Part shown: positions 1-58,151 of the stretch, piece by piece
Numbering within the stretch: the first letter of the stretch is position 1
How the letters are laid out: each line of letters starts with the position of its first letter
Source of the DNA: Gemmatimonadales bacterium
GTDB taxonomy: Bacteria; Gemmatimonadota; Gemmatimonadetes; Gemmatimonadales; GWC2-71-9
DNA: 58,151 bases
Direction of reading: 5' to 3'
NCBI GenBank assembly: GCA_025937755.1
Contig: JAICQR010000003.1
Location: 1-58,151, forward strand
Position numbers and translations under genes: made by a program
Notes under the pieces: model-generated
What the model was told of the DNA's origin: nothing
What the model saw: the letters and a program-made list of their open reading frames with translations, nothing else
Databases searched by the model: none

Positions 1-54
1 CTGGATTCGGTGGCAGCGGAGCCCTGAGAACACACCACGACGGGCTGACTCGAG

Positions 55-1239
55 TCAGTTCACGGGTGCAGGCGCCCCCAGGTCGCCCAGCGTTTCCATC
101 CTCACCCACCGACCGAAAAACGGGTTGTCGAAGCCGTAACCGGTCAGGCTCTCGGCGCGGAGAAGTATCCCGGAATCGATCAGCGAGCTTGCCGCGTTGG
201 CCGCTGCGCCACTGCTGCTCAAACCATATCGCTCGCCGGCGTCGCGGGTGGTCAGGCCATAGCGGTCCTCCGCGATGCAGCGGAGCACGTTCTGCTGGAG
301 CACCGTCAAGTCGTCCCATGTCGACTGGAGCGGCACCTCCTGCTCGGCGGTGACATCGTCGAGGGCCCGCGCCACGTCTGCGGCCGTCGCTACGCCTTTC
401 GAGATGCAGATGTCATGGCAGCGCCGTGCGAGCTGCACCCGGTCCCGGGTCCGCGGGCCAGCCGTCTCGACGATGATCGCGCCCACGCCGTCGGCTCTCA
501 CTCCATGCGCCGTCATCCGCTGATCGATCCACGTTGCAAAATGTTCGGCGTCGATGGGGCCGAACCGCAGCTGGTCTGCCAGGCCATAGAATGCGCGACC
601 CTTGTCCATCATGCGTTCGATCAGATGGGCCTGCGATCCGGCCAGCACATAGCTTACATGCGTATGCTTCTGCAGGATGCCACGCAGGTGCCACTCAGCG
701 CTCTCGCCGCCGAACCTCTGGACCTCCTGGAACTCGTCCAGCACGATACCGATAGGGGTTTCCCGTTCGGCGGCCAGTTGCTCTACGGAATCGAGTGTCT
801 GGGCCAGCGAGTTTCGCTGGTCTTCCAGGGATGCTGCTCGAAGCTTCACATCGAGACTCGGAAGGATCAGCCCGGTCGATGGGTCAGGTGTCAGGCTGAT
901 TATCACGCCGATGCGTCGGACGAACTCACCTATCGAGTCTCGCCACTTCCGGCCCAGTGCGCGGCCTGCGGCATCGAGGATCCGGTTTGCGATGTCAACG
1001 ACCGTAGACGCGGTGGAGATGTCCGCCAGGAACGCAATCCCGCCCTCGGCCTCGCGCCGCGCCAGCCCCTCCAGCAGCGCGGAGGTCTTGCCCATCCGGC
1101 GCGGCCCATACACCAGCAGCTTCGCAGCCGGCTCCCGGAGGGTTCCCAGAATACGCTCGAGCTCGGCATCCCGATCGGTGAAGAACTCGTCGGTAACGAC
1201 GCCGTGGATGCGGAAGGGATTGCTCGTCTGACTCGCCAT
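55..1239 (-). CDS. P-loop ATPase (ATPase_2/AAA_16-like) with probable C-terminal winged helix
   Basis: NPF..F.DRDAEL N-terminus, Walker A GPRRMGKT, Walker B LDEFQE, C-terminal FDNPFFGRW. Confidence 0.8.
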   Translation of the reverse strand: MASQTSNPFRIHGVVTDEFFTDRDAELERILGTLREPAAKLLVYGPRRMGKTSALLEGLARREAEGGIAFLADISTASTVVDIANRILDAAGRALGRKWRDSIGEFVRRIGVIISLTPDPSTGLILPSLDVKLRAASLEDQRNSLAQTLDSVEQLAAERETPIGIVLDEFQEVQRFGGESAEWHLRGILQKHTHVSYVLAGSQAHLIERMMDKGRAFYGLADQLRFGPIDAEHFATWIDQRMTAHGVRADGVGAIIVETAGPRTRDRVQLARRCHDICISKGVATAADVARALDDVTAEQEVPLQSTWDDLTVLQQNVLRCIAEDRYGLTTRDAGERYGLSSSGAAANAASSLIDSGILLRAESLTGYGFDNPFFGRWVRMETLGDLGAPAPVN

Positions 1240-1248
1240 GGTCCTGAG

Positions 1249-1303
1249 CTGTAGATAACTACTGCAATATTACTGTAGTAATAGAAACTGTCAATATCTA
1301 CAG
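1249..1303. promoter_or_regulatory. AT-rich divergent promoter region with 9-bp inverted repeat
   Basis: CTGTAGATA (1249-1257) and TATCTACAG (1295-1303) flank an AT-rich island between the divergent ATPase and amidase genes. Confidence 0.5.
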
Positions 1304-1367
1304 TTCGGGCCGCTGTGGAAGCATCAGCCTCCTGGGTGCGGCATTTTGGGGCTAGCTTACCCTTTCT

Positions 1368-2939
1368 ATGGCTCTCTCTCGACGCGACGCTCTTTCCCGG
1401 CTCGCCGCCCTCACCGCCATGACAGCCATGCCGCGTTCCGCGTGGTCGCTCGCCGGCCGCGATCCCGATCCACTCGACGGCACCATCGCACAATACGTGT
1501 CCGGTTATCATGCCGGCCGCTGGTCCGCGGAGGAAGTCACCGCCGCCGCGCTGGAGCGATGCCGGACCGAGGGGATGGCGCTTCGCGCTATCGACGCGCT
1601 CTCCGCCACCGCGATCGACGACGCCAGGGCGGCCGATGCCCGGCGTCGCGCCGGCAAGCTGTTGGGAGCGCTGGATGGTGTTCCGGTCTTCGCCAAGTCG
1701 ATCTACGACATGAACGGCCTGCCCACCACCGCGTCCAGCGCCGAGTGGGCCCGGCTCTTCCCGGAAGCGGTGGGGCGCGATTCGATCGAGGTGGCACGGC
1801 TGCGCGCGGCCGGCGCAATCGTGCTGGGCAAGACGGCCGCAGACGACTTCGCCTATCGCGGGGTGGGCACCAGCAGTCACACCGGCCAGGTGATCAATCC
1901 CCACGATCGTACCGGAGCGCGGACGCCGGGCGGCTCCAGTGCCGGCTCGGCAGTGGCCGTTGCCTGCGGGATGGCCTTTGCCGCCCTCGGCACCGACGAC
2001 GGCGGCTCCAACCGGATCCCGGCGGTATGCACCGGGGTGGTGGGAATGAAGCCCACCTTCGGGCTCGTGCCCCGCACCGGCGTCATTCCAACCTGGCCGT
2101 ACCTCGACACCCATGGTCCGCTGGCCCGCACGGTGGCCGACGCCGCATTGATGCTGGCCGCGATAGCCGAGCCGAGTGAGTCGGATCCGCTGTCGCTGGC
2201 GCTCGCGCGCAATGCGGCACCGGTCACTGGCTTTCGCGACGACGCGCTCAAGGGCGTGCGACTGGGCGTGGTCGAGGCGCATGTGCCGGAGGACAAGATG
2301 ACAGCCGGCGCGCTTGCGACCTGGCGCCGCGCGCTGAGCGACCTCCGCTCGGCTGGTGCGATGATCGAGCCATTCGCCTCGCCGGTGACCCTCGCCAACT
2401 ACCGGAAGCAGTTCAGTGACGCGGCAACCGAGCGCGGCGACGTAGCGCCGGATTCGCGATCGCCCGGGCCAACAGCTAACGCGCTTTACCTCTACTTCGC
2501 CGGGCGCAGCGAGAATCCGATGGAGGCGATCCGGCGCGGCTATCCCGCATATCGCGAGTTCTACGACGTGCTGCCGGAAACGTTCGAGGAGTGCGAGCCG
2601 CTGCTGCGCCAGCCGATGAGAAGCGATGCGGCGGGGCAGTCGTTCGCGCGGTCGCGAGCCGAGGTGGTAGCGGCGCTGGAGCGGGCAATGCGGGCAGCGG
2701 ACGTAGCGGCGCTGGTCTACCCCACCATGCCGTTCAATGCCTTCAGCCTGGCCGAGGGCTGGCCCGATGTGCGCACCGCGCTGGGATTCGGCAACTTCCT
2801 GGGGCTGCCTGAGGTGTCGGTGCCATCGGGAATGGGGCCGGACGGGATGCCGTCGCTCAGCCTGTCGGTGGTGGGGCTGCCGGGCGAGGACGCCCAGGTG
2901 CTGGCCCTGGCGCATGCGTATGAAGGGCATAGGGCGTAG
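1368..2939 (+). CDS. Amidase-signature family amidase, Tat-exported
   Basis: SRRDAL twin-arginine signal; PGGSSAGSAVAVA and GTDDGGSNRIPA motifs. Confidence 0.9.
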   Translation: MALSRRDALSRLAALTAMTAMPRSAWSLAGRDPDPLDGTIAQYVSGYHAGRWSAEEVTAAALERCRTEGMALRAIDALSATAIDDARAADARRRAGKLLGALDGVPVFAKSIYDMNGLPTTASSAEWARLFPEAVGRDSIEVARLRAAGAIVLGKTAADDFAYRGVGTSSHTGQVINPHDRTGARTPGGSSAGSAVAVACGMAFAALGTDDGGSNRIPAVCTGVVGMKPTFGLVPRTGVIPTWPYLDTHGPLARTVADAALMLAAIAEPSESDPLSLALARNAAPVTGFRDDALKGVRLGVVEAHVPEDKMTAGALATWRRALSDLRSAGAMIEPFASPVTLANYRKQFSDAATERGDVAPDSRSPGPTANALYLYFAGRSENPMEAIRRGYPAYREFYDVLPETFEECEPLLRQPMRSDAAGQSFARSRAEVVAALERAMRAADVAALVYPTMPFNAFSLAEGWPDVRTALGFGNFLGLPEVSVPSGMGPDGMPSLSLSVVGLPGEDAQVLALAHAYEGHRA

Positions 2940-2965
2940 GGCATAGGGCGTAGGGCGTAGGGCGC
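2924..2965. repeat. Heptamer tandem repeat (AGGGCRT)x6
   Basis: Six 7-nt units (last unit ends in C); the array contains the amidase TAG stop. Confidence 0.9.
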
Positions 2966-3056
2966 AGGGGGCAGTACGAAGGCAGTTGCAGTACGGTACA
3001 CGCAGGTGCAGCTTCACGCGGTTGCCGTTTCCGCTCCCCGCGTCCGGTGGGAGTGC

Positions 3057-5015
3057 ATGCCTGACCTTGCCCGCATGATTCTCGCCGACCGGTACGTTAT
3101 CGAGCGCGAGCTCGGTCGCGGCGGTATGGCTACCGTGTGGCTGGCGCGGGACCGCCAGCACGAGCGGTTCGTCGCGATCAAGGTCCTGCATCCCGAACTC
3201 GCAGGAGCCATCTGGCTGGACCGGTTTGTCCGCGAAGTCCGGCTTACTGCGAGCCTCAAGCACCCCAACATCGTCTCGGTCATTGATTCCGGTGTCCTGC
3301 ACTCGCAGGATGGGACGACGCTGCCGTGGTATGCCATGGCCTGGCTCGAAGGCGAGTCGCTGCGTGCCCGGCTCGCGCGAGAGTGCCAGTTGCCCGTTGC
3401 CGAGGCGGTCGAGATCGCCGGGGCGGTTGGCAGCGCGCTCGAGGCGTCCCACCGGGCGGGCATCGTCCATCGCGACATCAAGCCGGAGAACATTTTCCTG
3501 TCGGATGGCCACGTTTACGTCGTGGACTTCGGTATCGCGAAGGCGCTGCTCCAGAACGGCGGCGAGCGCCTGACCAGCACGGGGCTGGCGATCGGCACCC
3601 CGGCCTACATGAGCCCCGAGCAGGCGATGGCTGATCCGGTGGACGCGCGGACCGACCAGTACAGTCTGGCCACCGTTCTCTACGAGATGCTGGCCGGCGA
3701 GGCGCCATTCAGCGGTGCCACCGCGCAGGCCATCGTGGCCCGCCGTCTCGCGGAGCGGGCTCGCCCGCTCATTCCGGTGCGGCCCACCGTGCCGATCCAG
3801 GTCGAGCGCGCAATCCTGAAGGCGCTCGAGCGTTCGCCGGCGGATCGCTTTCCGCACGTACGGGCCTTCACCCTGGCCCTGCTGGCTGAATCCGCGCCGA
3901 CGCCGGTGCCGCCGCGGCGGCTCCTTCGCCAATCCGTGCTGAGCGCGGCGCTGCTCACCGCCATCGTCGCCGGTGGGTGGCTGTTCACCATGCGGGCCCG
4001 CAGCACGCCACCGCGAATTCCCGATCCAGAGCTGATCGCCTTGTTCCAGCGCGGCTCCGATGCCCTGACTCGCCGCACGCCGCGCGGCCTCACCGAGGCC
4101 GTCCAGGCTTTTGCTTCGGCGGTTGGGCGCGATTCCTCCTTCGCGCCGGGCTGGACCGGGCTGGCCAAGGCATACCGCCAGGCCTATCAACGGTCGTTTG
4201 CGATCCACGGTCTCACGGGCGACAGCCTGCTGCAGCGGGCGCTGGTTGCCTCCGACCGCTCACTCGCGATCGACTCGAGCAGCTCGGAGGCATGGCTGGC
4301 GCGGGCGATGGTGAGCAAGAGCGTGGAACCCACGGATCCCGGCCCCAGTCTGCGGCTGATCCGGCGGGCGCTGTCGCTCGATTCCACCAATGCCGGGGCC
4401 TGGCACTTCCTGGGCACGCTCCTGTCCGAGACCGGTGACCTGGACGCCGGGATGGACGCGTGGCGGCGGTGCGTTGCACTCGCACCCGCCAACACCGAAT
4501 GCCTGGCCTTCCTCGGGTTGGGGCACTACTGGCGCCGGCGGTACGACAGCGCGGCGGCATGGGCCGACAGCGCCATCGCGGTCGAGCCCAACTACCTCCT
4601 CGGGCGGCAGGTGGCCGGCAACATCGCGGTGGAGCGGGGCGACTTCGCGAAGGCCGCGTCCGCATTCGACGCCGCGCGACGGGTCAGTACCGGAGTCGAG
4701 GCCATCAACAGCCTGGCAGGCAGCGCGCTGGCCGCGGCCCGCGCCGGGCGAAGCAAGGAAGCCCGCGCAATTCTGCGAAAGGTCGACTCGATGGCCACCG
4801 GCCTGGAGCCGTTCCCCTTGCACACTGCTGTCTACGCGTCCCATGCCTTTGCCGCGCTTGGCGAGCCAGACATGGCCCTGGCTTGGCTCGCCCGCTACGA
4901 GCCGCTGCGCGACCTCCATTATCAGTTCCATCTCCTGTGCGACCCTCCCTTCGACCCGCTCCGGAGTGTTCCCCGCTTCCAGTCGCTGCTGCTTCGGGGG
5001 GTGTCGGCTTGCTGA
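3057..5015 (+). CDS. Ser/Thr protein kinase with TM helix and TPR C-terminus
   Basis: GRGGMATV, VAIK, HRDIKPEN, DFG, GTPAYMSPE; TPR-like helices; start set at ATG 3057. Confidence 0.9.
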   Translation: MPDLARMILADRYVIERELGRGGMATVWLARDRQHERFVAIKVLHPELAGAIWLDRFVREVRLTASLKHPNIVSVIDSGVLHSQDGTTLPWYAMAWLEGESLRARLARECQLPVAEAVEIAGAVGSALEASHRAGIVHRDIKPENIFLSDGHVYVVDFGIAKALLQNGGERLTSTGLAIGTPAYMSPEQAMADPVDARTDQYSLATVLYEMLAGEAPFSGATAQAIVARRLAERARPLIPVRPTVPIQVERAILKALERSPADRFPHVRAFTLALLAESAPTPVPPRRLLRQSVLSAALLTAIVAGGWLFTMRARSTPPRIPDPELIALFQRGSDALTRRTPRGLTEAVQAFASAVGRDSSFAPGWTGLAKAYRQAYQRSFAIHGLTGDSLLQRALVASDRSLAIDSSSSEAWLARAMVSKSVEPTDPGPSLRLIRRALSLDSTNAGAWHFLGTLLSETGDLDAGMDAWRRCVALAPANTECLAFLGLGHYWRRRYDSAAAWADSAIAVEPNYLLGRQVAGNIAVERGDFAKAASAFDAARRVSTGVEAINSLAGSALAAARAGRSKEARAILRKVDSMATGLEPFPLHTAVYASHAFAALGEPDMALAWLARYEPLRDLHYQFHLLCDPPFDPLRSVPRFQSLLLRGVSAC

Positions 5016-5073
5016 GTTCCAGTCGGCGCTATGAAGCGCAAGTGTATTATCAAGGTGCACGGATGAGAGCTTG

Positions 5074-5589
5074 ATGCCCCGCTACGTGGCCCTGCTTCGG
5101 GGCGTGATGCCCACCAACGCGAAGATGGCCGACCTCAGGAACAGCTTTGAGTGCGCCGGCTTTACCGACGTCTGGACCGTGCGTTCGAGTGGCAACGTGG
5201 TGTTCGACGCAACCAGCAGGTCCGAAACGGCAATCACCCGCCGGGCCGAGGGAGCCATGGCGGAGCAACTGGGGCGGAGCTTCTATACCATCGTGCGGCC
5301 GGTGAGCCACCTGCGTTCGCTGCTCGCGTCGGATCCCTACGCGAAGTTCCGCCTGCCGGCCACGTCCAAACGGATCGTCACCTTCCTTCGCGAGCCCGCC
5401 GGGAAGACACCGCCCCTGCCGATCGAGGTGGATGGAGCCCGGATACTTTCGCTCAAGGGCCGCGAAGTCTATTCCGCCTACACCCCGGATCCCCGTGGCC
5501 CCAACTTCATGGTGCTGATCGAGAAGACGTTCGGCACCAACCTCACCACCCGCACCTGGGAAACAGTGCAGAAGTGCGCGACGGCATGA
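5074..5589 (+). CDS. DUF1697 family protein
   Basis: YVALLRG..MADLR, SSGNVVF, C-terminal TTRTWETV. Confidence 0.8.
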   Translation: MPRYVALLRGVMPTNAKMADLRNSFECAGFTDVWTVRSSGNVVFDATSRSETAITRRAEGAMAEQLGRSFYTIVRPVSHLRSLLASDPYAKFRLPATSKRIVTFLREPAGKTPPLPIEVDGARILSLKGREVYSAYTPDPRGPNFMVLIEKTFGTNLTTRTWETVQKCATA

Positions 5590-6392
5590 CCGGCACGAGC
5601 ACGGTACGCATCGCACTCGCAAACATCCGGGTTCCCCGGACACCCGAGGACTCCGTGCTCCTGGCGACATCGGCGGTCGCCGAAGCTGGCCGGCAAGGCG
5701 CGCTGGTGCTCTGCTTTCCGGAGTGCTTCGTGCCCGGCTATCGGTGGCCCGGCACGACACCGCCAGCTCCGGATCCTGCCTTCCTTGCACAGGCGTGGGA
5801 TGCTGTCGCGAAAGCCGCGAAGTCGGCCGGTATCACGGTCATCCTGGGCACTGAGCGCGAGACCGGCCGTGGCTTGCAAATCACCGCCTGCGTGTTCGGT
5901 CCGGACGGCACCATCGTCGGATGGCAGGACAAGGGGCAGCTCGATCCCTCGGAAGAATCCATCTATCCCGCGCGCGCCACCGAACGCAGCGTCTTCAGTG
6001 CCGGCCCGCTGACGTTTGGCGTGGTGATCTGCCACGAAGGCTGGAGGTATCCGGAAACGGTGCGGTGGGCGGTGCGTCGAGGTGCGCAGGTCGTCTTTCA
6101 CCCACATGCGCACGTGGCCGAGCCGGGGAGCTACCGGCCTGTCACGTTTGCGGATCCCGCCAACACCTTTCACGAGAAGGCGGTTCTGTGCCGAGCAGCG
6201 GAGAACACATGCTTCTTCGCCTCCGTGAATTGCGCGAGCGAAGGCTCCGGCACCACCTCGGCGGTCGCGCGCCCGGACGGCACGTTGCAGTGCTTTCAAC
6301 CCTACGGCCAGGAAGGCCTGCTGGTGGCGGACCTGGACCTCAGCACCGCCACCGGGTTGCTCGCGCAGCGGTGCAGGACTTCGCCGATGTAA
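5586..6392 (+). CDS. Carbon-nitrogen hydrolase (nitrilase family)
   Basis: Glu-Lys-Cys triad motifs FPE, QDK, ICHE; ATGA overlap with the upstream gene. Confidence 0.85.
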   Translation: MTGTSTVRIALANIRVPRTPEDSVLLATSAVAEAGRQGALVLCFPECFVPGYRWPGTTPPAPDPAFLAQAWDAVAKAAKSAGITVILGTERETGRGLQITACVFGPDGTIVGWQDKGQLDPSEESIYPARATERSVFSAGPLTFGVVICHEGWRYPETVRWAVRRGAQVVFHPHAHVAEPGSYRPVTFADPANTFHEKAVLCRAAENTCFFASVNCASEGSGTTSAVARPDGTLQCFQPYGQEGLLVADLDLSTATGLLAQRCRTSPM

Positions 6393-6415
6393 AGCCGTCC
6401 AGCTACCGCCGTTCA

Positions 6416-6580
6416 CTCCGCTGCTTCCCTCCGGCGCCTGAGGCCGGCGGCCGCCCCACATCGCCCTACCGCCCTACCGCCCTACCGCCCTACCGCCCTA
6501 CCGCCTTGCCGCCCTACCGACCTACCGCCTTACCGTCCGTCCGCCGAGCCACGCCGCCCGCGGGAAGCAGCGGAGCTCGC
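6416..6580. repeat. Structured dispersed element, copy 1 (14-bp terminal inverted repeat)
   Basis: CTCCGCTGCTTCCC (6416-6429) and GGGAAGCAGCGGAG (6562-6575); both ends are homologous to 58021-58143. Confidence 0.8.
6463..6535. repeat. Octamer tandem repeat (GCCCTACC)n, about 9 units
   Basis: Read directly; lies inside the structured element. Confidence 0.9.
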
Positions 6581-6596
6581 GGCATCCAGGCACCGT

Positions 6597-6676
6597 CGCC
6601 GAGCCGCCGAGCCGCCGAGCCGCCGAGCCGCCGAGCCGTCTAGCCGTCTAGCCGTCTAGCTGTCCAGCCGTCCAGC
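6597..6676. repeat. Octamer tandem repeat (GAGCCGCC)n grading into (TAGCCGTC)n
   Basis: Read directly; supplies the last codons and stop of the 6640-7644 gene. Confidence 0.9.
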
Positions 6677-7644
6677 TTCCCCACCGCCCGCACCACCCAC
6701 ATCGCCAGCAAGCCGCCCGCCGCCAGCCGCAGGAGCAACCCCGCGGCATCCCCGCCGCCATAGGCGGTGGCGAGTGCTGGTGCAGCGAACCAGTAGTAGA
6801 GCCCGAACGCCAGCCCGCCGAGCAGCGGCAAGGCCGCCCGCGCGGTTATCCGAGTGGTGATCACGAGCGCGCCCAGCACCAGCACGCTGGCCGCCGACCA
6901 CACCAGGATACGCAGGTACACGTCCGGCGCAGTTGAAAATGCTCCGTTCTCGCTGGTGAAGTAGCCGACCACGAAACCGGGGAAGCCGATGCTGAACAGG
7001 CCGAACGGGGTGCCGAGCCAGCGGATTGAGCGGCGCTTGGGTCCCAGCGTCTGCATCAGCGTCTTCTCGCCTGCCATGTCGAGGCAGCCTGACGGGGTGC
7101 ACATGCTGCATGCGGCACACCGCGCACTCCCGATGCGAACCAGCGGATACTGGCCGTACAGTTTCTCAACCGGGAGGACCGGGCAGATGGCATTGCAGAA
7201 GCCGGCTCGCCGGGCGAACAGCAATCCCGCTGCCAGTGCAATCGCCGCGACGGCGACGATGGTGAGCGCCAGCACTGGCCCACTTTCGTTGAACAGGAAC
7301 CGGCGCGCTGGCACCATGAGAAGCAGCAGGGCGATGCCTGCCGCCCATGAAGCGCGAAGGGCATTTCCTTTGAGACGCCGTGTCCCGATGCGCTGGCCGG
7401 TGGCAGTGTTCAGCGTGGCAAGCGGGCAGACGTTGCGCCAGATGATGGGATTGATCAGGAACACGGCCGGGAGCAGTGGAATCACCATGTCCCACAGCAC
7501 ATGCAGCGTGGGCGCCGGGCGGACAGCCAGGCCGGCGAGCAGGGCGACGGTCAGCAGCAGCCCGAGCATCTGGGCCGCGGCGTACCAGCCCCTGGATGGC
7601 GCCGAGATTGAATGAATGTCGAGATGAACGGCCCGGTATGCCAT
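6640..7644 (-). CDS. Polytopic membrane protein with Fe-S-type Cys motifs (NapH/NosR/RdxA-like)
   Basis: Several TM helices; WRNVCP, FCNAICP, CAACSMC..GC. Confidence 0.7.
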   Translation of the reverse strand: MAYRAVHLDIHSISAPSRGWYAAAQMLGLLLTVALLAGLAVRPAPTLHVLWDMVIPLLPAVFLINPIIWRNVCPLATLNTATGQRIGTRRLKGNALRASWAAGIALLLLMVPARRFLFNESGPVLALTIVAVAAIALAAGLLFARRAGFCNAICPVLPVEKLYGQYPLVRIGSARCAACSMCTPSGCLDMAGEKTLMQTLGPKRRSIRWLGTPFGLFSIGFPGFVVGYFTSENGAFSTAPDVYLRILVWSAASVLVLGALVITTRITARAALPLLGGLAFGLYYWFAAPALATAYGGGDAAGLLLRLAAGGLLAMWVVRAVGKLDGWTARRLDG

Positions 7645-7750
7645 GATGGTGCACCTCGCCGTGTAGGTGGAAAATGCCGAACCTCACGCTGTCTTCACCG
7701 CCGCTTCATGGCTGGCATGCGACTGTGGAACACCAGAGAAGGAGTGCCAT

Positions 7751-7957
7751 ATGAGCACCCGCCTGTTCCTGCCGCTTGCCGCCTTGCTGACCCTGGCGTG
7801 CGCACCCGCGATCCCCGCCCGGCCCGATCTTGCACCGGTCACCGAAGCCGCCGCAGGCATGACAGCACCTGCCATCGCCGTTAGTGCCCCGGTGATCCCC
7901 AGGCTGGATCTCTCGCCGATCAACGCCGAGGTCAGGACGATCGCCCGCCCGCGCTGA
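7751..7957 (+). CDS. Small putative lipoprotein (68 aa)
   Basis: AAGGAG RBS; signal peptide ending in LTLAC lipobox. Confidence 0.55.
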   Translation: MSTRLFLPLAALLTLACAPAIPARPDLAPVTEAAAGMTAPAIAVSAPVIPRLDLSPINAEVRTIARPR

Positions 7958-7981
7958 GCCACTGGCCGCGCGGGCCGCTCG

Positions 7982-8875
7982 CTACATGCGGGCCAGAACG
8001 GCCTCCACGCCTGCGATCCCGCCGTCCCCGCGCCAGGCGATGCGCCCGTCGCTGCCAACCAGGAGCAGCGTGGTGGCGTGGTCCACATCGCCGGTCCGCT
8101 CATCCCGTCGCCGCGCGATGCCAAGCGCATCGAGCGCCGCATTGACGTTGGGCACGCTGCCGGACACCACGCGGTCCTTAGCGCCGAGCCGCCACGCCTC
8201 TGCGATGGTGGCCAGGCGCCCGGGGGTATCTCGCCAGGGATCAAGGCTCACCACGACCAGCGGAACGTCGGCGCGTCCCGCTCGCGCGCGAGCCGCGCGA
8301 AGCTCATTCACGATCACGGGGCAGACCGTGGTGCAATGGCCGAACGCGAAGGTCAGGATGGCCGGGCCCCCGGTCAGCTCGGCCAGGGAAGTCCTGCGGC
8401 CGTGCTGGTCAACCAGCGCGGTCTCGGGAATGAGGAGGTCAACTCTTCGCAACGCGCCGATGTCGGACGCGTAGAGGTTGCGGCCGGCCTCCCAGGCACG
8501 CGCAACGCGCACGCCCAGCATCGTCGTGACCGTGATCAGCGCAGCTGCGGTAACCAGCGTGGCGGCTCGCCGCACTGGCCGGGCCATCAGCCACGCGAAG
8601 TCGCGCCGCAGCGCGCTCCCGCCTATTGCCACCAGCACACCCAGCATCCCTATCGGTTCGCCGACGAGCAGGATCCATCCGGAAGTGCCGGGCAGGCCTC
8701 CGGGTGCCGAGCCGAAGCAGGCGGCCCGGGTGCGAGTGAGCCAGACCGGCTCGGCGCTGGCCGGCCAGAGCGCGAGCGCCCACCACGCCGCAGTGATCAG
8801 CAGGATCACCACCAGCGCGATGAGCGCCCACCCGGGGCGGTTGTCCCTGGCGGGAACCGCTAGCCGATCTTCCAC
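7982..8875 (-). CDS. SCO/SenC copper chaperone with N-terminal membrane domain
   Basis: FAFGHCTTVCP (CxxxC), SLDPWRDT, DVDH; GTG start overlaps the end of subunit I. Confidence 0.85.
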   Translation of the reverse strand: MEDRLAVPARDNRPGWALIALVVILLITAAWWALALWPASAEPVWLTRTRAACFGSAPGGLPGTSGWILLVGEPIGMLGVLVAIGGSALRRDFAWLMARPVRRAATLVTAAALITVTTMLGVRVARAWEAGRNLYASDIGALRRVDLLIPETALVDQHGRRTSLAELTGGPAILTFAFGHCTTVCPVIVNELRAARARAGRADVPLVVVSLDPWRDTPGRLATIAEAWRLGAKDRVVSGSVPNVNAALDALGIARRRDERTGDVDHATTLLLVGSDGRIAWRGDGGIAGVEAVLARM

Positions 8876-10620
8876 AGGAAACTCAGCAGCTTCCAGTTGG
8901 TGAAGTAGTACAGCATGAAGGCCAGGAAGAAGACCGCGACCAGCACCAGGGTTCCCGGCGTCGGCCCCGCCCATCCGCGAGCCGGCGCGTGGAGCTCGGC
9001 GTTGACCGCGTCAGCGTTGGCCGCGTGTACCGGCGGGTTGGTGAGGCCCTGCGGGATCCCGGCAATTGCCTTTCCGCGCGGGAACTCGGTCACACGTTCA
9101 CCGAAGAAGACTGATGTCACCGCAATGAGGATGAAGGCGAATGCTCCCGTCGCGGCGATGATGCCGCCGATTCCCACCATCGCCATGAAGAGGTCTACCA
9201 CCGGGCTGAATGGCACGTCGTGCGCGGCCTGGGTGAAGGAAATGTCCCAGTGCCGCCGCGGCACCCCGAAGCTGCCGGCGAAGGTCATGCCGAACTCGAG
9301 CAGCAAGAGCCCGCCAGCGAACATGTAGGGCTGGATCTTCGCGAGCCCCCAGAAGGAAACCTTGCGTCGGAAGATGAGCGGCAGGAGATAGTAGGTGGCT
9401 CCCATGAACGCCACGGCGGTTCCGCTCACCACTGTGGCATGGAAGTGCCCGGGAATCCGCAGGGTATTGTGCGCAATGATGTTGATCTGCTCGGTGCCGA
9501 TGGTTACTCCCGTTATCCCTCCGAAGAAGCCGAACACGACAACCGAGAGCACCAGCGACGAAAAGCCCGGATCGCCCCAGGGCGCCTTGCGAAGCCATCC
9601 GAACAATCCCTTGGTGAAACCGCGAAGCCGCATACCCAGCTCGATGCCGGCCGGCACGGTGAACCCGTGGATCATCGAGGCGAGCACCGCCATGTACATG
9701 AAGTACGACGTGTTGACGATCTTCCATGCCGGCCCGAAGCCGGGGTCCACCAGGAGGTGGTGCGCCGAGGCCATCGAGATGAACAGGATGTACAGCACGA
9801 AGGCCCAGCGGCTCACCTTTTCGTTCAGCACCACGGCCCCGACGGTGAGCGCGCCCAGCATGTACCAGATCGCCACCATGGCCGCGACATTGATCTGCTG
9901 GGCGGAGTGGCCGAGGGCCCACCAGAGGAGCCGGTACATCTGGGGATTGACGCTATCGATCAGCCCGACCGACCACAGGAACGTGGGGATATAGACCATG
10001 GCGCCGTGGAGCAGGGTGATAACGGCGATGATGGCTGCAGTCATCGCCCCGTACACCACGAGCGGCATCGATCCGGTGTAGGTCCGCTCCCTCCGCGCGA
10101 TGGTGAGGGTGGCAAAGAATTGTCCCACCACGCTCAGCGCGCCCACCGCGAAGAGGATGATCCCCAGGTAGAAGAGCGGATGGGCCTTGAGCGGCGGATA
10201 GGATGTGTAGAGCACGTCGGCCTTGCCGCTCCACTGCATCGCCTCAACCATCAAGGCGCCGATCAGCATCATCCCGAAGTTGAACCACGCGTACCGCGGC
10301 GCCGCCGGGCGGGCATTCAGGAGCACCGTGCCGGCGAACCACAGCACCGCCATCTCGAAGAAGATGATGAAGAAGATGAGCATGTTCATTCCATGCACGC
10401 CGAGGATCCGGTAATACCACTCGGCGGGGAGGAGATGAACCACTTGCCAGCGGGTCAGCGCCAGGAGGAGCGCGGCAACGGCGCCGATCAGCAGCGCAAC
10501 GACCGCGGCTACCGCGTTGACGCGGATGAGCCGCTCGGCCCGGGCGTCAATCCGGCGGGCCGTGACGGGGCAGGTGCGCCAGCCCGGGGCTCCGGTGCCC
10601 TCAACGGTGGCGGCGGTCAC
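8860..10620 (-). CDS. Heme-copper oxidoreductase subunit I, eNOR-like (putative nitric oxide reductase)
   Basis: Six ligand His (GVHG, GHSAQQIN, AHHL, GHFH); Gln at the H+4 position where O2 reductases have the cross-linked Tyr; GTG start with GGAGG and GTGA overlap. Confidence 0.85.
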   Translation of the reverse strand: MTAATVEGTGAPGWRTCPVTARRIDARAERLIRVNAVAAVVALLIGAVAALLLALTRWQVVHLLPAEWYYRILGVHGMNMLIFFIIFFEMAVLWFAGTVLLNARPAAPRYAWFNFGMMLIGALMVEAMQWSGKADVLYTSYPPLKAHPLFYLGIILFAVGALSVVGQFFATLTIARRERTYTGSMPLVVYGAMTAAIIAVITLLHGAMVYIPTFLWSVGLIDSVNPQMYRLLWWALGHSAQQINVAAMVAIWYMLGALTVGAVVLNEKVSRWAFVLYILFISMASAHHLLVDPGFGPAWKIVNTSYFMYMAVLASMIHGFTVPAGIELGMRLRGFTKGLFGWLRKAPWGDPGFSSLVLSVVVFGFFGGITGVTIGTEQINIIAHNTLRIPGHFHATVVSGTAVAFMGATYYLLPLIFRRKVSFWGLAKIQPYMFAGGLLLLEFGMTFAGSFGVPRRHWDISFTQAAHDVPFSPVVDLFMAMVGIGGIIAATGAFAFILIAVTSVFFGERVTEFPRGKAIAGIPQGLTNPPVHAANADAVNAELHAPARGWAGPTPGTLVLVAVFFLAFMLYYFTNWKLLSFLWKIG

Positions 10621-11222
10621 AGGGCACCTCCGTGCTCGATGGTTGCGTCGGGGTTGTCGGCCACCGCGGCGCCGGTCGAGTCCACCACGATCACCCGACC
10701 CACCATGGTGTGGTGGCCGATGCCGCAGAACTCGTTGCAGATAATGCGGAAGTCGCCCGAGGACGTAGGGGTCACCCGCAGGGCATAGTCGAAGCCCGGC
10801 ACCACCGCGAAGTTGACATTGAGCGGGTAGAGCGAGAACCCGTGGTTCACGTCCAGCGCCGAGAGGTGCAGCATGTACTCCTTGCCCTGTTCCAGCTGGA
10901 GCACCGGGTACCACTGGAAGGACATGGCCACGAGATAGACGTCGGCGCCGGGGGGCGGCGCGGCTATCGGCACGCCGCCGTCGGTGCCCACCTGATACTG
11001 CTTGGCGAACTCCGTGGTGCGCGCGTAAAATGCCTTGGGCTCGACCCGGCTGCGGACTCCGGCCGGATTCTGGCCGCCCTTCCAATGCCAGAGGGGCATC
11101 ATCGCGAACAGCACGATACACCAGGCGAACGCGACCGACACCCAGATTACCTCGGCCTTGTGGGCCGGCTTCCACCAGACTCCCTGCACCGGGTCGAGGC
11201 CGGTATGGACCTTCGTCAGCAT
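10617..11222 (-). CDS. Heme-copper oxidoreductase subunit II (CuA), single TM
   Basis: DVNHGF and CNEFCGIGHHTM CuA motif; AGGAGG RBS. Confidence 0.9.
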   Translation of the reverse strand: MLTKVHTGLDPVQGVWWKPAHKAEVIWVSVAFAWCIVLFAMMPLWHWKGGQNPAGVRSRVEPKAFYARTTEFAKQYQVGTDGGVPIAAPPPGADVYLVAMSFQWYPVLQLEQGKEYMLHLSALDVNHGFSLYPLNVNFAVVPGFDYALRVTPTSSGDFRIICNEFCGIGHHTMVGRVIVVDSTGAAVADNPDATIEHGGAL

Positions 11223-11230
11223 GCGACCTC

Positions 11231-11404
11231 CTATGGGAGTGTGGCTTGGGGCAGGGACATGATCTCCCACATCCCCCAGGCCGTGAACACCACCAGCATC
11301 ACGACCACGCCGAGGACCAGGAGCAGGTACATGTTGTCGAACAGCCGCTGACCGATGGGCACCGGCTCATCGGACGCGTCGGGTGGGGAGGTGGACGGAT
11401 CCAT
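11231..11404 (-). CDS. Small single-TM subunit (IIa-like, 57 aa)
   Basis: QRLFDNMYLLLVLG...WGMWEI; immediately upstream of subunit II; GAGG RBS. Confidence 0.7.
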   Translation of the reverse strand: MDPSTSPPDASDEPVPIGQRLFDNMYLLLVLGVVVMLVVFTAWGMWEIMSLPQATLP

Positions 11405-11429
11405 GGTGCTTCCTCGAGTTCGGGTGGCG

Positions 11430-11852
11430 TCAGGCCCGGCTCGCGCCTGCCGGCGAAGCGTCATCCAGCAGTCGCGCTATGGTAGTGGTCTGAAAGTACT
11501 CCTCGAGGCTGCTGGCGACCTTGCTCCATCGCCGGTGTGCCGCGCATGGATTGGCGTCGCCGCAGGTGGGACGGCCGAGGAGGCATCGCCGCTGGCCCAG
11601 CCGCTCGAACGGCTCGGCCACGGCGGCCAGGGTCAGCTGGTTGGCCGGCTCGGCCAGGCGGAAGCCGCCCCGCGGCCCTCGTTCCGAGCTGAGCACGCCG
11701 GCCCGCGCCAGCGCATGCAGGATCTTCGACAGGTAGTTGCGTGGGGCGCCGGTGGCGTCCGCTATGGCGCCGGCCCGTACAGGCTCACCCCGCGCTGCGG
11801 CTATGCAGAGCACGGCGCTGATTGCCTGCTGTACGGTGCTGGACGGCCACAT
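11430..11852 (-). CDS. Rrf2 family transcriptional regulator with Fe-S Cys motif
   Basis: YLSKILHALARAG..S.RGPRGGFRL; C-x6-C-x5-C-x2-H. Confidence 0.9.
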   Translation of the reverse strand: MWPSSTVQQAISAVLCIAAARGEPVRAGAIADATGAPRNYLSKILHALARAGVLSSERGPRGGFRLAEPANQLTLAAVAEPFERLGQRRCLLGRPTCGDANPCAAHRRWSKVASSLEEYFQTTTIARLLDDASPAGASRA

Positions 11853-11878
11853 GGTATGGATCCGGGAGGAATCTGGCA

Positions 11879-11900
11879 TTTATCATGTCTATATGATAAA
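11879..11900. promoter_or_regulatory. Palindromic operator candidate for Rrf2
   Basis: TTTATCAT-N6-ATGATAAA, a perfect inverted repeat in the 65-bp divergent gap. Confidence 0.65.
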
Positions 11901-11917
11901 CTTTCCGCAAGACCCCC

Positions 11918-13486
11918 ATGCGATCTCTTGAACGTGGTGCCCGCCGCCTTCTAGGCGCCCTCGATGCCGGTGCGAACCGGGCGTGGGGCTGGCGCTGGAA
12001 TCCCCTCCACCAGAGCGGGACGATCGCCGTCGCCATGCTGCTCCTGCTGCTGGCGACCGGGGCGTACCTGATCTTCGTCTACCGCATCAGTGCTCCGTCC
12101 GAGTCGGTAGCCCGGATCGCCGCCAGCCCCTGGCTGGGCGGGTGGATGCGGACCGTGCACCGCTACGCCTCCGACGTCTTCATCGTCGCGGCGGTGCTGC
12201 ACCTGGTCCGGATCTTTGCCCAGTCGCGGAGCTGGGGGCCGAGGGTGGTTGCCTGGCTCTCCGGGCTGATGCTGCTGGGGGCCGGCCTGGTGTGCGCCTG
12301 GACCGGTTTCGTCATGGCATGGGACAGCTTTGGTGAGCGGCTGGCGCGAGAGGGTGCACGGCTGCTCGATGTGCTGCCGATCTTCTCCGAGCCCCTGAGC
12401 CGGATCTTCGCCGGCGACAGGCCGGTCCCCAGCGCTTTTTTCTTCGTCAATCTCTTCATCCATATCGGGCTCCCACTCGCCATGGGCGCGCTGCTGTGGC
12501 TCCACGTGTCGCGCGTGGCGCGGCCGGTGCTGCTGCCGCCCAGGCGGATCAATTGGACCATCGTCGCGCTGCTCATAGTCGCCGCAGTGATGTTCCCGGC
12601 CCGGCTCGGGCCCGCGGCTGATCCCTTCATCACGCCCGGCGAGACACCCATCAACTTCTTCACAGCGTGGTGGCTGCCACTGTCCGAGCGCGCGCCGGCC
12701 GGACTTAGCTGGGGGTTCGGCCTGGCGGTGGCGCTGGGGCTGGTGCTGGTACCGCGCCTGGCGCGAAGGCCGCGGCAGGACAGTCTCGCGCCAAGCGTGG
12801 TTGATTCGCGCCTTTGCACCGGCTGCAACCAGTGCCCGCAGGATTGTCCCTGGGAAGCGATCACCATGGTGCCGCGGGACGATGACCGTCCTACTCTCGT
12901 TGCGCTGGTGGATCCGATGCGCTGTGTGAGCTGCGGCATCTGCGCCGGATCGTGTGCGCCCATGGGTGTCGGTCCGCCGGGGAGGACCGGTCGCGACCAA
13001 CTGGCCGATGTGCGACTGGTTATCGGCGCCGATATCGGGCACCTCGCCGCGAAGCCGGCGGTCGCGGTCTGCTGCGCGCAGGCGCCGAGACAGCAGGTCG
13101 ACGCCCTCCGTTCGCAGGGAGCGCACGTGCACATGGTCAGCTGCGTCGGCAACCTCCACTCATCAGTGGTCGAGATGCTCATTCGGAGTGGTGCACCGGG
13201 CGTGGTGGTGTGCGGCTGTCCGCCCCGCGACTGCACCAGTCGTGAGGGACCCAAATGGCTGGGCGAGCGGCTGTTCAACGACCGCGAGGCGGAGTTGCAG
13301 CCGCGGGTGGACCGGCGGCGGGTGAAAGTGATGACGCTGGCCCCCGGGACAGCGAAGGAAGTTCTGGCCCAGTTCCTCGAGCTCGCAGAGGGGTTCGCCG
13401 CACTCGACCGGCCGGAGGTCGAGCCCGGCGAACCTGAACTCGAGTGCGAGCCGACGGTTGTAGTGGCAGGCAAGGGCCGCCGATGA
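11918..13486 (+). CDS. Cytochrome b / 2x[4Fe-4S] ferredoxin / MvhD(FlpD)-like fusion protein
   Basis: Cyt b His motifs (VHRYAS, LHLVR, IHIG, LHVS); CTGCNQCPQDCP and CVSCGICAGSC; C-terminal CVG..GCPPRDC..REG. Confidence 0.8.
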   Translation: MRSLERGARRLLGALDAGANRAWGWRWNPLHQSGTIAVAMLLLLLATGAYLIFVYRISAPSESVARIAASPWLGGWMRTVHRYASDVFIVAAVLHLVRIFAQSRSWGPRVVAWLSGLMLLGAGLVCAWTGFVMAWDSFGERLAREGARLLDVLPIFSEPLSRIFAGDRPVPSAFFFVNLFIHIGLPLAMGALLWLHVSRVARPVLLPPRRINWTIVALLIVAAVMFPARLGPAADPFITPGETPINFFTAWWLPLSERAPAGLSWGFGLAVALGLVLVPRLARRPRQDSLAPSVVDSRLCTGCNQCPQDCPWEAITMVPRDDDRPTLVALVDPMRCVSCGICAGSCAPMGVGPPGRTGRDQLADVRLVIGADIGHLAAKPAVAVCCAQAPRQQVDALRSQGAHVHMVSCVGNLHSSVVEMLIRSGAPGVVVCGCPPRDCTSREGPKWLGERLFNDREAELQPRVDRRRVKVMTLAPGTAKEVLAQFLELAEGFAALDRPEVEPGEPELECEPTVVVAGKGRR

Positions 13487-14130
13487 GCGCGCGCCTGGGC
13501 CGGGTCGCCATCGGCGTGCTGGCGGGCGCCTTCGCGGCTGCGTTGATCGTCGCCGGGTCCGCAGTCTCCCTGCCGCTTCGTTCGGGTGACTCGGGGCGGA
13601 TACGGCTTTCATGGAGCGCGCGACCCGAGCGCATCGAGACCTGCCGGACGCTCTCGGACGAGGAGGTGGCAGCACTGAGCGAGCACATGCGGCGGCAGGT
13701 GGAATGCGAGGGCAGGTTTGCCACCTACGCGCTCGAAGTGACGGTGGACGGTCAGTTAGTGGAGCAGTCGGTGATTACAGGAGGAGGCCTCCGGGCCGAC
13801 CGGCCCATACACTATCTGCGCGACTTCGAGGTGGCGGATGGCAAGCGGGAGTTCCGCCTGTCCCTGGTCCGGCGCGAGACCGTACCGGAAACACCGGGCG
13901 CCGACGATGCCGGGCCCGACCGCGAGCGAGACGATGACGATCACGACGATGACGCCGCCCGCCGGGAGCCCGGCCGCTCCGAGCGCGAGCGAAGCGAGCG
14001 ACGCCGGCGGGAGCAGACTGCGCTGCCACCTTTGCTGGAGCTGGATACGACGATTGTGATCCAGCCGGGCCAGGTCGTGATAGTTACCTTCGATCCGGTG
14101 AGGCAGGAGTTCGGGTTTGTCACGAGGTAG
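13483..14130 (+). CDS. Membrane-anchored hypothetical protein coupled to the cyt b fusion
   Basis: ATGA overlap; N-terminal TM; two Cys (ETCRTL..VECEGR). Confidence 0.7.
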   Translation: MSARLGRVAIGVLAGAFAAALIVAGSAVSLPLRSGDSGRIRLSWSARPERIETCRTLSDEEVAALSEHMRRQVECEGRFATYALEVTVDGQLVEQSVITGGGLRADRPIHYLRDFEVADGKREFRLSLVRRETVPETPGADDAGPDRERDDDDHDDDAARREPGRSERERSERRRREQTALPPLLELDTTIVIQPGQVVIVTFDPVRQEFGFVTR

Positions 14131-14157
14131 CGGTGCAGCGCGCACATCGGAGCAGAC

Positions 14158-14478
14158 ATGGCCTGGATCTTCCTTATAGTGGCGGGGCTGCTCGAAGTGG
14201 TCTGGGCCATCGGGCTCAAGTACTCGGAAGGATTCACCCGGTTCTGGCCCAGCGTGCTGACCATCATCGCCATGATCATCAGCATGGGGCTGCTTGGCAT
14301 CGCCATGAAGTCGCTGCCGGCCGGGACGGCGTACAGCATCTGGGTCGGCATCGGAGCGGTCGGCACGGTGGTGCTCGGCATCGCACTGCTGGGCGAGCCC
14401 GCCAACGCGGCCAGGCTCATCAGTGTGGGGTTCATCATCGCCGGCATCATCGGGCTCAAGCTCGCAACGCCGGTATGA
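14158..14478 (+). CDS. sugE: SMR transporter, Gdx/SugE subtype
   Basis: [36 protein letters not shown]; 4 TM. Confidence 0.9.
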
Positions 14479-14482
14479 CCAA

Positions 14483-15304
14483 CTGATCGCGGAATGGTTC
14501 ACCGGTCTCAGCCCGGTGCTGCAGGCGCTGGTGGCTGGCGTCGGCACCTGGGCCCTCACCGCGCTGGGTGCGGCCACGGTCTTCCTGCACCGGGCGCTTC
14601 CTCAGCGACTGCTGGATGGCATGCTGGGCTTCGCGGCCGGCGTCATGATCGCAGCGAGTTTCTGGTCGCTGCTCGCGCCAGCCATTGACCTTGCCGAAGC
14701 GGGCGGCGGTCCGTCCTGGTTTCCGGCGGCGGTGGGGTTTCTCTGCGGGGCCGCATTCCTGCGGCTGATCGACCAGATCCTGCCTCATCTTCACCCCGAC
14801 CTGGCGGACCGGGGCGATGCCGAGGGCGTGCCGACCCACTGGCGCCGCACCACGTTGCTCGTGCTCGCGATCACCCTGCACAACCTGCCGGAGGGTCTCG
14901 CGGTCGGGGTGGCGTTTGGTGGCGCCGCAAGCAACGTGACGAATGGAGTCTCGCTGGCTGCCGCCCTCGCCCTCGCCGTGGGCATCGCATTGCAGAACGT
15001 ACCCGAGGGCGTCGCGGTGGCGATGCCCCTCCGGCGCGAGGGCCTCTCCCGATTCCGTGCCTTCTGGTTCGGGCAGCTGTCGGCCGCGGTGGAGCCGGTG
15101 GCGGCTGTGGCCGGTGCGGCTTTCGTCGGGATGCTGATGCCGGTGCTGCCCTACGCGCTTGCCTTTGCCGCCGGAGCGATGCTGTACGTGGTCATCGAAG
15201 AGCTGCTCCCTGCCGCCCAGCGTGAGGGTCACGCCGATCTGGTAACCTCGGCAACCCTGATAGGTTTCACGCTCATGATGGTGCTGGACGTTGCCCTGGG
15301 CTAG
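14483..15304 (+). CDS. ZIP family metal transporter (ZupT/GufA-like); start uncertain
   Basis: [28 protein letters not shown]; no in-frame ATG at the expected N-terminus. Confidence 0.85.
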
Positions 15305-15396
15305 CGCTTCTCGAAGCTGGAAGCCATGATCCGAAGGGCATAGCCCCACGACAAGCTCAATCAGAGCATGTTTGCACCCCATCAAGAGCACAGATC

Positions 15397-16788
15397 ATGC
15401 TGCACTTGTCGCGCATCCGGGCGGCCCAGACAACGCTGCTGCTGACTGTCAGCCTCGGCCACAGCGCTCCCGGCAGCGCCCAATCCCTTCCAACCGACAC
15501 CGCAGCCAGGCCATCAGTCATCCTGATTCTCATGGATGACATGGGCTATGGCGACCTCGCCAGCTACGGCGCTCCCGACGTTCGCACTCCGAATATCGAT
15601 CGCCTCGCACGTGAGGGTGTCCGTTTGACCGATGCCTACGCCAACGGTGCCGTCTGCACGCCTACCCGTGTCGCCCTCATCACGGGGCGATACCAGCAGC
15701 GGACCGGACTGGAATGGGTGCTGGAAGCGATGCCCGGACATCGGGAGCTGGGTCTCGCACCAACCGGTGCCTCACTGCCTGCGTTGCTCAAGGGCAACGG
15801 GTACGCCACTGCCCTCTTCGGCAAGTGGCACCTTGGCTGGAAGCCCGAGTACTCGCCCAACCGCCACGGGTTCGATGAGTTCTACGGCTTTCTCAGCGGC
15901 GCGCACTCCTACTACACCAACCGGGCCGAGGTCCGGGGCGCCGGGGGCGGCCTGCCCGATCTTTTCGAGAACGCTCGACCAGTCGAGGCCACCGGGTATC
16001 TGACCGATGTCGTAACCCAGCGGGCCGTGGACTTCATCTCCCGTCATGCCGCTGAGCCGTTCTTCCTCGAAGTCGCCTACAATGCGGTGCACTGGCCCTT
16101 CGAACGCCCCGACAGCGCCGCCGCTGAGGCGGCGCGAAGCGGCTCGCGGCCACTGCTCCAGATGCCGGACGACCCACATCCTGCCACGCGTCAGGACTAC
16201 ACCCGGATCCTCGAGCGGGCCGACTACGGGGTGGGCGAAATCCTGGCGGCTCTCGACAGCCTCGGCCTCTCCAGCTCGACTCTGGTCATCTTCACCAGCG
16301 ACAACGGTGGGGAGTGGCTGTCGCGCAATGCACCGCTCACCAATCGAAAGGGAACGCTGTGGGAAGGCGGGATCCGGGTGCCGCTTATCCTGCGCTGGCC
16401 TGATGCGCTTCCCGCCGGGCAGACATCATCACAGGTTGCTATCACCATGGACCTCACGGCGTCGATCCTCGCGGCGACGAACACTCGAGCGCCCGCCGGT
16501 CATCGCCTGGACGGGATCAACATTCTGCCGGTGCTGCGAGGGGAGACCGAGCGCGTCGGGCGCGATCTCTATTGGCGGGTCAACCGGCCTGACCGTCGCC
16601 AGCGTGCGATCCGGTCAGGCGGCTGGAAGCTGCTGCAGGACGCCGATTCGCTCGAACTCTTCGACCTGCGCCACGACCCGGGTGAGCGGAGCGACCTAGC
16701 CGCCCAGCACCCGGACGTTGTGAGCCGGCTCCGGCTCATGGTCGATCAGTGGGAAGCGGAGGTGAATCAGGACAGTGTCAGCCGATAG
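15397..16788 (+). CDS. Formylglycine-dependent sulfatase, secreted
   Basis: DDMGYGD, CTPTR (CxPxR), GKWHLG, SDNG. Confidence 0.9.
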   Translation: MLHLSRIRAAQTTLLLTVSLGHSAPGSAQSLPTDTAARPSVILILMDDMGYGDLASYGAPDVRTPNIDRLAREGVRLTDAYANGAVCTPTRVALITGRYQQRTGLEWVLEAMPGHRELGLAPTGASLPALLKGNGYATALFGKWHLGWKPEYSPNRHGFDEFYGFLSGAHSYYTNRAEVRGAGGGLPDLFENARPVEATGYLTDVVTQRAVDFISRHAAEPFFLEVAYNAVHWPFERPDSAAAEAARSGSRPLLQMPDDPHPATRQDYTRILERADYGVGEILAALDSLGLSSSTLVIFTSDNGGEWLSRNAPLTNRKGTLWEGGIRVPLILRWPDALPAGQTSSQVAITMDLTASILAATNTRAPAGHRLDGINILPVLRGETERVGRDLYWRVNRPDRRQRAIRSGGWKLLQDADSLELFDLRHDPGERSDLAAQHPDVVSRLRLMVDQWEAEVNQDSVSR

Positions 16789-16800
16789 GAGGAATCGATC

Positions 16801-17178
16801 ATGTCAAGCGTCAGCGTGCGGTACATAATCAACGACGTCGCAGCGGCAATGCAGTTCTATGCCTCCATACTCGGCTTCACGGTGGAGCACGACGCCTCCC
16901 CGGCATTCGTGGCTGTCGCGCGCGATGGCGTCCGCCTGTTGCTGAGTGGAGACGGAAGTTCGGGAAAGAAAACGCTCGCCGATGGCCGAACGCAGGAGGC
17001 GGGCGGCTGGAACCGGCTCAATATCGAAGTAGCCGATCTCCCGGCGGAAGTTGCCCGGCTCAAGGCTGCGGGCGTGCCTTTCCGGACTCCCGAGATCGTC
17101 AGTGGCCCTGGCGGTTCGCAGGTCATCATCGATGACCCGTCCGGCAACCCGGTGGAGCTGTTCCAGCCGAGGTCGTAG
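16801..17178 (+). CDS. VOC/glyoxalase family protein
   Basis: VRYIINDV..FY, DDPSGNPVELF; AGGAGG RBS. Confidence 0.85.
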   Translation: MSSVSVRYIINDVAAAMQFYASILGFTVEHDASPAFVAVARDGVRLLLSGDGSSGKKTLADGRTQEAGGWNRLNIEVADLPAEVARLKAAGVPFRTPEIVSGPGGSQVIIDDPSGNPVELFQPRS

Positions 17179-17184
17179 CTCCGG

Positions 17185-17583
17185 CTATCGCGCTGCCGCG
17201 CGATTCACTTGCACTGCCTCGCGAATCAGTGCCTCGAACGCTGTCGGGTCGAGTTCCTCACCTTCGTGAATGTCGATGGCGCGCCGGGTGTTGCCCTCAA
17301 GGCTCGCATTGAACAGCCCGGACGGGTCATGCAGCGACGCGCCTTTCATGAAGGTGAGCTTGACCGCGTTCCGGTAGCTCTCGCCAGTGCAGATCTGCCC
17401 GTTGTCAGACCACACTGGCACCCCCCGCCATCGCCACTCCTCGACCACGTCAGGGTCAGCCTGCTTGATGAGCCTGCGCACCCGGGCGAGCGCCTCGCCT
17501 CGCCAGTCGGCCAGTTCCGCAATGCGCTCATCGATCTTCCGGGACGCTGAGTCCCCGCTGGTTACCGCAGCTGTCTTCTTCAT
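17185..17583 (-). CDS. DUF1801 (YdhG-like) protein
   Basis: DWRGEALARVR.LI..ADP.VVEEW.W, FNASLEGNTRRAID. Confidence 0.85.
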   Translation of the reverse strand: MKKTAAVTSGDSASRKIDERIAELADWRGEALARVRRLIKQADPDVVEEWRWRGVPVWSDNGQICTGESYRNAVKLTFMKGASLHDPSGLFNASLEGNTRRAIDIHEGEELDPTAFEALIREAVQVNRAAAR

Positions 17584-17753
17584 GACAAGTCATCCCGATG
17601 TGAATGCCGCCGCCTGCTCCAATTGGAAGCATACGGAAGCGCGAACAGGAACAATCCGGTGAACATCAGCAGGAAAAGTGGCGGCAACGGCGAGTAGGTG
17701 ATGAAAGCGGGCGGCTGCTGGCCCCCGCGTACGGCGAGCGCCACGAAGTTGGC
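17580..17753 (-). pseudogene. 3' remnant of a small membrane protein gene
   Basis: Startless frame ANFVALAVRGGQQPPAFITYSPLPPLFLLMFTGLFLFALPY..; its stop overlaps the DUF1801 start (ATGA). Confidence 0.7.
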
Positions 17754-17973
17754 AGTTCACGACACCATCCCACCCAGGCTGCGGATCGGTCCTGAAGCTG
17801 AACAGTGTTCCCGGCTCGAGTTCGAGTTCGAGCTCGACCACCGGCAGCAGCCACTGGGTGAGCAGGGCAGGATCGGTGAGCGCACGCCACACGTTCTCCG
17901 GCGGGTGCTGCAGGTCGAACTCGAATGCCAGCGAGTCCGATTGCGCCGGGGCGGTGTTGTCTACCAGGGTCAT
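17751..17973 (-). pseudogene. 5' half of an SRPBCC/AHSA1 gene, truncated
   Basis: FEFDLQHPPENVWRALTDPALLTQWLL..GWDGVVNC, then similarity is lost. Confidence 0.7.
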
Positions 17974-18302
17974 TTGTCCATCCTTTCCAGCAGCTGATCG
18001 AGCCGGGCGACGTGCTGGGGCCAGAACGCGCGATAGTGCGCGAGCCAGTCGATCAGCGGCTTGATGCCGCTCGGCTCCACCCGGTAATAGACGTGGCGCC
18101 CGTCCCGCCGGCGGTTCACCAGCCCGGCGCCTCTCAGCGCCGAGAGGTGCTGGGACACCGCTGGCTGGGAAATATCGAAGCGGGCGGTGAGTTCGTTGAC
18201 CGCTGCCTCGCCCCGGGTCAGCGACTCGAAGAGGGCCCGGCGGCTGGGGTCGGCCAGCGCCTGGAAGATCCGGTCCTGGGGGGCGGTAGTTGGCATAGCC
18301 AT
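17970..18302 (-). CDS. ArsR/SmtB family regulator
   Basis: FQALADPSRR, SQPAVSQHL..L..AGLV. Confidence 0.9.
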   Translation of the reverse strand: MAMPTTAPQDRIFQALADPSRRALFESLTRGEAAVNELTARFDISQPAVSQHLSALRGAGLVNRRRDGRHVYYRVEPSGIKPLIDWLAHYRAFWPQHVARLDQLLERMDK

Positions 18303-18324
18303 ATATAAGCGATGACTTATGTAT
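18301..18324. promoter_or_regulatory. ArsR operator candidate
   Basis: ATATATAAG-N6-CTTATGTAT inverted repeat (1 mismatch) at the ArsR start. Confidence 0.6.
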
Positions 18325-18360
18325 GGTCAAGTGGGGTCTCGTGCGAAGGTTGCGTTAAAG

Positions 18361-18379
18361 TACTTTGCCATATAAAGTA
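18361..18379. promoter_or_regulatory. Palindrome upstream of the DUF4153 gene
   Basis: TACTTT-N7-AAAGTA. Confidence 0.5.
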
Positions 18380-18405
18380 TCCGCGACTATCAACTGCGAG
18401 CCCTG

Positions 18406-19995
18406 ATGCGACTCCCCGTCACCCGTTCCGTCCTTGCCCGACGCGCCCTCGTTGGCGCGGTGGTGCTCGGTGTTCTTGCCGACCCGCTGCTCCGGAATGG
18501 CTACTGGGGGCTCGGGCTGGGAGTGTGGCTCGGGGCCTTCGCGGCCCTGGTGGTTGTGCTGGCTCAACAGCAGCGTCGGCGGCTCTCGGCGGAGAGCCGA
18601 CTCTGGCTTGCTGTCGCGCTGACCTTTGCCGCCTGCATGGCATGGCGCGACAGCGAACTACTCCATGCGTTCAACCTCCTGGCCATGCTCGGCGCGCTCG
18701 TCATGCTGGCCATGAGCCTCAATGCCATACCGGTGGCAGGGGTTGGCATTGCCCGGATGCGCGACCTGATCGTCTCCGGGTTCGGCACCGCGCTCGAGGT
18801 CTCGTTTGGCGCGGTGCCGCTTGCGTTCCGCGATGCCGAGCTCGGTGCCACACTGGTGCCGTCCTCCGCCGGCTTGCGGGTCACCCGGGCGCTGGCGCTC
18901 ACCACGCCCGTCGTGCTGGTGTTCGCCATGCTTCTCGCCCAGGCCGACCCGGTATTCGGATCGCTGTTCACGCTGCCGGAGCTGCAGCTCGAGGAGTTGA
19001 TGTCGCATGTCGTGATTGCGGGCTTCTTCGGCTGGGTCGTGGCCGGCTGGCTACGTCGCGCACTGCTGGCCCGGCCGATGCGCAACGATACGCATCACAC
19101 ACCGGATCGCGAGTCCGCGCTGGCGTTCAATCTGGAAGTCACCGATGTGAAGTTTGCGCTTGGCGCGCTGAACCTGTTGTTCCTCGTCTTCGTGCTGGTT
19201 CAGCTGGGCTGGCTCTTCGGGGGGGAGGATCTGGTCCTTCGCACCACCGGGCTTGGCTACGCTGAATATGCGAGGCGGGGCTTCTTCGAGCTGACCCTGG
19301 TGGCCGGGCTCCTGCTGCCGCTGCTGCTTGGTGCCCATGCCCTCATTCCATCGACCGATGGGCGCACGCTCCGACTGTTCCGCCGGCTTGCGCTTCCGCT
19401 GGTAGTCCTGCTTGGGGCCATCATGGTCTCGGCGTTTGCGCGCATGCAGCTGTACGTCCAGTACTATGGGATCTCAACCGACCGGCTGTACGCCACCGCA
19501 GTGATGGTGTGGCTGGCGATCGTGTTCGCGTGGCTGATGGCGACTGTATTGCGCTCCCGGCCGAGGAAGTTCGCCGCGGGGTTTGTGGCCAGCGGGTTCC
19601 TCGTCCTGCTTGTGCTTAACGTTCTCAATCCTGACAGGCTGGTCGCCCGGGCCAATCTGGCGCGGGGTGAGGCGGAACGAACCGGCGCGACAGGACCAGA
19701 TCCGGAGTACCTGGCGTCGCTGGGCGGCAACGCAGTTCCGCTGCTGGTGGATGCGTTGCTCGCCGGCGATCGGCCTGCCGGCGCCGATGAGGCTGGGGCC
19801 CGCTGCGCCGCTGCGCAGCGCCTGCTGGAGCGCTGGGCTGGGGAGCGTCGCGCGGAGATGACCCGCAGCTGGGCACAGTGGAACGCCGCGCGGAGCAAGG
19901 CAATGGAGGCCGTCGGATCCACTGAAGCGGCGCTGCACCGGCTGGTGGTTGCCGCCTGCCCGAACAGCATGCAGGTTATCCAGTCGAACAATTGA
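18406..19995 (+). CDS. DUF4153/DUF4173 integral membrane protein
   Basis: ADPVF, YAEYARRGFFEL, RMQLYVQYYG..RLY; many TMs. Confidence 0.8.
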   Translation: MRLPVTRSVLARRALVGAVVLGVLADPLLRNGYWGLGLGVWLGAFAALVVVLAQQQRRRLSAESRLWLAVALTFAACMAWRDSELLHAFNLLAMLGALVMLAMSLNAIPVAGVGIARMRDLIVSGFGTALEVSFGAVPLAFRDAELGATLVPSSAGLRVTRALALTTPVVLVFAMLLAQADPVFGSLFTLPELQLEELMSHVVIAGFFGWVVAGWLRRALLARPMRNDTHHTPDRESALAFNLEVTDVKFALGALNLLFLVFVLVQLGWLFGGEDLVLRTTGLGYAEYARRGFFELTLVAGLLLPLLLGAHALIPSTDGRTLRLFRRLALPLVVLLGAIMVSAFARMQLYVQYYGISTDRLYATAVMVWLAIVFAWLMATVLRSRPRKFAAGFVASGFLVLLVLNVLNPDRLVARANLARGEAERTGATGPDPEYLASLGGNAVPLLVDALLAGDRPAGADEAGARCAAAQRLLERWAGERRAEMTRSWAQWNAARSKAMEAVGSTEAALHRLVVAACPNSMQVIQSNN

Positions 19996-20041
19996 TAGCA
20001 TGTGCTACATGCTGGGCGAGCCGGTTCCCTGAAGGTGATAC

Positions 20042-20194
20042 ATGATTCGCAAGCTTGCCGACGGCCGCTATCGGCTCTACTCCCGGAAGAAGAACCCGAA
20101 GACCGGCAAGCGCCGCAACCTTGGCACCTTTGCCAGCCGAGCCGCTGCCGAGAAGCACGAGCGCGCGGTGCAATACTTCAAGCGGCGCAGCTGA
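20042..20194 (+). CDS. Small basic protein (50 aa), absent from the ORF track
   Basis: MIRKLADGRYRLYSRKKNPKTGKRRNLGTFASRAAAEKHERAVQYFKRRS; GAAGGTGA RBS; high GC3. Confidence 0.75.
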   Translation: MIRKLADGRYRLYSRKKNPKTGKRRNLGTFASRAAAEKHERAVQYFKRRS

Positions 20195-20285
20195 GTCCGA
20201 GCCCGGCCTGGGGCTGTGTGACGCAGCGCACCGCGGGGGCGCAATCCCCCGCGCTAGCGTGGCGATGCTGGTAAGGAAGGTCGCG

Positions 20286-21455
20286 ATGGCGCGAGGTCGC
20301 AGGATTGCCTGGTTCATTGCCGGATTGATCGCCGTACTGGTGATTGTTCTGGCTTATCGCGCCGGTCAGCGTCCATGGCCCGAGCCGGTGCTTTCCACGG
20401 ACATCGAACGCCAGGGCCGCGACATATTCCGGGACGAGACGTTCGGCGACGAGAAGTTCTGGACGGACACGGCCCGGCTGCACGACGTGATCGATCGCGA
20501 GCTGCAGCCGATCGAGGCGCTTCGGCTTGGACTCAAGGTCGATCTGGATCGGCTGAATCTCCTGCAGTTCGTGTTGCACAATCCCCTGGGAACAAGCGGC
20601 ACCGAGGAACTCCTGCGGCAGAACGCCGTGGTGGGAGTTCGCGGAACCTTTGATGCCGATGGCAAGCTGGTTCGTGTCGGCATTACCTGTGCGCTCTGCC
20701 ATTCCACAGTAGACAACGCACTGCTCCCCGGCATCGGCCACCGGCTTGATGGCTGGCCCAATCGCAGCCTTGAGGTCGGCAAAATCCTGGCGATGCTTCC
20801 GGTCTTCACCGCCGAGCAAAGGGACGTCCTGCGCCGCTGGCCCAGGGGAACCTACGATCCGCGATTCAGCGCCGACGGGATGAGCACGCCCCTGGTACTG
20901 CCCCCGGCATATGGGCTCGCCCGCGTGGACAATGAGACCTACACCGCCGAAGGGCCGATTTCCTACTGGAATGCCTATGTCGCCGTCACCCAGATGCATG
21001 GACAGGGCAACTTTGCCGATCCTCGAATCGGAGTGGACATTGTTCAGACTTCCGACCGGGTGACGCCGCACCTGGCCGCCTTGCGTGCCTATCAGCACGC
21101 CCTGCCCGCGCCGCGGGATGACAATGGAATACTCAGTGCTGCGGCCGAGCGGGGAAAGCTCGTGTTCGACGGTGCCTGCGCCAACTGTCATGTGGGCGGC
21201 AGCGGCACCGACAACAATGCCGGAGTGCTGCATGATCCATCAGAAACGGGCATGAACGCGGACTACGCCGGCCGAACCAGCCAGAAGCGCTACCGGACCA
21301 CGCCGTTGCGCGGGCTCCGGCACCACCCTCCATATTTTCACGATGGCAGTGCCGCAACCCTGACAGACGTCGTAGCCCACTACGAGCGGGCACGGCGCCT
21401 GGCGTTTACCGAGTCGCAGCGACGTGACCTGGTGGCATACCTCAAATCATTGTGA
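20286..21455 (+). CDS. Membrane-anchored di-heme c-type cytochrome (bCcP/MauG/RoxA-like C-terminus)
   Basis: CALCH and CANCH; YRTTPLRGL..PPYFHDGS; start chosen by AAGGAAGG RBS. Confidence 0.8.
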   Translation: MARGRRIAWFIAGLIAVLVIVLAYRAGQRPWPEPVLSTDIERQGRDIFRDETFGDEKFWTDTARLHDVIDRELQPIEALRLGLKVDLDRLNLLQFVLHNPLGTSGTEELLRQNAVVGVRGTFDADGKLVRVGITCALCHSTVDNALLPGIGHRLDGWPNRSLEVGKILAMLPVFTAEQRDVLRRWPRGTYDPRFSADGMSTPLVLPPAYGLARVDNETYTAEGPISYWNAYVAVTQMHGQGNFADPRIGVDIVQTSDRVTPHLAALRAYQHALPAPRDDNGILSAAAERGKLVFDGACANCHVGGSGTDNNAGVLHDPSETGMNADYAGRTSQKRYRTTPLRGLRHHPPYFHDGSAATLTDVVAHYERARRLAFTESQRRDLVAYLKSL

Positions 21456-21548
21456 AGGTCAGGCAGGTCGGGGATGAGAGTGCGGGTTGCCCATCGGTGG
21501 CGCAGCCTGCACCTTACCATTCGTCATACCTTGCCCTCGGGAGTATTC

Positions 21549-22016
21549 ATGCGACAGCTGCTGGTCATGGCCTGCCTGGTGCTGGGCACCGTCCCCCCAA
21601 TTCATGCCCAACAGGAGAGCAGCATGACGGCTCGCGGCACATTTGAAGTGAAAGTGACCCCGTTTGCTCCCGACGACAGCACCGATGCCTCCATCGGGCG
21701 GCTCGCACTCGACAAGGAATTCCGCGGCGACCTCGTGGCCCACGGCAGCGGCCAGATGCTCGGCGTGCAATCGCCGGTCGAGGGCTCGGCCGGCTATGTC
21801 GCCATGGAACGCGTCACCGGGACATTGCATGGCAGGCAGGGCAGCTTCGTGCTCCAGCACCTCGGCCGGATGCAGGGCAGCAACATGGAACTTCGGGTGC
21901 AGGTGGTGCCCGACTCGGGCACCGATGCGCTCACCGGGATCGCAGGCAGCATGACGATCATCATCGAAGGCGGCAAGCACACCTACCAGTTTGACTACAC
22001 TCTTCCCGGCATCTAG
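21549..22016 (+). CDS. DUF3224 family protein
   Basis: ARGTFEVK, K.F.GDL, GSAGYVAMERV.G.L.GR.GSFVLQH. Confidence 0.85.
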   Translation: MRQLLVMACLVLGTVPPIHAQQESSMTARGTFEVKVTPFAPDDSTDASIGRLALDKEFRGDLVAHGSGQMLGVQSPVEGSAGYVAMERVTGTLHGRQGSFVLQHLGRMQGSNMELRVQVVPDSGTDALTGIAGSMTIIIEGGKHTYQFDYTLPGI

Positions 22017-22024
22017 GGATTCCC

Positions 22025-22528
22025 ATGGCTGAATACACCGCAGTGATCGAATGGGACCGGGGTGGGGCTCCATTCCTGGATCATCGATACAGCCGAGCAC
22101 ATCGCTGGCTGTTCGACGGCGGAGTGGAGGTGGCAGCGTCGTCCTCGCCCCACGTCGTGCCGCTGCCGATGTCGCTTGCGGAAGCCGTGGATCCAGAGGA
22201 GGCATTCGTGGCCAGCCTCTCGAGCTGTCACATGCTCTGGTTCCTGGCGATCGCGGCGAAGCGTGGTTTTGTGGTGGATGCGTATCGCGATCAGGCGGTG
22301 GGCGAGTTGGCGCGGGATGAGGCCGGCAATCTGATGATGTCGCGGGTGACGTTCCGGCCCGAAGTGAGCTTCAGCGGCCACCCTCACCCCACCGACGACG
22401 AGCAGACGGCGATGCACCACGAAGCCCACGATCAGTGCTTCATTGCTCGCTCGGTTCGCACCGAGGTGCGCTGCGAGCCGGTCTATGGCAACGTGGATTC
22501 GCGACTGAGCGTCATGCCCATGAAGTGA
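22025..22528 (+). CDS. OsmC/Ohr family peroxiredoxin
   Basis: DPEEAFVASLSSCHMLWFL and AHDQCFIARSV. Confidence 0.85.
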   Translation: MAEYTAVIEWDRGGAPFLDHRYSRAHRWLFDGGVEVAASSSPHVVPLPMSLAEAVDPEEAFVASLSSCHMLWFLAIAAKRGFVVDAYRDQAVGELARDEAGNLMMSRVTFRPEVSFSGHPHPTDDEQTAMHHEAHDQCFIARSVRTEVRCEPVYGNVDSRLSVMPMK

Positions 22529-23013
22529 AACCAGGTGGCGCCGCTGTCGCGGGAGGCGTAGCCATCCTCCTGCCAGCGGCCGTCAGCCCCGAGGGTCATC
22601 TCGTACTTGATCCGCCCGGCGCGCGGATCGGCGAAGCCCCAGGTGACACTGCTGTCGGTGGCAGTGATCTCGAGATCGATCCAGCGGCCTTCGGCGGTGA
22701 AGGCCCGCATCGCCATGCCGGTGCCGTCCCGGTTTCGATGCACCACCGCGAATGCGTGGTGGACCGTGTCGGTGACGCCATCCCGGATGGCGGTGCCAAG
22801 CCCCCGGATGGCGATGACCGTGCCGCCCGCCTCGGGCGTCACCCATTCCTCCTGACGGAGCTGCTGCCGGCCTTCCGGGCCGCGGATCATCCACGCGTCG
22901 CCCGTCCAGTGGCCGCTCAGCTTGGCGAAGACCCCCAGATCGGCGACCGGCGCGTCCTGCGCCGCCAATGGTGAGCCGAGGCAGCAGAGAAGGAATGCGA
23001 GCGTTCCGCGCAT
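22483..23013 (-). CDS. Secreted beta-rich hypothetical protein (DUF1579-like)
   Basis: Signal peptide, L.G.W.G motif, SRDSGATW.HFM. Confidence 0.65.
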   Translation of the reverse strand: MRGTLAFLLCCLGSPLAAQDAPVADLGVFAKLSGHWTGDAWMIRGPEGRQQLRQEEWVTPEAGGTVIAIRGLGTAIRDGVTDTVHHAFAVVHRNRDGTGMAMRAFTAEGRWIDLEITATDSSVTWGFADPRAGRIKYEMTLGADGRWQEDGYASRDSGATWFHFMGMTLSRESTLP

Positions 23014-23079
23014 GGTGCGCTCCGGGGTGTGGGTTACACAAGGTTCCTGTGCCCCTTCCATTCGTCTTGATGAAATCCG

Positions 23080-23862
23080 TCAGTCGTCGAACCGATGCGC
23101 GGTGCGCCGGACCCGCTCGGCCAGCTGGCCTGGAGTAAGCCCGGTCAGTGATGACACCTCGTGGCTCAGATGGGGCTGGTCCGCGTAGCCCCCGCGCGCC
23201 GCGATGTGGCTCAGCCGGCTGCCGGGTTCGAGCATACCGTGGGCTGCGCCGACGAAGCGGGCGATCCTGGCGTGCTGCTTGGGGGTGAGCCCGGTCGCGG
23301 CGCGAATCCGGCGGAGCAGTGTACGGGGTGCGACGCCGACGGCTGCGGCCACCTCCGTGAGCTGAATCCGCCCACTGGACCCGCGGATCGCCTGCAATGC
23401 GCTGACGACGACGGGGTCGGGCGGCGCGAGTTTGCCTATGTGCGGAAGGAAGAGCCGGTCCACCGCAGCTTGCGCCTGGGCGAGCGGCCCGGCGACAAGG
23501 GCGCTGCACACATCATCCGCTGCCACCGGTCCCAGTCGTGTCACCGGGACGGGCGCCCGACACAGCACCTCGGCGGCAACCTCCACCAGCAACGGCGCGG
23601 CCTCCGGCGCGAGACGAAGGCCGCGATAACTGGCGCCTGGCTCGCAGCGGACCACAAGAGGCTCGATCCGCGGCCCATAGGCGAAGACGCGCGCTGGTCC
23701 AGGCCCGGACTCGACCAGCACCACAAAGGCCTGGCCGTCCGGCGGCACGTGATGCTCGGACGGTGCGCTCGCCGATACGCGGAATTCCCAGCACCCGCGG
23801 ATCCAGGGGCGGAGCTGCGGGTCGGCGGCGACGGTAGTGTACGAGAAGACCGTGGGGTGCAT
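23080..23862 (-). CDS. AraC family regulator (DUF6597-type N-terminus)
   Basis: VPPDG; GLTPK..ARI.RF; GYADQPHL. Confidence 0.85.
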
Positions 23863-23897
23863 TTGGAAATTTACAGTCGCCAGTTAAAGGATGCTTT

Positions 23898-24380
23898 ATG
23901 TCACGCACCATTGACTCTACGATTCATCAGCTGAGGCCCGGGGACGCGGACCTGGTGGATGGCCTGCTGAGCATGTTTGGTGAGGCCTTCAAGGAGGTGG
24001 ACACCTTCGGCAAGGCGCGCCCCGGCCCGGCCTATCGCGATCGGCTGCTGGGCAGCGACTATTTCATTGCGCTGGCGGCGGTGAAGGCAGGCGAAGTCGT
24101 GGGTGGTCTGGCCGCATATGAGTTGCAGAAGTTCGAGCAGGAACGGAGCGAGATCTACATTTACGACCTGGCGGTCGATGCGAAGCACCGGCGCGAGGGG
24201 ATCGCCACCGCGCTGATCGAGGAATTGCAGCGCATCGCAGCGATGCGCGGGGCCTACGTGATCTATGTCCAGGCCGATTACGGCGATGATCCCGCTATCG
24301 CGCTCTACACCAAGCTGGGCGCGCGCGAGGATGTGATGCACTTCGATATTCCGGTTCCGCAAATGGAGATGAGCCAGTGA
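23898..24380 (+). CDS. AAC(3)-I family aminoglycoside N-acetyltransferase (GNAT)
   Basis: [72 protein letters not shown]. Confidence 0.85.
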
Positions 24381-25018
24381 ACATCGTCCGCCGCATGCTG
24401 CTGCTGACGCCGGTTCTGCTCTCGGCCTTGCCGCTGGCCTGCGCCCGGGCCCAGGCCGACGACCGCTACGTCATCTACCTCCATGCCCGCATCGTGGAGG
24501 AGGGTGGCCGCCGGCCGACCGACTCGCTGTACGGCACCTACGCGTACGACGCCATCCTCGACAGCCTCCGCCAGGCCGGGTTCGAGGTGCTGAGCGACCA
24601 GCGTCCGCCGGGCCTCGCCATCGACACCTTCGTGACTGCGCTGATGCACCAGGTGGACAGCCTGCTGGCATCCGGTGTGCCGCCCGAAAACATCACGGTG
24701 GTGGGCTTCTCCCGGGGCAGCGCCATTGCCATGCTGGCGTCATCGCGACTGCAAAATCCGGCGCTGGGCTTCGTCTTCATCGCCGGCTGCGGACCCTGGG
24801 CGTTCGACGACACGAATATCCGTGTCACCGGGCGAATGCTTTCGCTCTACGAAACCAGTGACTCACTGGGCGTGTCCTGCAAGCCGCTTTTCGCACGCGC
24901 AGGAGAGGGATCGAAGGCCGGCGAAACCGCCCTGAGCCTGGGGCTGGCTCACGGCACATTCTACCGGCCGCGGCGGGAGTGGCTGGAGCCGGTCATCGCC
25001 TGGGCGAACGCCGATTGA
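24377..25018 (+). CDS. Secreted alpha/beta hydrolase-fold protein
   Basis: Signal peptide, GFSRG nucleophile elbow, C-terminal HG.FY. Confidence 0.7.
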
Positions 25019-25932
25019 GTTCCCGCCTCGATGGCGGCACGGCAGGACTCACCCTGGCCGCGCTGGTCGCCTTTGCTGCCAATTCCATCCTCACCCGCAT
25101 GGCGCTGGGCGCCGGCCTGCTGGACGCCGCGTCCTTCACCACCATCCGGCTCTGTTCCGGTGCGCTGGTGCTGGCGTTGCTCGCTGCCAGGCAGCTCGGC
25201 AACCCGGCAGCGTGGAGAGGCCGCAGCCTGACGGGCCCGGTGGCGCTCTTCGCCTATGCCGCGCCGTTCTCGTTTGCATACCTGAGGATCGGGGCAGCGG
25301 TCGGTGCGCTGGTGCTGTTCGGGGTGGTGCAGCTGACGATGATCTCGTGGGGGTTGAAGAAGGGCGAGCGGCCCGGCGTACAGGCGTGGGCAGGCCTCCT
25401 CCTGGCTGCCGGCGGGCTCGTCGCGCTCACGGTGCCGTCGGTCACCCGGCCCGACCTGACCGGCGTTGCGCTCATGGCGGTTGCCGGCGTTGCCTGGGGT
25501 GTCTATTCGATCGCTGGCACCGGCGGCAGTGATCCGCTTGCCTCCACCGCCCGCAACTTCATGCTCAGTGTCCCGCTGGCGCTGCTGCTCAGCCTGACGC
25601 AGCTGGGCGAAGCACATGGCACCGCCACCGGCGTGACCCTCGCCGTCATTTCGGGCGCGGTCACGTCGGGGCTGGGCTACGCCATCTGGTACCGGGCGCT
25701 CAGGCATCTCGCGGTGACCCAGGCCGGCATGGTGCAGCTGAGCGTTCCGGTGATCGCGGCACTGGGCGCCGTGGTATTCCTGGGCGAGTCACTCAGCACC
25801 CGAGTGCTCCTGTCCGGCGTCGCCGTGCTGGGCGGCATCGCACTGGTCCTGTCGTCCCGTTCCACCGATGACGATCCACCGATGAAGACGATGAAAATAC
25901 ATGATGACGCTGATGGCCCGAGGCCTTTCTGA
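25015..25932 (+). CDS. DMT/EamA transporter
   Basis: About 10 TM; AFAANS.L.R; GLGYAIWY; TTG start overlapping the previous stop. Confidence 0.85.
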   Translation: MSSRLDGGTAGLTLAALVAFAANSILTRMALGAGLLDAASFTTIRLCSGALVLALLAARQLGNPAAWRGRSLTGPVALFAYAAPFSFAYLRIGAAVGALVLFGVVQLTMISWGLKKGERPGVQAWAGLLLAAGGLVALTVPSVTRPDLTGVALMAVAGVAWGVYSIAGTGGSDPLASTARNFMLSVPLALLLSLTQLGEAHGTATGVTLAVISGAVTSGLGYAIWYRALRHLAVTQAGMVQLSVPVIAALGAVVFLGESLSTRVLLSGVAVLGGIALVLSSRSTDDDPPMKTMKIHDDADGPRPF

Positions 25933-25976
25933 TCCTCGATCCATCAACGTCATCTTTGTACCCATCAGCTTCATCT
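25865..25976. repeat. Periodic GATG array facing a CATC array (imperfect inverted repeat)
   Basis: GATG at 25881, 25890, 25903, 25912; CATC at 25942, 25951, 25963, 25972; between convergent genes. Confidence 0.6.
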
Positions 25977-26897
25977 TTGATCCAGGAACCGGATCGCCAG
26001 CTCGGCCAGCCGGGGATCGCTGAACATGGTGTAGTGCGTCACGCCCGGCACGATCGCCAGCTGCGAGGCGATCTGCCCCGATCCATCCCAGCCGCCATCC
26101 CGCTTGCCGCCTCCCAGCAGCCCGAAGAACTCGACCGCGTGCGACGGCGGGGCGATGTCGGCATCACCCGCGACAACCAGAGTCGGCGCCCGAACCTTCG
26201 CCACTTCCGCAGTGTAGTCGTAGTCCTTCGCCATGAACGCGCCGATACGATCCAGCAGCACTGGCCAATCCTCGGGCCTTGGAGCCACGGCGTGGTACAG
26301 CTGATACATCGGCGTCTGCTTCATGGCTTCTGCCGCCTCGGCCGTCACCTGCCCCTGCTGCGCAAGGATGTCAGGGTAGAACGCATCGCGGCGAAGCACC
26401 GCCGACGCCGCCACCACCCGGTCCACCACGTCAGGGTGCCGGCTGGCGGCAAGGACCGCTACGCCCGCACCCAGCGAGTAGCCCATGACGTCGGCCTTGC
26501 CGAGCTTGAGGTGGGTGATCAGCGCCGCGATGTCGTCGGCCATCAGGGCGGGATCCAGCGGGCGGTCGCCGACCAGGGCAGTGCGGCCGTGGCCGTACAG
26601 GTCCACCGCAATCACCTGCCGCCCTTCGGCCAGCCTGGAGAGGTTGGGGCCGTACATCTCGATGGCACCCAGCCCGCCGTGGAGCAGGACCAGCGGCTTG
26701 CCGGTGCCATGAATCTCATAGTAGAGGTGCACGCCGTTGACGTCGGCATAGCGGCCCTCGGGCTTGTTCCTGCCCGACCCGCCGCCCCAGGGCCCGGCGT
26801 CGGATTGGCCCCAAAGCACAGAGGGAACGAGGAGCGCACCCAGAGTCAGGGCGGCAACGACAGCGCGAGTTGCGTGTTTTGCCAGAGTGAATCCCAT
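25971..26897 (-). CDS. Secreted alpha/beta hydrolase
   Basis: LHGGLG oxyanion motif, GYSLG, GDAD, THY. Confidence 0.85.
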   Translation of the reverse strand: MGFTLAKHATRAVVAALTLGALLVPSVLWGQSDAGPWGGGSGRNKPEGRYADVNGVHLYYEIHGTGKPLVLLHGGLGAIEMYGPNLSRLAEGRQVIAVDLYGHGRTALVGDRPLDPALMADDIAALITHLKLGKADVMGYSLGAGVAVLAASRHPDVVDRVVAASAVLRRDAFYPDILAQQGQVTAEAAEAMKQTPMYQLYHAVAPRPEDWPVLLDRIGAFMAKDYDYTAEVAKVRAPTLVVAGDADIAPPSHAVEFFGLLGGGKRDGGWDGSGQIASQLAIVPGVTHYTMFSDPRLAELAIRFLDQR

Positions 26898-26937
26898 TGT
26901 CGTGTCCGGTTGAGGGTTGGTCTACCGCTTCAAGGAC

Positions 26938-26966
26938 ACGACGAACGGGGCCGGGCTAATTCGACA
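26938..26966 (-). promoter_or_regulatory. ECF42-type promoter for the hydrolase gene
   Basis: TGTCGA-N17-CGTCGT on the minus strand. Confidence 0.65.
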
Positions 26967-27036
26967 ATTCAAGCAACCGCAGTTTCCGCCGACTTCGCGG
27001 TTGCCGTTTCTGTCCCAAGCCGAAACGCAGGCCGGT

Positions 27037-27065
27037 TGTCGAATTCGCCACCGTTCGTTCGACGT
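27037..27065 (+). promoter_or_regulatory. ECF42-type promoter for the yciI-sigma operon
   Basis: TGTCGA-N17-CGACGT. Confidence 0.7.
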
Positions 27066-27119
27066 ACTTGTAGAGGCCCGGAAGAGCGGCCCTGCACGCA
27101 TACTCACAAGGAGGATCCC

Positions 27120-27545
27120 ATGCGGTTCATGGTCATCGTCAAAGCCAACCAGGATTCCGAGTCGGGCGTGATGCCCACCCACGATGAGTTGGCAGAGATG
27201 GGCGAGTTCAACGACAAGCTGGTCGAGGCGGGTGTGATGCTGGCGGGCGAAGGACTGCTGGCGAGTTCCAAAGGATCCCGGATCAAGTTCACCGATGGCA
27301 AGACCACGGTGACCGACGGACCCTTTGCTGAAACCAAGGAGCTGGTGGCCGGCTTCTGGATCATCAAGGCCGACTCGAAGAAGGACGCCATCGAATGGAT
27401 GAAGCGGGCCCCCTTCAGGAAGGGTGAGGAACTGGAGATCCGCCAGATCGCCGAGGCCGAGGACTTCGGCGAGGAATTCACGCCCGAGTTGCGGGCACAG
27501 GAAGACCGCCAGCGGGACCAGCTGGAAGCCAACGCGCGGCGCTGA
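27120..27545 (+). CDS. YciI/DGPF family protein
   Basis: VTDGPFAETKELVAGFW; AAGGAGG RBS. Confidence 0.9.
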   Translation: MRFMVIVKANQDSESGVMPTHDELAEMGEFNDKLVEAGVMLAGEGLLASSKGSRIKFTDGKTTVTDGPFAETKELVAGFWIIKADSKKDAIEWMKRAPFRKGEELEIRQIAEAEDFGEEFTPELRAQEDRQRDQLEANARR

Positions 27546-27584
27546 CAACCCAGCCAACGACCTACCAACAGAGGAACCGATCCG

Positions 27585-27998
27585 ATGCGATATCTGTCCT
27601 TCTACAAGCCAGGGTTCGACAACGACGCACCGCCGCCCAACGTGGACTTCGCGGGCATGGGTGCGCTGATCGAGGAGATGACCGCGACCGGGATCCTGAT
27701 CGCGACCGATGGGCTGCAATCGAGCCGGAAAGGGCTCAAGGTCCAGGTCGACGAGGCAGGTGACTTCGTGGTGACTGACGGCCCCTTTACGGAGACCAAG
27801 GAAGTCATCGGCGGCTATGCCATCCTCGAGGCGCGGTCGAGGGAACACGTGATCGAGCTGACCAAGCGCTTCCTCGCGGTCATGGGTTCGGGCCAGTGCG
27901 AAGTCCGGCTGATGGCGGATGCGGCTTCGGAAGGGTGCCTCGACGGGCAGATCGCGATGGGCGAGGCCGCTGAGGGTGTGCTCTCACAGGGCAACTAG
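27585..27998 (+). CDS. YciI/DGPF family protein
   Basis: VTDGPFTETKEVIGGY. Confidence 0.9.
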   Translation: MRYLSFYKPGFDNDAPPPNVDFAGMGALIEEMTATGILIATDGLQSSRKGLKVQVDEAGDFVVTDGPFTETKEVIGGYAILEARSREHVIELTKRFLAVMGSGQCEVRLMADAASEGCLDGQIAMGEAAEGVLSQGN

Positions 27999-28015
27999 GG
28001 AGAAGGAACCAGGAC

Positions 28016-28426
28016 ATGCGATTCATGCTGCTGATGATTCCGAAGGGCTACGAATCGGCTCCACCAGGCACGGTGCCGGAGGATGTCGATGGCGTAGCCC
28101 GGATGATGAAGTACAACGAGTCGCTCCATCGGGCCGGTGTGCTGCTCGCGCTCGACGGCCTGCATCCGCCCTCGATGGGGGCCAGGGTGACCTTCGAGGG
28201 CGGGAAGCCCCATGTGACCGACGGTCCCTTCGCTGAGGCGAAGGAAGTGCTCGGCGGCTATTGGGTCATCGACGTCAAGTCGAAGGAAGAGGCGGTGCAA
28301 TGGGCGATGCGCTGCCCCGGCGGCGAGAACGAGATCGTCGAAGTCCGTCAGGTGCAGGAGGTGGACGACTTCCCACCCGAGGTGCAGGCTGTGGCCTCCA
28401 GGCTGCCGGAGATGCAGGGCAGGTAA
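28016..28426 (+). CDS. YciI/DGPF family protein
   Basis: VTDGPFAEAKEVLGGYW. Confidence 0.9.
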   Translation: MRFMLLMIPKGYESAPPGTVPEDVDGVARMMKYNESLHRAGVLLALDGLHPPSMGARVTFEGGKPHVTDGPFAEAKEVLGGYWVIDVKSKEEAVQWAMRCPGGENEIVEVRQVQEVDDFPPEVQAVASRLPEMQGR

Positions 28427-28471
28427 CACCCCGGCGGCGGGTACTTGCTCCGATGGGCCGAGCAGGCATGA

Positions 28472-29749
28472 TTGATTGCCGTGACGGCAACCGACACCCA
28501 CCGGGCGATCGACGCGGTCTGGCGGATGGAATCGGCCAGGCTGATCGCCGGCCTCGCGCGCCTGGTGCGCGATGTCGGCGCGGCGGAAGACCTCGCCCAG
28601 GACGCCTTGCTTATCGCGTTGGAGAAGTGGCCCGAGTCAGGTGTGCCCGACAACCCGGGCGCCTGGCTCATGGCCACCGCCAAGCATCGCGCAATCGATT
28701 ATCACCGCCGCAACCAGCGACTCGACACCAAGCACGCCGAGTTCGGACATGAACTCGAGGTGCGTGCGGAGCTGGCTCAGCCTGATCTCGAGGCTGCCAT
28801 GGATGATGACGTGGGCGACGACCTGCTGCGGCTGATCTTTACCTCGTGTCATCCAGTGCTGGCTCCCGAAGGCCGGCTGGCACTGACCCTCCGGCTGGTG
28901 GGCGGTCTCACCACCGACGAGATTGCCCGGGCTTTCCTGGTTCCGGTCCCAACGATGGCCCAGCGAATCACCCGGGCCAAGCGTACCCTGTCCGACGCAC
29001 GCGTTCCCTTCGAAGTGCCTCGGCCCGCCGATCGCGCCGAGCGGCTGTCGTCGGTGCTGGAAGTTCTCTACCTGATCTTCAACGAGGGGTATTCGGCCAC
29101 GGCGGGCGAAGACCTGCTGCGACCGGCGCTCTGTGAGGAGGCGATGCGGCTGGCCCGCGTCCTTGCCGGGCTGGCTCCGGATGAGCCGGAGGTGCACGGT
29201 CTCCTGGCGTTGCTGGAACTCCAGGCCTCGCGGTCCAGGGCACGGGTGTCGGCCACCGGCGACCTCATCCTGCTGCTGGACCAGAACCGTGCCCTGTGGG
29301 ATCATCTGCTGATCCGGCGCGGACTGGCCGCGCTCGACCGGGCCCAGCGCCTGGGCGGAGCCAGCGGCCCCTATGCCCTGCAGGCGGCAATCGCCGCCTG
29401 CCATGCCCGCGCCAGGCGCGCCGATGAAACCGACTGGCGCCGGATTGCGTCGCTGTACGATGTGCTTGCGAATGTGGTGCCTTCTCCGGTGGTCGAACTC
29501 AACCGTGCGGTGGCGGTGGCAATGGCATTTGGTCCGCAGGAGGGCCTGGACCTGATCGAGTCCCTGGGCGCCGAGTCGGTCCTCAAGGCGTATCATCTGC
29601 TGCCCAGCGTGAGGGGCGACCTGCTGTTCAAGCTGGGTCGGTCCGACGAGGCGCGGGCCGAGTTCGAGCGGGCTGCCGGGCTGACCCGAAACGAGCGTGA
29701 GCGTGAATTCCTGCTGAGGCGGGCGAAAGAGTGCGCGATTGAGCACTGA
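28472..29749 (+). CDS. ECF sigma factor with TPR-like C-terminal extension (ECF42 group)
   Basis: AEDLAQDA, GVPDNPGAWL, DDLLRLIFTSCHP, YLIFNEGY; adjacent DGPF genes. Confidence 0.9.
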   Translation: MIAVTATDTHRAIDAVWRMESARLIAGLARLVRDVGAAEDLAQDALLIALEKWPESGVPDNPGAWLMATAKHRAIDYHRRNQRLDTKHAEFGHELEVRAELAQPDLEAAMDDDVGDDLLRLIFTSCHPVLAPEGRLALTLRLVGGLTTDEIARAFLVPVPTMAQRITRAKRTLSDARVPFEVPRPADRAERLSSVLEVLYLIFNEGYSATAGEDLLRPALCEEAMRLARVLAGLAPDEPEVHGLLALLELQASRSRARVSATGDLILLLDQNRALWDHLLIRRGLAALDRAQRLGGASGPYALQAAIAACHARARRADETDWRRIASLYDVLANVVPSPVVELNRAVAVAMAFGPQEGLDLIESLGAESVLKAYHLLPSVRGDLLFKLGRSDEARAEFERAAGLTRNEREREFLLRRAKECAIEH

Positions 29750-31178
29750 CACCCCGGCAGCGCCGGTGGCCGCGGTTGCACCCGTCGGTCCGGCGCCGCG
29801 CCGCTACGACCGGTCGATCGTCGAAGGCCCCTTGCTGCCAGCAGTCTGGAAGATTGCCTGGCCGACGATGCTCACCAACGTCATCGGGGGACTGCAGGGC
29901 ATCGTGGACCACGTGCTGGTGGGCCACCTGGTGGGATTCCAGGGCAACGCCGCCATCGGCGTGAGCATGCAGGTATGGCTGGTGGTCATCATCTTCATCA
30001 CCTCGCTCTTCACCGGGATGAGCGTGCTGGTGGCGCGGTTCGCCGGCGCGGGTGAGACCGAGAAGGTGGACCGGGTGGTCTATCAGGCCTTTCTCACCGC
30101 GGTCTTCATGTCAGTCGGAATCATGGCGCCGGTGGGCTACTTTGCCGCGCCCTGGCTGCTGGACCTGGTCAATGCCGCGCCTGCGGTGCAGGCGGAAGCA
30201 CTGCCATTCCTGCGCATCATGTTCGTGTTCAGCGGCGGGATGCTGATGTTCTTCATGCTGAGCGGCGCGCTCCGCTCCGCGGGTGACGCCCGCACCCCGA
30301 TGGTGCTGGGCATTGCCCTCACCGTGCTGAACCTCGTCTTCAACATCGTCCTGATTCAGGGACTCGGCCCCCTTCCGGCCTTCGGCACCGCCGGTGCGGC
30401 GATGGGTACCTCGCTCGCGTCGGGACTGCTGGGGTTGTATGCGCTGTGGAAGCTGCTGAGCGGGGGATGGGTGGTGTCGTTTCCGCGGGGCAAGGGTTGG
30501 GGCCCCGACTGGGGGATCATCCGCTCCTTGTTCCGGTTCGGGCTGCCCACCGGGATCCAGGGCATCGCGATGAACGTCGGCGGGGTATTCATGCTGGCGT
30601 TCATCGGGTCGGTGGCCCAGAGCGCTGCCGCCCAGGCCGCCTTCAGCGTCTCATACACCCAGCTCTTCTCGCTGATCACGTGGACGTCGGTGGGCCTGAT
30701 GGGCGCGGCGGCCGCGGTGGCGGGGCAGAATCTCGGTGCCGGCAATCCCGATCGCGCTTCCGACGCGGTGCATCTCGCCGCACGCTTCGGCATGGCGGTG
30801 GCCGCAGGGATCGGCGTGTTCTTCTTCCTGATTCCCCGTCAGTTGCTGGCGATCTTCGGCATGACCGATCCGGCGGTGGTCGAAATCGGGGTGCAGCTGC
30901 TGCGGGTGCTGAGTGTCTCGGGGATGTTCATCGCGGTGGCGCTGACCTACACCGGCGGGCTGCAGGGCACCGGCGACACCCGCAGCCCGTTGTACATCTC
31001 GATCATCTCACAGGTGCTGATCCCGCTGGGGATCTGCTTCTACATCCAGCAGACCGGACACCTCGACCCGATCGACATCTGGTATGCGATCCTGGCGGGC
31101 CACGCGACCCGCTGCGCATTGAGTGTGCTGCAGTTCCGGCGAGGGCGCTGGCGCAGCATTGCGGTGGATATCGGCTAG
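29739..31178 (+). CDS. MATE family efflux transporter
   Basis: About 12 TM; LRSAGDARTPM, LQGTGDTRSP. Confidence 0.9.
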   Translation: MSTDTPAAPVAAVAPVGPAPRRYDRSIVEGPLLPAVWKIAWPTMLTNVIGGLQGIVDHVLVGHLVGFQGNAAIGVSMQVWLVVIIFITSLFTGMSVLVARFAGAGETEKVDRVVYQAFLTAVFMSVGIMAPVGYFAAPWLLDLVNAAPAVQAEALPFLRIMFVFSGGMLMFFMLSGALRSAGDARTPMVLGIALTVLNLVFNIVLIQGLGPLPAFGTAGAAMGTSLASGLLGLYALWKLLSGGWVVSFPRGKGWGPDWGIIRSLFRFGLPTGIQGIAMNVGGVFMLAFIGSVAQSAAAQAAFSVSYTQLFSLITWTSVGLMGAAAAVAGQNLGAGNPDRASDAVHLAARFGMAVAAGIGVFFFLIPRQLLAIFGMTDPAVVEIGVQLLRVLSVSGMFIAVALTYTGGLQGTGDTRSPLYISIISQVLIPLGICFYIQQTGHLDPIDIWYAILAGHATRCALSVLQFRRGRWRSIAVDIG

Positions 31179-31203
31179 ACGGCTGGGCGGCTAGCCGGCT
31201 GGA
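31172..31203. repeat. Degenerate octamer repeat (CGGCTRGN)x4
   Basis: Contains the MATE stop; lies between convergent genes. Confidence 0.75.
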
Positions 31204-31210
31204 GGCCCCG

Positions 31211-32179
31211 TCAAGCCCAGAGCGGACGGGCGACAAGGATCCCGGTCGAGAGCCCGATCGCATTGACGTAGTCGGGCAGCGCGGACTGCGTCACCGCCAC
31301 GACTCCGCCCGAGAGTGGCGCGTGCAGCACCCGCAGCACGCCGTCCGCACTGCGGTACGCGAACGCCGCATGGGTCACGTCCAGCCCCGCGATGCTGGTG
31401 GCGAATGCCAGCACGTCACCAGTCTGGATCCTGCCCTGGACCTCCCCGATCTTCGCGGTCGGGACTACCATCCGCGGCGAATCGTCCAGGCTCCGCTCCA
31501 TCTCCCGGACCTTCTCCCACTCCGCTGCGCTGGCTGACGCCGGGTAGCGGTTGCCGTGCGCGCTCATGAAGCGCAGCAGCCGCCGGTCCGGCTCTCCTCC
31601 CAGTTCTGCGCCGAGGTCTTTCACCAGCCCCCGTTTCGCAGCATCCCGGATCCATTCGCTGAAATAGTGCAGTCGGGAGGCATAGCCGGCGCGGACACCT
31701 CCGCGGTAGCGCATCCGCTCGATCTCACTGCCGAAGCGCTGCCAGGTGGGCTCGCCATCAGCGGCAGCGGTCCGGGCCAGCGCCAGGCAACTCTCCACCA
31801 GCGTCACGCAGTCGAAGCTGGTGAGCGATACCTCGAGTGGTTCTGCGGCCGGGTCGCCCCCGGCCTTGATATACGCGTCGAGCGCGCCCGCCACGTACGG
31901 CGTGCCGGCGGCGAGCTCGCCCACCCGCGTGGCGGCCCGGCCGAGCGACGTTTCCGGGTCCGCCAGTCCTTCGCTGCGAAGCGTGGCGACCCAGAGTGCC
32001 AGCCGCTCGTCGTCGGTGACGGCACCCGCCGGCGGGGCCGGCGGCGGCTGGTCGGTCGCAGCCGATTCGATGGCGGCGTCCTGCCGGGCGCAGGCGGACA
32101 ACGGGAACGGGAGGGCCAGCACCGCGGCGGCAGTGGCGGCGTGACGGAGCAGGTCGCGTCTGGTTGGGAGATAGGTCAT
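31211..32179 (-). CDS. DUF1460 (NlpC/P60-like amidase), Tat lipoprotein
   Basis: TRRDLL + LSAC; GTPY, FDCVTLVE, RLHYFSEW, LDVTH. Confidence 0.85.
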   Translation of the reverse strand: MTYLPTRRDLLRHAATAAAVLALPFPLSACARQDAAIESAATDQPPPAPPAGAVTDDERLALWVATLRSEGLADPETSLGRAATRVGELAAGTPYVAGALDAYIKAGGDPAAEPLEVSLTSFDCVTLVESCLALARTAAADGEPTWQRFGSEIERMRYRGGVRAGYASRLHYFSEWIRDAAKRGLVKDLGAELGGEPDRRLLRFMSAHGNRYPASASAAEWEKVREMERSLDDSPRMVVPTAKIGEVQGRIQTGDVLAFATSIAGLDVTHAAFAYRSADGVLRVLHAPLSGGVVAVTQSALPDYVNAIGLSTGILVARPLWA

Positions 32180-32198
32180 GCGGGAAACCTCGTCCACA

Positions 32199-32341
32199 GA
32201 TGAAGTCGATGTTACTGCGATGAAACCGATGGTCCGCGATTTTCGAGCGTCATCGCGCCCAGCATGCCTTGTTAGTGATGTGGGAGGAGCACAGGATGCC
32301 GGAGGATCACCCGACTTCATCGCTTTTTCATCAACTTCATC
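32199..32341. repeat. Periodic GATG / CATC inverted arrays
   Basis: GATG at 32199, 32208, 32219, 32228; CATC at 32318, 32329, 32338; GATGAAGTCG pairs with CGACTTCATC. Confidence 0.65.
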
Positions 32342-32348
32342 GGCGGAT

Positions 32349-34496
32349 CTACATCCTGTTCAGCAGCGCCTGATATCGAGGCGAGGCATGCAGCGGCTCG
32401 AGGTCCGAATCGTGCTCGATCCATTCCCGGTGCCCGAAGCCGTTGGCCACCGCCTGCTCGAGGCAATCCAGCGCCTTCTCCGCTTCGCCCAGATTGGCAT
32501 AAACGCACGCCACGTTGTAGAGCACGCCCGAGTCATCCGGGTCGAGCGCCACGGCGCGGTTGGCGAACTCGATGGCGCGAGCCCTGTCGCCCAGCGCGGC
32601 CAGGTCGTTGGCGCCGAAGTACACGGCACGAGCATCGTCGGGATTGAGTTCGAGGTGGCGCTCGATCACGGCGAAGTTCTCGCGCCGGGTCTCGATCGCC
32701 TCCTCGTGGCGGTTGAGCGCCTGGAAGCACAACGCCTGCAGGCTGAGCGCCTGGTAATCCTCCGGCCGGGCCGCATGGGCTTCGCCAAACCGGCGGGCGG
32801 CCTCCTCCATCTTGCCCTGCTGGAAACAGGCGCGAGCGTAGAAGAGCAGGGCCTCGAAGTTCTTGGGGTCGAGCTGGATCGCGGTATCAAACTCCTGCTC
32901 CGCCGCGGTGTAGTCCTTCTTGAGCGTCAAGGCAAACCCGCGGGCGACATGCGCCTCGGCCAGGTCGGGCCCCAGTGCGAGCGCCTTGAGGCTTGCCGCC
33001 TGGGCGCCCTCGATGTTGGCCTCGGTGGCATCCCAGAGCATGTACAGGAGGCCGTTGCACATGGCGAGCGCGGCATAGGCCGCCGCGTAACCGGGATCGA
33101 TCTCGATTGCGCGATCGAACATGCGCCGAGCGAACTTGACGCCCTTCTCACGGGTCTGGTGCCAGAACTGCCGGCCGCGGAGGTAGTACTCGTAGGCCTC
33201 GATGTTGCCGGAGCGGGGACGCCCGACCGCCCTTCTCTCACCTTCGCTCAGCACTACCCGGAGCGCCTTCACGATGCTTTCGGCGATCTCGTCCTGGATG
33301 GCGAAGACGTCCTCCAGCTCCCGATCATAGCGCTCGGACCACAACTGATAGCCATTGGTGACATCCACCAACTGGGCGCTGACCCGCAGCCGGTTGCCAG
33401 CCTTGCGGACGCTGCCCTCGAGCACGGTGCCCACCTTGAGCTTCCGCCCGATCTCGCCGATGTCCTCGTTCCGGCCCTTGAAGGCGAAGGCCGACGTGCG
33501 GGACGCGACCCGGAGCGCGTCGATCCGGCTCAGCGCGGTGATGATCTCGTCCGCGATGCCGTCGGTGAAATACTCCTGGTCCCGCTGGGGACTCATGTCC
33601 GCGAACGGCAGCACCGCGATGGACTTCGCGTCAGAGCCGGACACCTGCATGGCCGTGGTCGAAAAGGCGCTCGGGGTGTTGGCCCGGCCGGGCTCAAGCG
33701 CATGGCCGAAGTCGGCAGCGGTGGGAAAGCGCTCGGCGGGCTCCTGGGCCAGCGCCCGCAGCACTGCCGACTCGGTGGCTTCGGGCAGGCCCGGCCGGAC
33801 TCGCCGAAGCGATGGCGGCGGCCCGCCAAAGCGCTTCATGATGATCGACTGGGCATTGGGGCCGGTGAACGGCGGCTCGCCGGCGATCATCTCATACAGC
33901 ATGCAGCCGAGCGAGTAGATGTCGCTTCGGCCGTCGAGATTGACCTCGCCCGACGCCTGCTCCGGGCTCATGTAGGCGGGAGTACCGATGGCCATGCCGG
34001 TCTGGGTCAGCGATTCGCTGCCCGCCTCGCTGACCGCCTTGGCGATCCCGAAGTCGGTGACGATGGCGCCGCCCTCGTGCAGCATGACGTTCTCGGGCTT
34101 GATGTCCCGGTGCACCACGCCCCGGCTGTGGGCATACCCCAGCGCGCTGGCCACTTGCCGGCCGATGGTGAGCACGTCCTCCAGCGGAAGCTGCTTTTCC
34201 CGGGCCACCCGCTGGCGCAGGGACTCGCCCTCGACGAAGGGCATGACGTAGTAGAGATGGCCCTCGGTCTCGCCCGAGTCGATGAGGGTCAGGATGTGCG
34301 GATGGCTCAGCCGGGCGGCGATCTCAATTTCGCGGAGGAAGCGCTCGGAACCCACGTTGGCGGCGAGGTGCGAATGCAGGATCTTCACGGCCACCGGGCG
34401 GCGGTGTTTCTGGTCCTCGGCGAGGTAAACCGTAGCCATGCCGCCCCGGCCGATCTCACGCTGCAGCCGGTAACGGGAGGCCAGGACGGCGTCCAC
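32349..34496 (-). CDS. Ser/Thr kinase with TolB-like (SIAVLPF) and TPR domains
   Basis: Kinase motifs; SIAVLPFADMS..EYFTDG; LEGSVRKAGNRLRVSAQL; LYNVAC. Confidence 0.92.
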   Translation of the reverse strand: MDAVLASRYRLQREIGRGGMATVYLAEDQKHRRPVAVKILHSHLAANVGSERFLREIEIAARLSHPHILTLIDSGETEGHLYYVMPFVEGESLRQRVAREKQLPLEDVLTIGRQVASALGYAHSRGVVHRDIKPENVMLHEGGAIVTDFGIAKAVSEAGSESLTQTGMAIGTPAYMSPEQASGEVNLDGRSDIYSLGCMLYEMIAGEPPFTGPNAQSIIMKRFGGPPPSLRRVRPGLPEATESAVLRALAQEPAERFPTAADFGHALEPGRANTPSAFSTTAMQVSGSDAKSIAVLPFADMSPQRDQEYFTDGIADEIITALSRIDALRVASRTSAFAFKGRNEDIGEIGRKLKVGTVLEGSVRKAGNRLRVSAQLVDVTNGYQLWSERYDRELEDVFAIQDEIAESIVKALRVVLSEGERRAVGRPRSGNIEAYEYYLRGRQFWHQTREKGVKFARRMFDRAIEIDPGYAAAYAALAMCNGLLYMLWDATEANIEGAQAASLKALALGPDLAEAHVARGFALTLKKDYTAAEQEFDTAIQLDPKNFEALLFYARACFQQGKMEEAARRFGEAHAARPEDYQALSLQALCFQALNRHEEAIETRRENFAVIERHLELNPDDARAVYFGANDLAALGDRARAIEFANRAVALDPDDSGVLYNVACVYANLGEAEKALDCLEQAVANGFGHREWIEHDSDLEPLHASPRYQALLNRM

Positions 34497-34642
34497 CCGG
34501 TCAATCGTGTCAGACAGGTCTCGTGCTCCGGAAAGGTTCCTGAACTTAGCCCGGTTTGGCGGACCCTGCCAACCGCAGCAGCAACAACAACCTCAACTGC
34601 AAGTTGCAGCTTTTGCGGTCGCTGTTTGGGTATCTTGAGGAC

Positions 34643-35644
34643 ATGGAATACAGACGACTGGGCGGTTCCGGTCTCAAGGTCTCGGCACTGTCCTTCGGCG
34701 CATGGGTAACCTTCGGCGAGCAGGTGGGCGACGACGTCGCCCGCGACCTCATGCGCACCGCACGCGAGGCGGGGGTGAACTTCTTCGACAATGCCGAGAC
34801 CTACGCCGATGGCGGGGCCGAGACGATGATGGGCCGGGTGATTCAGCAGCTGGGCTGGAAGCGCTCGGACCTGGTGCTCTCGACCAAGATCTTCTGGGGC
34901 GGCACCGGCCCCAACGACCGTGGCCTCTCCCACAAGCACATCGTGGAAGGTGCGCTCGCCGCGCTGGACCGGCTCCAGACCAGCTATGTGGATCTCATCT
35001 TCTGCCACCGCCCCGACCTTGACACCCCGATAGAAGAAACGGTCCGCGCGATGAACCATCTCATCAACCGCGGCCTGGCATTCTATTGGGGAACCAGCGA
35101 ATGGAGTGCCGATCAGATTCGTGACGCATATGGCGTCGCGCGCCGGGAGCACCTGGTGCCGCCCACGATGGAGCAGCCGCAATACAACATGTTCACCCGC
35201 GAGCGGGTGGAGAAGGAGTACGCCCGGCTCTACGACGACATCGGCCTGGGCCTCACCACGTTCAGTCCCCTGGCCAGCGGCAATCTGGCCGGCAAGTACC
35301 TCGAAGGAGTCCCCAAGGGTACCCGGCTGGATACGGCGGGATACGAGTACCTCAGGAAACAGCTGGACACGCCGCGAGGGCGCGAACGGATCGAGAAGGT
35401 GAAGCAGCTCATACCCATCGCCCATGAACTGGGAGCGAGCATGGCCCAGCTGGCGATTGCCTGGGCGGTGCGGAACCCGCGGGTGAGCACCGTGATCACC
35501 GGAGCTTCGCGCCCGGCGCAGATCACCGAGAACATGAAGGCGATGGAACTTTCAAGGAAGCTCGGCCCCGATGTGCTCGCGCGCATCGAGGCCGTGCTGG
35601 GCAACCGTCCGGCGGAACCAACAGATTTTCGACTTTCGAACTGA
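34643..35644 (+). CDS. Aldo/keto reductase (Kv-beta-like)
   Basis: MEYRRLG.SGLKVS, FFDNAETY, STKIFWG, CHRPD. Confidence 0.92.
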   Translation: MEYRRLGGSGLKVSALSFGAWVTFGEQVGDDVARDLMRTAREAGVNFFDNAETYADGGAETMMGRVIQQLGWKRSDLVLSTKIFWGGTGPNDRGLSHKHIVEGALAALDRLQTSYVDLIFCHRPDLDTPIEETVRAMNHLINRGLAFYWGTSEWSADQIRDAYGVARREHLVPPTMEQPQYNMFTRERVEKEYARLYDDIGLGLTTFSPLASGNLAGKYLEGVPKGTRLDTAGYEYLRKQLDTPRGRERIEKVKQLIPIAHELGASMAQLAIAWAVRNPRVSTVITGASRPAQITENMKAMELSRKLGPDVLARIEAVLGNRPAEPTDFRLSN

Positions 35645-35671
35645 CCGCCTTACCGCCCTACCGCCCTACCG
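35644..35671. repeat. Octamer repeat (ACCGCCYT)x3.5
   Basis: Fills the gap between two convergent stops. Confidence 0.8.
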
Positions 35672-37195
35672 CGACCACACGTTGTTCGGATGCCGCTTCT
35701 GATCCTCCGCGCGCACTTGCCGTGCGTCGCTCTCGCGTCCCGCCTTCCGCAACGCTTCCGCCAGCTGCAGCCTGACTGAGAGGTGCCAGGTGGGCGGCTC
35801 GTCGTAGATGAGCTGGTCCTCCAGCGCCACACCCTGCTTGAAGATGGCGATGGCTTTCGCGGTCTCCCCCCGCTTGAGGGCGATGTCTCCCGAAGCCGCC
35901 TGGACTGCGATGCCCAGCACAGAGCTCCAGCTGTTGAGCCCCCAGATCGTCATGCCTTCGAGCGCAGGCGACTTTGCCGCGTCGCGGAGCTTGGCGAGTT
36001 CACGCTCGGCGGAGTTGAAGTCACCCCGCGCCGAGAACGCGAGCGCCCGGGCATAATGCCGGATGGCATTGGCGTAAACCAGCTTGGCATCATAGGCCGG
36101 CGTCTCCAGCACGCCAGTCCAGCGCTGGAACCGCACCTGGGCGAAAAGCGGTGTCACCAGGTAATGCTGCAGGGCGCCCATTCCGGGCGCGAGGAGCAGG
36201 TCCCGGTTGGTGTTGGCTGCCACGTTGCCAGCCGCAGTGATCGCCGTCTCTTCCCGGCCCGCCATCGTGGCTGCAAACCACAGGAAGTGGTAGTTGTGGG
36301 GATAGTACCCCAGGCGATAGGCGCCATCCGGCGCCATGTCGGCGATGTGCTGCTCGTCCGCATGCACCGCGTGAAGGTTGTTCTCGATGGCGTCGTCGTA
36401 GCGGCCCACCCGGATGTAGATGTGCGCCGGCATGTGGACGATGTGGCCCGCCCCCGGCATCAGGAACGGCAGTCGCTCGGCGCAGGGCACGGCGCGTTCG
36501 GGTGCCACCGCTTCTACCGCATGGATGAAGTAATGGCACGCGCCCGGATGGTCGGGTGAGCGCTCGAGCACTCGCTCCAGCAACGTGAGCGCCATGCGGC
36601 CGTTGGGTCTGGGCTCGCCCGACGGGAGGTAGTAGTCCCACGGACTCAGGTTCATCAGCGCATCCGCGGCGAGCACTGCTGCGTCGTCGTCTCGCGGATA
36701 GCGCGCTGCCAGGGCAACCATCGCCTCGGCATAGGCCGTGTCGCGCTGGCGCCGCTGGGACAGTGGATCCGGTCCATAACGCAGCGCCATCGCACGGATG
36801 TACGCCTGCTCCTTCGCGCTGGCCCGGGGCGCGAGTTCGACCGCCTTCCGGATCGCGGCCCATGCCGCCACCCCGCTGGCCGAATCCATCGCCCCGTTGA
36901 TGTTGGGCCCGAAGGCGAGCGCCTCGCCCCAGCGGCACATGGCACAGCCCGGATCCCGCCGGGCGCCCTCGCGAAACGACCGGATTGCCTCGCCATGGTT
37001 GAAGCCGTAGGTGAGCCGCACCCCCTGGTCGAAGTACGCCTGCGTGGGGGCGACGCGGGTGCTGATGGCATGATGATGATTGCCGAGGTCGGCATACAGC
37101 GGCACCGAGTCGGCTGGCAACTGCACGGCGGCAGCGAGCAGAATGTGGGACGCAAGCGTCAACATGGTGGTTCTCCGTGAAGGTTCCGTCTTCAC
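35666..37195 (-). CDS. Secreted TPR-repeat protein
   Basis: Signal peptide; FDQG..L.YGFNH.EA, HPGACHYFIHAVE, GHIVHMPAHIY.RVG. Confidence 0.8.
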   Translation of the reverse strand: MKTEPSRRTTMLTLASHILLAAAVQLPADSVPLYADLGNHHHAISTRVAPTQAYFDQGVRLTYGFNHGEAIRSFREGARRDPGCAMCRWGEALAFGPNINGAMDSASGVAAWAAIRKAVELAPRASAKEQAYIRAMALRYGPDPLSQRRQRDTAYAEAMVALAARYPRDDDAAVLAADALMNLSPWDYYLPSGEPRPNGRMALTLLERVLERSPDHPGACHYFIHAVEAVAPERAVPCAERLPFLMPGAGHIVHMPAHIYIRVGRYDDAIENNLHAVHADEQHIADMAPDGAYRLGYYPHNYHFLWFAATMAGREETAITAAGNVAANTNRDLLLAPGMGALQHYLVTPLFAQVRFQRWTGVLETPAYDAKLVYANAIRHYARALAFSARGDFNSAERELAKLRDAAKSPALEGMTIWGLNSWSSVLGIAVQAASGDIALKRGETAKAIAIFKQGVALEDQLIYDEPPTWHLSVRLQLAEALRKAGRESDARQVRAEDQKRHPNNVWSR

Positions 37196-37318
37196 TGATA
37201 TATGCGCAGGTCCATGCTGCCACCCGACATGCGCCGCTGGCCCGCAGTGTGCAGGTCATCGGGCCGAAATCCGCTGTTATATTGAACCGAATCCGCAAAT
37301 CGAGAGCGTAGCGAACAC

Positions 37319-38479
37319 ATGGCGACTGCCGCACGGCATTGCCCCTCCTGCCACACATCCCTCGCCGACGACGAGCAGTTCTGTCATCGGTGCCTGATCG
37401 CCACGCCCACCGAACCGGGCGTGGATCCGAGGCTGACGCCCACCAGCGCGGTGGAAGTGGGCCGGGTCCGGCGGGTGCTGGCTGAACAGTACCAGATCGA
37501 GCGGGTCGTTGGCGAAGGCGGGATGGCGACGGTGTTCCGGGCGGAGGACCTCAAGCACCGCCGGAAGGTGGCGGTGAAGGTGATGCGGCCGGAACTGGCC
37601 GCTACGCTTGGCGGCGACCGGTTCCTGCGCGAGGTCGAGATCGCAGCCAGGCTCAACCACCCGCACATCGTGTCGATGCACGATTCGGGCGACACCGATG
37701 GCGTACTCTACTACGTCATGCCGTTCGTCGAAGGAGAGTCGCTGACCCAGCGTCTCGCGCGCGAGGGCCCGCTGCCGGTGGCTGACGCGCTGCGAATCGC
37801 TCGGCAGGTGGCGGATGCGCTGGCGCACGCCCACAAGCGAGGGATCATCCACCGCGACATCAAGCCCGGCAACATCATGCTCTCGGAGGGCCATGCGCTA
37901 GTGGCTGACTTCGGGATTGCCCGCGCGCTGCGGAGCGGCGCCACTGCGATCACCACGGCGGGACTCGCCATCGGTACGCCCCACTACATGAGCCCGGAGC
38001 AGGCCACCGGCGCTCGCGACGTGGACGAACGCACCGATGTCTATGCGGTGGGCGCGGTGCTCTATGAGATGCTGACTGGCAAGCCGCCGTTCACCGGGCG
38101 TTCGGCGCAGGCGATCATCTCGCACAGCATCACCGAACCGCACCAGCCTCTCGCCATGAGCCGTCCGGGACTGCCTCCCTCACTGGAGCCACTGATGAGC
38201 CGGGCGCTTGCCAAGAGCGCAGCCGACCGCATCGCGTCGGCCGAGGCGCTCTCCCATGCCATTGCCGGAATCCAGATCGAGCTGACGCACGCTTCGGTGC
38301 CGCTGTCGAACGTGACGACTGCCGACCTGCGCCGGTGGGGTATACTCGGCGGCGCGCTGGTGCTGGCGCTGGTGCTGCTGTCATTCGTGGCCGGCCGGTG
38401 GGGAATGCCGCCCTGGCTGCTGTTCTCGGCCTTCGCAGCCCTCGGCGTGGCGACCATCATCCTCTGGCAAAAAAAGTAG
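37319..38479 (+). CDS. Ser/Thr kinase with N-terminal Zn ribbon and two C-terminal TM helices
   Basis: CPSC..CHRC; HRDIKPGN, DFG, GTPHYMSPE. Confidence 0.9.
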   Translation: MATAARHCPSCHTSLADDEQFCHRCLIATPTEPGVDPRLTPTSAVEVGRVRRVLAEQYQIERVVGEGGMATVFRAEDLKHRRKVAVKVMRPELAATLGGDRFLREVEIAARLNHPHIVSMHDSGDTDGVLYYVMPFVEGESLTQRLAREGPLPVADALRIARQVADALAHAHKRGIIHRDIKPGNIMLSEGHALVADFGIARALRSGATAITTAGLAIGTPHYMSPEQATGARDVDERTDVYAVGAVLYEMLTGKPPFTGRSAQAIISHSITEPHQPLAMSRPGLPPSLEPLMSRALAKSAADRIASAEALSHAIAGIQIELTHASVPLSNVTTADLRRWGILGGALVLALVLLSFVAGRWGMPPWLLFSAFAALGVATIILWQKK

Positions 38480-38480
38480 C

Positions 38481-38536
38481 TTCCCACTTCCCACTTCCCA
38501 CTTCCCACTTCCCACTTCCCACTTCCCACTTCCCAC
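38481..38536. repeat. Perfect heptamer repeat (TTCCCAC)x8
   Basis: Occupies essentially the whole gap between convergent stops. Confidence 0.95.
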
Positions 38537-38998
38537 TCAAAGGTCCTTCACGCACCGCAGGAACTCCTCGCGATAGCCAAGGTGCTGGTAGAACCCGCGC
38601 GCCCGATGGTTGTTGACGAAGACCATCAGATCCACCCGGACACAGCCCCGCGCTCCTGCCCATTCCTCGGTCGCATGCATCAGCTGCCGGGCGATTCCCT
38701 TGCCGGCTGCCGACTCTGACACAGCCAGCACCTCGATGTACGCCAGCGGCGCTCCGGTGAAGTAGTCGGCGCGGGTGTTGGCAAACACGCTTCCGAGCAG
38801 CGTGCCGTCCTCTTCGGCGACCAGGAAAAGCACGTCGTCCGCGGGCCGGGCCAGCTGTGCATCGAAGAGGTGGATATCCGCCCGGGCGATCTCCTCGGCA
38901 GCGCGGCCGGGCGGGAGCTCGAAGTCGGCGAGGCGCCGGGCAAGTGCCACCACCGCATCGCGATCGGCTGGCGTGGCGGGGCGCAGGTGGATGGTCAT
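38537..38998 (-). CDS. GNAT acetyltransferase
   Basis: LAV..AAGKGIARQL, N..ARGFYQHLGY. Confidence 0.88.
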   Translation of the reverse strand: MTIHLRPATPADRDAVVALARRLADFELPPGRAAEEIARADIHLFDAQLARPADDVLFLVAEEDGTLLGSVFANTRADYFTGAPLAYIEVLAVSESAAGKGIARQLMHATEEWAGARGCVRVDLMVFVNNHRARGFYQHLGYREEFLRCVKDL

Positions 38999-39117
38999 GG
39001 CGCCAAACGTAAAACGATCCGGGCAGCTCTTGCGGCTTCGGGTTTTGTTCGGTATCGTAGTCGGGTACGTGGCGGTATCGGTTCCGGCATCGTGGTTTTC
39101 ACCCGAAGGAGGCAGAC

Positions 39118-39579
39118 ATGGGAGTCAAGGCAATTCCCGACGGCTATCACAGCATCACCCCTTTCCTCATCGTCGAGGGCGCGGACAAGGCCATCGACTT
39201 CTACATCAGGGCATTCGGCGCCGTGCAGGTCTATCGCCTGGAGCACGAGGGCAAGGTGGCGCACGCCGAGCTCAGGATCGGCGACAGCATGATCATGGTC
39301 AGCGAGCCGATGGCCAACTCGGTGTATCAGGACCCCAAGTCGATCGGCGGCTCACCGGTCGGGCTGATGATCTACGTCGAAGACGCGGACAAGGTGTATC
39401 AGCAAGCCATCATGGCAGGCGCCAGCGCGATACGTCCGGTCGAGGACCAGTTCTACGGAGACCGGTCAGGCAACCTGCAGGATCCGTTTGGCCATCTGTG
39501 GACCATCTCGACGCACGTGGAAGATGTCTCGCCGGACGAGATCAATCGGCGCTTCGAGCAGGAGTATGCCAGGGCCTAA
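39118..39579 (+). CDS. VOC family protein (PhnB-like)
   Basis: IPDGYHSITP, HAELRIGDS, DQFYGDRSG..DPFGH.W. Confidence 0.9.
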   Translation: MGVKAIPDGYHSITPFLIVEGADKAIDFYIRAFGAVQVYRLEHEGKVAHAELRIGDSMIMVSEPMANSVYQDPKSIGGSPVGLMIYVEDADKVYQQAIMAGASAIRPVEDQFYGDRSGNLQDPFGHLWTISTHVEDVSPDEINRRFEQEYARA

Positions 39580-39785
39580 GGCTCAGGGCTTTCGCTGGTC
39601 TGCTCGCCACCCGGGGGCGACACCAGCGTGGCCACCAGCAGGATGGGGGCAAGTCGGAGGGAGGCTCTCATTCCCTACGCTAGGTCCGAAGCAGCCTCGG
39701 GGGAAGACGTACCCCTTCCGCCCGGCGGGATCGGAGGTAGGATATCCCCGTTAACTCACCCACCCCCCCGCGCCCGGAGTGCCCC

Positions 39786-40259
39786 ATGTCTCGCCGGCAG
39801 AGGACTCATCACGCAGTATCACTCGTGCTCGCTCTCGCAGTTGCCGCACCCGCCGCCCTGGTGGCGCAGGGCATCCCCGCCAATGCTCCGGCGCTGCGCA
39901 CGGCGTTGTCGGATCTCGCGACGCTTCGGTCCACCTACGTCGATGCCTTCAACAAGAAGGATGCGGCCGAGGTGACTTCGCTGTATGCCGATGACGCCGT
40001 CGTCATCATGGAGGATGGCACGTTGCTTAACGGCGGCCTCGAGATCCGCGCTGCCATGGCCGAAGCGGCGCCGACCTGGCCCCACGCGGTCATCGAGTCG
40101 GACACCACCCGGGTCTTCGGCAGCACCGCGGTGGACCTGGGCACATGGACCGCGCACCCGGCCGACGGCGGCGAGCTGAAGTTCCGCTACGTAACCATTC
40201 TCCGCCGGGGCCTCGACGGCTGGAAGATCACCCATGTGTCGCTGGTGCCATTGAAGTAG
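39786..40259 (+). CDS. Secreted SnoaL/NTF2-like (DUF4440) protein
   Basis: Signal peptide; AFNKKDA..LYADDA; DGWKI. Confidence 0.75.
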   Translation: MSRRQRTHHAVSLVLALAVAAPAALVAQGIPANAPALRTALSDLATLRSTYVDAFNKKDAAEVTSLYADDAVVIMEDGTLLNGGLEIRAAMAEAAPTWPHAVIESDTTRVFGSTAVDLGTWTAHPADGGELKFRYVTILRRGLDGWKITHVSLVPLK

Positions 40260-40313
40260 GAAGTGGGGAGTGGGAAGTGGAGGGGTGTTCTTCCCACTTC
40301 CCACTTCCCACTT
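40254..40313. repeat. Inverted heptamer arrays (RAGTGGG-like)x4 / (TTCCCAC)x3; possible hairpin terminator
   Basis: Read directly; contains the stop of the upstream gene. Confidence 0.8.
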
Positions 40314-40320
40314 GTAGTTC

Positions 40321-40342
40321 TGTCGCTCCCCCGTTGTAAGTT
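40321..40342 (+). promoter_or_regulatory. PafBC (RecA-NDp)-like promoter
   Basis: TGTCGC-N10-TAAGTT compared with consensus TGTCGG-N10-TANNNT; ATG follows after 7 nt with no SD. Confidence 0.65.
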
Positions 40343-40349
40343 GCCGGTA

Positions 40350-43300
40350 ATGCACCGCACCCTCGCACATCTGATGCAGATCGACCGCTCCTGGCCCATG
40401 GCCAGGAAGCTGCTGGTCGGCCCCGACCTGGGCTGGGGCCGCGAAGTGCTCTGCCTGCTGGCCCGTGATCTGGGAGGCTGGGTGGGCTGGGAAGCGGTGA
40501 CGCCGAAAATGCTGGCGGGAGAGCTGGCGTTCACGGCGATCGCCGACTCGGGCTATCGCGCCGGTACCGACCTCGAAATCGAGGCGGTATCCGAGGCTGC
40601 GCTGGACGCCGCGATCGCTGCGGGCGCGCTTCAGGGTTCGCTCGCGGCCCTGGCGCAGCGTCCCGGGATCCGGACCGCGGTCCATGATGCCATCCAGAAC
40701 CTGCGGATGTCGGGCCTCGGCGTCGACCAGGTGGCCAAGCGCGCCCCCGCGGGGACCACGGCCACGGATCTGGCCCGGATACTCGGTCACTACGTCGGGA
40801 CCCTCAGGGAGCGGCACCTGATTGACCCTGCCGACATCTTCCGATTCGGGCTGCAGGAGTTCGAGGTCGAGGCGCCGTATGTCCTGCCGCCGTTGGTGCT
40901 GGTGGCCGGCGATCTCTCGCTGCGCGGGCTCAGGGGCCAGTTCGTCCTGAAGCTGCTGTCCAAGGGGGCCGTCGGTCTCGATTCCGGGCCGGCACGGAAG
41001 GAGAATCCGCCGCTGACGGTTGCCTTCCAGACCCCGCTTGATCCCATGATGGAGCTGGAACAGCGGTCCACGCCCCGGCTCTTCGCCGCCACCACACCCA
41101 CCATCGAGTTGCGCGAGGCGCTGCGCCGTGCGATGGCAGACGGCTTCGCGTGGGGCGACGTCGAGATTGCCGCGACCGATGAAGATCTCTACGGCATCGA
41201 ACTCGAAGCGCTGACGTCGCATCTCGGAGTCCCCTGCACCTTCCGCAACGGCCTTCCTTTCGCCCGTTCGCGCATCGGCCGGGCTGTGGCGCGTTTCCTC
41301 GCGTTTCTCTCCCAAGGGCTCCCGGTCGACCTGTTGCGCTCGGCGCTGGAATCGGGCGAGCTGGCATCGCCAGATCAGCTTGTTGCTCCAGCTCGCCTGG
41401 CGAGCCGATTGAGGGAACTGAAGGTTGGCTGGGGCCGGGAGCGCCTCGAGAAGGCGCGCGATGATCTCGCGACCCCGACGACCGAGCGTATCCGCCAGCG
41501 CGAGGACGAGTCCGCCGAAGCATTCGACGCGCGGGTGGCTCGGTGGAAGGCCGAGTCCAGCGCGCTCGCCAGGTTGCTCGATTGCCTGCTGGAGTTGCTG
41601 CCGCCGGTGCCGGAGCGGGGTGATTTCAGTGACGTGCGGGTGACGCCTGCCGCGCTGGCTCGTGCAGTGCGACTCTACCTGGCCATGCTGCTCGAGGCGG
41701 AGGTGGCCGATGCCACGGCCAGGGCAGACCAGCACCTGGGCCAGCGACTGGTCGCGCGGCTGGAGCAGGTCGAGCGCCTGGGCACGGAGCTGACCACCTT
41801 CGCCGGTGCGCTGACTGAACTGCATGCGGTGCTGGAGGACCTCAGGGCGTGGCCCGAACTTCGTTCCGGGAGCGCTGGCAGTTCCGCTGGCGACGCGATC
41901 CACTTCACCGACCTTGCGCACGCGGGGCTCACCGGACGCAGGGCGACGTTCGTGGTGGGCCTCGATGCCGACCGGGTCAGCGGAGCGCGGGTGCAGGATG
42001 CCCTGCTGCCGGACAGCGTGCGCCACGCGCTCGATCCGGACGCGCTGCCTTCGCTCGCGATGCGGCAGGAAGAGCACGCCTGGAAGCTCGACCGCGCGCT
42101 GGCGCGGGTCACCGGCGCGATGACGCTTTCGTATTCGGTGCGCGGTACCGACAGCGGTAGCGCCACCGGACCGTCGCATCTCCTGCTGGACGCCTGGCGC
42201 CGCGCCGAAGGAAACGACGCGCTCGACTATGAGGGCCTGCGCGCGCACCTGGGGGAGCCAGTCTCCGCCGTGCCCTCGCATGGCGTCCGTTGTCTCGACG
42301 GTCGCGATGCCTGGCTCGCGGCCCTCTCCGACGGCCCGCTGCTGCTGGATGGCGCCGCGCAGGTGCGCGACGGCTTTCCCGCGCTCGATCGCGGGCTCCG
42401 CCTTCGCAGCGGGCTGGCGGCTCCGGTTTTCAGTCCCGTGCACGGGCTGGTCGCCGATCCCGCGGGGCTCGACCCCACCGCAAGCACCCGTCCGGTTTCG
42501 GCATCGCAGCTCGAGACCCTCGCGCGTTGCCCGCTGGCATGGCTCTACAGTTATGGAATGGGTGTCCGTCCACCGGAGGAGCCGGAGTACAACGCTGATG
42601 CCTGGCTCTCGTCGGCCGAACGGGGCTCGCTGCTGCACGAGGTGTACGAGCAATTCGGCCGGGAATATCAGGGGCGTCGCCCGGAACTGGAGTCGATGGC
42701 GGCCCGGCAGCGCGTGGAAGCCATAGCCCAGGAAAGAATAGACGCGTGGCGCGAGGACGTGCCGCCACCCAGTGAATCGGTATTTCTCGCCGAGTCGGAA
42801 GAAATCCGGCGTGCTGCGGTCGAATTCCGTTCCTGCGAGATCGAGGATCATGAGCAGACTGGTGCCGAACCGTTCGAGTTCGAGAAGGGCGTGGAGTATC
42901 GGGACGCAGTGCCGTTCGCAGTGGGTGACCGCAGCCTGACGGTGTATGGCAGGATCGACCGGGTGGACCGCCTGCCCGATGGGACGCTGCGGGTAGTGGA
43001 CTTCAAGACCGGCAGTGCGCGGCCGTACCAGGACTCGAATGGTGGCGGCCCCTTCCACGGCGGCCGCCATCTGCAGGCGGGGATCTACGCGTCCATCGCA
43101 GAGCAGCAACTCGGCGTCGCGGTGGACCGCTTCGAGTACCGCTTTCCGACCCACAAGGGCGGCAACTACATCGCCCGGTTCCTGCGCGACGAATTGACCC
43201 GTACCGCGGACGTAGTTGGAAGCCTGCTCGAGCACGTGCGCACCGGCGAGTTCGTCCCGACCACCGCAAGGGAAGACTGCACCTTCTGCGACGCGGCGCC

Positions 43301-43427
43301 CATCTGTCGCGTGAAGGTGGGCAACCACCACAAGGTCGAGTCTGTGCCCCGCGCCGACTGGGCCGCCGAGCACGCCGACTTGCTGAAAGCGTTTGACGGA
43401 ATGAATCAGCGTCGAGGAAAGCGATGA
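40350..43427 (+). CDS. addB: AddB-like subunit: degenerate helicase fold plus PD-(D/E)XK nuclease with Fe-S Cys
   Basis: SASQLETLARCP, GSLLH, GRIDRVD..VVDFKTG..LQAGIY, CTFCDAAPIC. Confidence 0.8.
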   Translation: MHRTLAHLMQIDRSWPMARKLLVGPDLGWGREVLCLLARDLGGWVGWEAVTPKMLAGELAFTAIADSGYRAGTDLEIEAVSEAALDAAIAAGALQGSLAALAQRPGIRTAVHDAIQNLRMSGLGVDQVAKRAPAGTTATDLARILGHYVGTLRERHLIDPADIFRFGLQEFEVEAPYVLPPLVLVAGDLSLRGLRGQFVLKLLSKGAVGLDSGPARKENPPLTVAFQTPLDPMMELEQRSTPRLFAATTPTIELREALRRAMADGFAWGDVEIAATDEDLYGIELEALTSHLGVPCTFRNGLPFARSRIGRAVARFLAFLSQGLPVDLLRSALESGELASPDQLVAPARLASRLRELKVGWGRERLEKARDDLATPTTERIRQREDESAEAFDARVARWKAESSALARLLDCLLELLPPVPERGDFSDVRVTPAALARAVRLYLAMLLEAEVADATARADQHLGQRLVARLEQVERLGTELTTFAGALTELHAVLEDLRAWPELRSGSAGSSAGDAIHFTDLAHAGLTGRRATFVVGLDADRVSGARVQDALLPDSVRHALDPDALPSLAMRQEEHAWKLDRALARVTGAMTLSYSVRGTDSGSATGPSHLLLDAWRRAEGNDALDYEGLRAHLGEPVSAVPSHGVRCLDGRDAWLAALSDGPLLLDGAAQVRDGFPALDRGLRLRSGLAAPVFSPVHGLVADPAGLDPTASTRPVSASQLETLARCPLAWLYSYGMGVRPPEEPEYNADAWLSSAERGSLLHEVYEQFGREYQGRRPELESMAARQRVEAIAQERIDAWREDVPPPSESVFLAESEEIRRAAVEFRSCEIEDHEQTGAEPFEFEKGVEYRDAVPFAVGDRSLTVYGRIDRVDRLPDGTLRVVDFKTGSARPYQDSNGGGPFHGGRHLQAGIYASIAEQQLGVAVDRFEYRFPTHKGGNYIARFLRDELTRTADVVGSLLEHVRTGEFVPTTAREDCTFCDAAPICRVKVGNHHKVESVPRADWAAEHADLLKAFDGMNQRRGKR

Positions 43428-46400
43428 AGCCGGAGCCGCAGGACCAGGCCGCGCGGAACCGCATCGCTGCTGATCTCGATGCAAACCTGCTGGTCGAGGC
43501 GGGCGCCGGCTCGGGCAAGACGACGGCGCTGGTGGGCCGGATGCTGGCGCTGGTGGAGCGGGGCACACCGGTGGAGCAGATCGCCGCGGTGACCTTTACC
43601 CGGAAGGCTGCCGCCGAACTGCGGGAGCGGTTCGAGGGCGAGCTGGAGCGGCGGGCCGCCACCTGCGACGAGCCGGAGACCGGTGCGCGGCTTCGCGACG
43701 CTCGGGATCACCTGGGCCGGTCATTCCTCGGCACCATTCACTCGTTCGCTGCGCGACTGCTGCGCGAGCATCCGCTCGAGGCGGGGCTGGACCCCGATTT
43801 CGCCGAAGTGCCTGAAGAGGAATGGGCCGGCATCCGGACCGAGTTCTGGCGCGGCTGGATCGAGCGCTGCCGGGTGGAGAACGATCCGGCGCTCGCCGAG
43901 CTCAGACGGCTCAACGTCGATCCCCGCGACCTTTTCGACGGGTTCCAGAACCGAGCACGGTTCCCCGACGTGAGCTTCCCCGCCCCCGATGCACTGCGGC
44001 CCGATGCAGGGCGCTGCCGCGCTGCGATCGAGGCGCTGCTGGCCCGGGCGCGGGAGCACCTGCCGCGAGAGAGCCCGGGACGAAAGTGGGATGACGCCCA
44101 GCGCTACTTCCTGCGGCTTGACCGGCTCCGCCGTAGCGGTGCCGACTGGGAAGATGTGGCGCGCTTCTGCGACGCATTGTCCGACAAGGCCGACATCAAG
44201 TTCACCATGTCGAACTGGGACATCACGGCCAGGCAGACGAAAAACGTCGCGCCGCGGGATGTGAGCCCCGTGCACGCGCTGCGCGAGGATCTGCTCGAAT
44301 TTCAGGAGACCCACGCGATTCCGCTGATCCGCGCATGGCGGGCACATCGTTATGCACCAGTGATGCGATTCATCGACCGGGCTGTTCGCGCGTTCAGCGC
44401 CCAGCGGCACGCCCGGGGAACGCTGGGCTTCGAGGACCTGTTGCAACTTGCGGCTCACCTGCTGCGACACTCGTCCGCGGCGCGTCGCCGGCTGGGCGAG
44501 CGCTATCGCCACCTGCTGGTGGATGAGTTCCAGGACACCGATCCCATCCAGGCGGAACTCTGCTTCCTGCTCGCGTCCGAGCCGGAGACCGGCGACAACT
44601 GGACCTCAGTGACACCGCGTCCCGGCGCGCTGTTCGTGGTAGGTGATCCGAAGCAGAGCATCTACCGCTTTCGTCGCGCTGATATCACCACCTACGAGCT
44701 GGTGAAGCAGTGCATCGCACGGACCGGTGCGGTACTCCAGCTCACCCAGAACTTCCGCTCGGTCGAAGCCATCGCGGGACTGGTCAACCACCATTTCCCC
44801 GGCGTCTTTCCCGAGACTGCCTCCGAGGTGCAGGCGTCGTTCGCACCGATGGTCACGACGATCACTGCCGAGCCGGCCGACGGCGTACGGCGCTTTCCGG
44901 TCCGGCCCGAAGCGAACAACAAGCAGGCCATTAACCTGGCCTGCGGCGCACAGGTGGCCACGCTCGTCGACCGGATGGTCAGCGGCGGGGGCTACCAGCG
45001 GTCCGATTTCCTGGTGCTTACCACCCAGACGGAGTCGCTGGCCAGCTATGCCAACGAACTGGCGGCTCGCAATATCGCGGTGAGTGTCACCGGTGCCGGC
45101 CTGACCGTGGGATACGAACTCGAGGAGCTGCTGGTGGTGCTGCGTGCCATCGCCGACCCCACCAACAAGGTGCTGGTGGTCGCAGCACTCGAGGGACTCT
45201 TTGCCGGCCTCACTCCGGCCGAGCTGCTCGACGCGCACCGCGGTGGAGCGCACTTCGATCTCACTGCGCCTCCTGCCGATCCATCGAGTCCCGCAGGAGT
45301 GGCGCTCGACCGGCTGCATCGCTGGTGGCGTGACTCGCAGCGGCTCCCGCCGGATGCATTGCTCGAACGGATCGTGGACGACACCGGCCTGCTGCCGCAC
45401 ACCGCGTCAGGTACCCTGGGAGACAACGCCGCAGGAGCGATTGCGGAAGTGATAGCGGTGGCGCGCAGCTCGGCGGCCAGCGGCTCGGGCAGCCTGGCGG
45501 AGGCGATGCACCGGATCGAGGCGGCGGCGGACAGCGCAGAGAGCGACGCTTCGCTTCGACCCGGCCTGCAGGATGCCGTGCGGGTGATGAATCTGCACAA
45601 GGCCAAGGGACTCGAGGCGCGGGTGGTGATTCTCGCCGCGCCGGTCAGCATGTGGACTCCGAATCCCGAAATCCATGTGAGCCGTCGGCCTGATGGCAGT
45701 GCGTTCGGTGCCATGAGCATCTGCAACGACAAGCGTGTCATCGCGGAGCCTGTTGAGTGGGATACGCTGTTCGAGCGGGAGGTCGAGTTTCTGGCCGCGG
45801 AGTTCGACCGGCTGCTGTACGTGGCCGCCTCCCGGGCCAGGCGCGAACTCTGGGTTGCCCAGCTTGAGTTCGAATTGAAGGACCGGAAGGCGGAGGACAA
45901 GTCGCTCTGGGCCCGGCTGGCGCCGGCGCTGGATCGGTTCGCCCGGGTGGAGGAAGTGGCCACCGAAGTACCGCCGGGCCGGCGCCTTGTGGAACGCGGC
46001 TCCGCAGCGATCCGTGCTGACGCCGAAGCCACCGATCACCGGAGGACGGCGGCCGCGTCGCCCCGCTGGATTCGCAATACCGTGACCCGGCTTGCCCGCG
46101 AGGAAGCCGCCGAGGCCGAGGAGCAGAAGCTGGTGCCGAGAGGCGGCCTGGGACGGGACTGGGGCACCGCCGTCCATGAATGCATCGAAGGCATGGGCCG
46201 GGGCCGGAGCGGGCCGAACCTCGAACGCTACGTGCGGGCGGTGGCGGGAAAGCACGACTTGTCGGACATCGAGACTGGACGCCTGCTGCAACTGGTGCGG
46301 CAGTTCGAGACGTCGGAAGCATGGGCCCGGCTGTCGGCAGGGGGCGAGACCAGGCAGGTCGAACTTCAGGTGGCCGCAATCGAAACCAGCGAGTCCGGCG

Positions 46401-46618
46401 TGCCGCAACTGGTCGAGGGCGTCATCGACGCGGTCGCCCAGATCGACGGAGAATGGACCGTCATGGACTGGAAAACCGACGGCGCGGACGACGCCGAGTG
46501 GGGGCGGCGCCACGAGCAGTACCAGCGGCAGGTTGACCGGTACGTTCGGGTGCTGAGCAGGCATGCCGACGGCCCGGTGACCGGTCGTGTGGTGCGGCTT
46601 CAGGCGGATGCCGGCTGA
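43424..46618 (+). CDS. addA: AddA-like UvrD/SF1 helicase with C-terminal nuclease
   Basis: AGAGSGKT, TFTRKAA, DEFQDT, VGDPKQSIYRFR, HKAKGLE, YVAASRA, GVIDAV..DWKTD. Confidence 0.88.
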   Translation: MKPEPQDQAARNRIAADLDANLLVEAGAGSGKTTALVGRMLALVERGTPVEQIAAVTFTRKAAAELRERFEGELERRAATCDEPETGARLRDARDHLGRSFLGTIHSFAARLLREHPLEAGLDPDFAEVPEEEWAGIRTEFWRGWIERCRVENDPALAELRRLNVDPRDLFDGFQNRARFPDVSFPAPDALRPDAGRCRAAIEALLARAREHLPRESPGRKWDDAQRYFLRLDRLRRSGADWEDVARFCDALSDKADIKFTMSNWDITARQTKNVAPRDVSPVHALREDLLEFQETHAIPLIRAWRAHRYAPVMRFIDRAVRAFSAQRHARGTLGFEDLLQLAAHLLRHSSAARRRLGERYRHLLVDEFQDTDPIQAELCFLLASEPETGDNWTSVTPRPGALFVVGDPKQSIYRFRRADITTYELVKQCIARTGAVLQLTQNFRSVEAIAGLVNHHFPGVFPETASEVQASFAPMVTTITAEPADGVRRFPVRPEANNKQAINLACGAQVATLVDRMVSGGGYQRSDFLVLTTQTESLASYANELAARNIAVSVTGAGLTVGYELEELLVVLRAIADPTNKVLVVAALEGLFAGLTPAELLDAHRGGAHFDLTAPPADPSSPAGVALDRLHRWWRDSQRLPPDALLERIVDDTGLLPHTASGTLGDNAAGAIAEVIAVARSSAASGSGSLAEAMHRIEAAADSAESDASLRPGLQDAVRVMNLHKAKGLEARVVILAAPVSMWTPNPEIHVSRRPDGSAFGAMSICNDKRVIAEPVEWDTLFEREVEFLAAEFDRLLYVAASRARRELWVAQLEFELKDRKAEDKSLWARLAPALDRFARVEEVATEVPPGRRLVERGSAAIRADAEATDHRRTAAASPRWIRNTVTRLAREEAAEAEEQKLVPRGGLGRDWGTAVHECIEGMGRGRSGPNLERYVRAVAGKHDLSDIETGRLLQLVRQFETSEAWARLSAGGETRQVELQVAAIETSESGVPQLVEGVIDAVAQIDGEWTVMDWKTDGADDAEWGRRHEQYQRQVDRYVRVLSRHADGPVTGRVVRLQADAG

Positions 46619-47676
46619 TGGCGGCCAAGCTGCAGCGCTGGGTGGACCTGCTGGCGGCGCTATTGCGCCACCGGTATCCCGTCTCACTCGAAGAGCTGAT
46701 GCGCGATGTCCCGGATTACCAGGGCCAGGAGCACGAGTCGATGCGCCGCAAGTTCGAGCGCGACAAGAAGGAGCTGCGCGAGTTCGGCATCCCCATCGAG
46801 ACCATCGGCGACGACGAAGGCGTCGGATACCGGCTTCGCATGCGTGACTTCTACCTCCCCTACCTCCAGCTGGTGGACGAGGAACGGGTGCCGGCCCGGC
46901 CCGGCCGGCTCCCGGGCGATCCCTGGCGTCAACTCGCGCTGCTGCAGTTCACGTCCGACGAACTGCGAGTCGTGGCGGAGGCGGCCGCACGCGTCGCGGC
47001 GCTGGGCGACCCGGCGCTGGCGTCCGACGTGCGCACCGCGCTCAGGAAGCTCGCCGTGGACCTGCCGATGGATGGCGCCGCCAGCACGGTTGAACATGTT
47101 CACGGGACCGAGCAGCACAATGCCGCCACGCTGGCGCTGCTCGGTTCGGCGGTGCAGGCCCGGAAGCGGATCACGTGTACTTATCACAGCATCGGCAGCG
47201 ATGCCCGCTCCGAGCGAAACCTCGAACCGCTGGGACTCTTCTTCCTGAGCCGGGCGTGGTATCTCGCCGCCCGGCAACCCGGCGAGAAGCTGGTGAAGAA
47301 CTTCAGGGTGAGCCGGATGTCCGGGGTGAAGGTCGGCACTCGCCCTGAGTCGCCCGACTTCGAGCGCCCTGCCGGATGGAGCCTGCAGCAGCACGCCCGC
47401 GCCCGGAGTTCGTGGGAACTGGGTGATGATGACCTCGTCGATGTGGATGTGCACTTTCTCCGGGATACTGGTGCCACCGCGGCCGCCGTGCGGCTGGGCA
47501 CGCCGGTGGAGGGCAGTCCGGATACCCTGAGATATCAGGTGCGTCGCATCGATGCGTTCGTGAGGTGGCTGCTGCCACTGGGAGATGCAGCGGAGCTGGT
47601 TGCGCCGGCGCCGGTGGTGGCGGAATGGCGCCGCCTTGCCGGGGCCACCCTCGCGGTCTATCAGGAAGCACCATGA
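46618..47676 (+). CDS. pafB: HTH-WYL-WCX regulator, PafB-like
   Basis: RRKFERDKKELREFGIPIE (PafB-type helix), RAWYLAA, FRVSRM. Confidence 0.8.
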   Translation: MAAKLQRWVDLLAALLRHRYPVSLEELMRDVPDYQGQEHESMRRKFERDKKELREFGIPIETIGDDEGVGYRLRMRDFYLPYLQLVDEERVPARPGRLPGDPWRQLALLQFTSDELRVVAEAAARVAALGDPALASDVRTALRKLAVDLPMDGAASTVEHVHGTEQHNAATLALLGSAVQARKRITCTYHSIGSDARSERNLEPLGLFFLSRAWYLAARQPGEKLVKNFRVSRMSGVKVGTRPESPDFERPAGWSLQQHARARSSWELGDDDLVDVDVHFLRDTGATAAAVRLGTPVEGSPDTLRYQVRRIDAFVRWLLPLGDAAELVAPAPVVAEWRRLAGATLAVYQEAP

Positions 47677-48629
47677 GCACCACCGCCGCCGATCAGCTGC
47701 GCCGGCTGCTCCTGCTGCTGCCTGCACTGGCCGACGACCAGGAACATTCGATCGCCCAGGTGGCGGAACAACTGGGCGTCGATCGGAAGACCTTGATGGC
47801 GGACCTGCAGGCGCTGGCCAACCGCACCGACGTGCCGGGCGGTTTCGTCGAGGGGGTTTCCATCACCATTGATGGTGAGAACCTCTCGGTCTTCAGCAGC
47901 CAGTTCCGCCGTCCGATGCGGCTCACCGTGGGCGAGCTGGCCGCGCTGGACCTGGGGCTCGCAATGCTGCGCGCGGAGCGGACGCCCGATGAGCATGCCG
48001 TGATGGAGCGCGCGCGAGCCCGGCTGGGTGAAGCGCTGGCCGAGTTGCCGGGCGACGAACCCGAGCTTCGCGTTGCCGAACTGGCCGGGCACCAGGCCGG
48101 CGCGACCAGCATTCACAAGGCGCTGCGTCAGGCGGCGCATGCGCGCCATCGCATCACCATCCACTATCGCAAGGCCGCCGATCCGGAATCGTCGTCCCGC
48201 GTGATTTGCCCCTACGGCCTCATCTTTTCCTCGGGCAGCTGGTATGCGGTGGCGCATTGCGAACGTTCGGAGGGATTGAGGGTCTTCCGTCTCGACCGGA
48301 TCGAACGGGTGGAACCGGCGGAAGGCGGATTTGAACAGCCCGACGATTTCGTCTTCGACAGCGTGATACGGGACGGCCGGGTATTTCATACCGAGGATCC
48401 GGTCGAGACCGCGGCCATCCGCTACTCGCCCCGGATCGCCCGATGGATAGCCGAGCGCGAGGGCACGGCGCTGGCCGAGGACGGTTCGCTTGTCATCGAG
48501 CATCCGCTGGGAGACGACGAGTGGGTGATCCGGCATGTGCTGCAGTACGGCCCCGATGCCGAGATTCTCGGCCCGGACCGGCTCCGCGCGCGGCTGGTGG
48601 AGCTGCTCGGCGGCATGGCAATCGGGTGA
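47673..48629 (+). CDS. pafC: HTH-WYL-WCX regulator, PafC-like
   Basis: LRRLLLLLP..AEQLGV..L.ADL, RPMRLT.GE, GSWYAVAHC, FRLDRI, LQYGPDAEILGP; ATGA overlap. Confidence 0.8.
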   Translation: MSTTAADQLRRLLLLLPALADDQEHSIAQVAEQLGVDRKTLMADLQALANRTDVPGGFVEGVSITIDGENLSVFSSQFRRPMRLTVGELAALDLGLAMLRAERTPDEHAVMERARARLGEALAELPGDEPELRVAELAGHQAGATSIHKALRQAAHARHRITIHYRKAADPESSSRVICPYGLIFSSGSWYAVAHCERSEGLRVFRLDRIERVEPAEGGFEQPDDFVFDSVIRDGRVFHTEDPVETAAIRYSPRIARWIAEREGTALAEDGSLVIEHPLGDDEWVIRHVLQYGPDAEILGPDRLRARLVELLGGMAIG

Positions 48630-48650
48630 GTGGTGGCCTTACCTTGAGGC

Positions 48651-48947
48651 ATGTCCCGCGCATTCGTGAACGACGACGCCGGCGGAGAGGCGCTGCCGGA
48701 ACACCGGTATCCGCTGCCTCCCGCTGACGACCCCGAGTACCTCGTGGCGGTGGCCCGGGCGCTGCTGGCCGGCGCCGGTGCCGGCGACTCTGCCGGCGCG
48801 GAAGAGGCCACCGGCTTCGTATTTGGCGCCCCCGAACTCACGGCCCAGGTGCAGCTGATCCGGGACGACGCCATCGCGTCGGGAGATGAGCGGCTCGAGC
48901 AACTGGCCGAGCGCTTTCTGCGACGAGCTGGAGCCGGCAAGCAGTGA
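48651..48947 (+). CDS. Small hypothetical protein with MSRAFV N-terminus
   Basis: GAGG RBS; GTGA overlap with the rhomboid gene. Confidence 0.7.
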   Translation: MSRAFVNDDAGGEALPEHRYPLPPADDPEYLVAVARALLAGAGAGDSAGAEEATGFVFGAPELTAQVQLIRDDAIASGDERLEQLAERFLRRAGAGKQ

Positions 48948-49708
48948 CGCCGTGGGTTCGGCGGCTGCTCATCGCCAACGTCGCAGTATTCGCGCTGACG
49001 ATGGGGCTTCCCTATCTCGGCTATCTCCTGGCGTTCCAGCCCGTGAGCGTCCTGGCCCGGCCATGGACGGCGCTGACGTACATGTTTGTCCATGCCGGCT
49101 TCTGGCACATTCTCTTCAACATGATTTCGCTCTACTTCTTCGGTCCCCGGGTCGAGGAACGCCTTGGCAGCACGCGGTTCCTGCTGTTCTACACCATCAG
49201 CGGCCTCGGCGGCGCCGCCCTGACCTTCCTCACGCCCATGGCGACCATCGTCGGTGCGTCTGCTGCGACGTTCGGGGTCCAGCTCGCCTTCGCCCGCTAC
49301 TGGCCGCGGGTGCAGATCCTGATCTGGGGCGTGGTGCCGATCGAGGCACGGTGGCTGGTGGTGATCATGACGTTCCTGTCATTGCGCGGTGGCCTCTCCG
49401 GCGGCAGTGGCATTGCTCACTGGGCTCACCTGGGTGGCTACATCGCTGCGGGGATCTTCCTGCTGGTGATGGACCGCACCAGCTCGGCCCGCAGCTTCAA
49501 GCAGAAGGCGCGCGCACCTGTCGCTTCCCTGAGCCCCTTGGCCGACCGCGCCCAGCTGGCCCGCTGGTCGAAGATCCGGGCCGAGGACCTGCACGAGGTG
49601 AACCGGGCAGAACTGGAGCGGATTCGCGGGGTCCTGGCGACGGGCGGAGCGGGGAAGTTGAGCGAGGGGGACAGGGAGTTTCTCGAAAGATTCAGCAGGA
49701 GTAGCTGA
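48944..49708 (+). CDS. Rhomboid intramembrane serine protease
   Basis: HAGFWHILFNM, VGASA, AHWAHLGG. Confidence 0.9.
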   Translation: MTPWVRRLLIANVAVFALTMGLPYLGYLLAFQPVSVLARPWTALTYMFVHAGFWHILFNMISLYFFGPRVEERLGSTRFLLFYTISGLGGAALTFLTPMATIVGASAATFGVQLAFARYWPRVQILIWGVVPIEARWLVVIMTFLSLRGGLSGGSGIAHWAHLGGYIAAGIFLLVMDRTSSARSFKQKARAPVASLSPLADRAQLARWSKIRAEDLHEVNRAELERIRGVLATGGAGKLSEGDREFLERFSRSS

Positions 49709-49710
49709 GC

Positions 49711-49788
49711 AGTATGGAAGTGTGGAAGTCTTGGGCAGTATTGTGCACCACACTGCCCAATACTCTCACACTACCATACTCTCATACT
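49711..49788. repeat. Inverted octamer arrays / hairpin between convergent genes
   Basis: AGTATGGA-AGTGTGGA facing CTCACACT-ACCATACT-CTCATACT; core stem TTGGGCAGT/ACTGCCCAA. Confidence 0.7.
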
Positions 49789-50393
49789 TCAAATCCGCAC
49801 TGCGGCCTCTCCCCATACTGGCAGCACTGCTTCACCGGAGCATCGAGTGCCGCTGACAGGAACGCGCGCAGCGCCGAGCAGACCTCGGGCCGGCGGCGAA
49901 CTGCGGTGGCGAGCGGGCAGAGCGCGCCTTCGATCCGGATGGTGTCGCCGTCGAGTTCGACCGTCGCTGCCGCGCCCAGCTGGTCCAGCAGCTCTGCGGT
50001 GAGTACCCGCAGCGACTCACGGTCGTGCGGTGCGGCCGGCGCCGACGGCGCCAGGCGATGCCCGGTCCGCTCCATCAGCGCGACCAGTTCATCCTCCGGG
50101 AACCGATCCGCCAACTCTTCCACCAGGGCAGCCAGCACCGGCGCGTAGGCGCGGGAGAATCTGTCGGCCGCATCGTCCGGCACGCGATACAGGGTCGCGG
50201 GCTTGCCGGCACCCGGCAGCCGCCGAATCCCGGTTGCCTCGGCGAAGCCGTCTCGCTGGAGCTGGGTCAGTTGCTGGCGAACGGCGTTGCCCGACACGCC
50301 CAATTCGGCCGCCAGTTCGTCCACCGTATGCTCCCGGCGGCGCAGCATCGCGACGATTCGTGCCCGGCTCCCTGAAGTCGGCTGCTCAATCAT
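49782..50393 (-). CDS. HTH regulator with C-terminal Cys-rich domain (SufR-like)
   Basis: TVDELAAELGVSGNAVRQQL, GKPA..Y, CPL..VC..CC..C. Confidence 0.8.
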   Translation of the reverse strand: MIEQPTSGSRARIVAMLRRREHTVDELAAELGVSGNAVRQQLTQLQRDGFAEATGIRRLPGAGKPATLYRVPDDAADRFSRAYAPVLAALVEELADRFPEDELVALMERTGHRLAPSAPAAPHDRESLRVLTAELLDQLGAAATVELDGDTIRIEGALCPLATAVRRRPEVCSALRAFLSAALDAPVKQCCQYGERPQCGFEV

Positions 50394-50444
50394 GGCCCGA
50401 ATTTGCCTGAATCAAGGCTCAAACGCAATATGTGAAGGAATTAC

Positions 50445-50473
50445 TTGACAAATTGACCCTCTGGGCGCATCAT
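50445..50473 (+). promoter_or_regulatory. Sigma70-like promoter candidate
   Basis: TTGACA-N17-CATCAT upstream of the DUF4142 gene. Confidence 0.4.
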
Positions 50474-50545
50474 AGGTGATGCCGGCCGCATCTCCTTGCG
50501 GTACTGCGGCGTAACTCTTCACCTCACACCGTCCTGGAGTCACCC

Positions 50546-51136
50546 ATGCGCTCGCTCAGCTTGCCATCCCTCCTGCTCGCAGCCGGTTCCGCGCTGCTGC
50601 TCACGACCGCCTGTTCCCGGCCCGATTCGGCGGAGCAGCAGGAAACCAGTGCAGCTACCGCCCCGCCGCCTGCCGCCGCACCGGCACCCGAACTGGACGA
50701 TCCGACCATCGTCGCGATCTTCGACGCCGCCAATACCTACGACATCGAGACCGGCGGGCTCGCCGCCGAGAAGTCCACCAATCCCGAAGTGAAGGCGATG
50801 GGCGAGAACTTCGTCGCCGCCCATACCCAGGTGCGCCAGAAGGGCCGGGAACTCGCCGCCAAGCTGGGCGTGACCCCGACTGCCCCGGCCGAGAATCCGT
50901 TGGGCGACGCCCATGTGGCCGCCATGGCTACGCTGAAGTCGTTGAGCGGGGCCGAGTTCGACCGGGCGTGGCTGGATCACGAGATCGCATTCCATCAGGC
51001 CGTTATTGATGCGGTGAACACCACCCTGCTGCCGGCGCTCGATAATGAGGAAGTGAAGGCGCTGGTCGAGTCGGTGGCGCCGGCGTTCGTGGCGCACATG
51101 GAAGGCGCCAAGGCGCTTCGGGCCAAGCTCCAGTAA
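50546..51136 (+). CDS. DUF4142 family lipoprotein
   Basis: TTAC lipobox; AN..DIE.G.LA, LSGAEFDRAW..HEI.FH. Confidence 0.8.
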   Translation: MRSLSLPSLLLAAGSALLLTTACSRPDSAEQQETSAATAPPPAAAPAPELDDPTIVAIFDAANTYDIETGGLAAEKSTNPEVKAMGENFVAAHTQVRQKGRELAAKLGVTPTAPAENPLGDAHVAAMATLKSLSGAEFDRAWLDHEIAFHQAVIDAVNTTLLPALDNEEVKALVESVAPAFVAHMEGAKALRAKLQ

Positions 51137-51146
51137 GTTCAAGTTC

Positions 51147-52667
51147 ATGAGCGAGAACACGGAACTGCGTGGCCCTGATCTCCAAGTTGGGGTCAGGGAA
51201 TCGGAGCTGGCGGACGGCGCGATGCTGCTGGGACACGCGCATGGCGAGCCGGTGCTGATCGCCCGGGTGGGCGATGCAGTCCACGCCATCGGCGCCACCT
51301 GCACCCACTGGAGCGGTCCGCTGTCGGAAGGGCTGCTGGTGGATGGCCAGGTGCGCTGTCCCTGGCACCACGCCTGCTTCGATCTCGCCACCGGCGAGGC
51401 AGTCCATGCACCAGCGCTCAAGCCGGTGCCGTGTTTCGTCGTCCGAAGGAAGGATGGAAGGATTTCGGTGGGCGACCGGCTGGAAATTCCGGCCGCCCAG
51501 CCGCCCGATGTCCCCACCCCCGAGCGCATCGTCATCGTGGGTGCGGGTGCTGCCGGCAATGCCGCGGCGGAGATGCTGCGTCGGGCCGGCTTCCAGGGCC
51601 GGGTCACCATGATCGGAATGGAATCGGACCTGCCGTACGACCGGCCCAACCTTTCCAAGGACTACCTGGCCGGCAATGCCCAGGAAGAATGGATCCCGCT
51701 CCGGTCGCGCGAGTTCTACGCCGAGCAGGCCATCGATGTCATCCTCGATGCCACGGCGGTGGCCATCGATGCCGCCGCGCATGAAGTGAAACTGCACGAC
51801 GATCGCAGCGTTCCGTACGACCGGCTGCTGCTGGCCACCGGCGCCGAGCCGGTACGTCTGACCATTCCCGGTGCGGACCTGGCGCACGTGCATCTGCTCA
51901 GGTCGTTCACCGACAGCAAGGCGATCATCGCAGCCGCAGTCTCGGCGAAGCAGGTGGTGGTGGTTGGTGCCAGCTTCATCGGGCTGGAAGTTGCGGCGTC
52001 GCTCCGGGCCCGGGGCCTCGCCGTGGCGGTGGTCGCCCCCGACAAGATCCCATTCGAGAAGGTGCTCGGCGCGGACGTGGGGCAGTGGGTGCGGAGCGTG
52101 CACGAGGAGCACGGCGTCGAGTTCCATCTTGGGCAGGGTGTCGAGTCGATTGCAGACGACAGCGTGACACTCACCGACGGCACGCGGCTGCCGGCGGATT
52201 TGGTGGTGCTCGGGGTGGGTGTGCGGCCGAGGCTGGCGCTGGCGGAGAGCGCGGGCCTCAGGATGGAGAAGGGCGTGGTGGTGGACAGCGAGATGTGGAC
52301 GTCGCACGCGGACATCTTCGCGGCGGGGGACATAGCCCGCTTTCCCGAGGCCCGCTCAGGCGAGATGGTGCGGATCGAGCACTGGGTGGTGGCGGAGCGT
52401 CAAGGGCAGACCGCCGCACGCAACATGCTCGACGCGGGGGAGCAGTTCGACAGCGTGCCGTTCTTCTGGAGTTCGCACTACGACACGTCAGTCACCTATG
52501 TGGGGCATGCGCCGAGCTGGGATGAGGCGGTGCTCGATGGCGACCTCGCTGCGCGCGACGCGACCATCACCTACAAGCGCGCCGGGAAGACGCTCGCTGT
52601 TGCCACTATCGGCCGCGACCTCGCGGCGCTGCGGGCTGAGGTCGAGATGGAACGGGCATCGAATTGA
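51147..52667 (+). CDS. Rieske [2Fe-2S] plus FAD/NAD oxidoreductase fusion (AIFM3-like)
   Basis: CTH..CPWH; GAGAAG, PYDRPNLSK, GASFIGLE, AAGDIA, VPFFWS. Confidence 0.9.
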   Translation: MSENTELRGPDLQVGVRESELADGAMLLGHAHGEPVLIARVGDAVHAIGATCTHWSGPLSEGLLVDGQVRCPWHHACFDLATGEAVHAPALKPVPCFVVRRKDGRISVGDRLEIPAAQPPDVPTPERIVIVGAGAAGNAAAEMLRRAGFQGRVTMIGMESDLPYDRPNLSKDYLAGNAQEEWIPLRSREFYAEQAIDVILDATAVAIDAAAHEVKLHDDRSVPYDRLLLATGAEPVRLTIPGADLAHVHLLRSFTDSKAIIAAAVSAKQVVVVGASFIGLEVAASLRARGLAVAVVAPDKIPFEKVLGADVGQWVRSVHEEHGVEFHLGQGVESIADDSVTLTDGTRLPADLVVLGVGVRPRLALAESAGLRMEKGVVVDSEMWTSHADIFAAGDIARFPEARSGEMVRIEHWVVAERQGQTAARNMLDAGEQFDSVPFFWSSHYDTSVTYVGHAPSWDEAVLDGDLAARDATITYKRAGKTLAVATIGRDLAALRAEVEMERASN

Positions 52668-52683
52668 TTAAGCCCCCAGCAGC

Positions 52684-53838
52684 TCAGTCGAGCTCGGGCG
52701 CTGGAGGAGTGAGCGAGCCGAGCGGTCCCATCGGGCCCATCTCGACCGGCTTCGGTGCGTTCGCGTCCAGCGGGGGCGGCGGCCAGACGGTCTTTCGCTC
52801 CATCGCCATTTCCAGGATCCGCGCCATCGTTCCGGGAAACGTCAGCCCCACCTCCTCGGCGCTCTCCATGAACGACACACCCTCGGTGAGGTCGGGAGTG
52901 GGATTTATCTCGAGGACGTAGGGCTCGTCCTTCTTTGACACCCGCACATCCAGCCGGGCATAGTCCCGGCACCCCACCGCGTGCCACGCACCGAGACAGG
53001 CCTTGGCCAGCCGGCGCTGGAGGGTGCGACTCATCGGGGCGGGGCAGCGGGTGATCACCCGATGGAACACCTCCGCCAGTGGATTCCACTTGGCGGCGTA
53101 GCTGATGATGGCGGGCTCGCCCTCGGGCAGCTCGGAAAAATCGTACTCCAGCGGCGGCAGCATCTCGGGCGGATCATTGCCCAACATTGCCACATGGAGT
53201 TCGCGCCCCTCGATGAACTCCTCGACCAGCACCGGCCCGCCAAACTCGTGCAGCATGTGCTCCAGCCGCACCAGCAGCGCCGGCCGGTCCGCGACCACCG
53301 AGCCGGCGTCGAGTCCCGCGCTGGCGTCCTCGCGAGCCGGCTTCACGATCAATGGATACTTGAGCCCGTGACGGAGTGAGACCTTGGGTTCCCACAGGCT
53401 GAGGAATTTGGGTGTGGGCACCCCGTGCGACTGGAGGATTCGCTTGGTGAGACCCTTGCGGCGGCAGATCGACAGCGACAGCGGCGTCGCACCGGTGTAG
53501 GGCACGCCGTAGAGGTCGAGGAAGGCGGGAATTGCCGACTCGAACTCGGGCTCGTCCCTGAACGACTCGACCAGGTTGAACACCACGTCCGGCCGGTTCC
53601 GCTTTACTACCCGCTCCAGCACCTTGAGATCGTCCTTGAGGTTGACCGAGCGGACCTTCCAGCCCTCGCCCCGGAGTGCCGTGACAATGGCCTGGTACTC
53701 CTCGGAGACGGTCGAGACCGCGATGTCGTATTCCGGCTCGAAGCCAAGCGTGGTGGGATCGACGTGCTTCAGCTCGTCATACCCCTCCTCGCTCAGTGCG
53801 TTGAACAGCACCACCACCGAGCCGGGACTTTTCGCCAC
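52684..53838 (-). CDS. D-Ala-D-Ala ligase-like ATP-grasp enzyme
   Basis: VFNLVE, PYTG, IVKPAREDAS, VEEFIEGRE, RDYARLD.R, LEINPTP; GTG start with GGAGG. Confidence 0.85.
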   Translation of the reverse strand: MAKSPGSVVVLFNALSEEGYDELKHVDPTTLGFEPEYDIAVSTVSEEYQAIVTALRGEGWKVRSVNLKDDLKVLERVVKRNRPDVVFNLVESFRDEPEFESAIPAFLDLYGVPYTGATPLSLSICRRKGLTKRILQSHGVPTPKFLSLWEPKVSLRHGLKYPLIVKPAREDASAGLDAGSVVADRPALLVRLEHMLHEFGGPVLVEEFIEGRELHVAMLGNDPPEMLPPLEYDFSELPEGEPAIISYAAKWNPLAEVFHRVITRCPAPMSRTLQRRLAKACLGAWHAVGCRDYARLDVRVSKKDEPYVLEINPTPDLTEGVSFMESAEEVGLTFPGTMARILEMAMERKTVWPPPPLDANAPKPVEMGPMGPLGSLTPPAPELD

Positions 53839-53884
53839 TGGTCGCCCTCCGGTGTAGTTTCCGTCGACTCTCTCCCGGTATGCG

Positions 53885-54766
53885 ATGGGAATATATCCCC
53901 AGCCCAATCTTTGGCAGTGCGGCCCCTTCGCGCTCAAGCATGCGCTGGTTGCCCTGGGCATCCTCAAGGATGAGCGCGACATCAGTCGCGTGGCGGGCAC
54001 CCACTGGTGGCACGGCACCGACGAGATCCAGCTGGGGCGGGCGGCCCGGAAGTACGGGTGCGACCTGCTGCTGGTGCGCCGCTACGACGCGGACCGGGCC
54101 AAGCGAGCCCTGGCGGCGTACCTCAAGCGGGGCGTCCCGGTGCTGCTCTGCGTGGAGGAGTGGAGCCACTGGCTCACGGTAGTCAAGTACGACAGCAGCC
54201 GATTCATCCTGCTGGACAGCCGGGTCCCGACCGTGGTGGACATCGCCACCTGGCCCCAGCTCAAGCGCCGCTGGGTGTTCCACGAAGAGGATGAACTGGA
54301 GGACGGCGACGTCCGGACGCTCTATGATCTCCACCCGGTGGTTCCCCGGTTCCGGCCCACCAGCAAGGCCCAGTTCTCCCTGGCCCGGGCCCGCGCCCTC
54401 CGCAAGAACCGCCGCCTGGCCGAGCGCTGGGACGACTATCTCGGCGATCTCCTGGCCATCTGCCGGCCTCGCACGTCGCGGATCTCCAAGGCGATCTCGC
54501 TGGGCGAATTCATCCGTCGCCACGGCGCGATGATGCTGGAGTCGATCGACTACTGGCACGGCTCGGTCGAAGTCCGCTCGGTGCGACAAATCCTGAACAA
54601 TTTGCATTTCGTGGCCGACACTTACGGCCTGATCATCCATGAGGACGACGAAAAGCGCGCCATTGCCAGCATCACGGCACTGCTGACGTTGTGGACCGCC
54701 GCGGAGTTCGGGGTGCGGCAGGTGTACGGGCCGCGGGAAGTCAAGAAGCGGAGGAAGCGGCGATAG
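53885..54766 (+). CDS. Peptidase C39-like (papain-fold) domain protein with unknown C-terminus
   Basis: QPNLWQCGPFAL (Q..C), SHWLTV (H), ILLDS (D); no TM or ABC domain. Confidence 0.7.
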   Translation: MGIYPQPNLWQCGPFALKHALVALGILKDERDISRVAGTHWWHGTDEIQLGRAARKYGCDLLLVRRYDADRAKRALAAYLKRGVPVLLCVEEWSHWLTVVKYDSSRFILLDSRVPTVVDIATWPQLKRRWVFHEEDELEDGDVRTLYDLHPVVPRFRPTSKAQFSLARARALRKNRRLAERWDDYLGDLLAICRPRTSRISKAISLGEFIRRHGAMMLESIDYWHGSVEVRSVRQILNNLHFVADTYGLIIHEDDEKRAIASITALLTLWTAAEFGVRQVYGPREVKKRRKRR

Positions 54767-54767
54767 A

Positions 54768-54799
54768 TAGACGGCTAGACGGCTAGACGGATAGGCGGA
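54768..54799. repeat. Octamer repeat (TAGACGGC-like)x4
   Basis: Directly after the stop; reverse complement of the GCCGTCTA unit at about 6640. Confidence 0.8.
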
Positions 54800-54869
54800 T
54801 ACGCCGGTTCTGCGACCCTCGCCGGCACCCCGGCATCAATCTCCAGGAACCTTCAACCTGGAGTCCCCC

Positions 54870-55745
54870 ATGTACCGCTGGACCGGCGCCGTGCTGGCGC
54901 TCATCGCCCTTCTCCCCGCGACCGTCCTGGCCCAGGACGCGGACAAGGACCGCAAGGAGCCGCTGCGGACGTACGCATTCGCTGTTAACCAGGGCGCCCG
55001 CCTCGGGCTCAGCCTCAACCTCAATGCGGCCGAAGAGACCAGGGGCCAGGGTGCCCTGGTCATGGACGTCACCGAAGGCAGCGGCGCTGACGACGCCGGC
55101 CTCCGCGCTGGCGACATCATCACCCGCTACAATGGCACGTCACTGGGCGGCGACAACCCGGCCCAGAAGCTGGTCGAGCTGGCGAGCGACCTCTCCGAGG
55201 GCGACAGCGTGAAGCTGGAGTACCGACGCGACGGCAAGAGCAGCACCGTGACGGTGGAAGCCCGGGAACTGGAAAATCAGTACTCATTCAACTCGCCCGC
55301 CATGATGGGAGCGCTGCGGCGCGCCATGCCGGCGATCGAGCTGGACAACGGCGCCTTCAGCTTCTTCTCGCGCGGCGCGCTGATGGGTGTCGAGCTGGCC
55401 GAAATGAACAGTGGTCTGTCGGAATACTTCGGCACGGCGGAAGGGTTGCTGGTGCTGTCGGTGGATGAGGACGCGACGATTCCGCTGCAGGCAGGCGACG
55501 TGATTCTCTCGCTCGACGGGCGCACTCCCCGCGATGAGGGGCACGCCATGCGGATTCTCGGCTCCTATGCGCCGGGTGAGACCGTGAAGTTCGAGGTACA
55601 GCGGAAGCGGCAGCGGCAGACGATCGACTGGACTGTGCCCGAGCGGGACAAGGTCGAAGTCCGTGAGGGCCGGTGGATCAGCCCGAGCGCACCAGCAACG
55701 AGATCAGGGTCGCCAGCAGTGCGAGTATTACCACGATCTCTATGA
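54870..55745 (+). CDS. Secreted protein with two PDZ domains
   Basis: Signal peptide; RLGL..GS.A..AGLRAGDII; MGVEL..LQAGDVILSLDG. Confidence 0.8.
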   Translation: MYRWTGAVLALIALLPATVLAQDADKDRKEPLRTYAFAVNQGARLGLSLNLNAAEETRGQGALVMDVTEGSGADDAGLRAGDIITRYNGTSLGGDNPAQKLVELASDLSEGDSVKLEYRRDGKSSTVTVEARELENQYSFNSPAMMGALRRAMPAIELDNGAFSFFSRGALMGVELAEMNSGLSEYFGTAEGLLVLSVDEDATIPLQAGDVILSLDGRTPRDEGHAMRILGSYAPGETVKFEVQRKRQRQTIDWTVPERDKVEVREGRWISPSAPATRSGSPAVRVLPRSL

Positions 55746-55778
55746 ACGCTGGCCCTCGCCGGCCCCGCGGACTCATGG

Positions 55779-56090
55779 TCAGGAGCCGGTGAGCGAAGTG
55801 TAGAACCTGCGCGCGGCGGTGTCGGCCGCGATGCGATACATCAGCGCCTCGAACTGCTCGATGGAAAGGCCCGCCTCGGCGAGGATGGAATCCGCCATGG
55901 CGGGTTTTTCCTTGAGGGCCAGCGCCACGGCGGCTGCAGGCGCCACCAGGGCCATGGTCGAGTCCACGACTTCCGGTGTCCTTGCCGTGGCGGACGCGGC
56001 TGAATCCGCTGCCCCCGCCCGCGAATCGTCGCCGCCGCATGCGGCCAACAGGAGCGCGGTCAGCAACAGGCTTCCGTGGCGTCCGGTCAT
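55779..56090 (-). CDS. Small lipoprotein
   Basis: LLAAC lipobox; ATGA overlap. Confidence 0.7.
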   Translation of the reverse strand: MTGRHGSLLLTALLLAACGGDDSRAGAADSAASATARTPEVVDSTMALVAPAAAVALALKEKPAMADSILAEAGLSIEQFEALMYRIAADTAARRFYTSLTGS

Positions 56091-56479
56091 CGGGGATTCT
56101 CCCGACTCGCCTTGCGCCGGTCGTGTTCTTGCCGAATGGCGCCGGCGAGCGCCTGGCCCCGCTTGCCGTCGGCCAGTTGCTGCTGAACAAATTCTCCAAA
56201 GTTCTGCATCGGTTCCGGCTGGGCCCGCTCGATGTCGAGCGTGGTCACGGCATCGGTGGCGGGCACGGCATGGGTGCGGAACGTTTCCAGCGCGCGGTTG
56301 AGCTCACTGAGCGGAACGCCCCGCTGCTCCAGCTCGGCCGCTGCGGCCGGAATGCGAAGTGCGGCCTGTGCCCGGGCGCCAACTGTGGGTTGATCGGTTT
56401 GCGGCAACAGCGCCAAGGCTGCCAGCAGCATGGTCGGTCGGATCACATGAGCTCCATCGGGATTGCACCGAAGATACAC
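56087..56479 (-). CDS. Hypothetical exported protein (start uncertain)
   Basis: Co-oriented and coupled to the lipoprotein gene; hydrophobic N-terminus. Confidence 0.6.
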   Translation of the reverse strand: MYLRCNPDGAHVIRPTMLLAALALLPQTDQPTVGARAQAALRIPAAAAELEQRGVPLSELNRALETFRTHAVPATDAVTTLDIERAQPEPMQNFGEFVQQQLADGKRGQALAGAIRQEHDRRKASRENPR

Positions 56480-56487
56480 ACGAAAAG

Positions 56488-57387
56488 TCAGTAGCGCCGC
56501 ATCCGAACGTCATTGGAGCTGCGGAGCCCCAGCGCGAGGATCAGCCGGCGCGGCCGGAAGCCGTCTTTTGTCACCTGGACGTATTGCGTCCGGCACGCGT
56601 CCACCAGCGACTGGTCGAATACCAGCCGGTAGCGGCCTTCGTCATCGGCAAACGTGTGGTACGACGTGCCGATGATCTGGAGCAGCGCGCCGGCCAGCGG
56701 GGTGGACGTCCCCTCCCGAAAGACCCGCCCCTCGACGTGACCCATTTCGGGGGTCTCACCCGGCAGCAACGCGCGTCGAGGCCGGGGGCGACAGTCGTTC
56801 TCGCGATCCTCGGTGACTTCGGTGGCCCAGCGGCGCTCGACTGACGGGCCGTCCATTCGACTCGATCCGACACGGGGCGCGCCGAAGAGTCGCTGCGCCT
56901 CGGCTTCGATGGGGAGGAGGGACAACTCCGTGGGCGGCTCGGCGGCTCGGCGGCTCGGCGACTCGGGCATCGGAGGTTCCGGTGCCATGGCCGGCGGAGC
57001 CTCGCCCGGGGGCGCGTCCTCGGGCGGAGGCTCCCGCTCGATGGTGACTTCCTCGGGCGTATCAGGACCACGAGTGACCTGGGGCCGGGGGACGCGGTCG
57101 GGTGGCGGCTCGGGTTCGGGCGGCTCGGGTGGCTCGGCGGCTCGGCGGCTGGGCGGCTCCGCCGGGGCGACTGGTTGCGGCGTCGGTGGCAGAGGTGGGA
57201 GTTCCACGTAACGCGTCACCGCCTGCTGCTCCGCCGGGGCCAGCTCCGGGGCGTCGCTCTGCCGAGAAACGCCGGCGATGGCCAGCACCAGCAGCAGGTG
57301 GGTGCCGAGGCTCGCGCCAATGGCGCCCCACGTCCATCCAGTGTCGTCGGCGAGGTCAGGCAGGTGGGGCGGGGCGACTGGTCTCAC
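56488..57387 (-). CDS. TM anchor, Pro-rich linker and carboxypeptidase-regulatory-like beta domain (TonB-like architecture)
   Basis: SLGTH in the TM helix (SxxxH), Pro-rich spacer, VEGRV..T.TPLAGA..D.EGRY. Confidence 0.65.
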   Translation of the reverse strand: MRPVAPPHLPDLADDTGWTWGAIGASLGTHLLLVLAIAGVSRQSDAPELAPAEQQAVTRYVELPPLPPTPQPVAPAEPPSRRAAEPPEPPEPEPPPDRVPRPQVTRGPDTPEEVTIEREPPPEDAPPGEAPPAMAPEPPMPESPSRRAAEPPTELSLLPIEAEAQRLFGAPRVGSSRMDGPSVERRWATEVTEDRENDCRPRPRRALLPGETPEMGHVEGRVFREGTSTPLAGALLQIIGTSYHTFADDEGRYRLVFDQSLVDACRTQYVQVTKDGFRPRRLILALGLRSSNDVRMRRY

Positions 57388-57465
57388 GGGCCTAAAGATA
57401 AGGCGTAGGCAAAGGGCACAGTGGGCAAGGCGTGAGGCGTGGACCGCGCAGCGCGGCGGTGTTGC

Positions 57466-57906
57466 TCAGGGGTCTATTCGCCCGATCCGCCCCAGCAAGT
57501 GGGCCAATACCCCAACGTCATGATGCGAGAGAGCGGCGAGGGTCGCAGCGTTCACTTCTTCGGCTGCGGGGAGCAGCTTTTCCGCGACCCGTCTGCCCTC
57601 GGGCTCGAGTTGACACAGGATCTGGCGCCGGTCAGCGCTGTCCCGCGTCCGCCGAATCAGCCCGTCCCGTACCAATCGGTCGACCAGTCGAGTAATTCCT
57701 GGGGAGCGCTCCGGCAGGCGCCTGGCGATTTCCAGCGTGGGCAGTCCATCCGACACATCCCTAAGTATCGCAAGTACTTGAGCCTGCTGGAGAGTGACAC
57801 CGCTCCCGGCTATGGCCCGCTCCTGGCGCAACCGCACAGTTTCGGCAGCTCGCAGCAGTGCCGCGACAGTGGAGGCAGCACGGGTCGGATCGTGGGTAAC
57901 GGCCAT
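57466..57906 (-). CDS. MarR family regulator
   Basis: TLQQAQVLAIL, PGITRLVDRL..GLI.R..DRR. Confidence 0.9.
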   Translation of the reverse strand: MAVTHDPTRAASTVAALLRAAETVRLRQERAIAGSGVTLQQAQVLAILRDVSDGLPTLEIARRLPERSPGITRLVDRLVRDGLIRRTRDSADRRQILCQLEPEGRRVAEKLLPAAEEVNAATLAALSHHDVGVLAHLLGRIGRIDP

Positions 57907-57919
57907 GGAACCAGTATGC

Positions 57920-57943
57920 TAGTCAATGATTGATTAGTCAATG
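57920..57943. promoter_or_regulatory. MarR operator candidate
   Basis: TAGTCAAT-g-ATTGATTA inverted repeat plus TAGTCAATG direct repeat upstream of marR. Confidence 0.55.
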
Positions 57944-57982
57944 TTATCATATCGCGTTGTCGCCGTCGCGCCGACTAGACTT

Positions 57983-58013
57983 GCCGCCTTACCGCCTTAC
58001 CGCCTTACCGCCC
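57983..58013. repeat. Octamer repeat (ACCGCCTT)x~4
   Basis: Read directly; abuts copy 2 of the structured element. Confidence 0.8.
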
Positions 58014-58020
58014 GCTCGCC

Positions 58021-58143
58021 CCGCTGCCTCCCTCCGGCGCCTGAGGCCGGCGGGCCGCCCCACATCGAAGGGCGCCGCGAGGGATGCATCCTGCCGGGGG
58101 CGCCCGCCGAGCCACGCCGCCTTCGGGAGGCAGCGGAGCTCGC
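58021..58143. repeat. Structured dispersed element, copy 2
   Basis: CCGCTGCCTCCC (58021-58032) and GGGAGGCAGCGG (58125-58136); ends homologous to 6416-6580. Confidence 0.8.
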
Positions 58144-58151
58144 GCCTGGCC

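Follow-up and report, generated by a model that had tools for sequence, protein, structure and literature searches.

A PafBC-like regulator gene pair in an operon with AddAB-type helicase-nuclease genes in a Gemmatimonadales bacterium

In a 58,151-bp stretch of DNA (the window) from a soil Gemmatimonadales bacterium, genes for an AddAB-type helicase-nuclease and two PafBC-like regulators form one operon, with a PafBC-type promoter candidate directly in front of it. We consider it probable that a single-stranded DNA (ssDNA)-sensing activator pair autoregulates this leaderless resection operon. The findings suggest that a PafBC-type sensor works outside Actinobacteria too, wired to an enzyme able to make its ssDNA signal. 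The preliminary description of this DNA had interpreted it as a PafBC-type damage-sensing and resection system, an interpretation supported overall: all parts that could be tested computationally were favoured.

The operon and its helicase-nuclease

The four genes lie on the plus strand and each overlaps the next (Table 1); the junctions were read from the sequence, confirming the translationally coupled addBA-pafBC cluster that had been claimed. All four frames carry coding signal (GC3 0.78-0.82 versus GC2 0.47-0.51). The origin, called probably Gemmatimonadota before, was judged from titles of close relatives to be Gemmatimonadales; the source assembly is 80% complete. The earlier placement held for four plus-strand genes and failed for the start at 40321, which is no start codon and is the first base of the promoter-like motif. 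On the sequence evidence, the best candidate for the addB start is ATG 40350. In the closest relative, L080, this ATG is at the same place with third-position changes downstream of it, and a 4-nt indel lies upstream of the motif, between hairpin and motif. GTG 40263, the start of the longest addB reading frame, was disfavoured: it lies inside the strong hairpin, and L080 also makes it unlikely because the ATG is kept there with the indel upstream.

Table 1. Features of the operon and its upstream region (window coordinates)
Feature	Position	Strand	Evidence or remark
Stem-loop of heptamer repeats	40260-40316	+	-43.5 kcal/mol, z -7.2
PafBC-type bipartite promoter candidate TGTCGCTCCCCCGTTGTAAGTT	40321-40342	+	published motif match
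-26-type element TGTCGC	40321-40326	+	within promoter candidate
-10 hexamer TAAGTT	40337-40342	+	within promoter candidate
addB-like (P0001, 1025 aa)	40350-43427	+	Pfam PDDEXK_1 1.3e-34
addB/addA junction	addB stop TGA 43425-43427, addA ATG 43424	+	ATGA overlap
addA-like (P0002, 1064 aa)	43424-46618	+	Pfam UvrD-helicase 8e-52, UvrD_C, PDDEXK_1 1.6e-07
addA/pafB junction	addA stop 46616-46618, pafB ATG 46618	+	TGATG overlap
pafB-like (P0003, 352 aa)	46618-47676	+	winged HTH - WYL - WCX
pafB/pafC junction	pafB stop 47674-47676, pafC ATG 47673	+	ATGA overlap
pafC-like (P0004, 318 aa)	47673-48629	+	Pfam HTH_PafC 6e-14, WYL 4e-22, WCX 9e-16

The AddB-like protein has a helicase-like N-terminal body without a motor (no Walker A motif was seen on reading its sequence) and, at the C terminus, a RecB-type nuclease in which four cysteines are conserved. 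Across 8 orthologues, C727, C977, C980, C986, D870, D884, K886, Q909 and Y913 do not vary. Matches to AddB family models were weak and under the curated cut-offs, and a PDB sequence search gave no match at sequence level. The top matches of its AlphaFold model (pLDDT 70.7) were the AddB chains 3u44_B and 4ceh_B (E 2.8e-24, TM 0.43/0.40). The AddA-like protein combines a UvrD-type SF1 motor (Walker A AGAGSGKT) with a C-terminal RecB-type nuclease; it matched NCBIfam addA_alphas (7.8e-60) and addA_Gpos (1.5e-56) under their equivalog cut-offs, which both proteins missed by a wide margin, and its nearest solved relative was Bacillus subtilis AddA (3u44_A, 4.1e-25). AddAB-type helicase-nucleases resect double-strand-break ends and so produce ssDNA. 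AddB and AddA are together a helicase-nuclease of this type, its resecting activity being taken from family knowledge and not shown here.

The regulator pair and its promoter candidate

The first regulator, P0003, matched Pfam WYL at 1.3e-16 and, with 23.2 bits, fell narrowly below the 23.9-bit cut-off for WCX; it contains the stretch FERDKKELREFGIP, the PafB-type helix previously claimed for it. A PafB-like profile (24 proteins) gave 111.4 bits for PafB (7p5x_AY), against 47.2 for PafC, 43.4 for DriD (8tp8) and 22.4 for BrxR, and a PafC-like profile (27 proteins) gave 140.9 bits for PafC (7p5x_AX), against 87 for PafB, 71 for DriD, 40 for CapW and 39 for BrxR. We take structure 8tp8 to be DriD; the search output labels it a DeoR-family transcriptional regulator. 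These reciprocal matches, with DriD, CapW and BrxR much weaker, agree with the PafB- and PafC-type assignment proposed before.

In the alignment, K4, R7, E40, R44, R48, K50 and R54 of P0003 correspond to the DNA-contact residues K5, R8, E42, R46, R50, K52 and R56 of PafB, among which R46 and R50 read GTC (Mueller 2021). Schilling-type work of 2025 has ssDNA bound by PafB R181, Y196, R211 and R214 and by PafC R201 and R204; their equivalents are R200, Y215, R230 and R233 in P0003 and R206 and R209 in P0004, the latter two invariant in 27 family representatives. The GTC-reading and ssDNA-binding equivalents are invariant in the family alignments. In the pairwise alignment PafC D62, the sigma contact, pairs with T65 in P0004, a conserved acidic D67 standing two positions on, and PafB R204 pairs with the non-identical E223 in P0003.

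A structure prediction for the heterodimer gave a score of 0.49 (best of 3 controls 0.00), with runs sharing at least 30% of contacts and partner pLDDT at least 64. Of 80 solved complexes 58 attained this mark, as did 2 of 110 mismatches; at scores of 0.60 or below it was attained by only 7 of the 80 and by both mismatches. This model lends the pairing weak support; the pass may merely reflect likeness, because PafBC complexes are already solved. From their sequences we infer that the two proteins would form a PafBC-type heterodimeric HTH-WYL-WCX regulator, and function as a heterodimer is itself an inference.

Directly 3' of the stop of a SnoaL-like gene (40257-40259), and setting the operon apart from that gene, lies a stem-loop that none of 200 shuffles matched in folding; it is terminator-like but lacks a T run, and L080 carries a similar hairpin. 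It is followed by a PafBC-type promoter candidate directly in front of addB, which the preliminary description did not contain and for which there are no binding or transcription data. The candidate agrees with the published PafBC motif, tGTCgg(N10)tA(N3)T, in spacing and at all upper-case positions. It ends 7 nt before the addB ATG, a leaderless arrangement, and the sequence at this offset in L080 is TGTCGCCCCCCTGTTGTAACTT. A simple sigma-70 scan of 39700-49000 found no promoters, and none of its own was seen for pafBC.

Such a match could in principle be a chance TGTC in an ordinary housekeeping leaderless promoter, the adjacent pair regulating other genes. Leaderless-type -10 hexamers are indeed frequent in the source genome, where TANNNT concentrates 5-7 nt 5' of start codons; the window element, TGTCGC, is unlike the TGTCAC dominant in the phylum; and a strict match is missing from many related operons, with one nearby at just 9 of the 28 helicase-nuclease operon starts that could be evaluated and one 5' of pafB at just 18 of the 55 loci where no helicase-nuclease gene precedes it. 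We nevertheless hold chance adjacency to be very unlikely. TGTC-N12-TANNNT occurs once in the window, in 116 kb counting both strands, and that one site sits in the 90-nt gap before addB, where about 5e-4 matches are expected by our own arithmetic (26 per 4.65 Mb strands). L080 keeps the element despite the indel. Within the source genome the pattern has 26 matches, 11 of them preceding ORFs, and addB is the sole repair-related gene among those 11; RecA is absent from the 80% complete assembly, which limits the scope of this regulon count.

Motif enrichment and positional clustering around pafBC-like loci of Gemmatimonadota, replicated in independent loci, also speak against chance. A first set of 41 loci (727,605 bp) held 47 matches, against 4-17 for 11 other TGTC orderings and 4-17 for other spacings; 12 matches lay no more than 12 nt from a start codon (controls 0-1). 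A replication set, 935,922 bp from another 69 distinct loci, held 53, against 0-15 and 5-18 for the controls. Matches peak just 5' of pafB, about 7 kb upstream at operon starts and 2-4 kb downstream, dropping to 0-3 per 100 kb farther away, and 83 of 100 share the strand of pafBC. In five near-complete relatives a stricter motif had 11 matches, 0-4 per genome, and its reversed control none; one stands directly 5' of an unlinked addB. More distant unlinked addB genes did not have the motif (0 of 6).

A site overlapping the core promoter could equally be an operator, the direction of regulation being unmeasured, and WYL-WCX repressors released by ssDNA have been described (PMC11662680). The pair might then keep the operon off from the TGTC element until ssDNA releases it, in the manner of CapW or BrxR. 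We regard this as quite unlikely: the gap of 12 nt between element and -10 is fixed (47 and 53 matches versus 4-18 at other gaps), a spacing that is the published geometry of the PafBC activator promoter; TTG is absent at -35, unlike other leaderless-type promoters of the source genome; PafB and PafC match the proteins far better than CapW or BrxR; and the literature explains a heterodimer with two different HTH domains by sigma adaptation.

Linkage of pafBC to resection enzymes

A helicase-nuclease identified by Pfam and NCBIfam flanked pafBC in 52 of 110 distinct loci (44 of the 78 with at least 4 kb upstream), and at 33 it was immediately upstream on the same strand. These neighbours are of four non-orthologous kinds: AddAB type 1 (n=13), AddAB type 2 (n=15), RecBCD (n=7) and TM0106-nuclease/SF1-helicase (n=17). 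Going beyond the preliminary description, the association of pafBC is with end-resection machines generally, not with addAB alone. Eight other distinct loci, from at least 8 other species, repeat the addB-addA-pafB-pafC order with gaps of at most 200 nt. On a PafC tree the neighbour type switches at least 30 times; near-sister PafCs adjoin AddAB1, RecBCD and AddAB2, respectively.

The label 'self-contained' was overstated, since AddAB of this type is also present in genomes that lack a PafC-like gene or carry it elsewhere. An AddB match was present in 11 genomes of families f1-f3, counting G000: AddB lay beside pafBC in 3, probably so in 1 more across a contig break, and unlinked in 2, and the remaining 5 gave no PafC-like hit at E 1e-10. 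Family f7 had AddB in 40 of 47 genomes and a PafC-like match in only 7 of 47. The absence of pafA/pup had been noted before for the window; a search for Pup ligase in the 80% complete source genome and in 71 family genomes found none, and the 5 of 151 phylum genomes with one all belong to two deep families.

The patchiness of these enzymes raises another explanation, that they are accessory anti-phage or anti-plasmid nucleases under WYL control, break repair being a side role at most. AddB of the window type occurs in 3 of 125 family genomes, and PDDEXK_1 in none of five relatives 95-100% complete, one of the same genus, so the resection genes are accessory in the source family. Neighbour turnover on the PafC tree is frequent, nuclease-like Uma2 and DUF2779 recur as neighbours, one extra motif site lies 5' of hsdM (a type I restriction-modification methylase gene), the SF1 helicase-nuclease weakly matches anti-phage helicase models, and WYL regulators are known to co-localize with defence systems (PMC9122601). 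Still, we find a defence or mobile module unlikely: the flanking genes are ordinary (Ser/Thr kinase, SnoaL-like, rhomboid, oxidoreductase), 39109-57942 is collinear with a related species and GC content is uniform; PADLOC matched only generic helicase, Cas4 and WYL models and no system-specific one; the partners are canonical recombination enzymes, full RecC-RecB-RecD sets among them; and the operon holds the sole AddAB/RecB-type enzyme found in the 80% complete source genome. Accessory resection genes are also consistent with a defence or mobile-module reading, which can share the regulatory mechanism outlined below.

Proposed mechanism and known systems

In the favoured reading, an activator pair controlling its own resection operon, the PafB HTH would read GTC of the -26-type element 10 nt upstream of the -10 hexamer and the PafC HTH would bridge to sigma region 4. 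Binding of ssDNA in the WYL/WCX tunnel would turn the pair on. With the sole promoter candidate before addB and none seen for pafBC, the regulator would drive its own synthesis and that of the enzyme adding to the ssDNA signal, giving a positive, self-limiting damage loop expressed via a leaderless transcript. Activation, ssDNA as ligand, damage induction and the feed-forward loop are all inferred, without expression or binding data.

Like B. subtilis AddAB (3u44, 4ceh), AdnAB and RecBCD, the enzyme has one UvrD-type motor and two RecB-type nuclease domains; it shares with B. subtilis AddAB the four AddB cysteines, and its AddB model and AddA are nearest to those chains. Relative to known AddAB it is a divergent subfamily, accessory and not core in its family. 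CapW and BrxR, defence-associated WYL repressors, are also HTH-WYL-WCX proteins encoded near nuclease or defence genes, but they are homodimeric repressors and reach only 22-40 bits against the two profiles. DriD of Caulobacter crescentus is a WYL-WCX protein that ssDNA turns into an active activator, and its authors suggest that this ssDNA might come from AddAB resection; unlike the pair here, it is a homodimer on a 20-bp palindrome and apparently, in the text accessible, not encoded with addAB. Its 43 and 71 bits against the PafB-like and PafC-like profiles are well under PafB and PafC.

The closest likeness is to PafBC of Mycobacterium smegmatis and other Actinobacteria (7p5x, 9fnd, 6sj9), also encoded by adjacent paralogous HTH-WYL-WCX genes, with B preceding C. 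The two are joined by profile matches that are best in both directions, by the retained GTC-reading arginines and WYL arginine pairs, and by a promoter candidate whose bipartite pattern and spacing are those of PafBC promoters. A resection helicase-nuclease as target, presumed here, is a further likeness: in mycobacteria it is adnAB, and adnA is reported as strictly PafBC-dependent. The present locus differs in lying outside a Pup-proteasome locus, with no Pup ligase found; in the low identity of its proteins to solved ones, the PafC D62 equivalent being uncertain; in an element that in Gemmatimonadota prefers TGTCAC over TGTCGG; and in a small apparent regulon, five relatives carrying 0-4 strict sites each, versus about 150 genes (PMC8635444). 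It differs further in that the pair is co-transcribed with its presumed target and is therefore presumably autoregulated; since mycobacterial pafBC is reported as not damage-induced, such autoregulation would depart from the known system.

The addB-addA-pafB-pafC operon and its products

The four genes are best explained as an activator pair acting on its own leaderless resection operon. Under this proposal, a PafBC-type pair sensing single-stranded DNA (ssDNA) would drive addB-addA-pafB-pafC, the transcript would be leaderless and would come from a promoter with -26 and -10 elements, and the sensor would rise together with the enzyme that generates ssDNA at breaks. The evidence is computational throughout and was drawn from metagenome-assembled genomes.

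The preliminary description had the four genes translationally coupled, and we found this to be so: the junctions are ATGA, TGATG and ATGA, with stops overlapping starts, and third-position GC is high in all four frames, as in real genes of a genome with 67% GC. Its start of the operon at 40321 did not hold, as there is no start codon at this base, which is the first of a promoter-like motif. Judged from the sequence, addB likely starts at the ATG at 40350, because the nearest relative locus, L080, keeps this ATG with silent-type changes after it and a 4-nt indel lies upstream of the motif. The longest-ORF start of addB, a GTG at 40263, falls within a strong hairpin (40260-40316; -43.5 kcal/mol, z -7.2) that comes after the stop codon of the SnoaL-like gene preceding the operon.

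This hairpin is made of heptamer-like repeats, and similar hairpins or arrays are present on contigs C21, C52, C62, C144, C167 and others of the same assembly (G000). The repeat types are CCCACTT/AAGTGGG, CACTTCT, CCGAGCCG, CCTACCG and GACCCCT, and they recur just 5' of leaderless-type promoters on many contigs.

Features of the operon, with positions in the window
Feature	Position	Strand	Remarks
PafBC-type promoter candidate TGTCGCTCCCCCGTTGTAAGTT	40321-40342	+	ends 7 nt before addB ATG
addB-like gene (P0001)	40350-43427	+	C-terminal PD-(D/E)XK nuclease (Pfam)
addA-like gene (P0002)	43424-46618	+	UvrD-type helicase and PD-(D/E)XK nuclease (Pfam)
pafB-like gene (P0003)	46618-47676	+	WYL and borderline WCX (Pfam)
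pafC-like gene (P0004)	47673-48629	+	HTH_PafC, WYL and WCX (Pfam)

The proposed PafB and PafC types of the two regulators were also supported, since these are paired HTH-WYL-WCX genes, pafB then pafC, and each matches its own counterpart best. The WCX match of P0003 reached 23.2 bits, slightly below the 23.9-bit cut-off. When single sequences were searched against solved structures, the best match of P0003 was PafB and that of P0004 was PafC. A profile of 24 PafB-like proteins scored 111.4 bits with PafB in the PDB, 47.2 with PafC, 43.4 with DriD and 22.4 with BrxR, and a profile of 27 PafC-like representatives scored 140.9 bits with PafC, 87 with PafB, 71 with DriD and ~39-40 with CapW/BrxR. 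PDB entry 8tp8, whose record reads DeoR-family transcriptional regulator, was taken to be DriD. The family assignment is based on these profile-against-PDB scores, not on a tree with actinobacterial anchor sequences; the homologues listed as candidates for such a tree were limited to the best 120, with identities of 48% or more. The best 150 representatives did not extend to Actinobacteria, as P0158 and P0258 were no nearer to solved PafBC than P0004. Of the first 40 related loci retrieved, 38 had the two genes side by side, and a contig scan of the species collection gave only Gemmatimonadota-type loci among the matches listed. Many close homologues have already been annotated automatically as 'proteasome accessory factor B' by one source.

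HTH_PafC was rejected as a discriminating family because it also matches in E. coli, B. subtilis, Thermus and Deinococcus. Representatives P0125, P0128, P0140, P0143, P0158, P0159, P0165 and P0214 have 685-763 residues, and their C-terminal half matches P0004. They resemble fused PafB-PafC, a form known from some Actinobacteria, and might be gene-call fusions.

According to the part of Mueller et al. (2021) available to us, PafB R46 and R50 read the GTC triplet, and K5, R8, S40, K52, R56 and Y76 contact the backbone. R44 and R48 of P0003 align with R46 and R50, and both are invariant in 24 family sequences; K4, R7, E40, K50 and R54 align with PafB DNA-contact residues, with PafB S40 corresponding to E38. 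Binding of ssDNA is assigned, in the accessible portion of a 2025 Science Advances paper, to R181, Y196, R204, R208, R211 and R214 of PafB and to R201 and R204 of PafC. We found that PafB R181, Y196, R211 and R214 correspond to identical residues of P0003 (R200, Y215, R230 and R233), that R204 and R208 are substituted (E223 and K227), and that PafC R201 and R204 correspond to P0004 R206 and R209, the WYL-groove arginine pair being present in both subunits. PafC D62, which contacts sigma region 4, falls on P0004 T65 in the pairwise alignment, and its equivalent is uncertain because D67, a conserved acidic residue of that strand, follows two residues later. The predicted P0003-P0004 heterodimer scored 0.49 versus 0.00 for the best control. 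This model lends the pairing weak support, and the score may only reflect likeness because PafBC complexes have already been solved. Heterodimer formation, activation by ssDNA and RNA polymerase-sigma binding are inferred for the two proteins.

The addA product, P0002, combines an SF1A UvrD-type motor with a C-terminal RecB-type nuclease, has Walker A and the D..DxK and QxxxY nuclease motifs, and finds B. subtilis AddA as its best solved match. P0001 had no sequence match in the PDB. Over eight orthologues, its residues C727, C977, C980, C986, D870, D884 and K886 are invariant and D..DxK and QxxxY are kept, and its structural model (pLDDT 70.7, moderate) best matches the AddB chains of AddAB structures (E 2.8e-24, TM 0.43/0.40), with AdnA and RecC next. 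P0001 meets the criteria for an AddB, namely a helicase-like, motor-dead body and a RecB-type nuclease with four cysteines. In known AddAB enzymes, the AddB cysteines have an iron-sulfur role and the complex produces ssDNA. Because both proteins fall far under the NCBIfam equivalog cut-offs (addB_alphas, 43.1 vs 486.5 bits; addA_alphas, 203.3 vs 860.75 bits), we call them AddAB-like, a divergent subfamily. PD-(D/E)XK_1 had no match in five relatives 95-100% complete, the same-genus genome included, indicating that the enzyme is accessory in the window's family.

The window is contig C26 of an assembly of 2.32 Mb in 226 contigs, estimated to be 80% complete. P0003 and P0004 are its only WYL proteins; one LexA is present, and no UvrD-plus-nuclease or PD-(D/E)XK_1 protein was found in it beyond the two of the operon. 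RecA was not found either, which is uninformative at 80% completeness, and the RecA promoter could thus not be checked. The genes on either side of the operon are unremarkable (Ser/Thr kinase, SnoaL-like, rhomboid and oxidoreductase), and 39109-57942 is collinear with one related species, with 79-89% nucleotide identity. A Ser/Thr protein kinase gene is found close to pafBC in the window (37319-38479) and also in L032, L037 and L056 (cluster c10, kinase plus PD40 repeats).

The expression data consist of assembled contigs, which do not show where a transcript starts or ends, its strand or its level. One metatranscriptome library, X20, contained short contigs on addB (40503-40754, 8 differences), pafB (47109-47423) and pafC (47947-48176 and 48531-48758), while runs X5 and X6 covered everything evenly, as DNA would. 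Contigs from a single RNA library are no more than a hint that the operon is transcribed.

The candidate promoter in front of addB and its motif across the phylum

The in vivo PafBC motif has been published as tGTCgg(N10)tA(N3)T, which, in the part of the source at hand, comprises a -26 element and a -10 element without a -35. The pattern TGTC-N12-TANNNT has a single occurrence in the whole window on both strands, which is the site in front of addB, and a relaxed form of the pattern found the same site only. At the identical offset, L080 carries TGTCGCCCCCCTGTTGTAACTT. The older promoter motif goes by the name RecA-NDp. A simple sigma-70 scan of 39700-49000 found no promoter, and there is no TTG at the -35 place of addB. 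Among 1646 crude gene calls of G000, TANNNT hexamers are concentrated 5-7 nt ahead of the start codon (28, 38 and 13, versus ~5 elsewhere), and ~80-90 genes, a sizeable share, have one ending 5-8 nt before the start, so that leaderless transcription is usual in this genome. Other leaderless-type promoters of G000 have a weak TTG at -35 and no TGTC at -16, and the addB promoter is the reverse of this.

The same TGTC site could instead serve a repressor, and no experiment excludes that version. We favour activation because the spacing to the -10 element is fixed, the -35 element is missing, and the proteins are like PafB and PafC rather than CapW and BrxR.

A scan of G000 with TGTC-N12-TANNNT gave 26 matches, 11 of them before ORFs. 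Eight of these ORFs were scanned with Pfam and encode an ABC ATPase, a Ser/Thr kinase, a PD40 protein, an HD-domain protein, a response regulator and three unknowns. As no other repair gene was marked by the pattern, the scan gave no repair regulon in the window's own genome. On a 1.8-kb contig (G000:C183:688-1703, L076), the PafBC-pattern site TGTCGGAGGGCGTCACTAATTT ends 7 nt before the gene of an HD-domain protein, and at C70:3054 another ends 9 nt before that of a 165-residue protein without a family.

Across 41 loci of the phylum that surround pafC-like genes (727,605 bp), 47 matches to the pattern were counted, compared with 4-17 for 11 other orderings of TGTC and 4-17 for spacings of 8-16 other than 12; 12 matches lay at most 12 nt from a start codon, against 0-1 in controls. 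A second set of 69 distinct loci (935,922 bp) replicated this, with 53 matches versus 0-15 and 5-18 in the controls. The matches cluster just 5' of pafB, ~7 kb upstream, where helicase-nuclease operons start, and 2-4 kb downstream, and beyond 5 kb downstream their density goes down to 0-3 per 100 kb. On the pafBC strand lie 83 of 100 matches, and the dominant form in the phylum is TGTCA(C/G)A(C/G) with a C-rich stretch after it. Of 28 helicase-nuclease operon starts that could be evaluated, only 9 had the strict pattern nearby, and in the other loci it preceded pafB in only 18 of 55.

When the pattern was tightened further, five near-complete relatives yielded 11 matches, versus 0 for the reversed pattern. 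Five of these matches were in the pafBC locus and one was directly before an unlinked addB; the others preceded hsdM, a polysaccharide-export gene and three genes of unknown function. In 13 upstream regions of unlinked addB genes, the motif stood directly before the gene in one genome (G045) and ~30 nt before it in another (G096), and four more motifs were 190-380 nt upstream, two of them with CA instead of TA. It was present in 0 of 6 class- or phylum-level relatives, and the unlinked addB of G195 likewise had none. The hsdM site lies 21 nt before this type I restriction-modification methylase gene, far from pafBC (L181, G165:C2:683412-686433).

Resection enzymes beside pafBC

Of 301 phylum genomes, 87 gave a match to a PafC-like gene and 79 to an AddB of the window's type, the latter with 3 of 125 in the window's family and 40 of 47 in another. 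We surveyed the neighbours of pafBC in 110 distinct loci, which comprise 40 fetched loci, the best 80 of 391 from the species collection and the window, minus 11 duplicates. This sample is non-random, as the 40 came from the better PafC-like matches with long contigs favoured and the other 80 were the best-scoring of 391, and the loci are related to one another, not independent. Because a crude GC3-based gene caller fused or missed some genes, the tallies rest on tblastn with representatives of checked families, and neighbour starts are tblastn ends. Before tallying, L041 was set by hand to AddAB type 1, the window's own, on account of an AddA C-terminus at its bases 4-402, and L058 to AddAB type 2.

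A helicase-nuclease was present in the flank of 52 of the 110 loci: AddAB of the window's type in 13, the second AddAB type in 15, RecC-RecB-RecD in 7, and a TM0106-type nuclease fused to an SF1 helicase (~1200 residues) in 17. Restricting the tally to loci with 4 kb or more of sequence 5' of pafB gave 44 of 78, and in 33 loci the enzyme was immediately upstream of pafBC on the same strand. The adjacency to addAB, on which the preliminary description had staked its reading, proved to be recurrent, as the exact window order with a gap of at most 200 nt is seen again in 8 other distinct loci (L080-L084, L105, L130 and L041). In a further two loci the order is the same and the gap larger, one locus reads pafB-pafC-addB-addA and one is convergent. 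That pafBC merely lies beside resection genes, without further connection, is not excluded by experiment.

Mapping neighbour type onto a 109-row PafC tree required 30 changes or more, and near-sister PafCs adjoin AddAB type 1, RecBCD and AddAB type 2. Patchiness of the cassettes is what a defence or mobile-module role of the nucleases would also produce; such a role fits the hsdM motif site as well and has not been excluded by experiment. Control of a resection operon by its own activator pair remains our preferred reading.

Genes for an HP0729-like protein, a VWA protein, Uma2 and DUF2779 also recur beside pafBC. HP0729-like and VWA-domain genes lie 3' of pafC, often with their own PafBC-type motif (L034, L036, L039, L040, L043, L086-L093 and many others), and Uma2 and DUF2779 genes recur upstream of pafBC. 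In L031, from the same-genus genome, addBA is replaced by a DUF2779 gene. In L157, a record titled Gemmatimonas aurantiaca, pafBC adjoins AddA-like genes. The record of L103 (JBLMWC010000019.1) is titled 'Bacillota bacterium' and holds a typical Gemmatimonadales-type addB2-addA2-pafB-pafC locus with a PafC 51% identical; its label could be due to mis-binning, mislabelling or transfer. The pafB-like genes of L036 and L040 and the AddA-like gene of L042 match only in pieces and are possible frameshifts or decaying copies.

A PafBC-type pair outside the proteasome locus and comparison with known systems

In those parts of the literature that were available, PafBC is a DNA-damage pathway of Actinobacteria located in the Pup-proteasome locus, and a 'PafBC-like' architecture in other phyla is described only at domain level. 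The earlier observation that pafA and pup are missing from the window was widened for the Pup ligase: no such enzyme was found in the window's genome (80% complete) or in any of 71 genomes of its family, and 5 of 151 phylum genomes have one, all from two deep families. Its homologues in G003, G006, G009, G015 and G018 number two to four matches per genome, and in G006 they and a weak PafC-like match are on different contigs. Placement in a Pup-proteasome locus (pafA-pafB-pafC) is a context feature of Actinobacteria, not of the mechanism, and is unmet here.

We found no paper joining PafBC with Gemmatimonad. By title and abstract, nothing apparently relevant was among the matches listed for WYL with Gemmatimonad, and among those listed for WYL with AddAB only the DriD work appeared relevant. 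The cellular source of the ssDNA signal of PafBC is given as unresolved in the sections of the literature that we could consult, and the DriD authors, in the text accessible, name AddAB only as a possible ssDNA source. On sequence evidence, what appears to be new is the PafBC family with its promoter grammar in another phylum, without proteasome context and in cis to several resection enzymes. Orthologue-like pairs that keep the DNA-reading and ssDNA-binding residues together with the promoter grammar would extend sigma adaptation beyond Actinobacteria. Moreover, the gene pair is physically joined to four kinds of end-resection enzyme and therefore points to resection as the signal source.

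We suggest, tentatively and with some doubt, that PafBC-type sigma adaptation is older and cross-phylum, and that the Gemmatimonadales sensor pairs are small portable cassettes that have repeatedly captured, or been captured by, the available resection machine (two AddAB types, RecBCD and the TM0106-nuclease/SF1-helicase), all on leaderless -26/-10 promoters. If this is true, repeated non-orthologous coupling would be natural genetic evidence that PafBC-type regulators have as their physiological ligand the ssDNA generated by resection at double-strand breaks. The pafBC-resection loci are a compact, testable system, for which the cultured species of L157 may serve as a workable model.

In the excerpts available, adnA serves as the model of a gene that depends on PafBC in mycobacteria, and the presumed target here is likewise a resection enzyme. 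Mycobacterial pafBC is reported there as not induced, whereas the Gemmatimonadales sensor sits inside an operon that it apparently controls. The Gemmatimonadales regulon seems small and local, unlike the mycobacterial design, and we propose that the mycobacterial logic is here compressed into one operon.

Follow-up and report, generated by a model that had tools for sequence, protein, structure and literature searches.

A probable PafBC-type leaderless promoter heads an addB-addA operon encoding a PafB/PafC-like pair in Gemmatimonadota

A short element upstream of an addB-like gene in a Gemmatimonadales genome has the layout of the PafBC-dependent promoters of actinobacteria and is probably a real promoter of that type. 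The element occupies positions 40321-40342 of the forward strand of the window, the 58,151-nucleotide stretch of contig JAICQR010000003.1 that was analysed here, and its source genome (G000) is a soil Gemmatimonadales metagenome-assembled genome of 2.32 Mb and 80% completeness. The promoter heads a tightly coupled four-gene operon for AddB-like, AddA-like, PafB-like and PafC-like proteins. The account that we favour, with a probability of about 0.6, is that a PafBC-type leaderless promoter drives this operon and that the encoded PafB/PafC-like pair activates it via single-stranded DNA (ssDNA).

PafBC and its orthologs constitute the sole heterodimeric WYL regulators reported (PMC11804915), and the PafBC literature consulted here describes a mycobacterial or actinobacterial system. 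A review raises the question of the extent to which the PafBC and DriD systems are conserved (PMC7617703). Among the literature matches listed, none was found that by its title concerned WYL regulators in Gemmatimonadota or PafBC-like systems there.

The promoter reads as the unbroken string TGTCGCTCCCCCGTTGTAAGTTGCCGGTAATG at 40321-40352 (+), letter for letter the arrangement given in the original prediction: a TGTCGC box (40321-40326, +), 10 bases, the hexamer TAAGTT (40337-40342, +), 7 bases, and the ATG of the addB-like gene (40350-40352, +). The box corresponds to the "-26 element" of PafBC promoters and is where the PafB-like subunit is proposed to make contact; TAAGTT is a -10 hexamer of the housekeeping type (TANNNT). 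In PMC8635444, the PafBC consensus is tGTCgg(N10)tA(N3)T, with lower case denoting conservation of 50% or less and covering the sixth position. Measured against that consensus, TGTCGC-N10-TAAGTT has the fixed spacing and deviates at the sixth position alone, which bears out the exact spacing and single mismatch that had been claimed. A consensus scan of the locus returned no sigma-70 promoter above threshold, and no conserved TTG or -35 lies upstream of the box in 29 aligned sites; the addB site, like PafBC-dependent promoters, pairs a housekeeping-type -10 with no -35. The missing -35 alone does not demand an activator, since a TTG at the -35 place is also absent from 97 of the 125 leaderless-type promoters of G000. 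The aligned sites give the box consensus c-TGTCAC-acccc, in which the core columns are circular because the sites were chosen by pattern. A palindromic operator was rejected, as no inverted-repeat partner of the box was found in these 29 sites. The strict searches fix TGTC and thereby make GTC conservation among strict sites circular; first-base-relaxed sites in two further genomes (G036 and G014) retain GTC.

The addB mRNA is likely leaderless. The 7-base gap between TAAGTT and the ATG leaves no room for a Shine-Dalgarno sequence and makes the start codon itself the most likely 5' end of the mRNA; transcription is predicted to begin at or next to the ATG, about 40349-40350. The leaderless start originally proposed fits a genome-wide class: TANNNT stands 5-8 bases before the start codon in 128 of the 2032 genes called in G000 by our own crude codon-usage caller, the source of the gene calls throughout, as compared to 2-16 genes at other offsets. 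Homology to AddB orthologs begins at residues 1-5 counted from 40350, and the first eight AddB residues are identical in the closest relative, G006. An extension of addB to an upstream GTG at 40263 was rejected: this codon lies inside a hairpin, codon-usage scoring favours 40350, and G006 carries a 4-base indel at that place. The 30 bases preceding the ATG hold three substitutions relative to G006, each of which would alter the in-frame residue if translated.

Upstream of the promoter lies a SnoaL/DUF4440 gene (39825-40259), and directly after its stop begins a hairpin of GGGAAGT-type heptamer repeats and their complement (40260-40313, +). The segment 40250-40352 has a minimum free energy of -47.9 kcal/mol (z -5.29), and none of 200 shuffles folds as well. 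The hairpin is likely a transcript-end structure that separates the addB promoter from the SnoaL gene; by consensus the hairpin region has no T-tract terminator, and the repeat portion matches many other contigs. An Rfam scan of the locus gave nothing above threshold, and sub-threshold miRNA-hairpin matches on the repeats were rejected as chance. Assembled RNA contigs from two metatranscriptome runs span 39909-40192 and 40503-40754 and are uninformative as to ends, strand or level. The contig over addB (40503-40754) has 8 differences in 252 bases, so its source is probably a related strain.

The first gene of the operon encodes an AddB-like nuclease subunit of 1025 aa (40350-43427, +) with a C-terminal PD-(D/E)XK domain (PDDEXK_1, E 1.3e-34), which AddB models match weakly, far under their cut-offs. 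Next comes addA, whose start shares 4 bases with the addB stop; its product (1064 aa; 43424-46618, +) is an AddA-like UvrD-type helicase (UvrD-helicase, E 8.1e-52) with a C-terminal PD-(D/E)XK nuclease, and it matches addA_alphas at 7.8e-60, under the model cut-off. There follow, overlapping the preceding stops by 1 and 4 bases respectively, a PafB-like wHTH-WYL-WCX protein of 352 aa (46618-47676, +) and a PafC-like HTH_PafC-WYL-WCX protein of 318 aa (47673-48629, +), both assigned from profiles and solved-structure relatives. PADLOC found no defence system model and returned generic WYL and UvrD/GajB-type matches only.

The HTH_PafC label alone is insufficient for PafC identity, since the Pfam model also matches in E. 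coli, B. subtilis, Thermus and Deinococcus. The two assignments hold both ways, subunit by subunit. The best full-length solved relative of the PafB-like protein is M. smegmatis PafB (7p5x_AY, E 9.1e-13). The PafC-like protein matches the PafC half of A. aurescens PafBC (6sj9) at E 8.5e-30 and is closer to M. smegmatis PafC (9.6e-14) than to PafB (1e-8), with BrxR among its weaker solved relatives (E 9.5e-6). Arginines of the PafB-like protein align with R46, R50, R211 and R214 of M. smegmatis PafB, and its RRxFERDK helix shows no variation among the 13 Gemmatimonadales homologues compared. In mycobacterial PafB, R46 and R50 are the arginines that read GTC, as stated in PMC8635444 (roles also in PMC11804915). 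By homology and alignment, the operon encodes a cognate PafB/PafC pair in which R46 and R50 are present and which is predicted to be a heterodimer.

The motif is a conserved, spacing-specific element beside PafB/PafC-like pairs and addB, rmuC and nuclease operons across Gemmatimonadota, and it is the evidence from relatives, not from G000 alone, that places the addB site beyond chance. In G006, whose AddB is 71% identical, the box, the spacing, the -10 and the 7-base gap are all kept; the box hexamer is identical, an indel of 4 bases immediately upstream of it has left its distance to the -10 unaltered, and the three G006 substitutions upstream of the ATG fall in unspecified motif positions. 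Lack of conservation upstream of addB orthologs had been named beforehand as a refuting outcome; the motif is present there with its spacing. In the 300 bases upstream of 70 Gemmatimonadota addB loci, which like all the relatives compared are not independent of each other, forward TGTC-N12-TANNNT has nine matches in eight loci, as compared to 0-2 at other spacings (6 to 19) and 0-1 on the reverse strand.

The motif keeps its place at the head of the operon where rmuC, DUF2779 or a nuclease-helicase comes first. For example, in same-genus genomes with rmuC ahead of addB (G007, G009 and G005) it stands 7-8 bases before the rmuC ATG. In nine loci the operon ends in a PafB/PafC-like pair and opens with DUF2779, with a RecB-like nuclease and an SF1 helicase, or with another AddB/AddA pair. 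The strict motif occurs at 3 of these 9 heads; a relaxed form, GTCRC-N10-[TG]ANNN[TA], written after seeing the data, is found at N10 in 8 of these 9 loci and in 0-2 at other spacings. The motif also lies 7-8 bases before the ATG of a YhaM-like HD exonuclease gene in G000, G006 and G007, and in G007 it is still present although the spacer sequence is unrelated. A validation set of 40 loci around PafC-like genes (342 kb), not used in defining the motif, yielded 28 forward matches to TGTC-N12-TANNNT in 23 loci, as compared to 1-7 at other spacings and 4 on the reverse strand. In 16 of the 40 loci, a site has its end 0-250 bases upstream of the inferred operon start or of the PafB-like gene; a strict site is lacking altogether in 17 loci and is missing from the inferred operon head in 24. 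Among the products of genes lying downstream of the motif in this set are an RNase_T exonuclease, an AddB-like protein and a nuclease-helicase.

Within single genomes, the scan for enrichment that the original prediction called for found the motif no commoner than chance. TGTC[AG]-N11-TANNNT has 17 matches on both strands of the 2.32 Mb of G000, where about 32 are expected by our own arithmetic estimate from base composition. Intergenic TGTC-N12-TANNNT shows no excess in G000 (4 matches vs 2-8 across spacings 8-17), and five relatives have 6, 12, 24, 6 and 8 genome-wide matches vs 15, 10, 15, 8 and 11 for the reversed-pattern control. Most matches within a genome are therefore chance, the regulon is small, and the motif by itself is unusable for regulon calling. 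The other strict matches in G000, unassigned or chance, fall within genes and ahead of a Ser/Thr kinase gene (C31), where the leader would be about 150 bases long.

The enrichment that had been predicted at recA and uvr genes did not appear. In relatives, the motif lies upstream of recA in 0 of 26 cases, lexA in 0 of 28 and uvrA in 1 of 26; the single uvrA match (G026), with its -10 only 3 bases before the ATG, was treated as chance, and recA itself was not found in the 80% complete G000. The recA, lexA and part of the uvrA upstream regions carry instead a LexA-type box, TTCG-N7-TTCG, which is present in all 28 lexA upstream regions and absent from 40260-40349. The motif regulon looks small, made of nucleases and separate from the LexA-type regulon of recA, lexA and part of uvrA.

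The rival that survives best, which we nevertheless consider unlikely, reads the box as a repressor operator in the spacer of a -10-only leaderless promoter, at which the WYL pair or another protein would block polymerase until damage. Blocking of RNA polymerase until release is described for BrxR, CapW and similar homodimeric WYL regulators, the box sits within the core promoter, the -10 may suffice given how many leaderless promoters of G000 are without a TTG, and BrxR is a weaker solved relative of the PafC-like protein. However, each subunit finds its best solved relative in its own counterpart, PafB or PafC, and the site is non-palindromic, whereas homodimeric WYL repressors use dyads. 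Furthermore, the distance from box to -10 is fixed to the base (28 matches vs 1-7, and 9 vs 0-2), which is expected if regulator and polymerase bind jointly and is unnecessary for simple occlusion. Much less probable is recognition of the two hexamers as -35 and -10 by an alternative (ECF-type) sigma factor, or binding of the box by a regulator other than the WYL pair. Known sigma factors have spacers of 15-19 bases between their hexamers, longer than the 10 found here, the -10 shares its TANNNT form with the 125 leaderless promoters of G000, and matches to the motif gather near PafB/PafC-like genes in 23 of the 40 independent loci. Least credible of all is an ordinary housekeeping leaderless promoter with TGTC as a functionless chance match, for although genome-wide counts are at or under chance in G000 and five relatives and leaderless -10-only promoters are common, this is contradicted by the spacing- and strand-specific enrichment at the 70 addB loci and the 40 independent PafC-like loci, and by the persistence of the motif where the first operon gene and the spacer sequence change.

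According to the favoured account of activation by the pair, the PafB-like and PafC-like proteins would form a heterodimer, the PafB-like subunit would recognise the box GTC through its HTH, and the ssDNA-loaded pair would help the housekeeping RNA polymerase to start at the addB promoter. It is from geometry and homology that we infer sigma-adaptation activation at this promoter, and likewise binding by the pair, activation over repression, and ssDNA as the signal. One translationally coupled transcript would encode the AddB-like, AddA-like, PafB-like and PafC-like proteins, and the operon would thereby boost the levels of both its regulator and the end-resection enzyme. Since the motif is conserved at PafB/PafC operons and a pair with GTC-reading arginines is encoded here, a self-controlled operon is the natural reading. 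The original interpretation thus stands for the conserved element, the pair and the leaderless fit, but not for enrichment at recA and uvr.

If this account is true, the sigma-adaptation promoter grammar exists in a distant Gram-negative phylum, where a much smaller, self-contained regulon would make an easier system for dissecting mechanism. The damage response would be split between LexA (recA, lexA and uvrA) and the WYL pair (end-processing nucleases), a division open to comparison with mycobacteria. A broader and more tentative proposal, which we hold to be possible with the odds somewhat against it, is that PafBC/sigma-adaptation is a portable module of ssDNA-sensing pair, -26-type promoter and DNA-end nuclease, not an actinobacterial speciality, and that in Gemmatimonadota it acts as a self-amplifying loop parallel to the LexA regulon. 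In such a loop, the AddAB-like enzyme would make ssDNA, which would activate the pair and yield more enzyme and more pair.

Several known systems invite comparison. LexA/SOS control of addAB-type genes is likewise damage-inducible control of end resection, inducibility here being predicted, but the LexA-type box of this clade is absent at the addB promoter. SiwR of M. smegmatis, BrxR and CapW are also WYL regulators encoded beside the genes they control, some with nuclease or helicase cargo; they are single-gene homodimers with palindromic operators, in contrast to the gene pair and non-palindromic box found here. DriD of Caulobacter crescentus, an SOS-independent activator of didA whose target is a dyad, is likewise a wHTH-WYL-WCX regulator and senses ssDNA, as is predicted for the pair. 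DriD activates damage genes and also binds at the promoter of its own gene (PMC7617703). It works as a homodimer (PMC11804915), whereas here two different subunits are encoded and the box, which is not palindromic, keeps a fixed position beside the -10.

The closest likeness is to the actinobacterial PafBC promoters (RecA-NDp; M. smegmatis). Both share the bipartite tGTCgg-N10-tAnnnT layout with identical spacing and a GTC core, and differ in box consensus (TGTCAC(ACCC) here, tGTCgg in mycobacteria) and in phylum. Neither has a -35 or a palindromic site, and the -10 is of the housekeeping type in both; the PafB plus PafC pair of actinobacteria is matched here by a PafB-like plus PafC-like pair, with the GTC-reading R46/R50 and the ssDNA-binding WYL arginines conserved here. 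PafBC coexists with LexA in mycobacteria, as the PafB/PafC-like pair does here, and the two-subunit helicase-nuclease addBA resembles the mycobacterial target adnAB, of which adnA is exclusively PafBC-dependent (PMC8682763). The mycobacterial regulon takes in recA and most damage-induced genes (about 150), unlike the small nuclease regulon of Gemmatimonadota, which is without recA, lexA and uvrA. In place of a pafB-pafC pair in the pafA/Pup-proteasome locus, the pair here follows addA, and a Pup_ligase profile search matched 0 of 5 genus genomes (the positive control, C. glutamicum, matched). Many Gemmatimonadota motif promoters are probably leaderless, a further difference from the mycobacterial system. 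Finally, PafBC levels are constant in mycobacteria (PMC6789036), whereas the regulator genes here lie inside the target operon, so that the level of the pair should rise with induction.

The addB-like gene of the window begins directly behind a compact promoter-like site at 40321-40352, which reads TGTCGCTCCCCCGTTGTAAGTTGCCGGTAATG. A TGTCGC hexamer (40321-40326; hereafter the box), likened to the -26 element of PafBC, the mycobacterial heterodimeric WYL activator of the DNA-damage response, is followed after ten bases by a -10 hexamer, TAAGTT (40337-40342), and after seven more by the ATG at 40350, exactly as the original prediction had it. The operon that follows encodes an AddB-like PD-(D/E)XK protein (40350-43427), an AddA-like UvrD helicase-nuclease (43424-46618), a PafB-like wHTH-WYL-WCX protein (46618-47676) and a PafC-like HTH_PafC-WYL-WCX protein (47673-48629), and successive genes overlap by 4, 1 and 4 bases. 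Upstream, a SnoaL/DUF4440 gene ends at 40259 and a long heptamer-repeat hairpin occupies 40260-40313 (minimum free energy -47.9 kcal/mol, z -5.3), so that about 36 bases remain for the addB promoter. Tandem repeats of 7-8 bases (GGGAAGT and others), and hairpins of them, lie just 5' of many leaderless promoters in the host MAG (G000; 2.32 Mb, 80% complete, the window being its contig C26), the hairpin at 40260-40313 included. At the other end, next to the end of the PafC-like gene, a TACCTT hexamer stands 5 bases ahead of an ATG at 48651 (window 48630-48653), suggesting that the 98-aa gene there has its own leaderless promoter; given this separate predicted promoter, 48629 is the probable end of the damage operon. 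A rhomboid gene comes after the 98-aa gene.

The addB start was picked by a codon-usage gene caller trained on G000 itself. Homology among AddB-like orthologs starts at residues 1-5, and the closest ortholog (G006, 71% identity) is identical over the first eight residues. Within the thirty bases 5' of the ATG, these two genomes differ by three substitutions, each of which would alter a residue were this frame translated; slightly further upstream there is a 4-base indel. The stretch before the ATG is therefore noncoding. Genome-wide in G000, TANNNT precedes the called start by 5, 6, 7 and 8 bases in 34, 46, 33 and 15 genes, respectively (128 of 2032), and by other distances in 2-16 genes, a peak indicating that leaderless genes are a common class. 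The 7-base gap of addB falls within this peak, and a leaderless start of its mRNA is a likely prediction. Two RNA runs gave only assembled pieces, located elsewhere in the region.

At the level of sequence, the case for a motif beyond chance is decided by comparative data. The strict motif was TGTC-N12-TANNNT, in which N12, counted from TGTC, is the same spacing as N10 counted from the full hexamer. Relatives identified through the AddB-like protein are labelled nearly all as Gemmatimonadales, Gemmatimonadaceae or Longimicrobiales. In the 300 bases upstream of addB at 70 Gemmatimonadota loci, selected by protein homology only, the gene strand holds 9 matches in 8 loci, against 0-2 at each other spacing from 6 to 19 and 0-1 on the opposite strand. 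The anticipated conservation upstream of addB orthologs is thus both spacing- and strand-specific. The same set displays another kind of promoter, distinct from the type with box and -10: CTCCC-N19-TATCTT occurs in 14 of the 70 loci with no match at other spacings from 14 to 25, and TATCTTG in 17 forward and 0 reverse. Loci with this conserved promoter (L026, L027, L037, L045, L046, L054, L056, L070, L076 and others) are labelled Longimicrobiales, Gemmatimonadales or Gemmatimonadota.

Where rmuC precedes addB in operons ending in the PafB/PafC-like pair (same genus, G007, G009, G005), the motif lies before rmuC, 7-8 bases from the ATG, having moved together with the operon head. Other operons ending in the pair are headed by a DUF2779 protein (G008, G019), by a fusion of RecB-like nuclease and SF1 helicase (G015), by AddB/AddA of a second kind (G037) or by small unknown genes (G034 and the second pair of G009). 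Among nine newly fetched loci of these kinds the strict motif stands at the head in three, and a relaxed motif, formulated after the data had been inspected, occurs at N10 in eight, versus 0-2 at other spacings. Validation used 40 previously unused loci (342 kb) around PafC-like genes that a Pfam search had identified across 201 genomes from this phylum. There were 28 forward N12 matches in 23 of these loci, with 1-7 at other spacings and 4 on the reverse strand; the strict site was absent from the remaining 17. In 16 loci the inferred operon start or the PafB-like gene is preceded by a site whose end lies 0-250 bases away, and 11 of the 28 sites have the sequence TGTCACACCC.

G009 carries two pairs, each with its own box (C17:22289-24774, L182, L203; and C5), one after rmuC-addB-addA and the other after a 101-aa unknown gene; their PafC-like genes are 59% and 38% identical to that of the window, and the second pair type tends toward TGTCACACCC. 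Roughly 13 bases 5' of TGTC, several aligned sites (G007, G009, G005, G026) have CTTGCCC or CCTTGG in common, more distant from the -10 than a normal -35 would be.

The assignment of the regulators rests on pairwise results rather than on the HTH_PafC label, because that Pfam model also matches E. coli, B. subtilis, Thermus and Deinococcus. The first WYL protein has M. smegmatis PafB as its best full-length solved chain (7p5x_AY, E 9.1e-13), with arginines aligned to R46, R50, R211 and R214, and its RRxFERDK helix is invariant in 13 of 13 aligned Gemmatimonadales PafB-like proteins. For the second, the PafC half of A. aurescens PafBC is a match at E 8.5e-30, and of the two M. smegmatis subunits PafC (9.6e-14) scores better than PafB (1e-8), the alignment placing arginines opposite R201 and R204. 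PafB R46 and R50 are reported to read two guanines of a GTC triplet (PMC8635444), and the four WYL arginines to be required for ssDNA binding (PMC11804915).

The pair and the housekeeping polymerase would bind jointly at the box and -10, and the circuit would feed back on itself, as expected from the position of the regulator genes as the last two cistrons. A palindrome test on the aligned sites found no inverted partner of the box, which fits a heterodimer with only one DNA-reading HTH. The distance from box to -10 is constant to the base, as expected if regulator and polymerase bind jointly, and this favours activation over simple occlusion; however, a -35 is missing anyway from most leaderless promoters in G000 (97 of 125), so that the box may serve repression instead. 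That activation would proceed by sigma adaptation is a reasoned reading. The original claim of conserved sigma adaptation and autoactivation is supported in part: the motif is conserved beside PafB/PafC-like pairs. Counts in G000 alone, whole-genome and intergenic, revealed no excess over chance (17 matches to TGTC[AG]-N11-TANNNT; in intergenic DNA, 4 at N12 versus 2-8 at other spacings). Five relatives gave 6-24 matches versus 8-15 for a reversed-pattern control.

The enrichment foreseen at recA and uvr genes did not materialize, the motif being found upstream of recA in 0 of 26 regions of relatives, of lexA in 0 of 28 and of uvrA in only 1 of 26. A direct repeat, TTCG-N7-TTCG, is present upstream of lexA in all 28 regions (55 matches; 0-11 at other spacings), mostly as two tandem copies overlapping the -10 (including L247, G000:C172, lexA at 18636), upstream of uvrA in 9 of 26, and also upstream of recA among the regions displayed (L100-L125). 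In Gemmatimonadales this repeat probably serves as the LexA box; the literature searched yielded no description of it. G000 contains lexA; no recA turned up in this incomplete MAG.

A YhaM-like HD exonuclease gene (NF010007, E 1e-38, below the model cut-off), divergent from a small Fis-type HTH gene, is a probable second regulon member with a leaderless start in three genomes, the motif lying 7-8 bases before its ATG (G000:C183:688-716, L097; G006:C13:4476; G007:C191:5443-5464) and the G007 spacer being unrelated in sequence. Genes behind the motif in the validation loci encode an RNase_T-type exonuclease, an AddB-like protein, a nuclease-helicase, a VWA protein and a number of small proteins without Pfam match. 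Six of the 40 have a strict site directly 3' of the pair that points toward the following gene: an RNase_T exonuclease in L277, a VWA protein in L291, and genes without Pfam match in L284, L285, L299 and L308, where the scan covered the three small or cut-off ORFs of L284, L285 and L308. A strict motif at G000:C36:3870-3891 (L099), in AT-rich intergenic DNA, adjoins a divergent XRE-family HTH gene and faces the end of the 3985-base contig; the gene that it would drive is absent from the assembly.

Both the cis element and its association with the PafB/PafC-like pair are well supported. The accessible portions of the literature searched hold nothing on such a PafBC-type system in Gemmatimonadota, and the available part of a review assigns PafBC-like proteins chiefly to Actinobacteria, Bacteroidetes and Firmicutes and poses the conservation of the systems as a question (PMC7617703). 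In mycobacteria, pafBC is located with pafA, whereas here the pair ends the addB-addA operon, and a Pup ligase was found in 0 of 5 genomes of the genus. Mycobacterial PafBC levels are reported to be unchanged on damage (PMC6789036), unlike the self-feedback expected here. The likeness lies in the promoters, where the box sits around -29 to -24, the -10 is of the housekeeping type and a conserved -35 is lacking, and in the targets: adnA, the analogous mycobacterial helicase-nuclease gene, is described as exclusively PafBC-dependent (PMC8682763), and the functional pairing is therefore the same as in mycobacteria.
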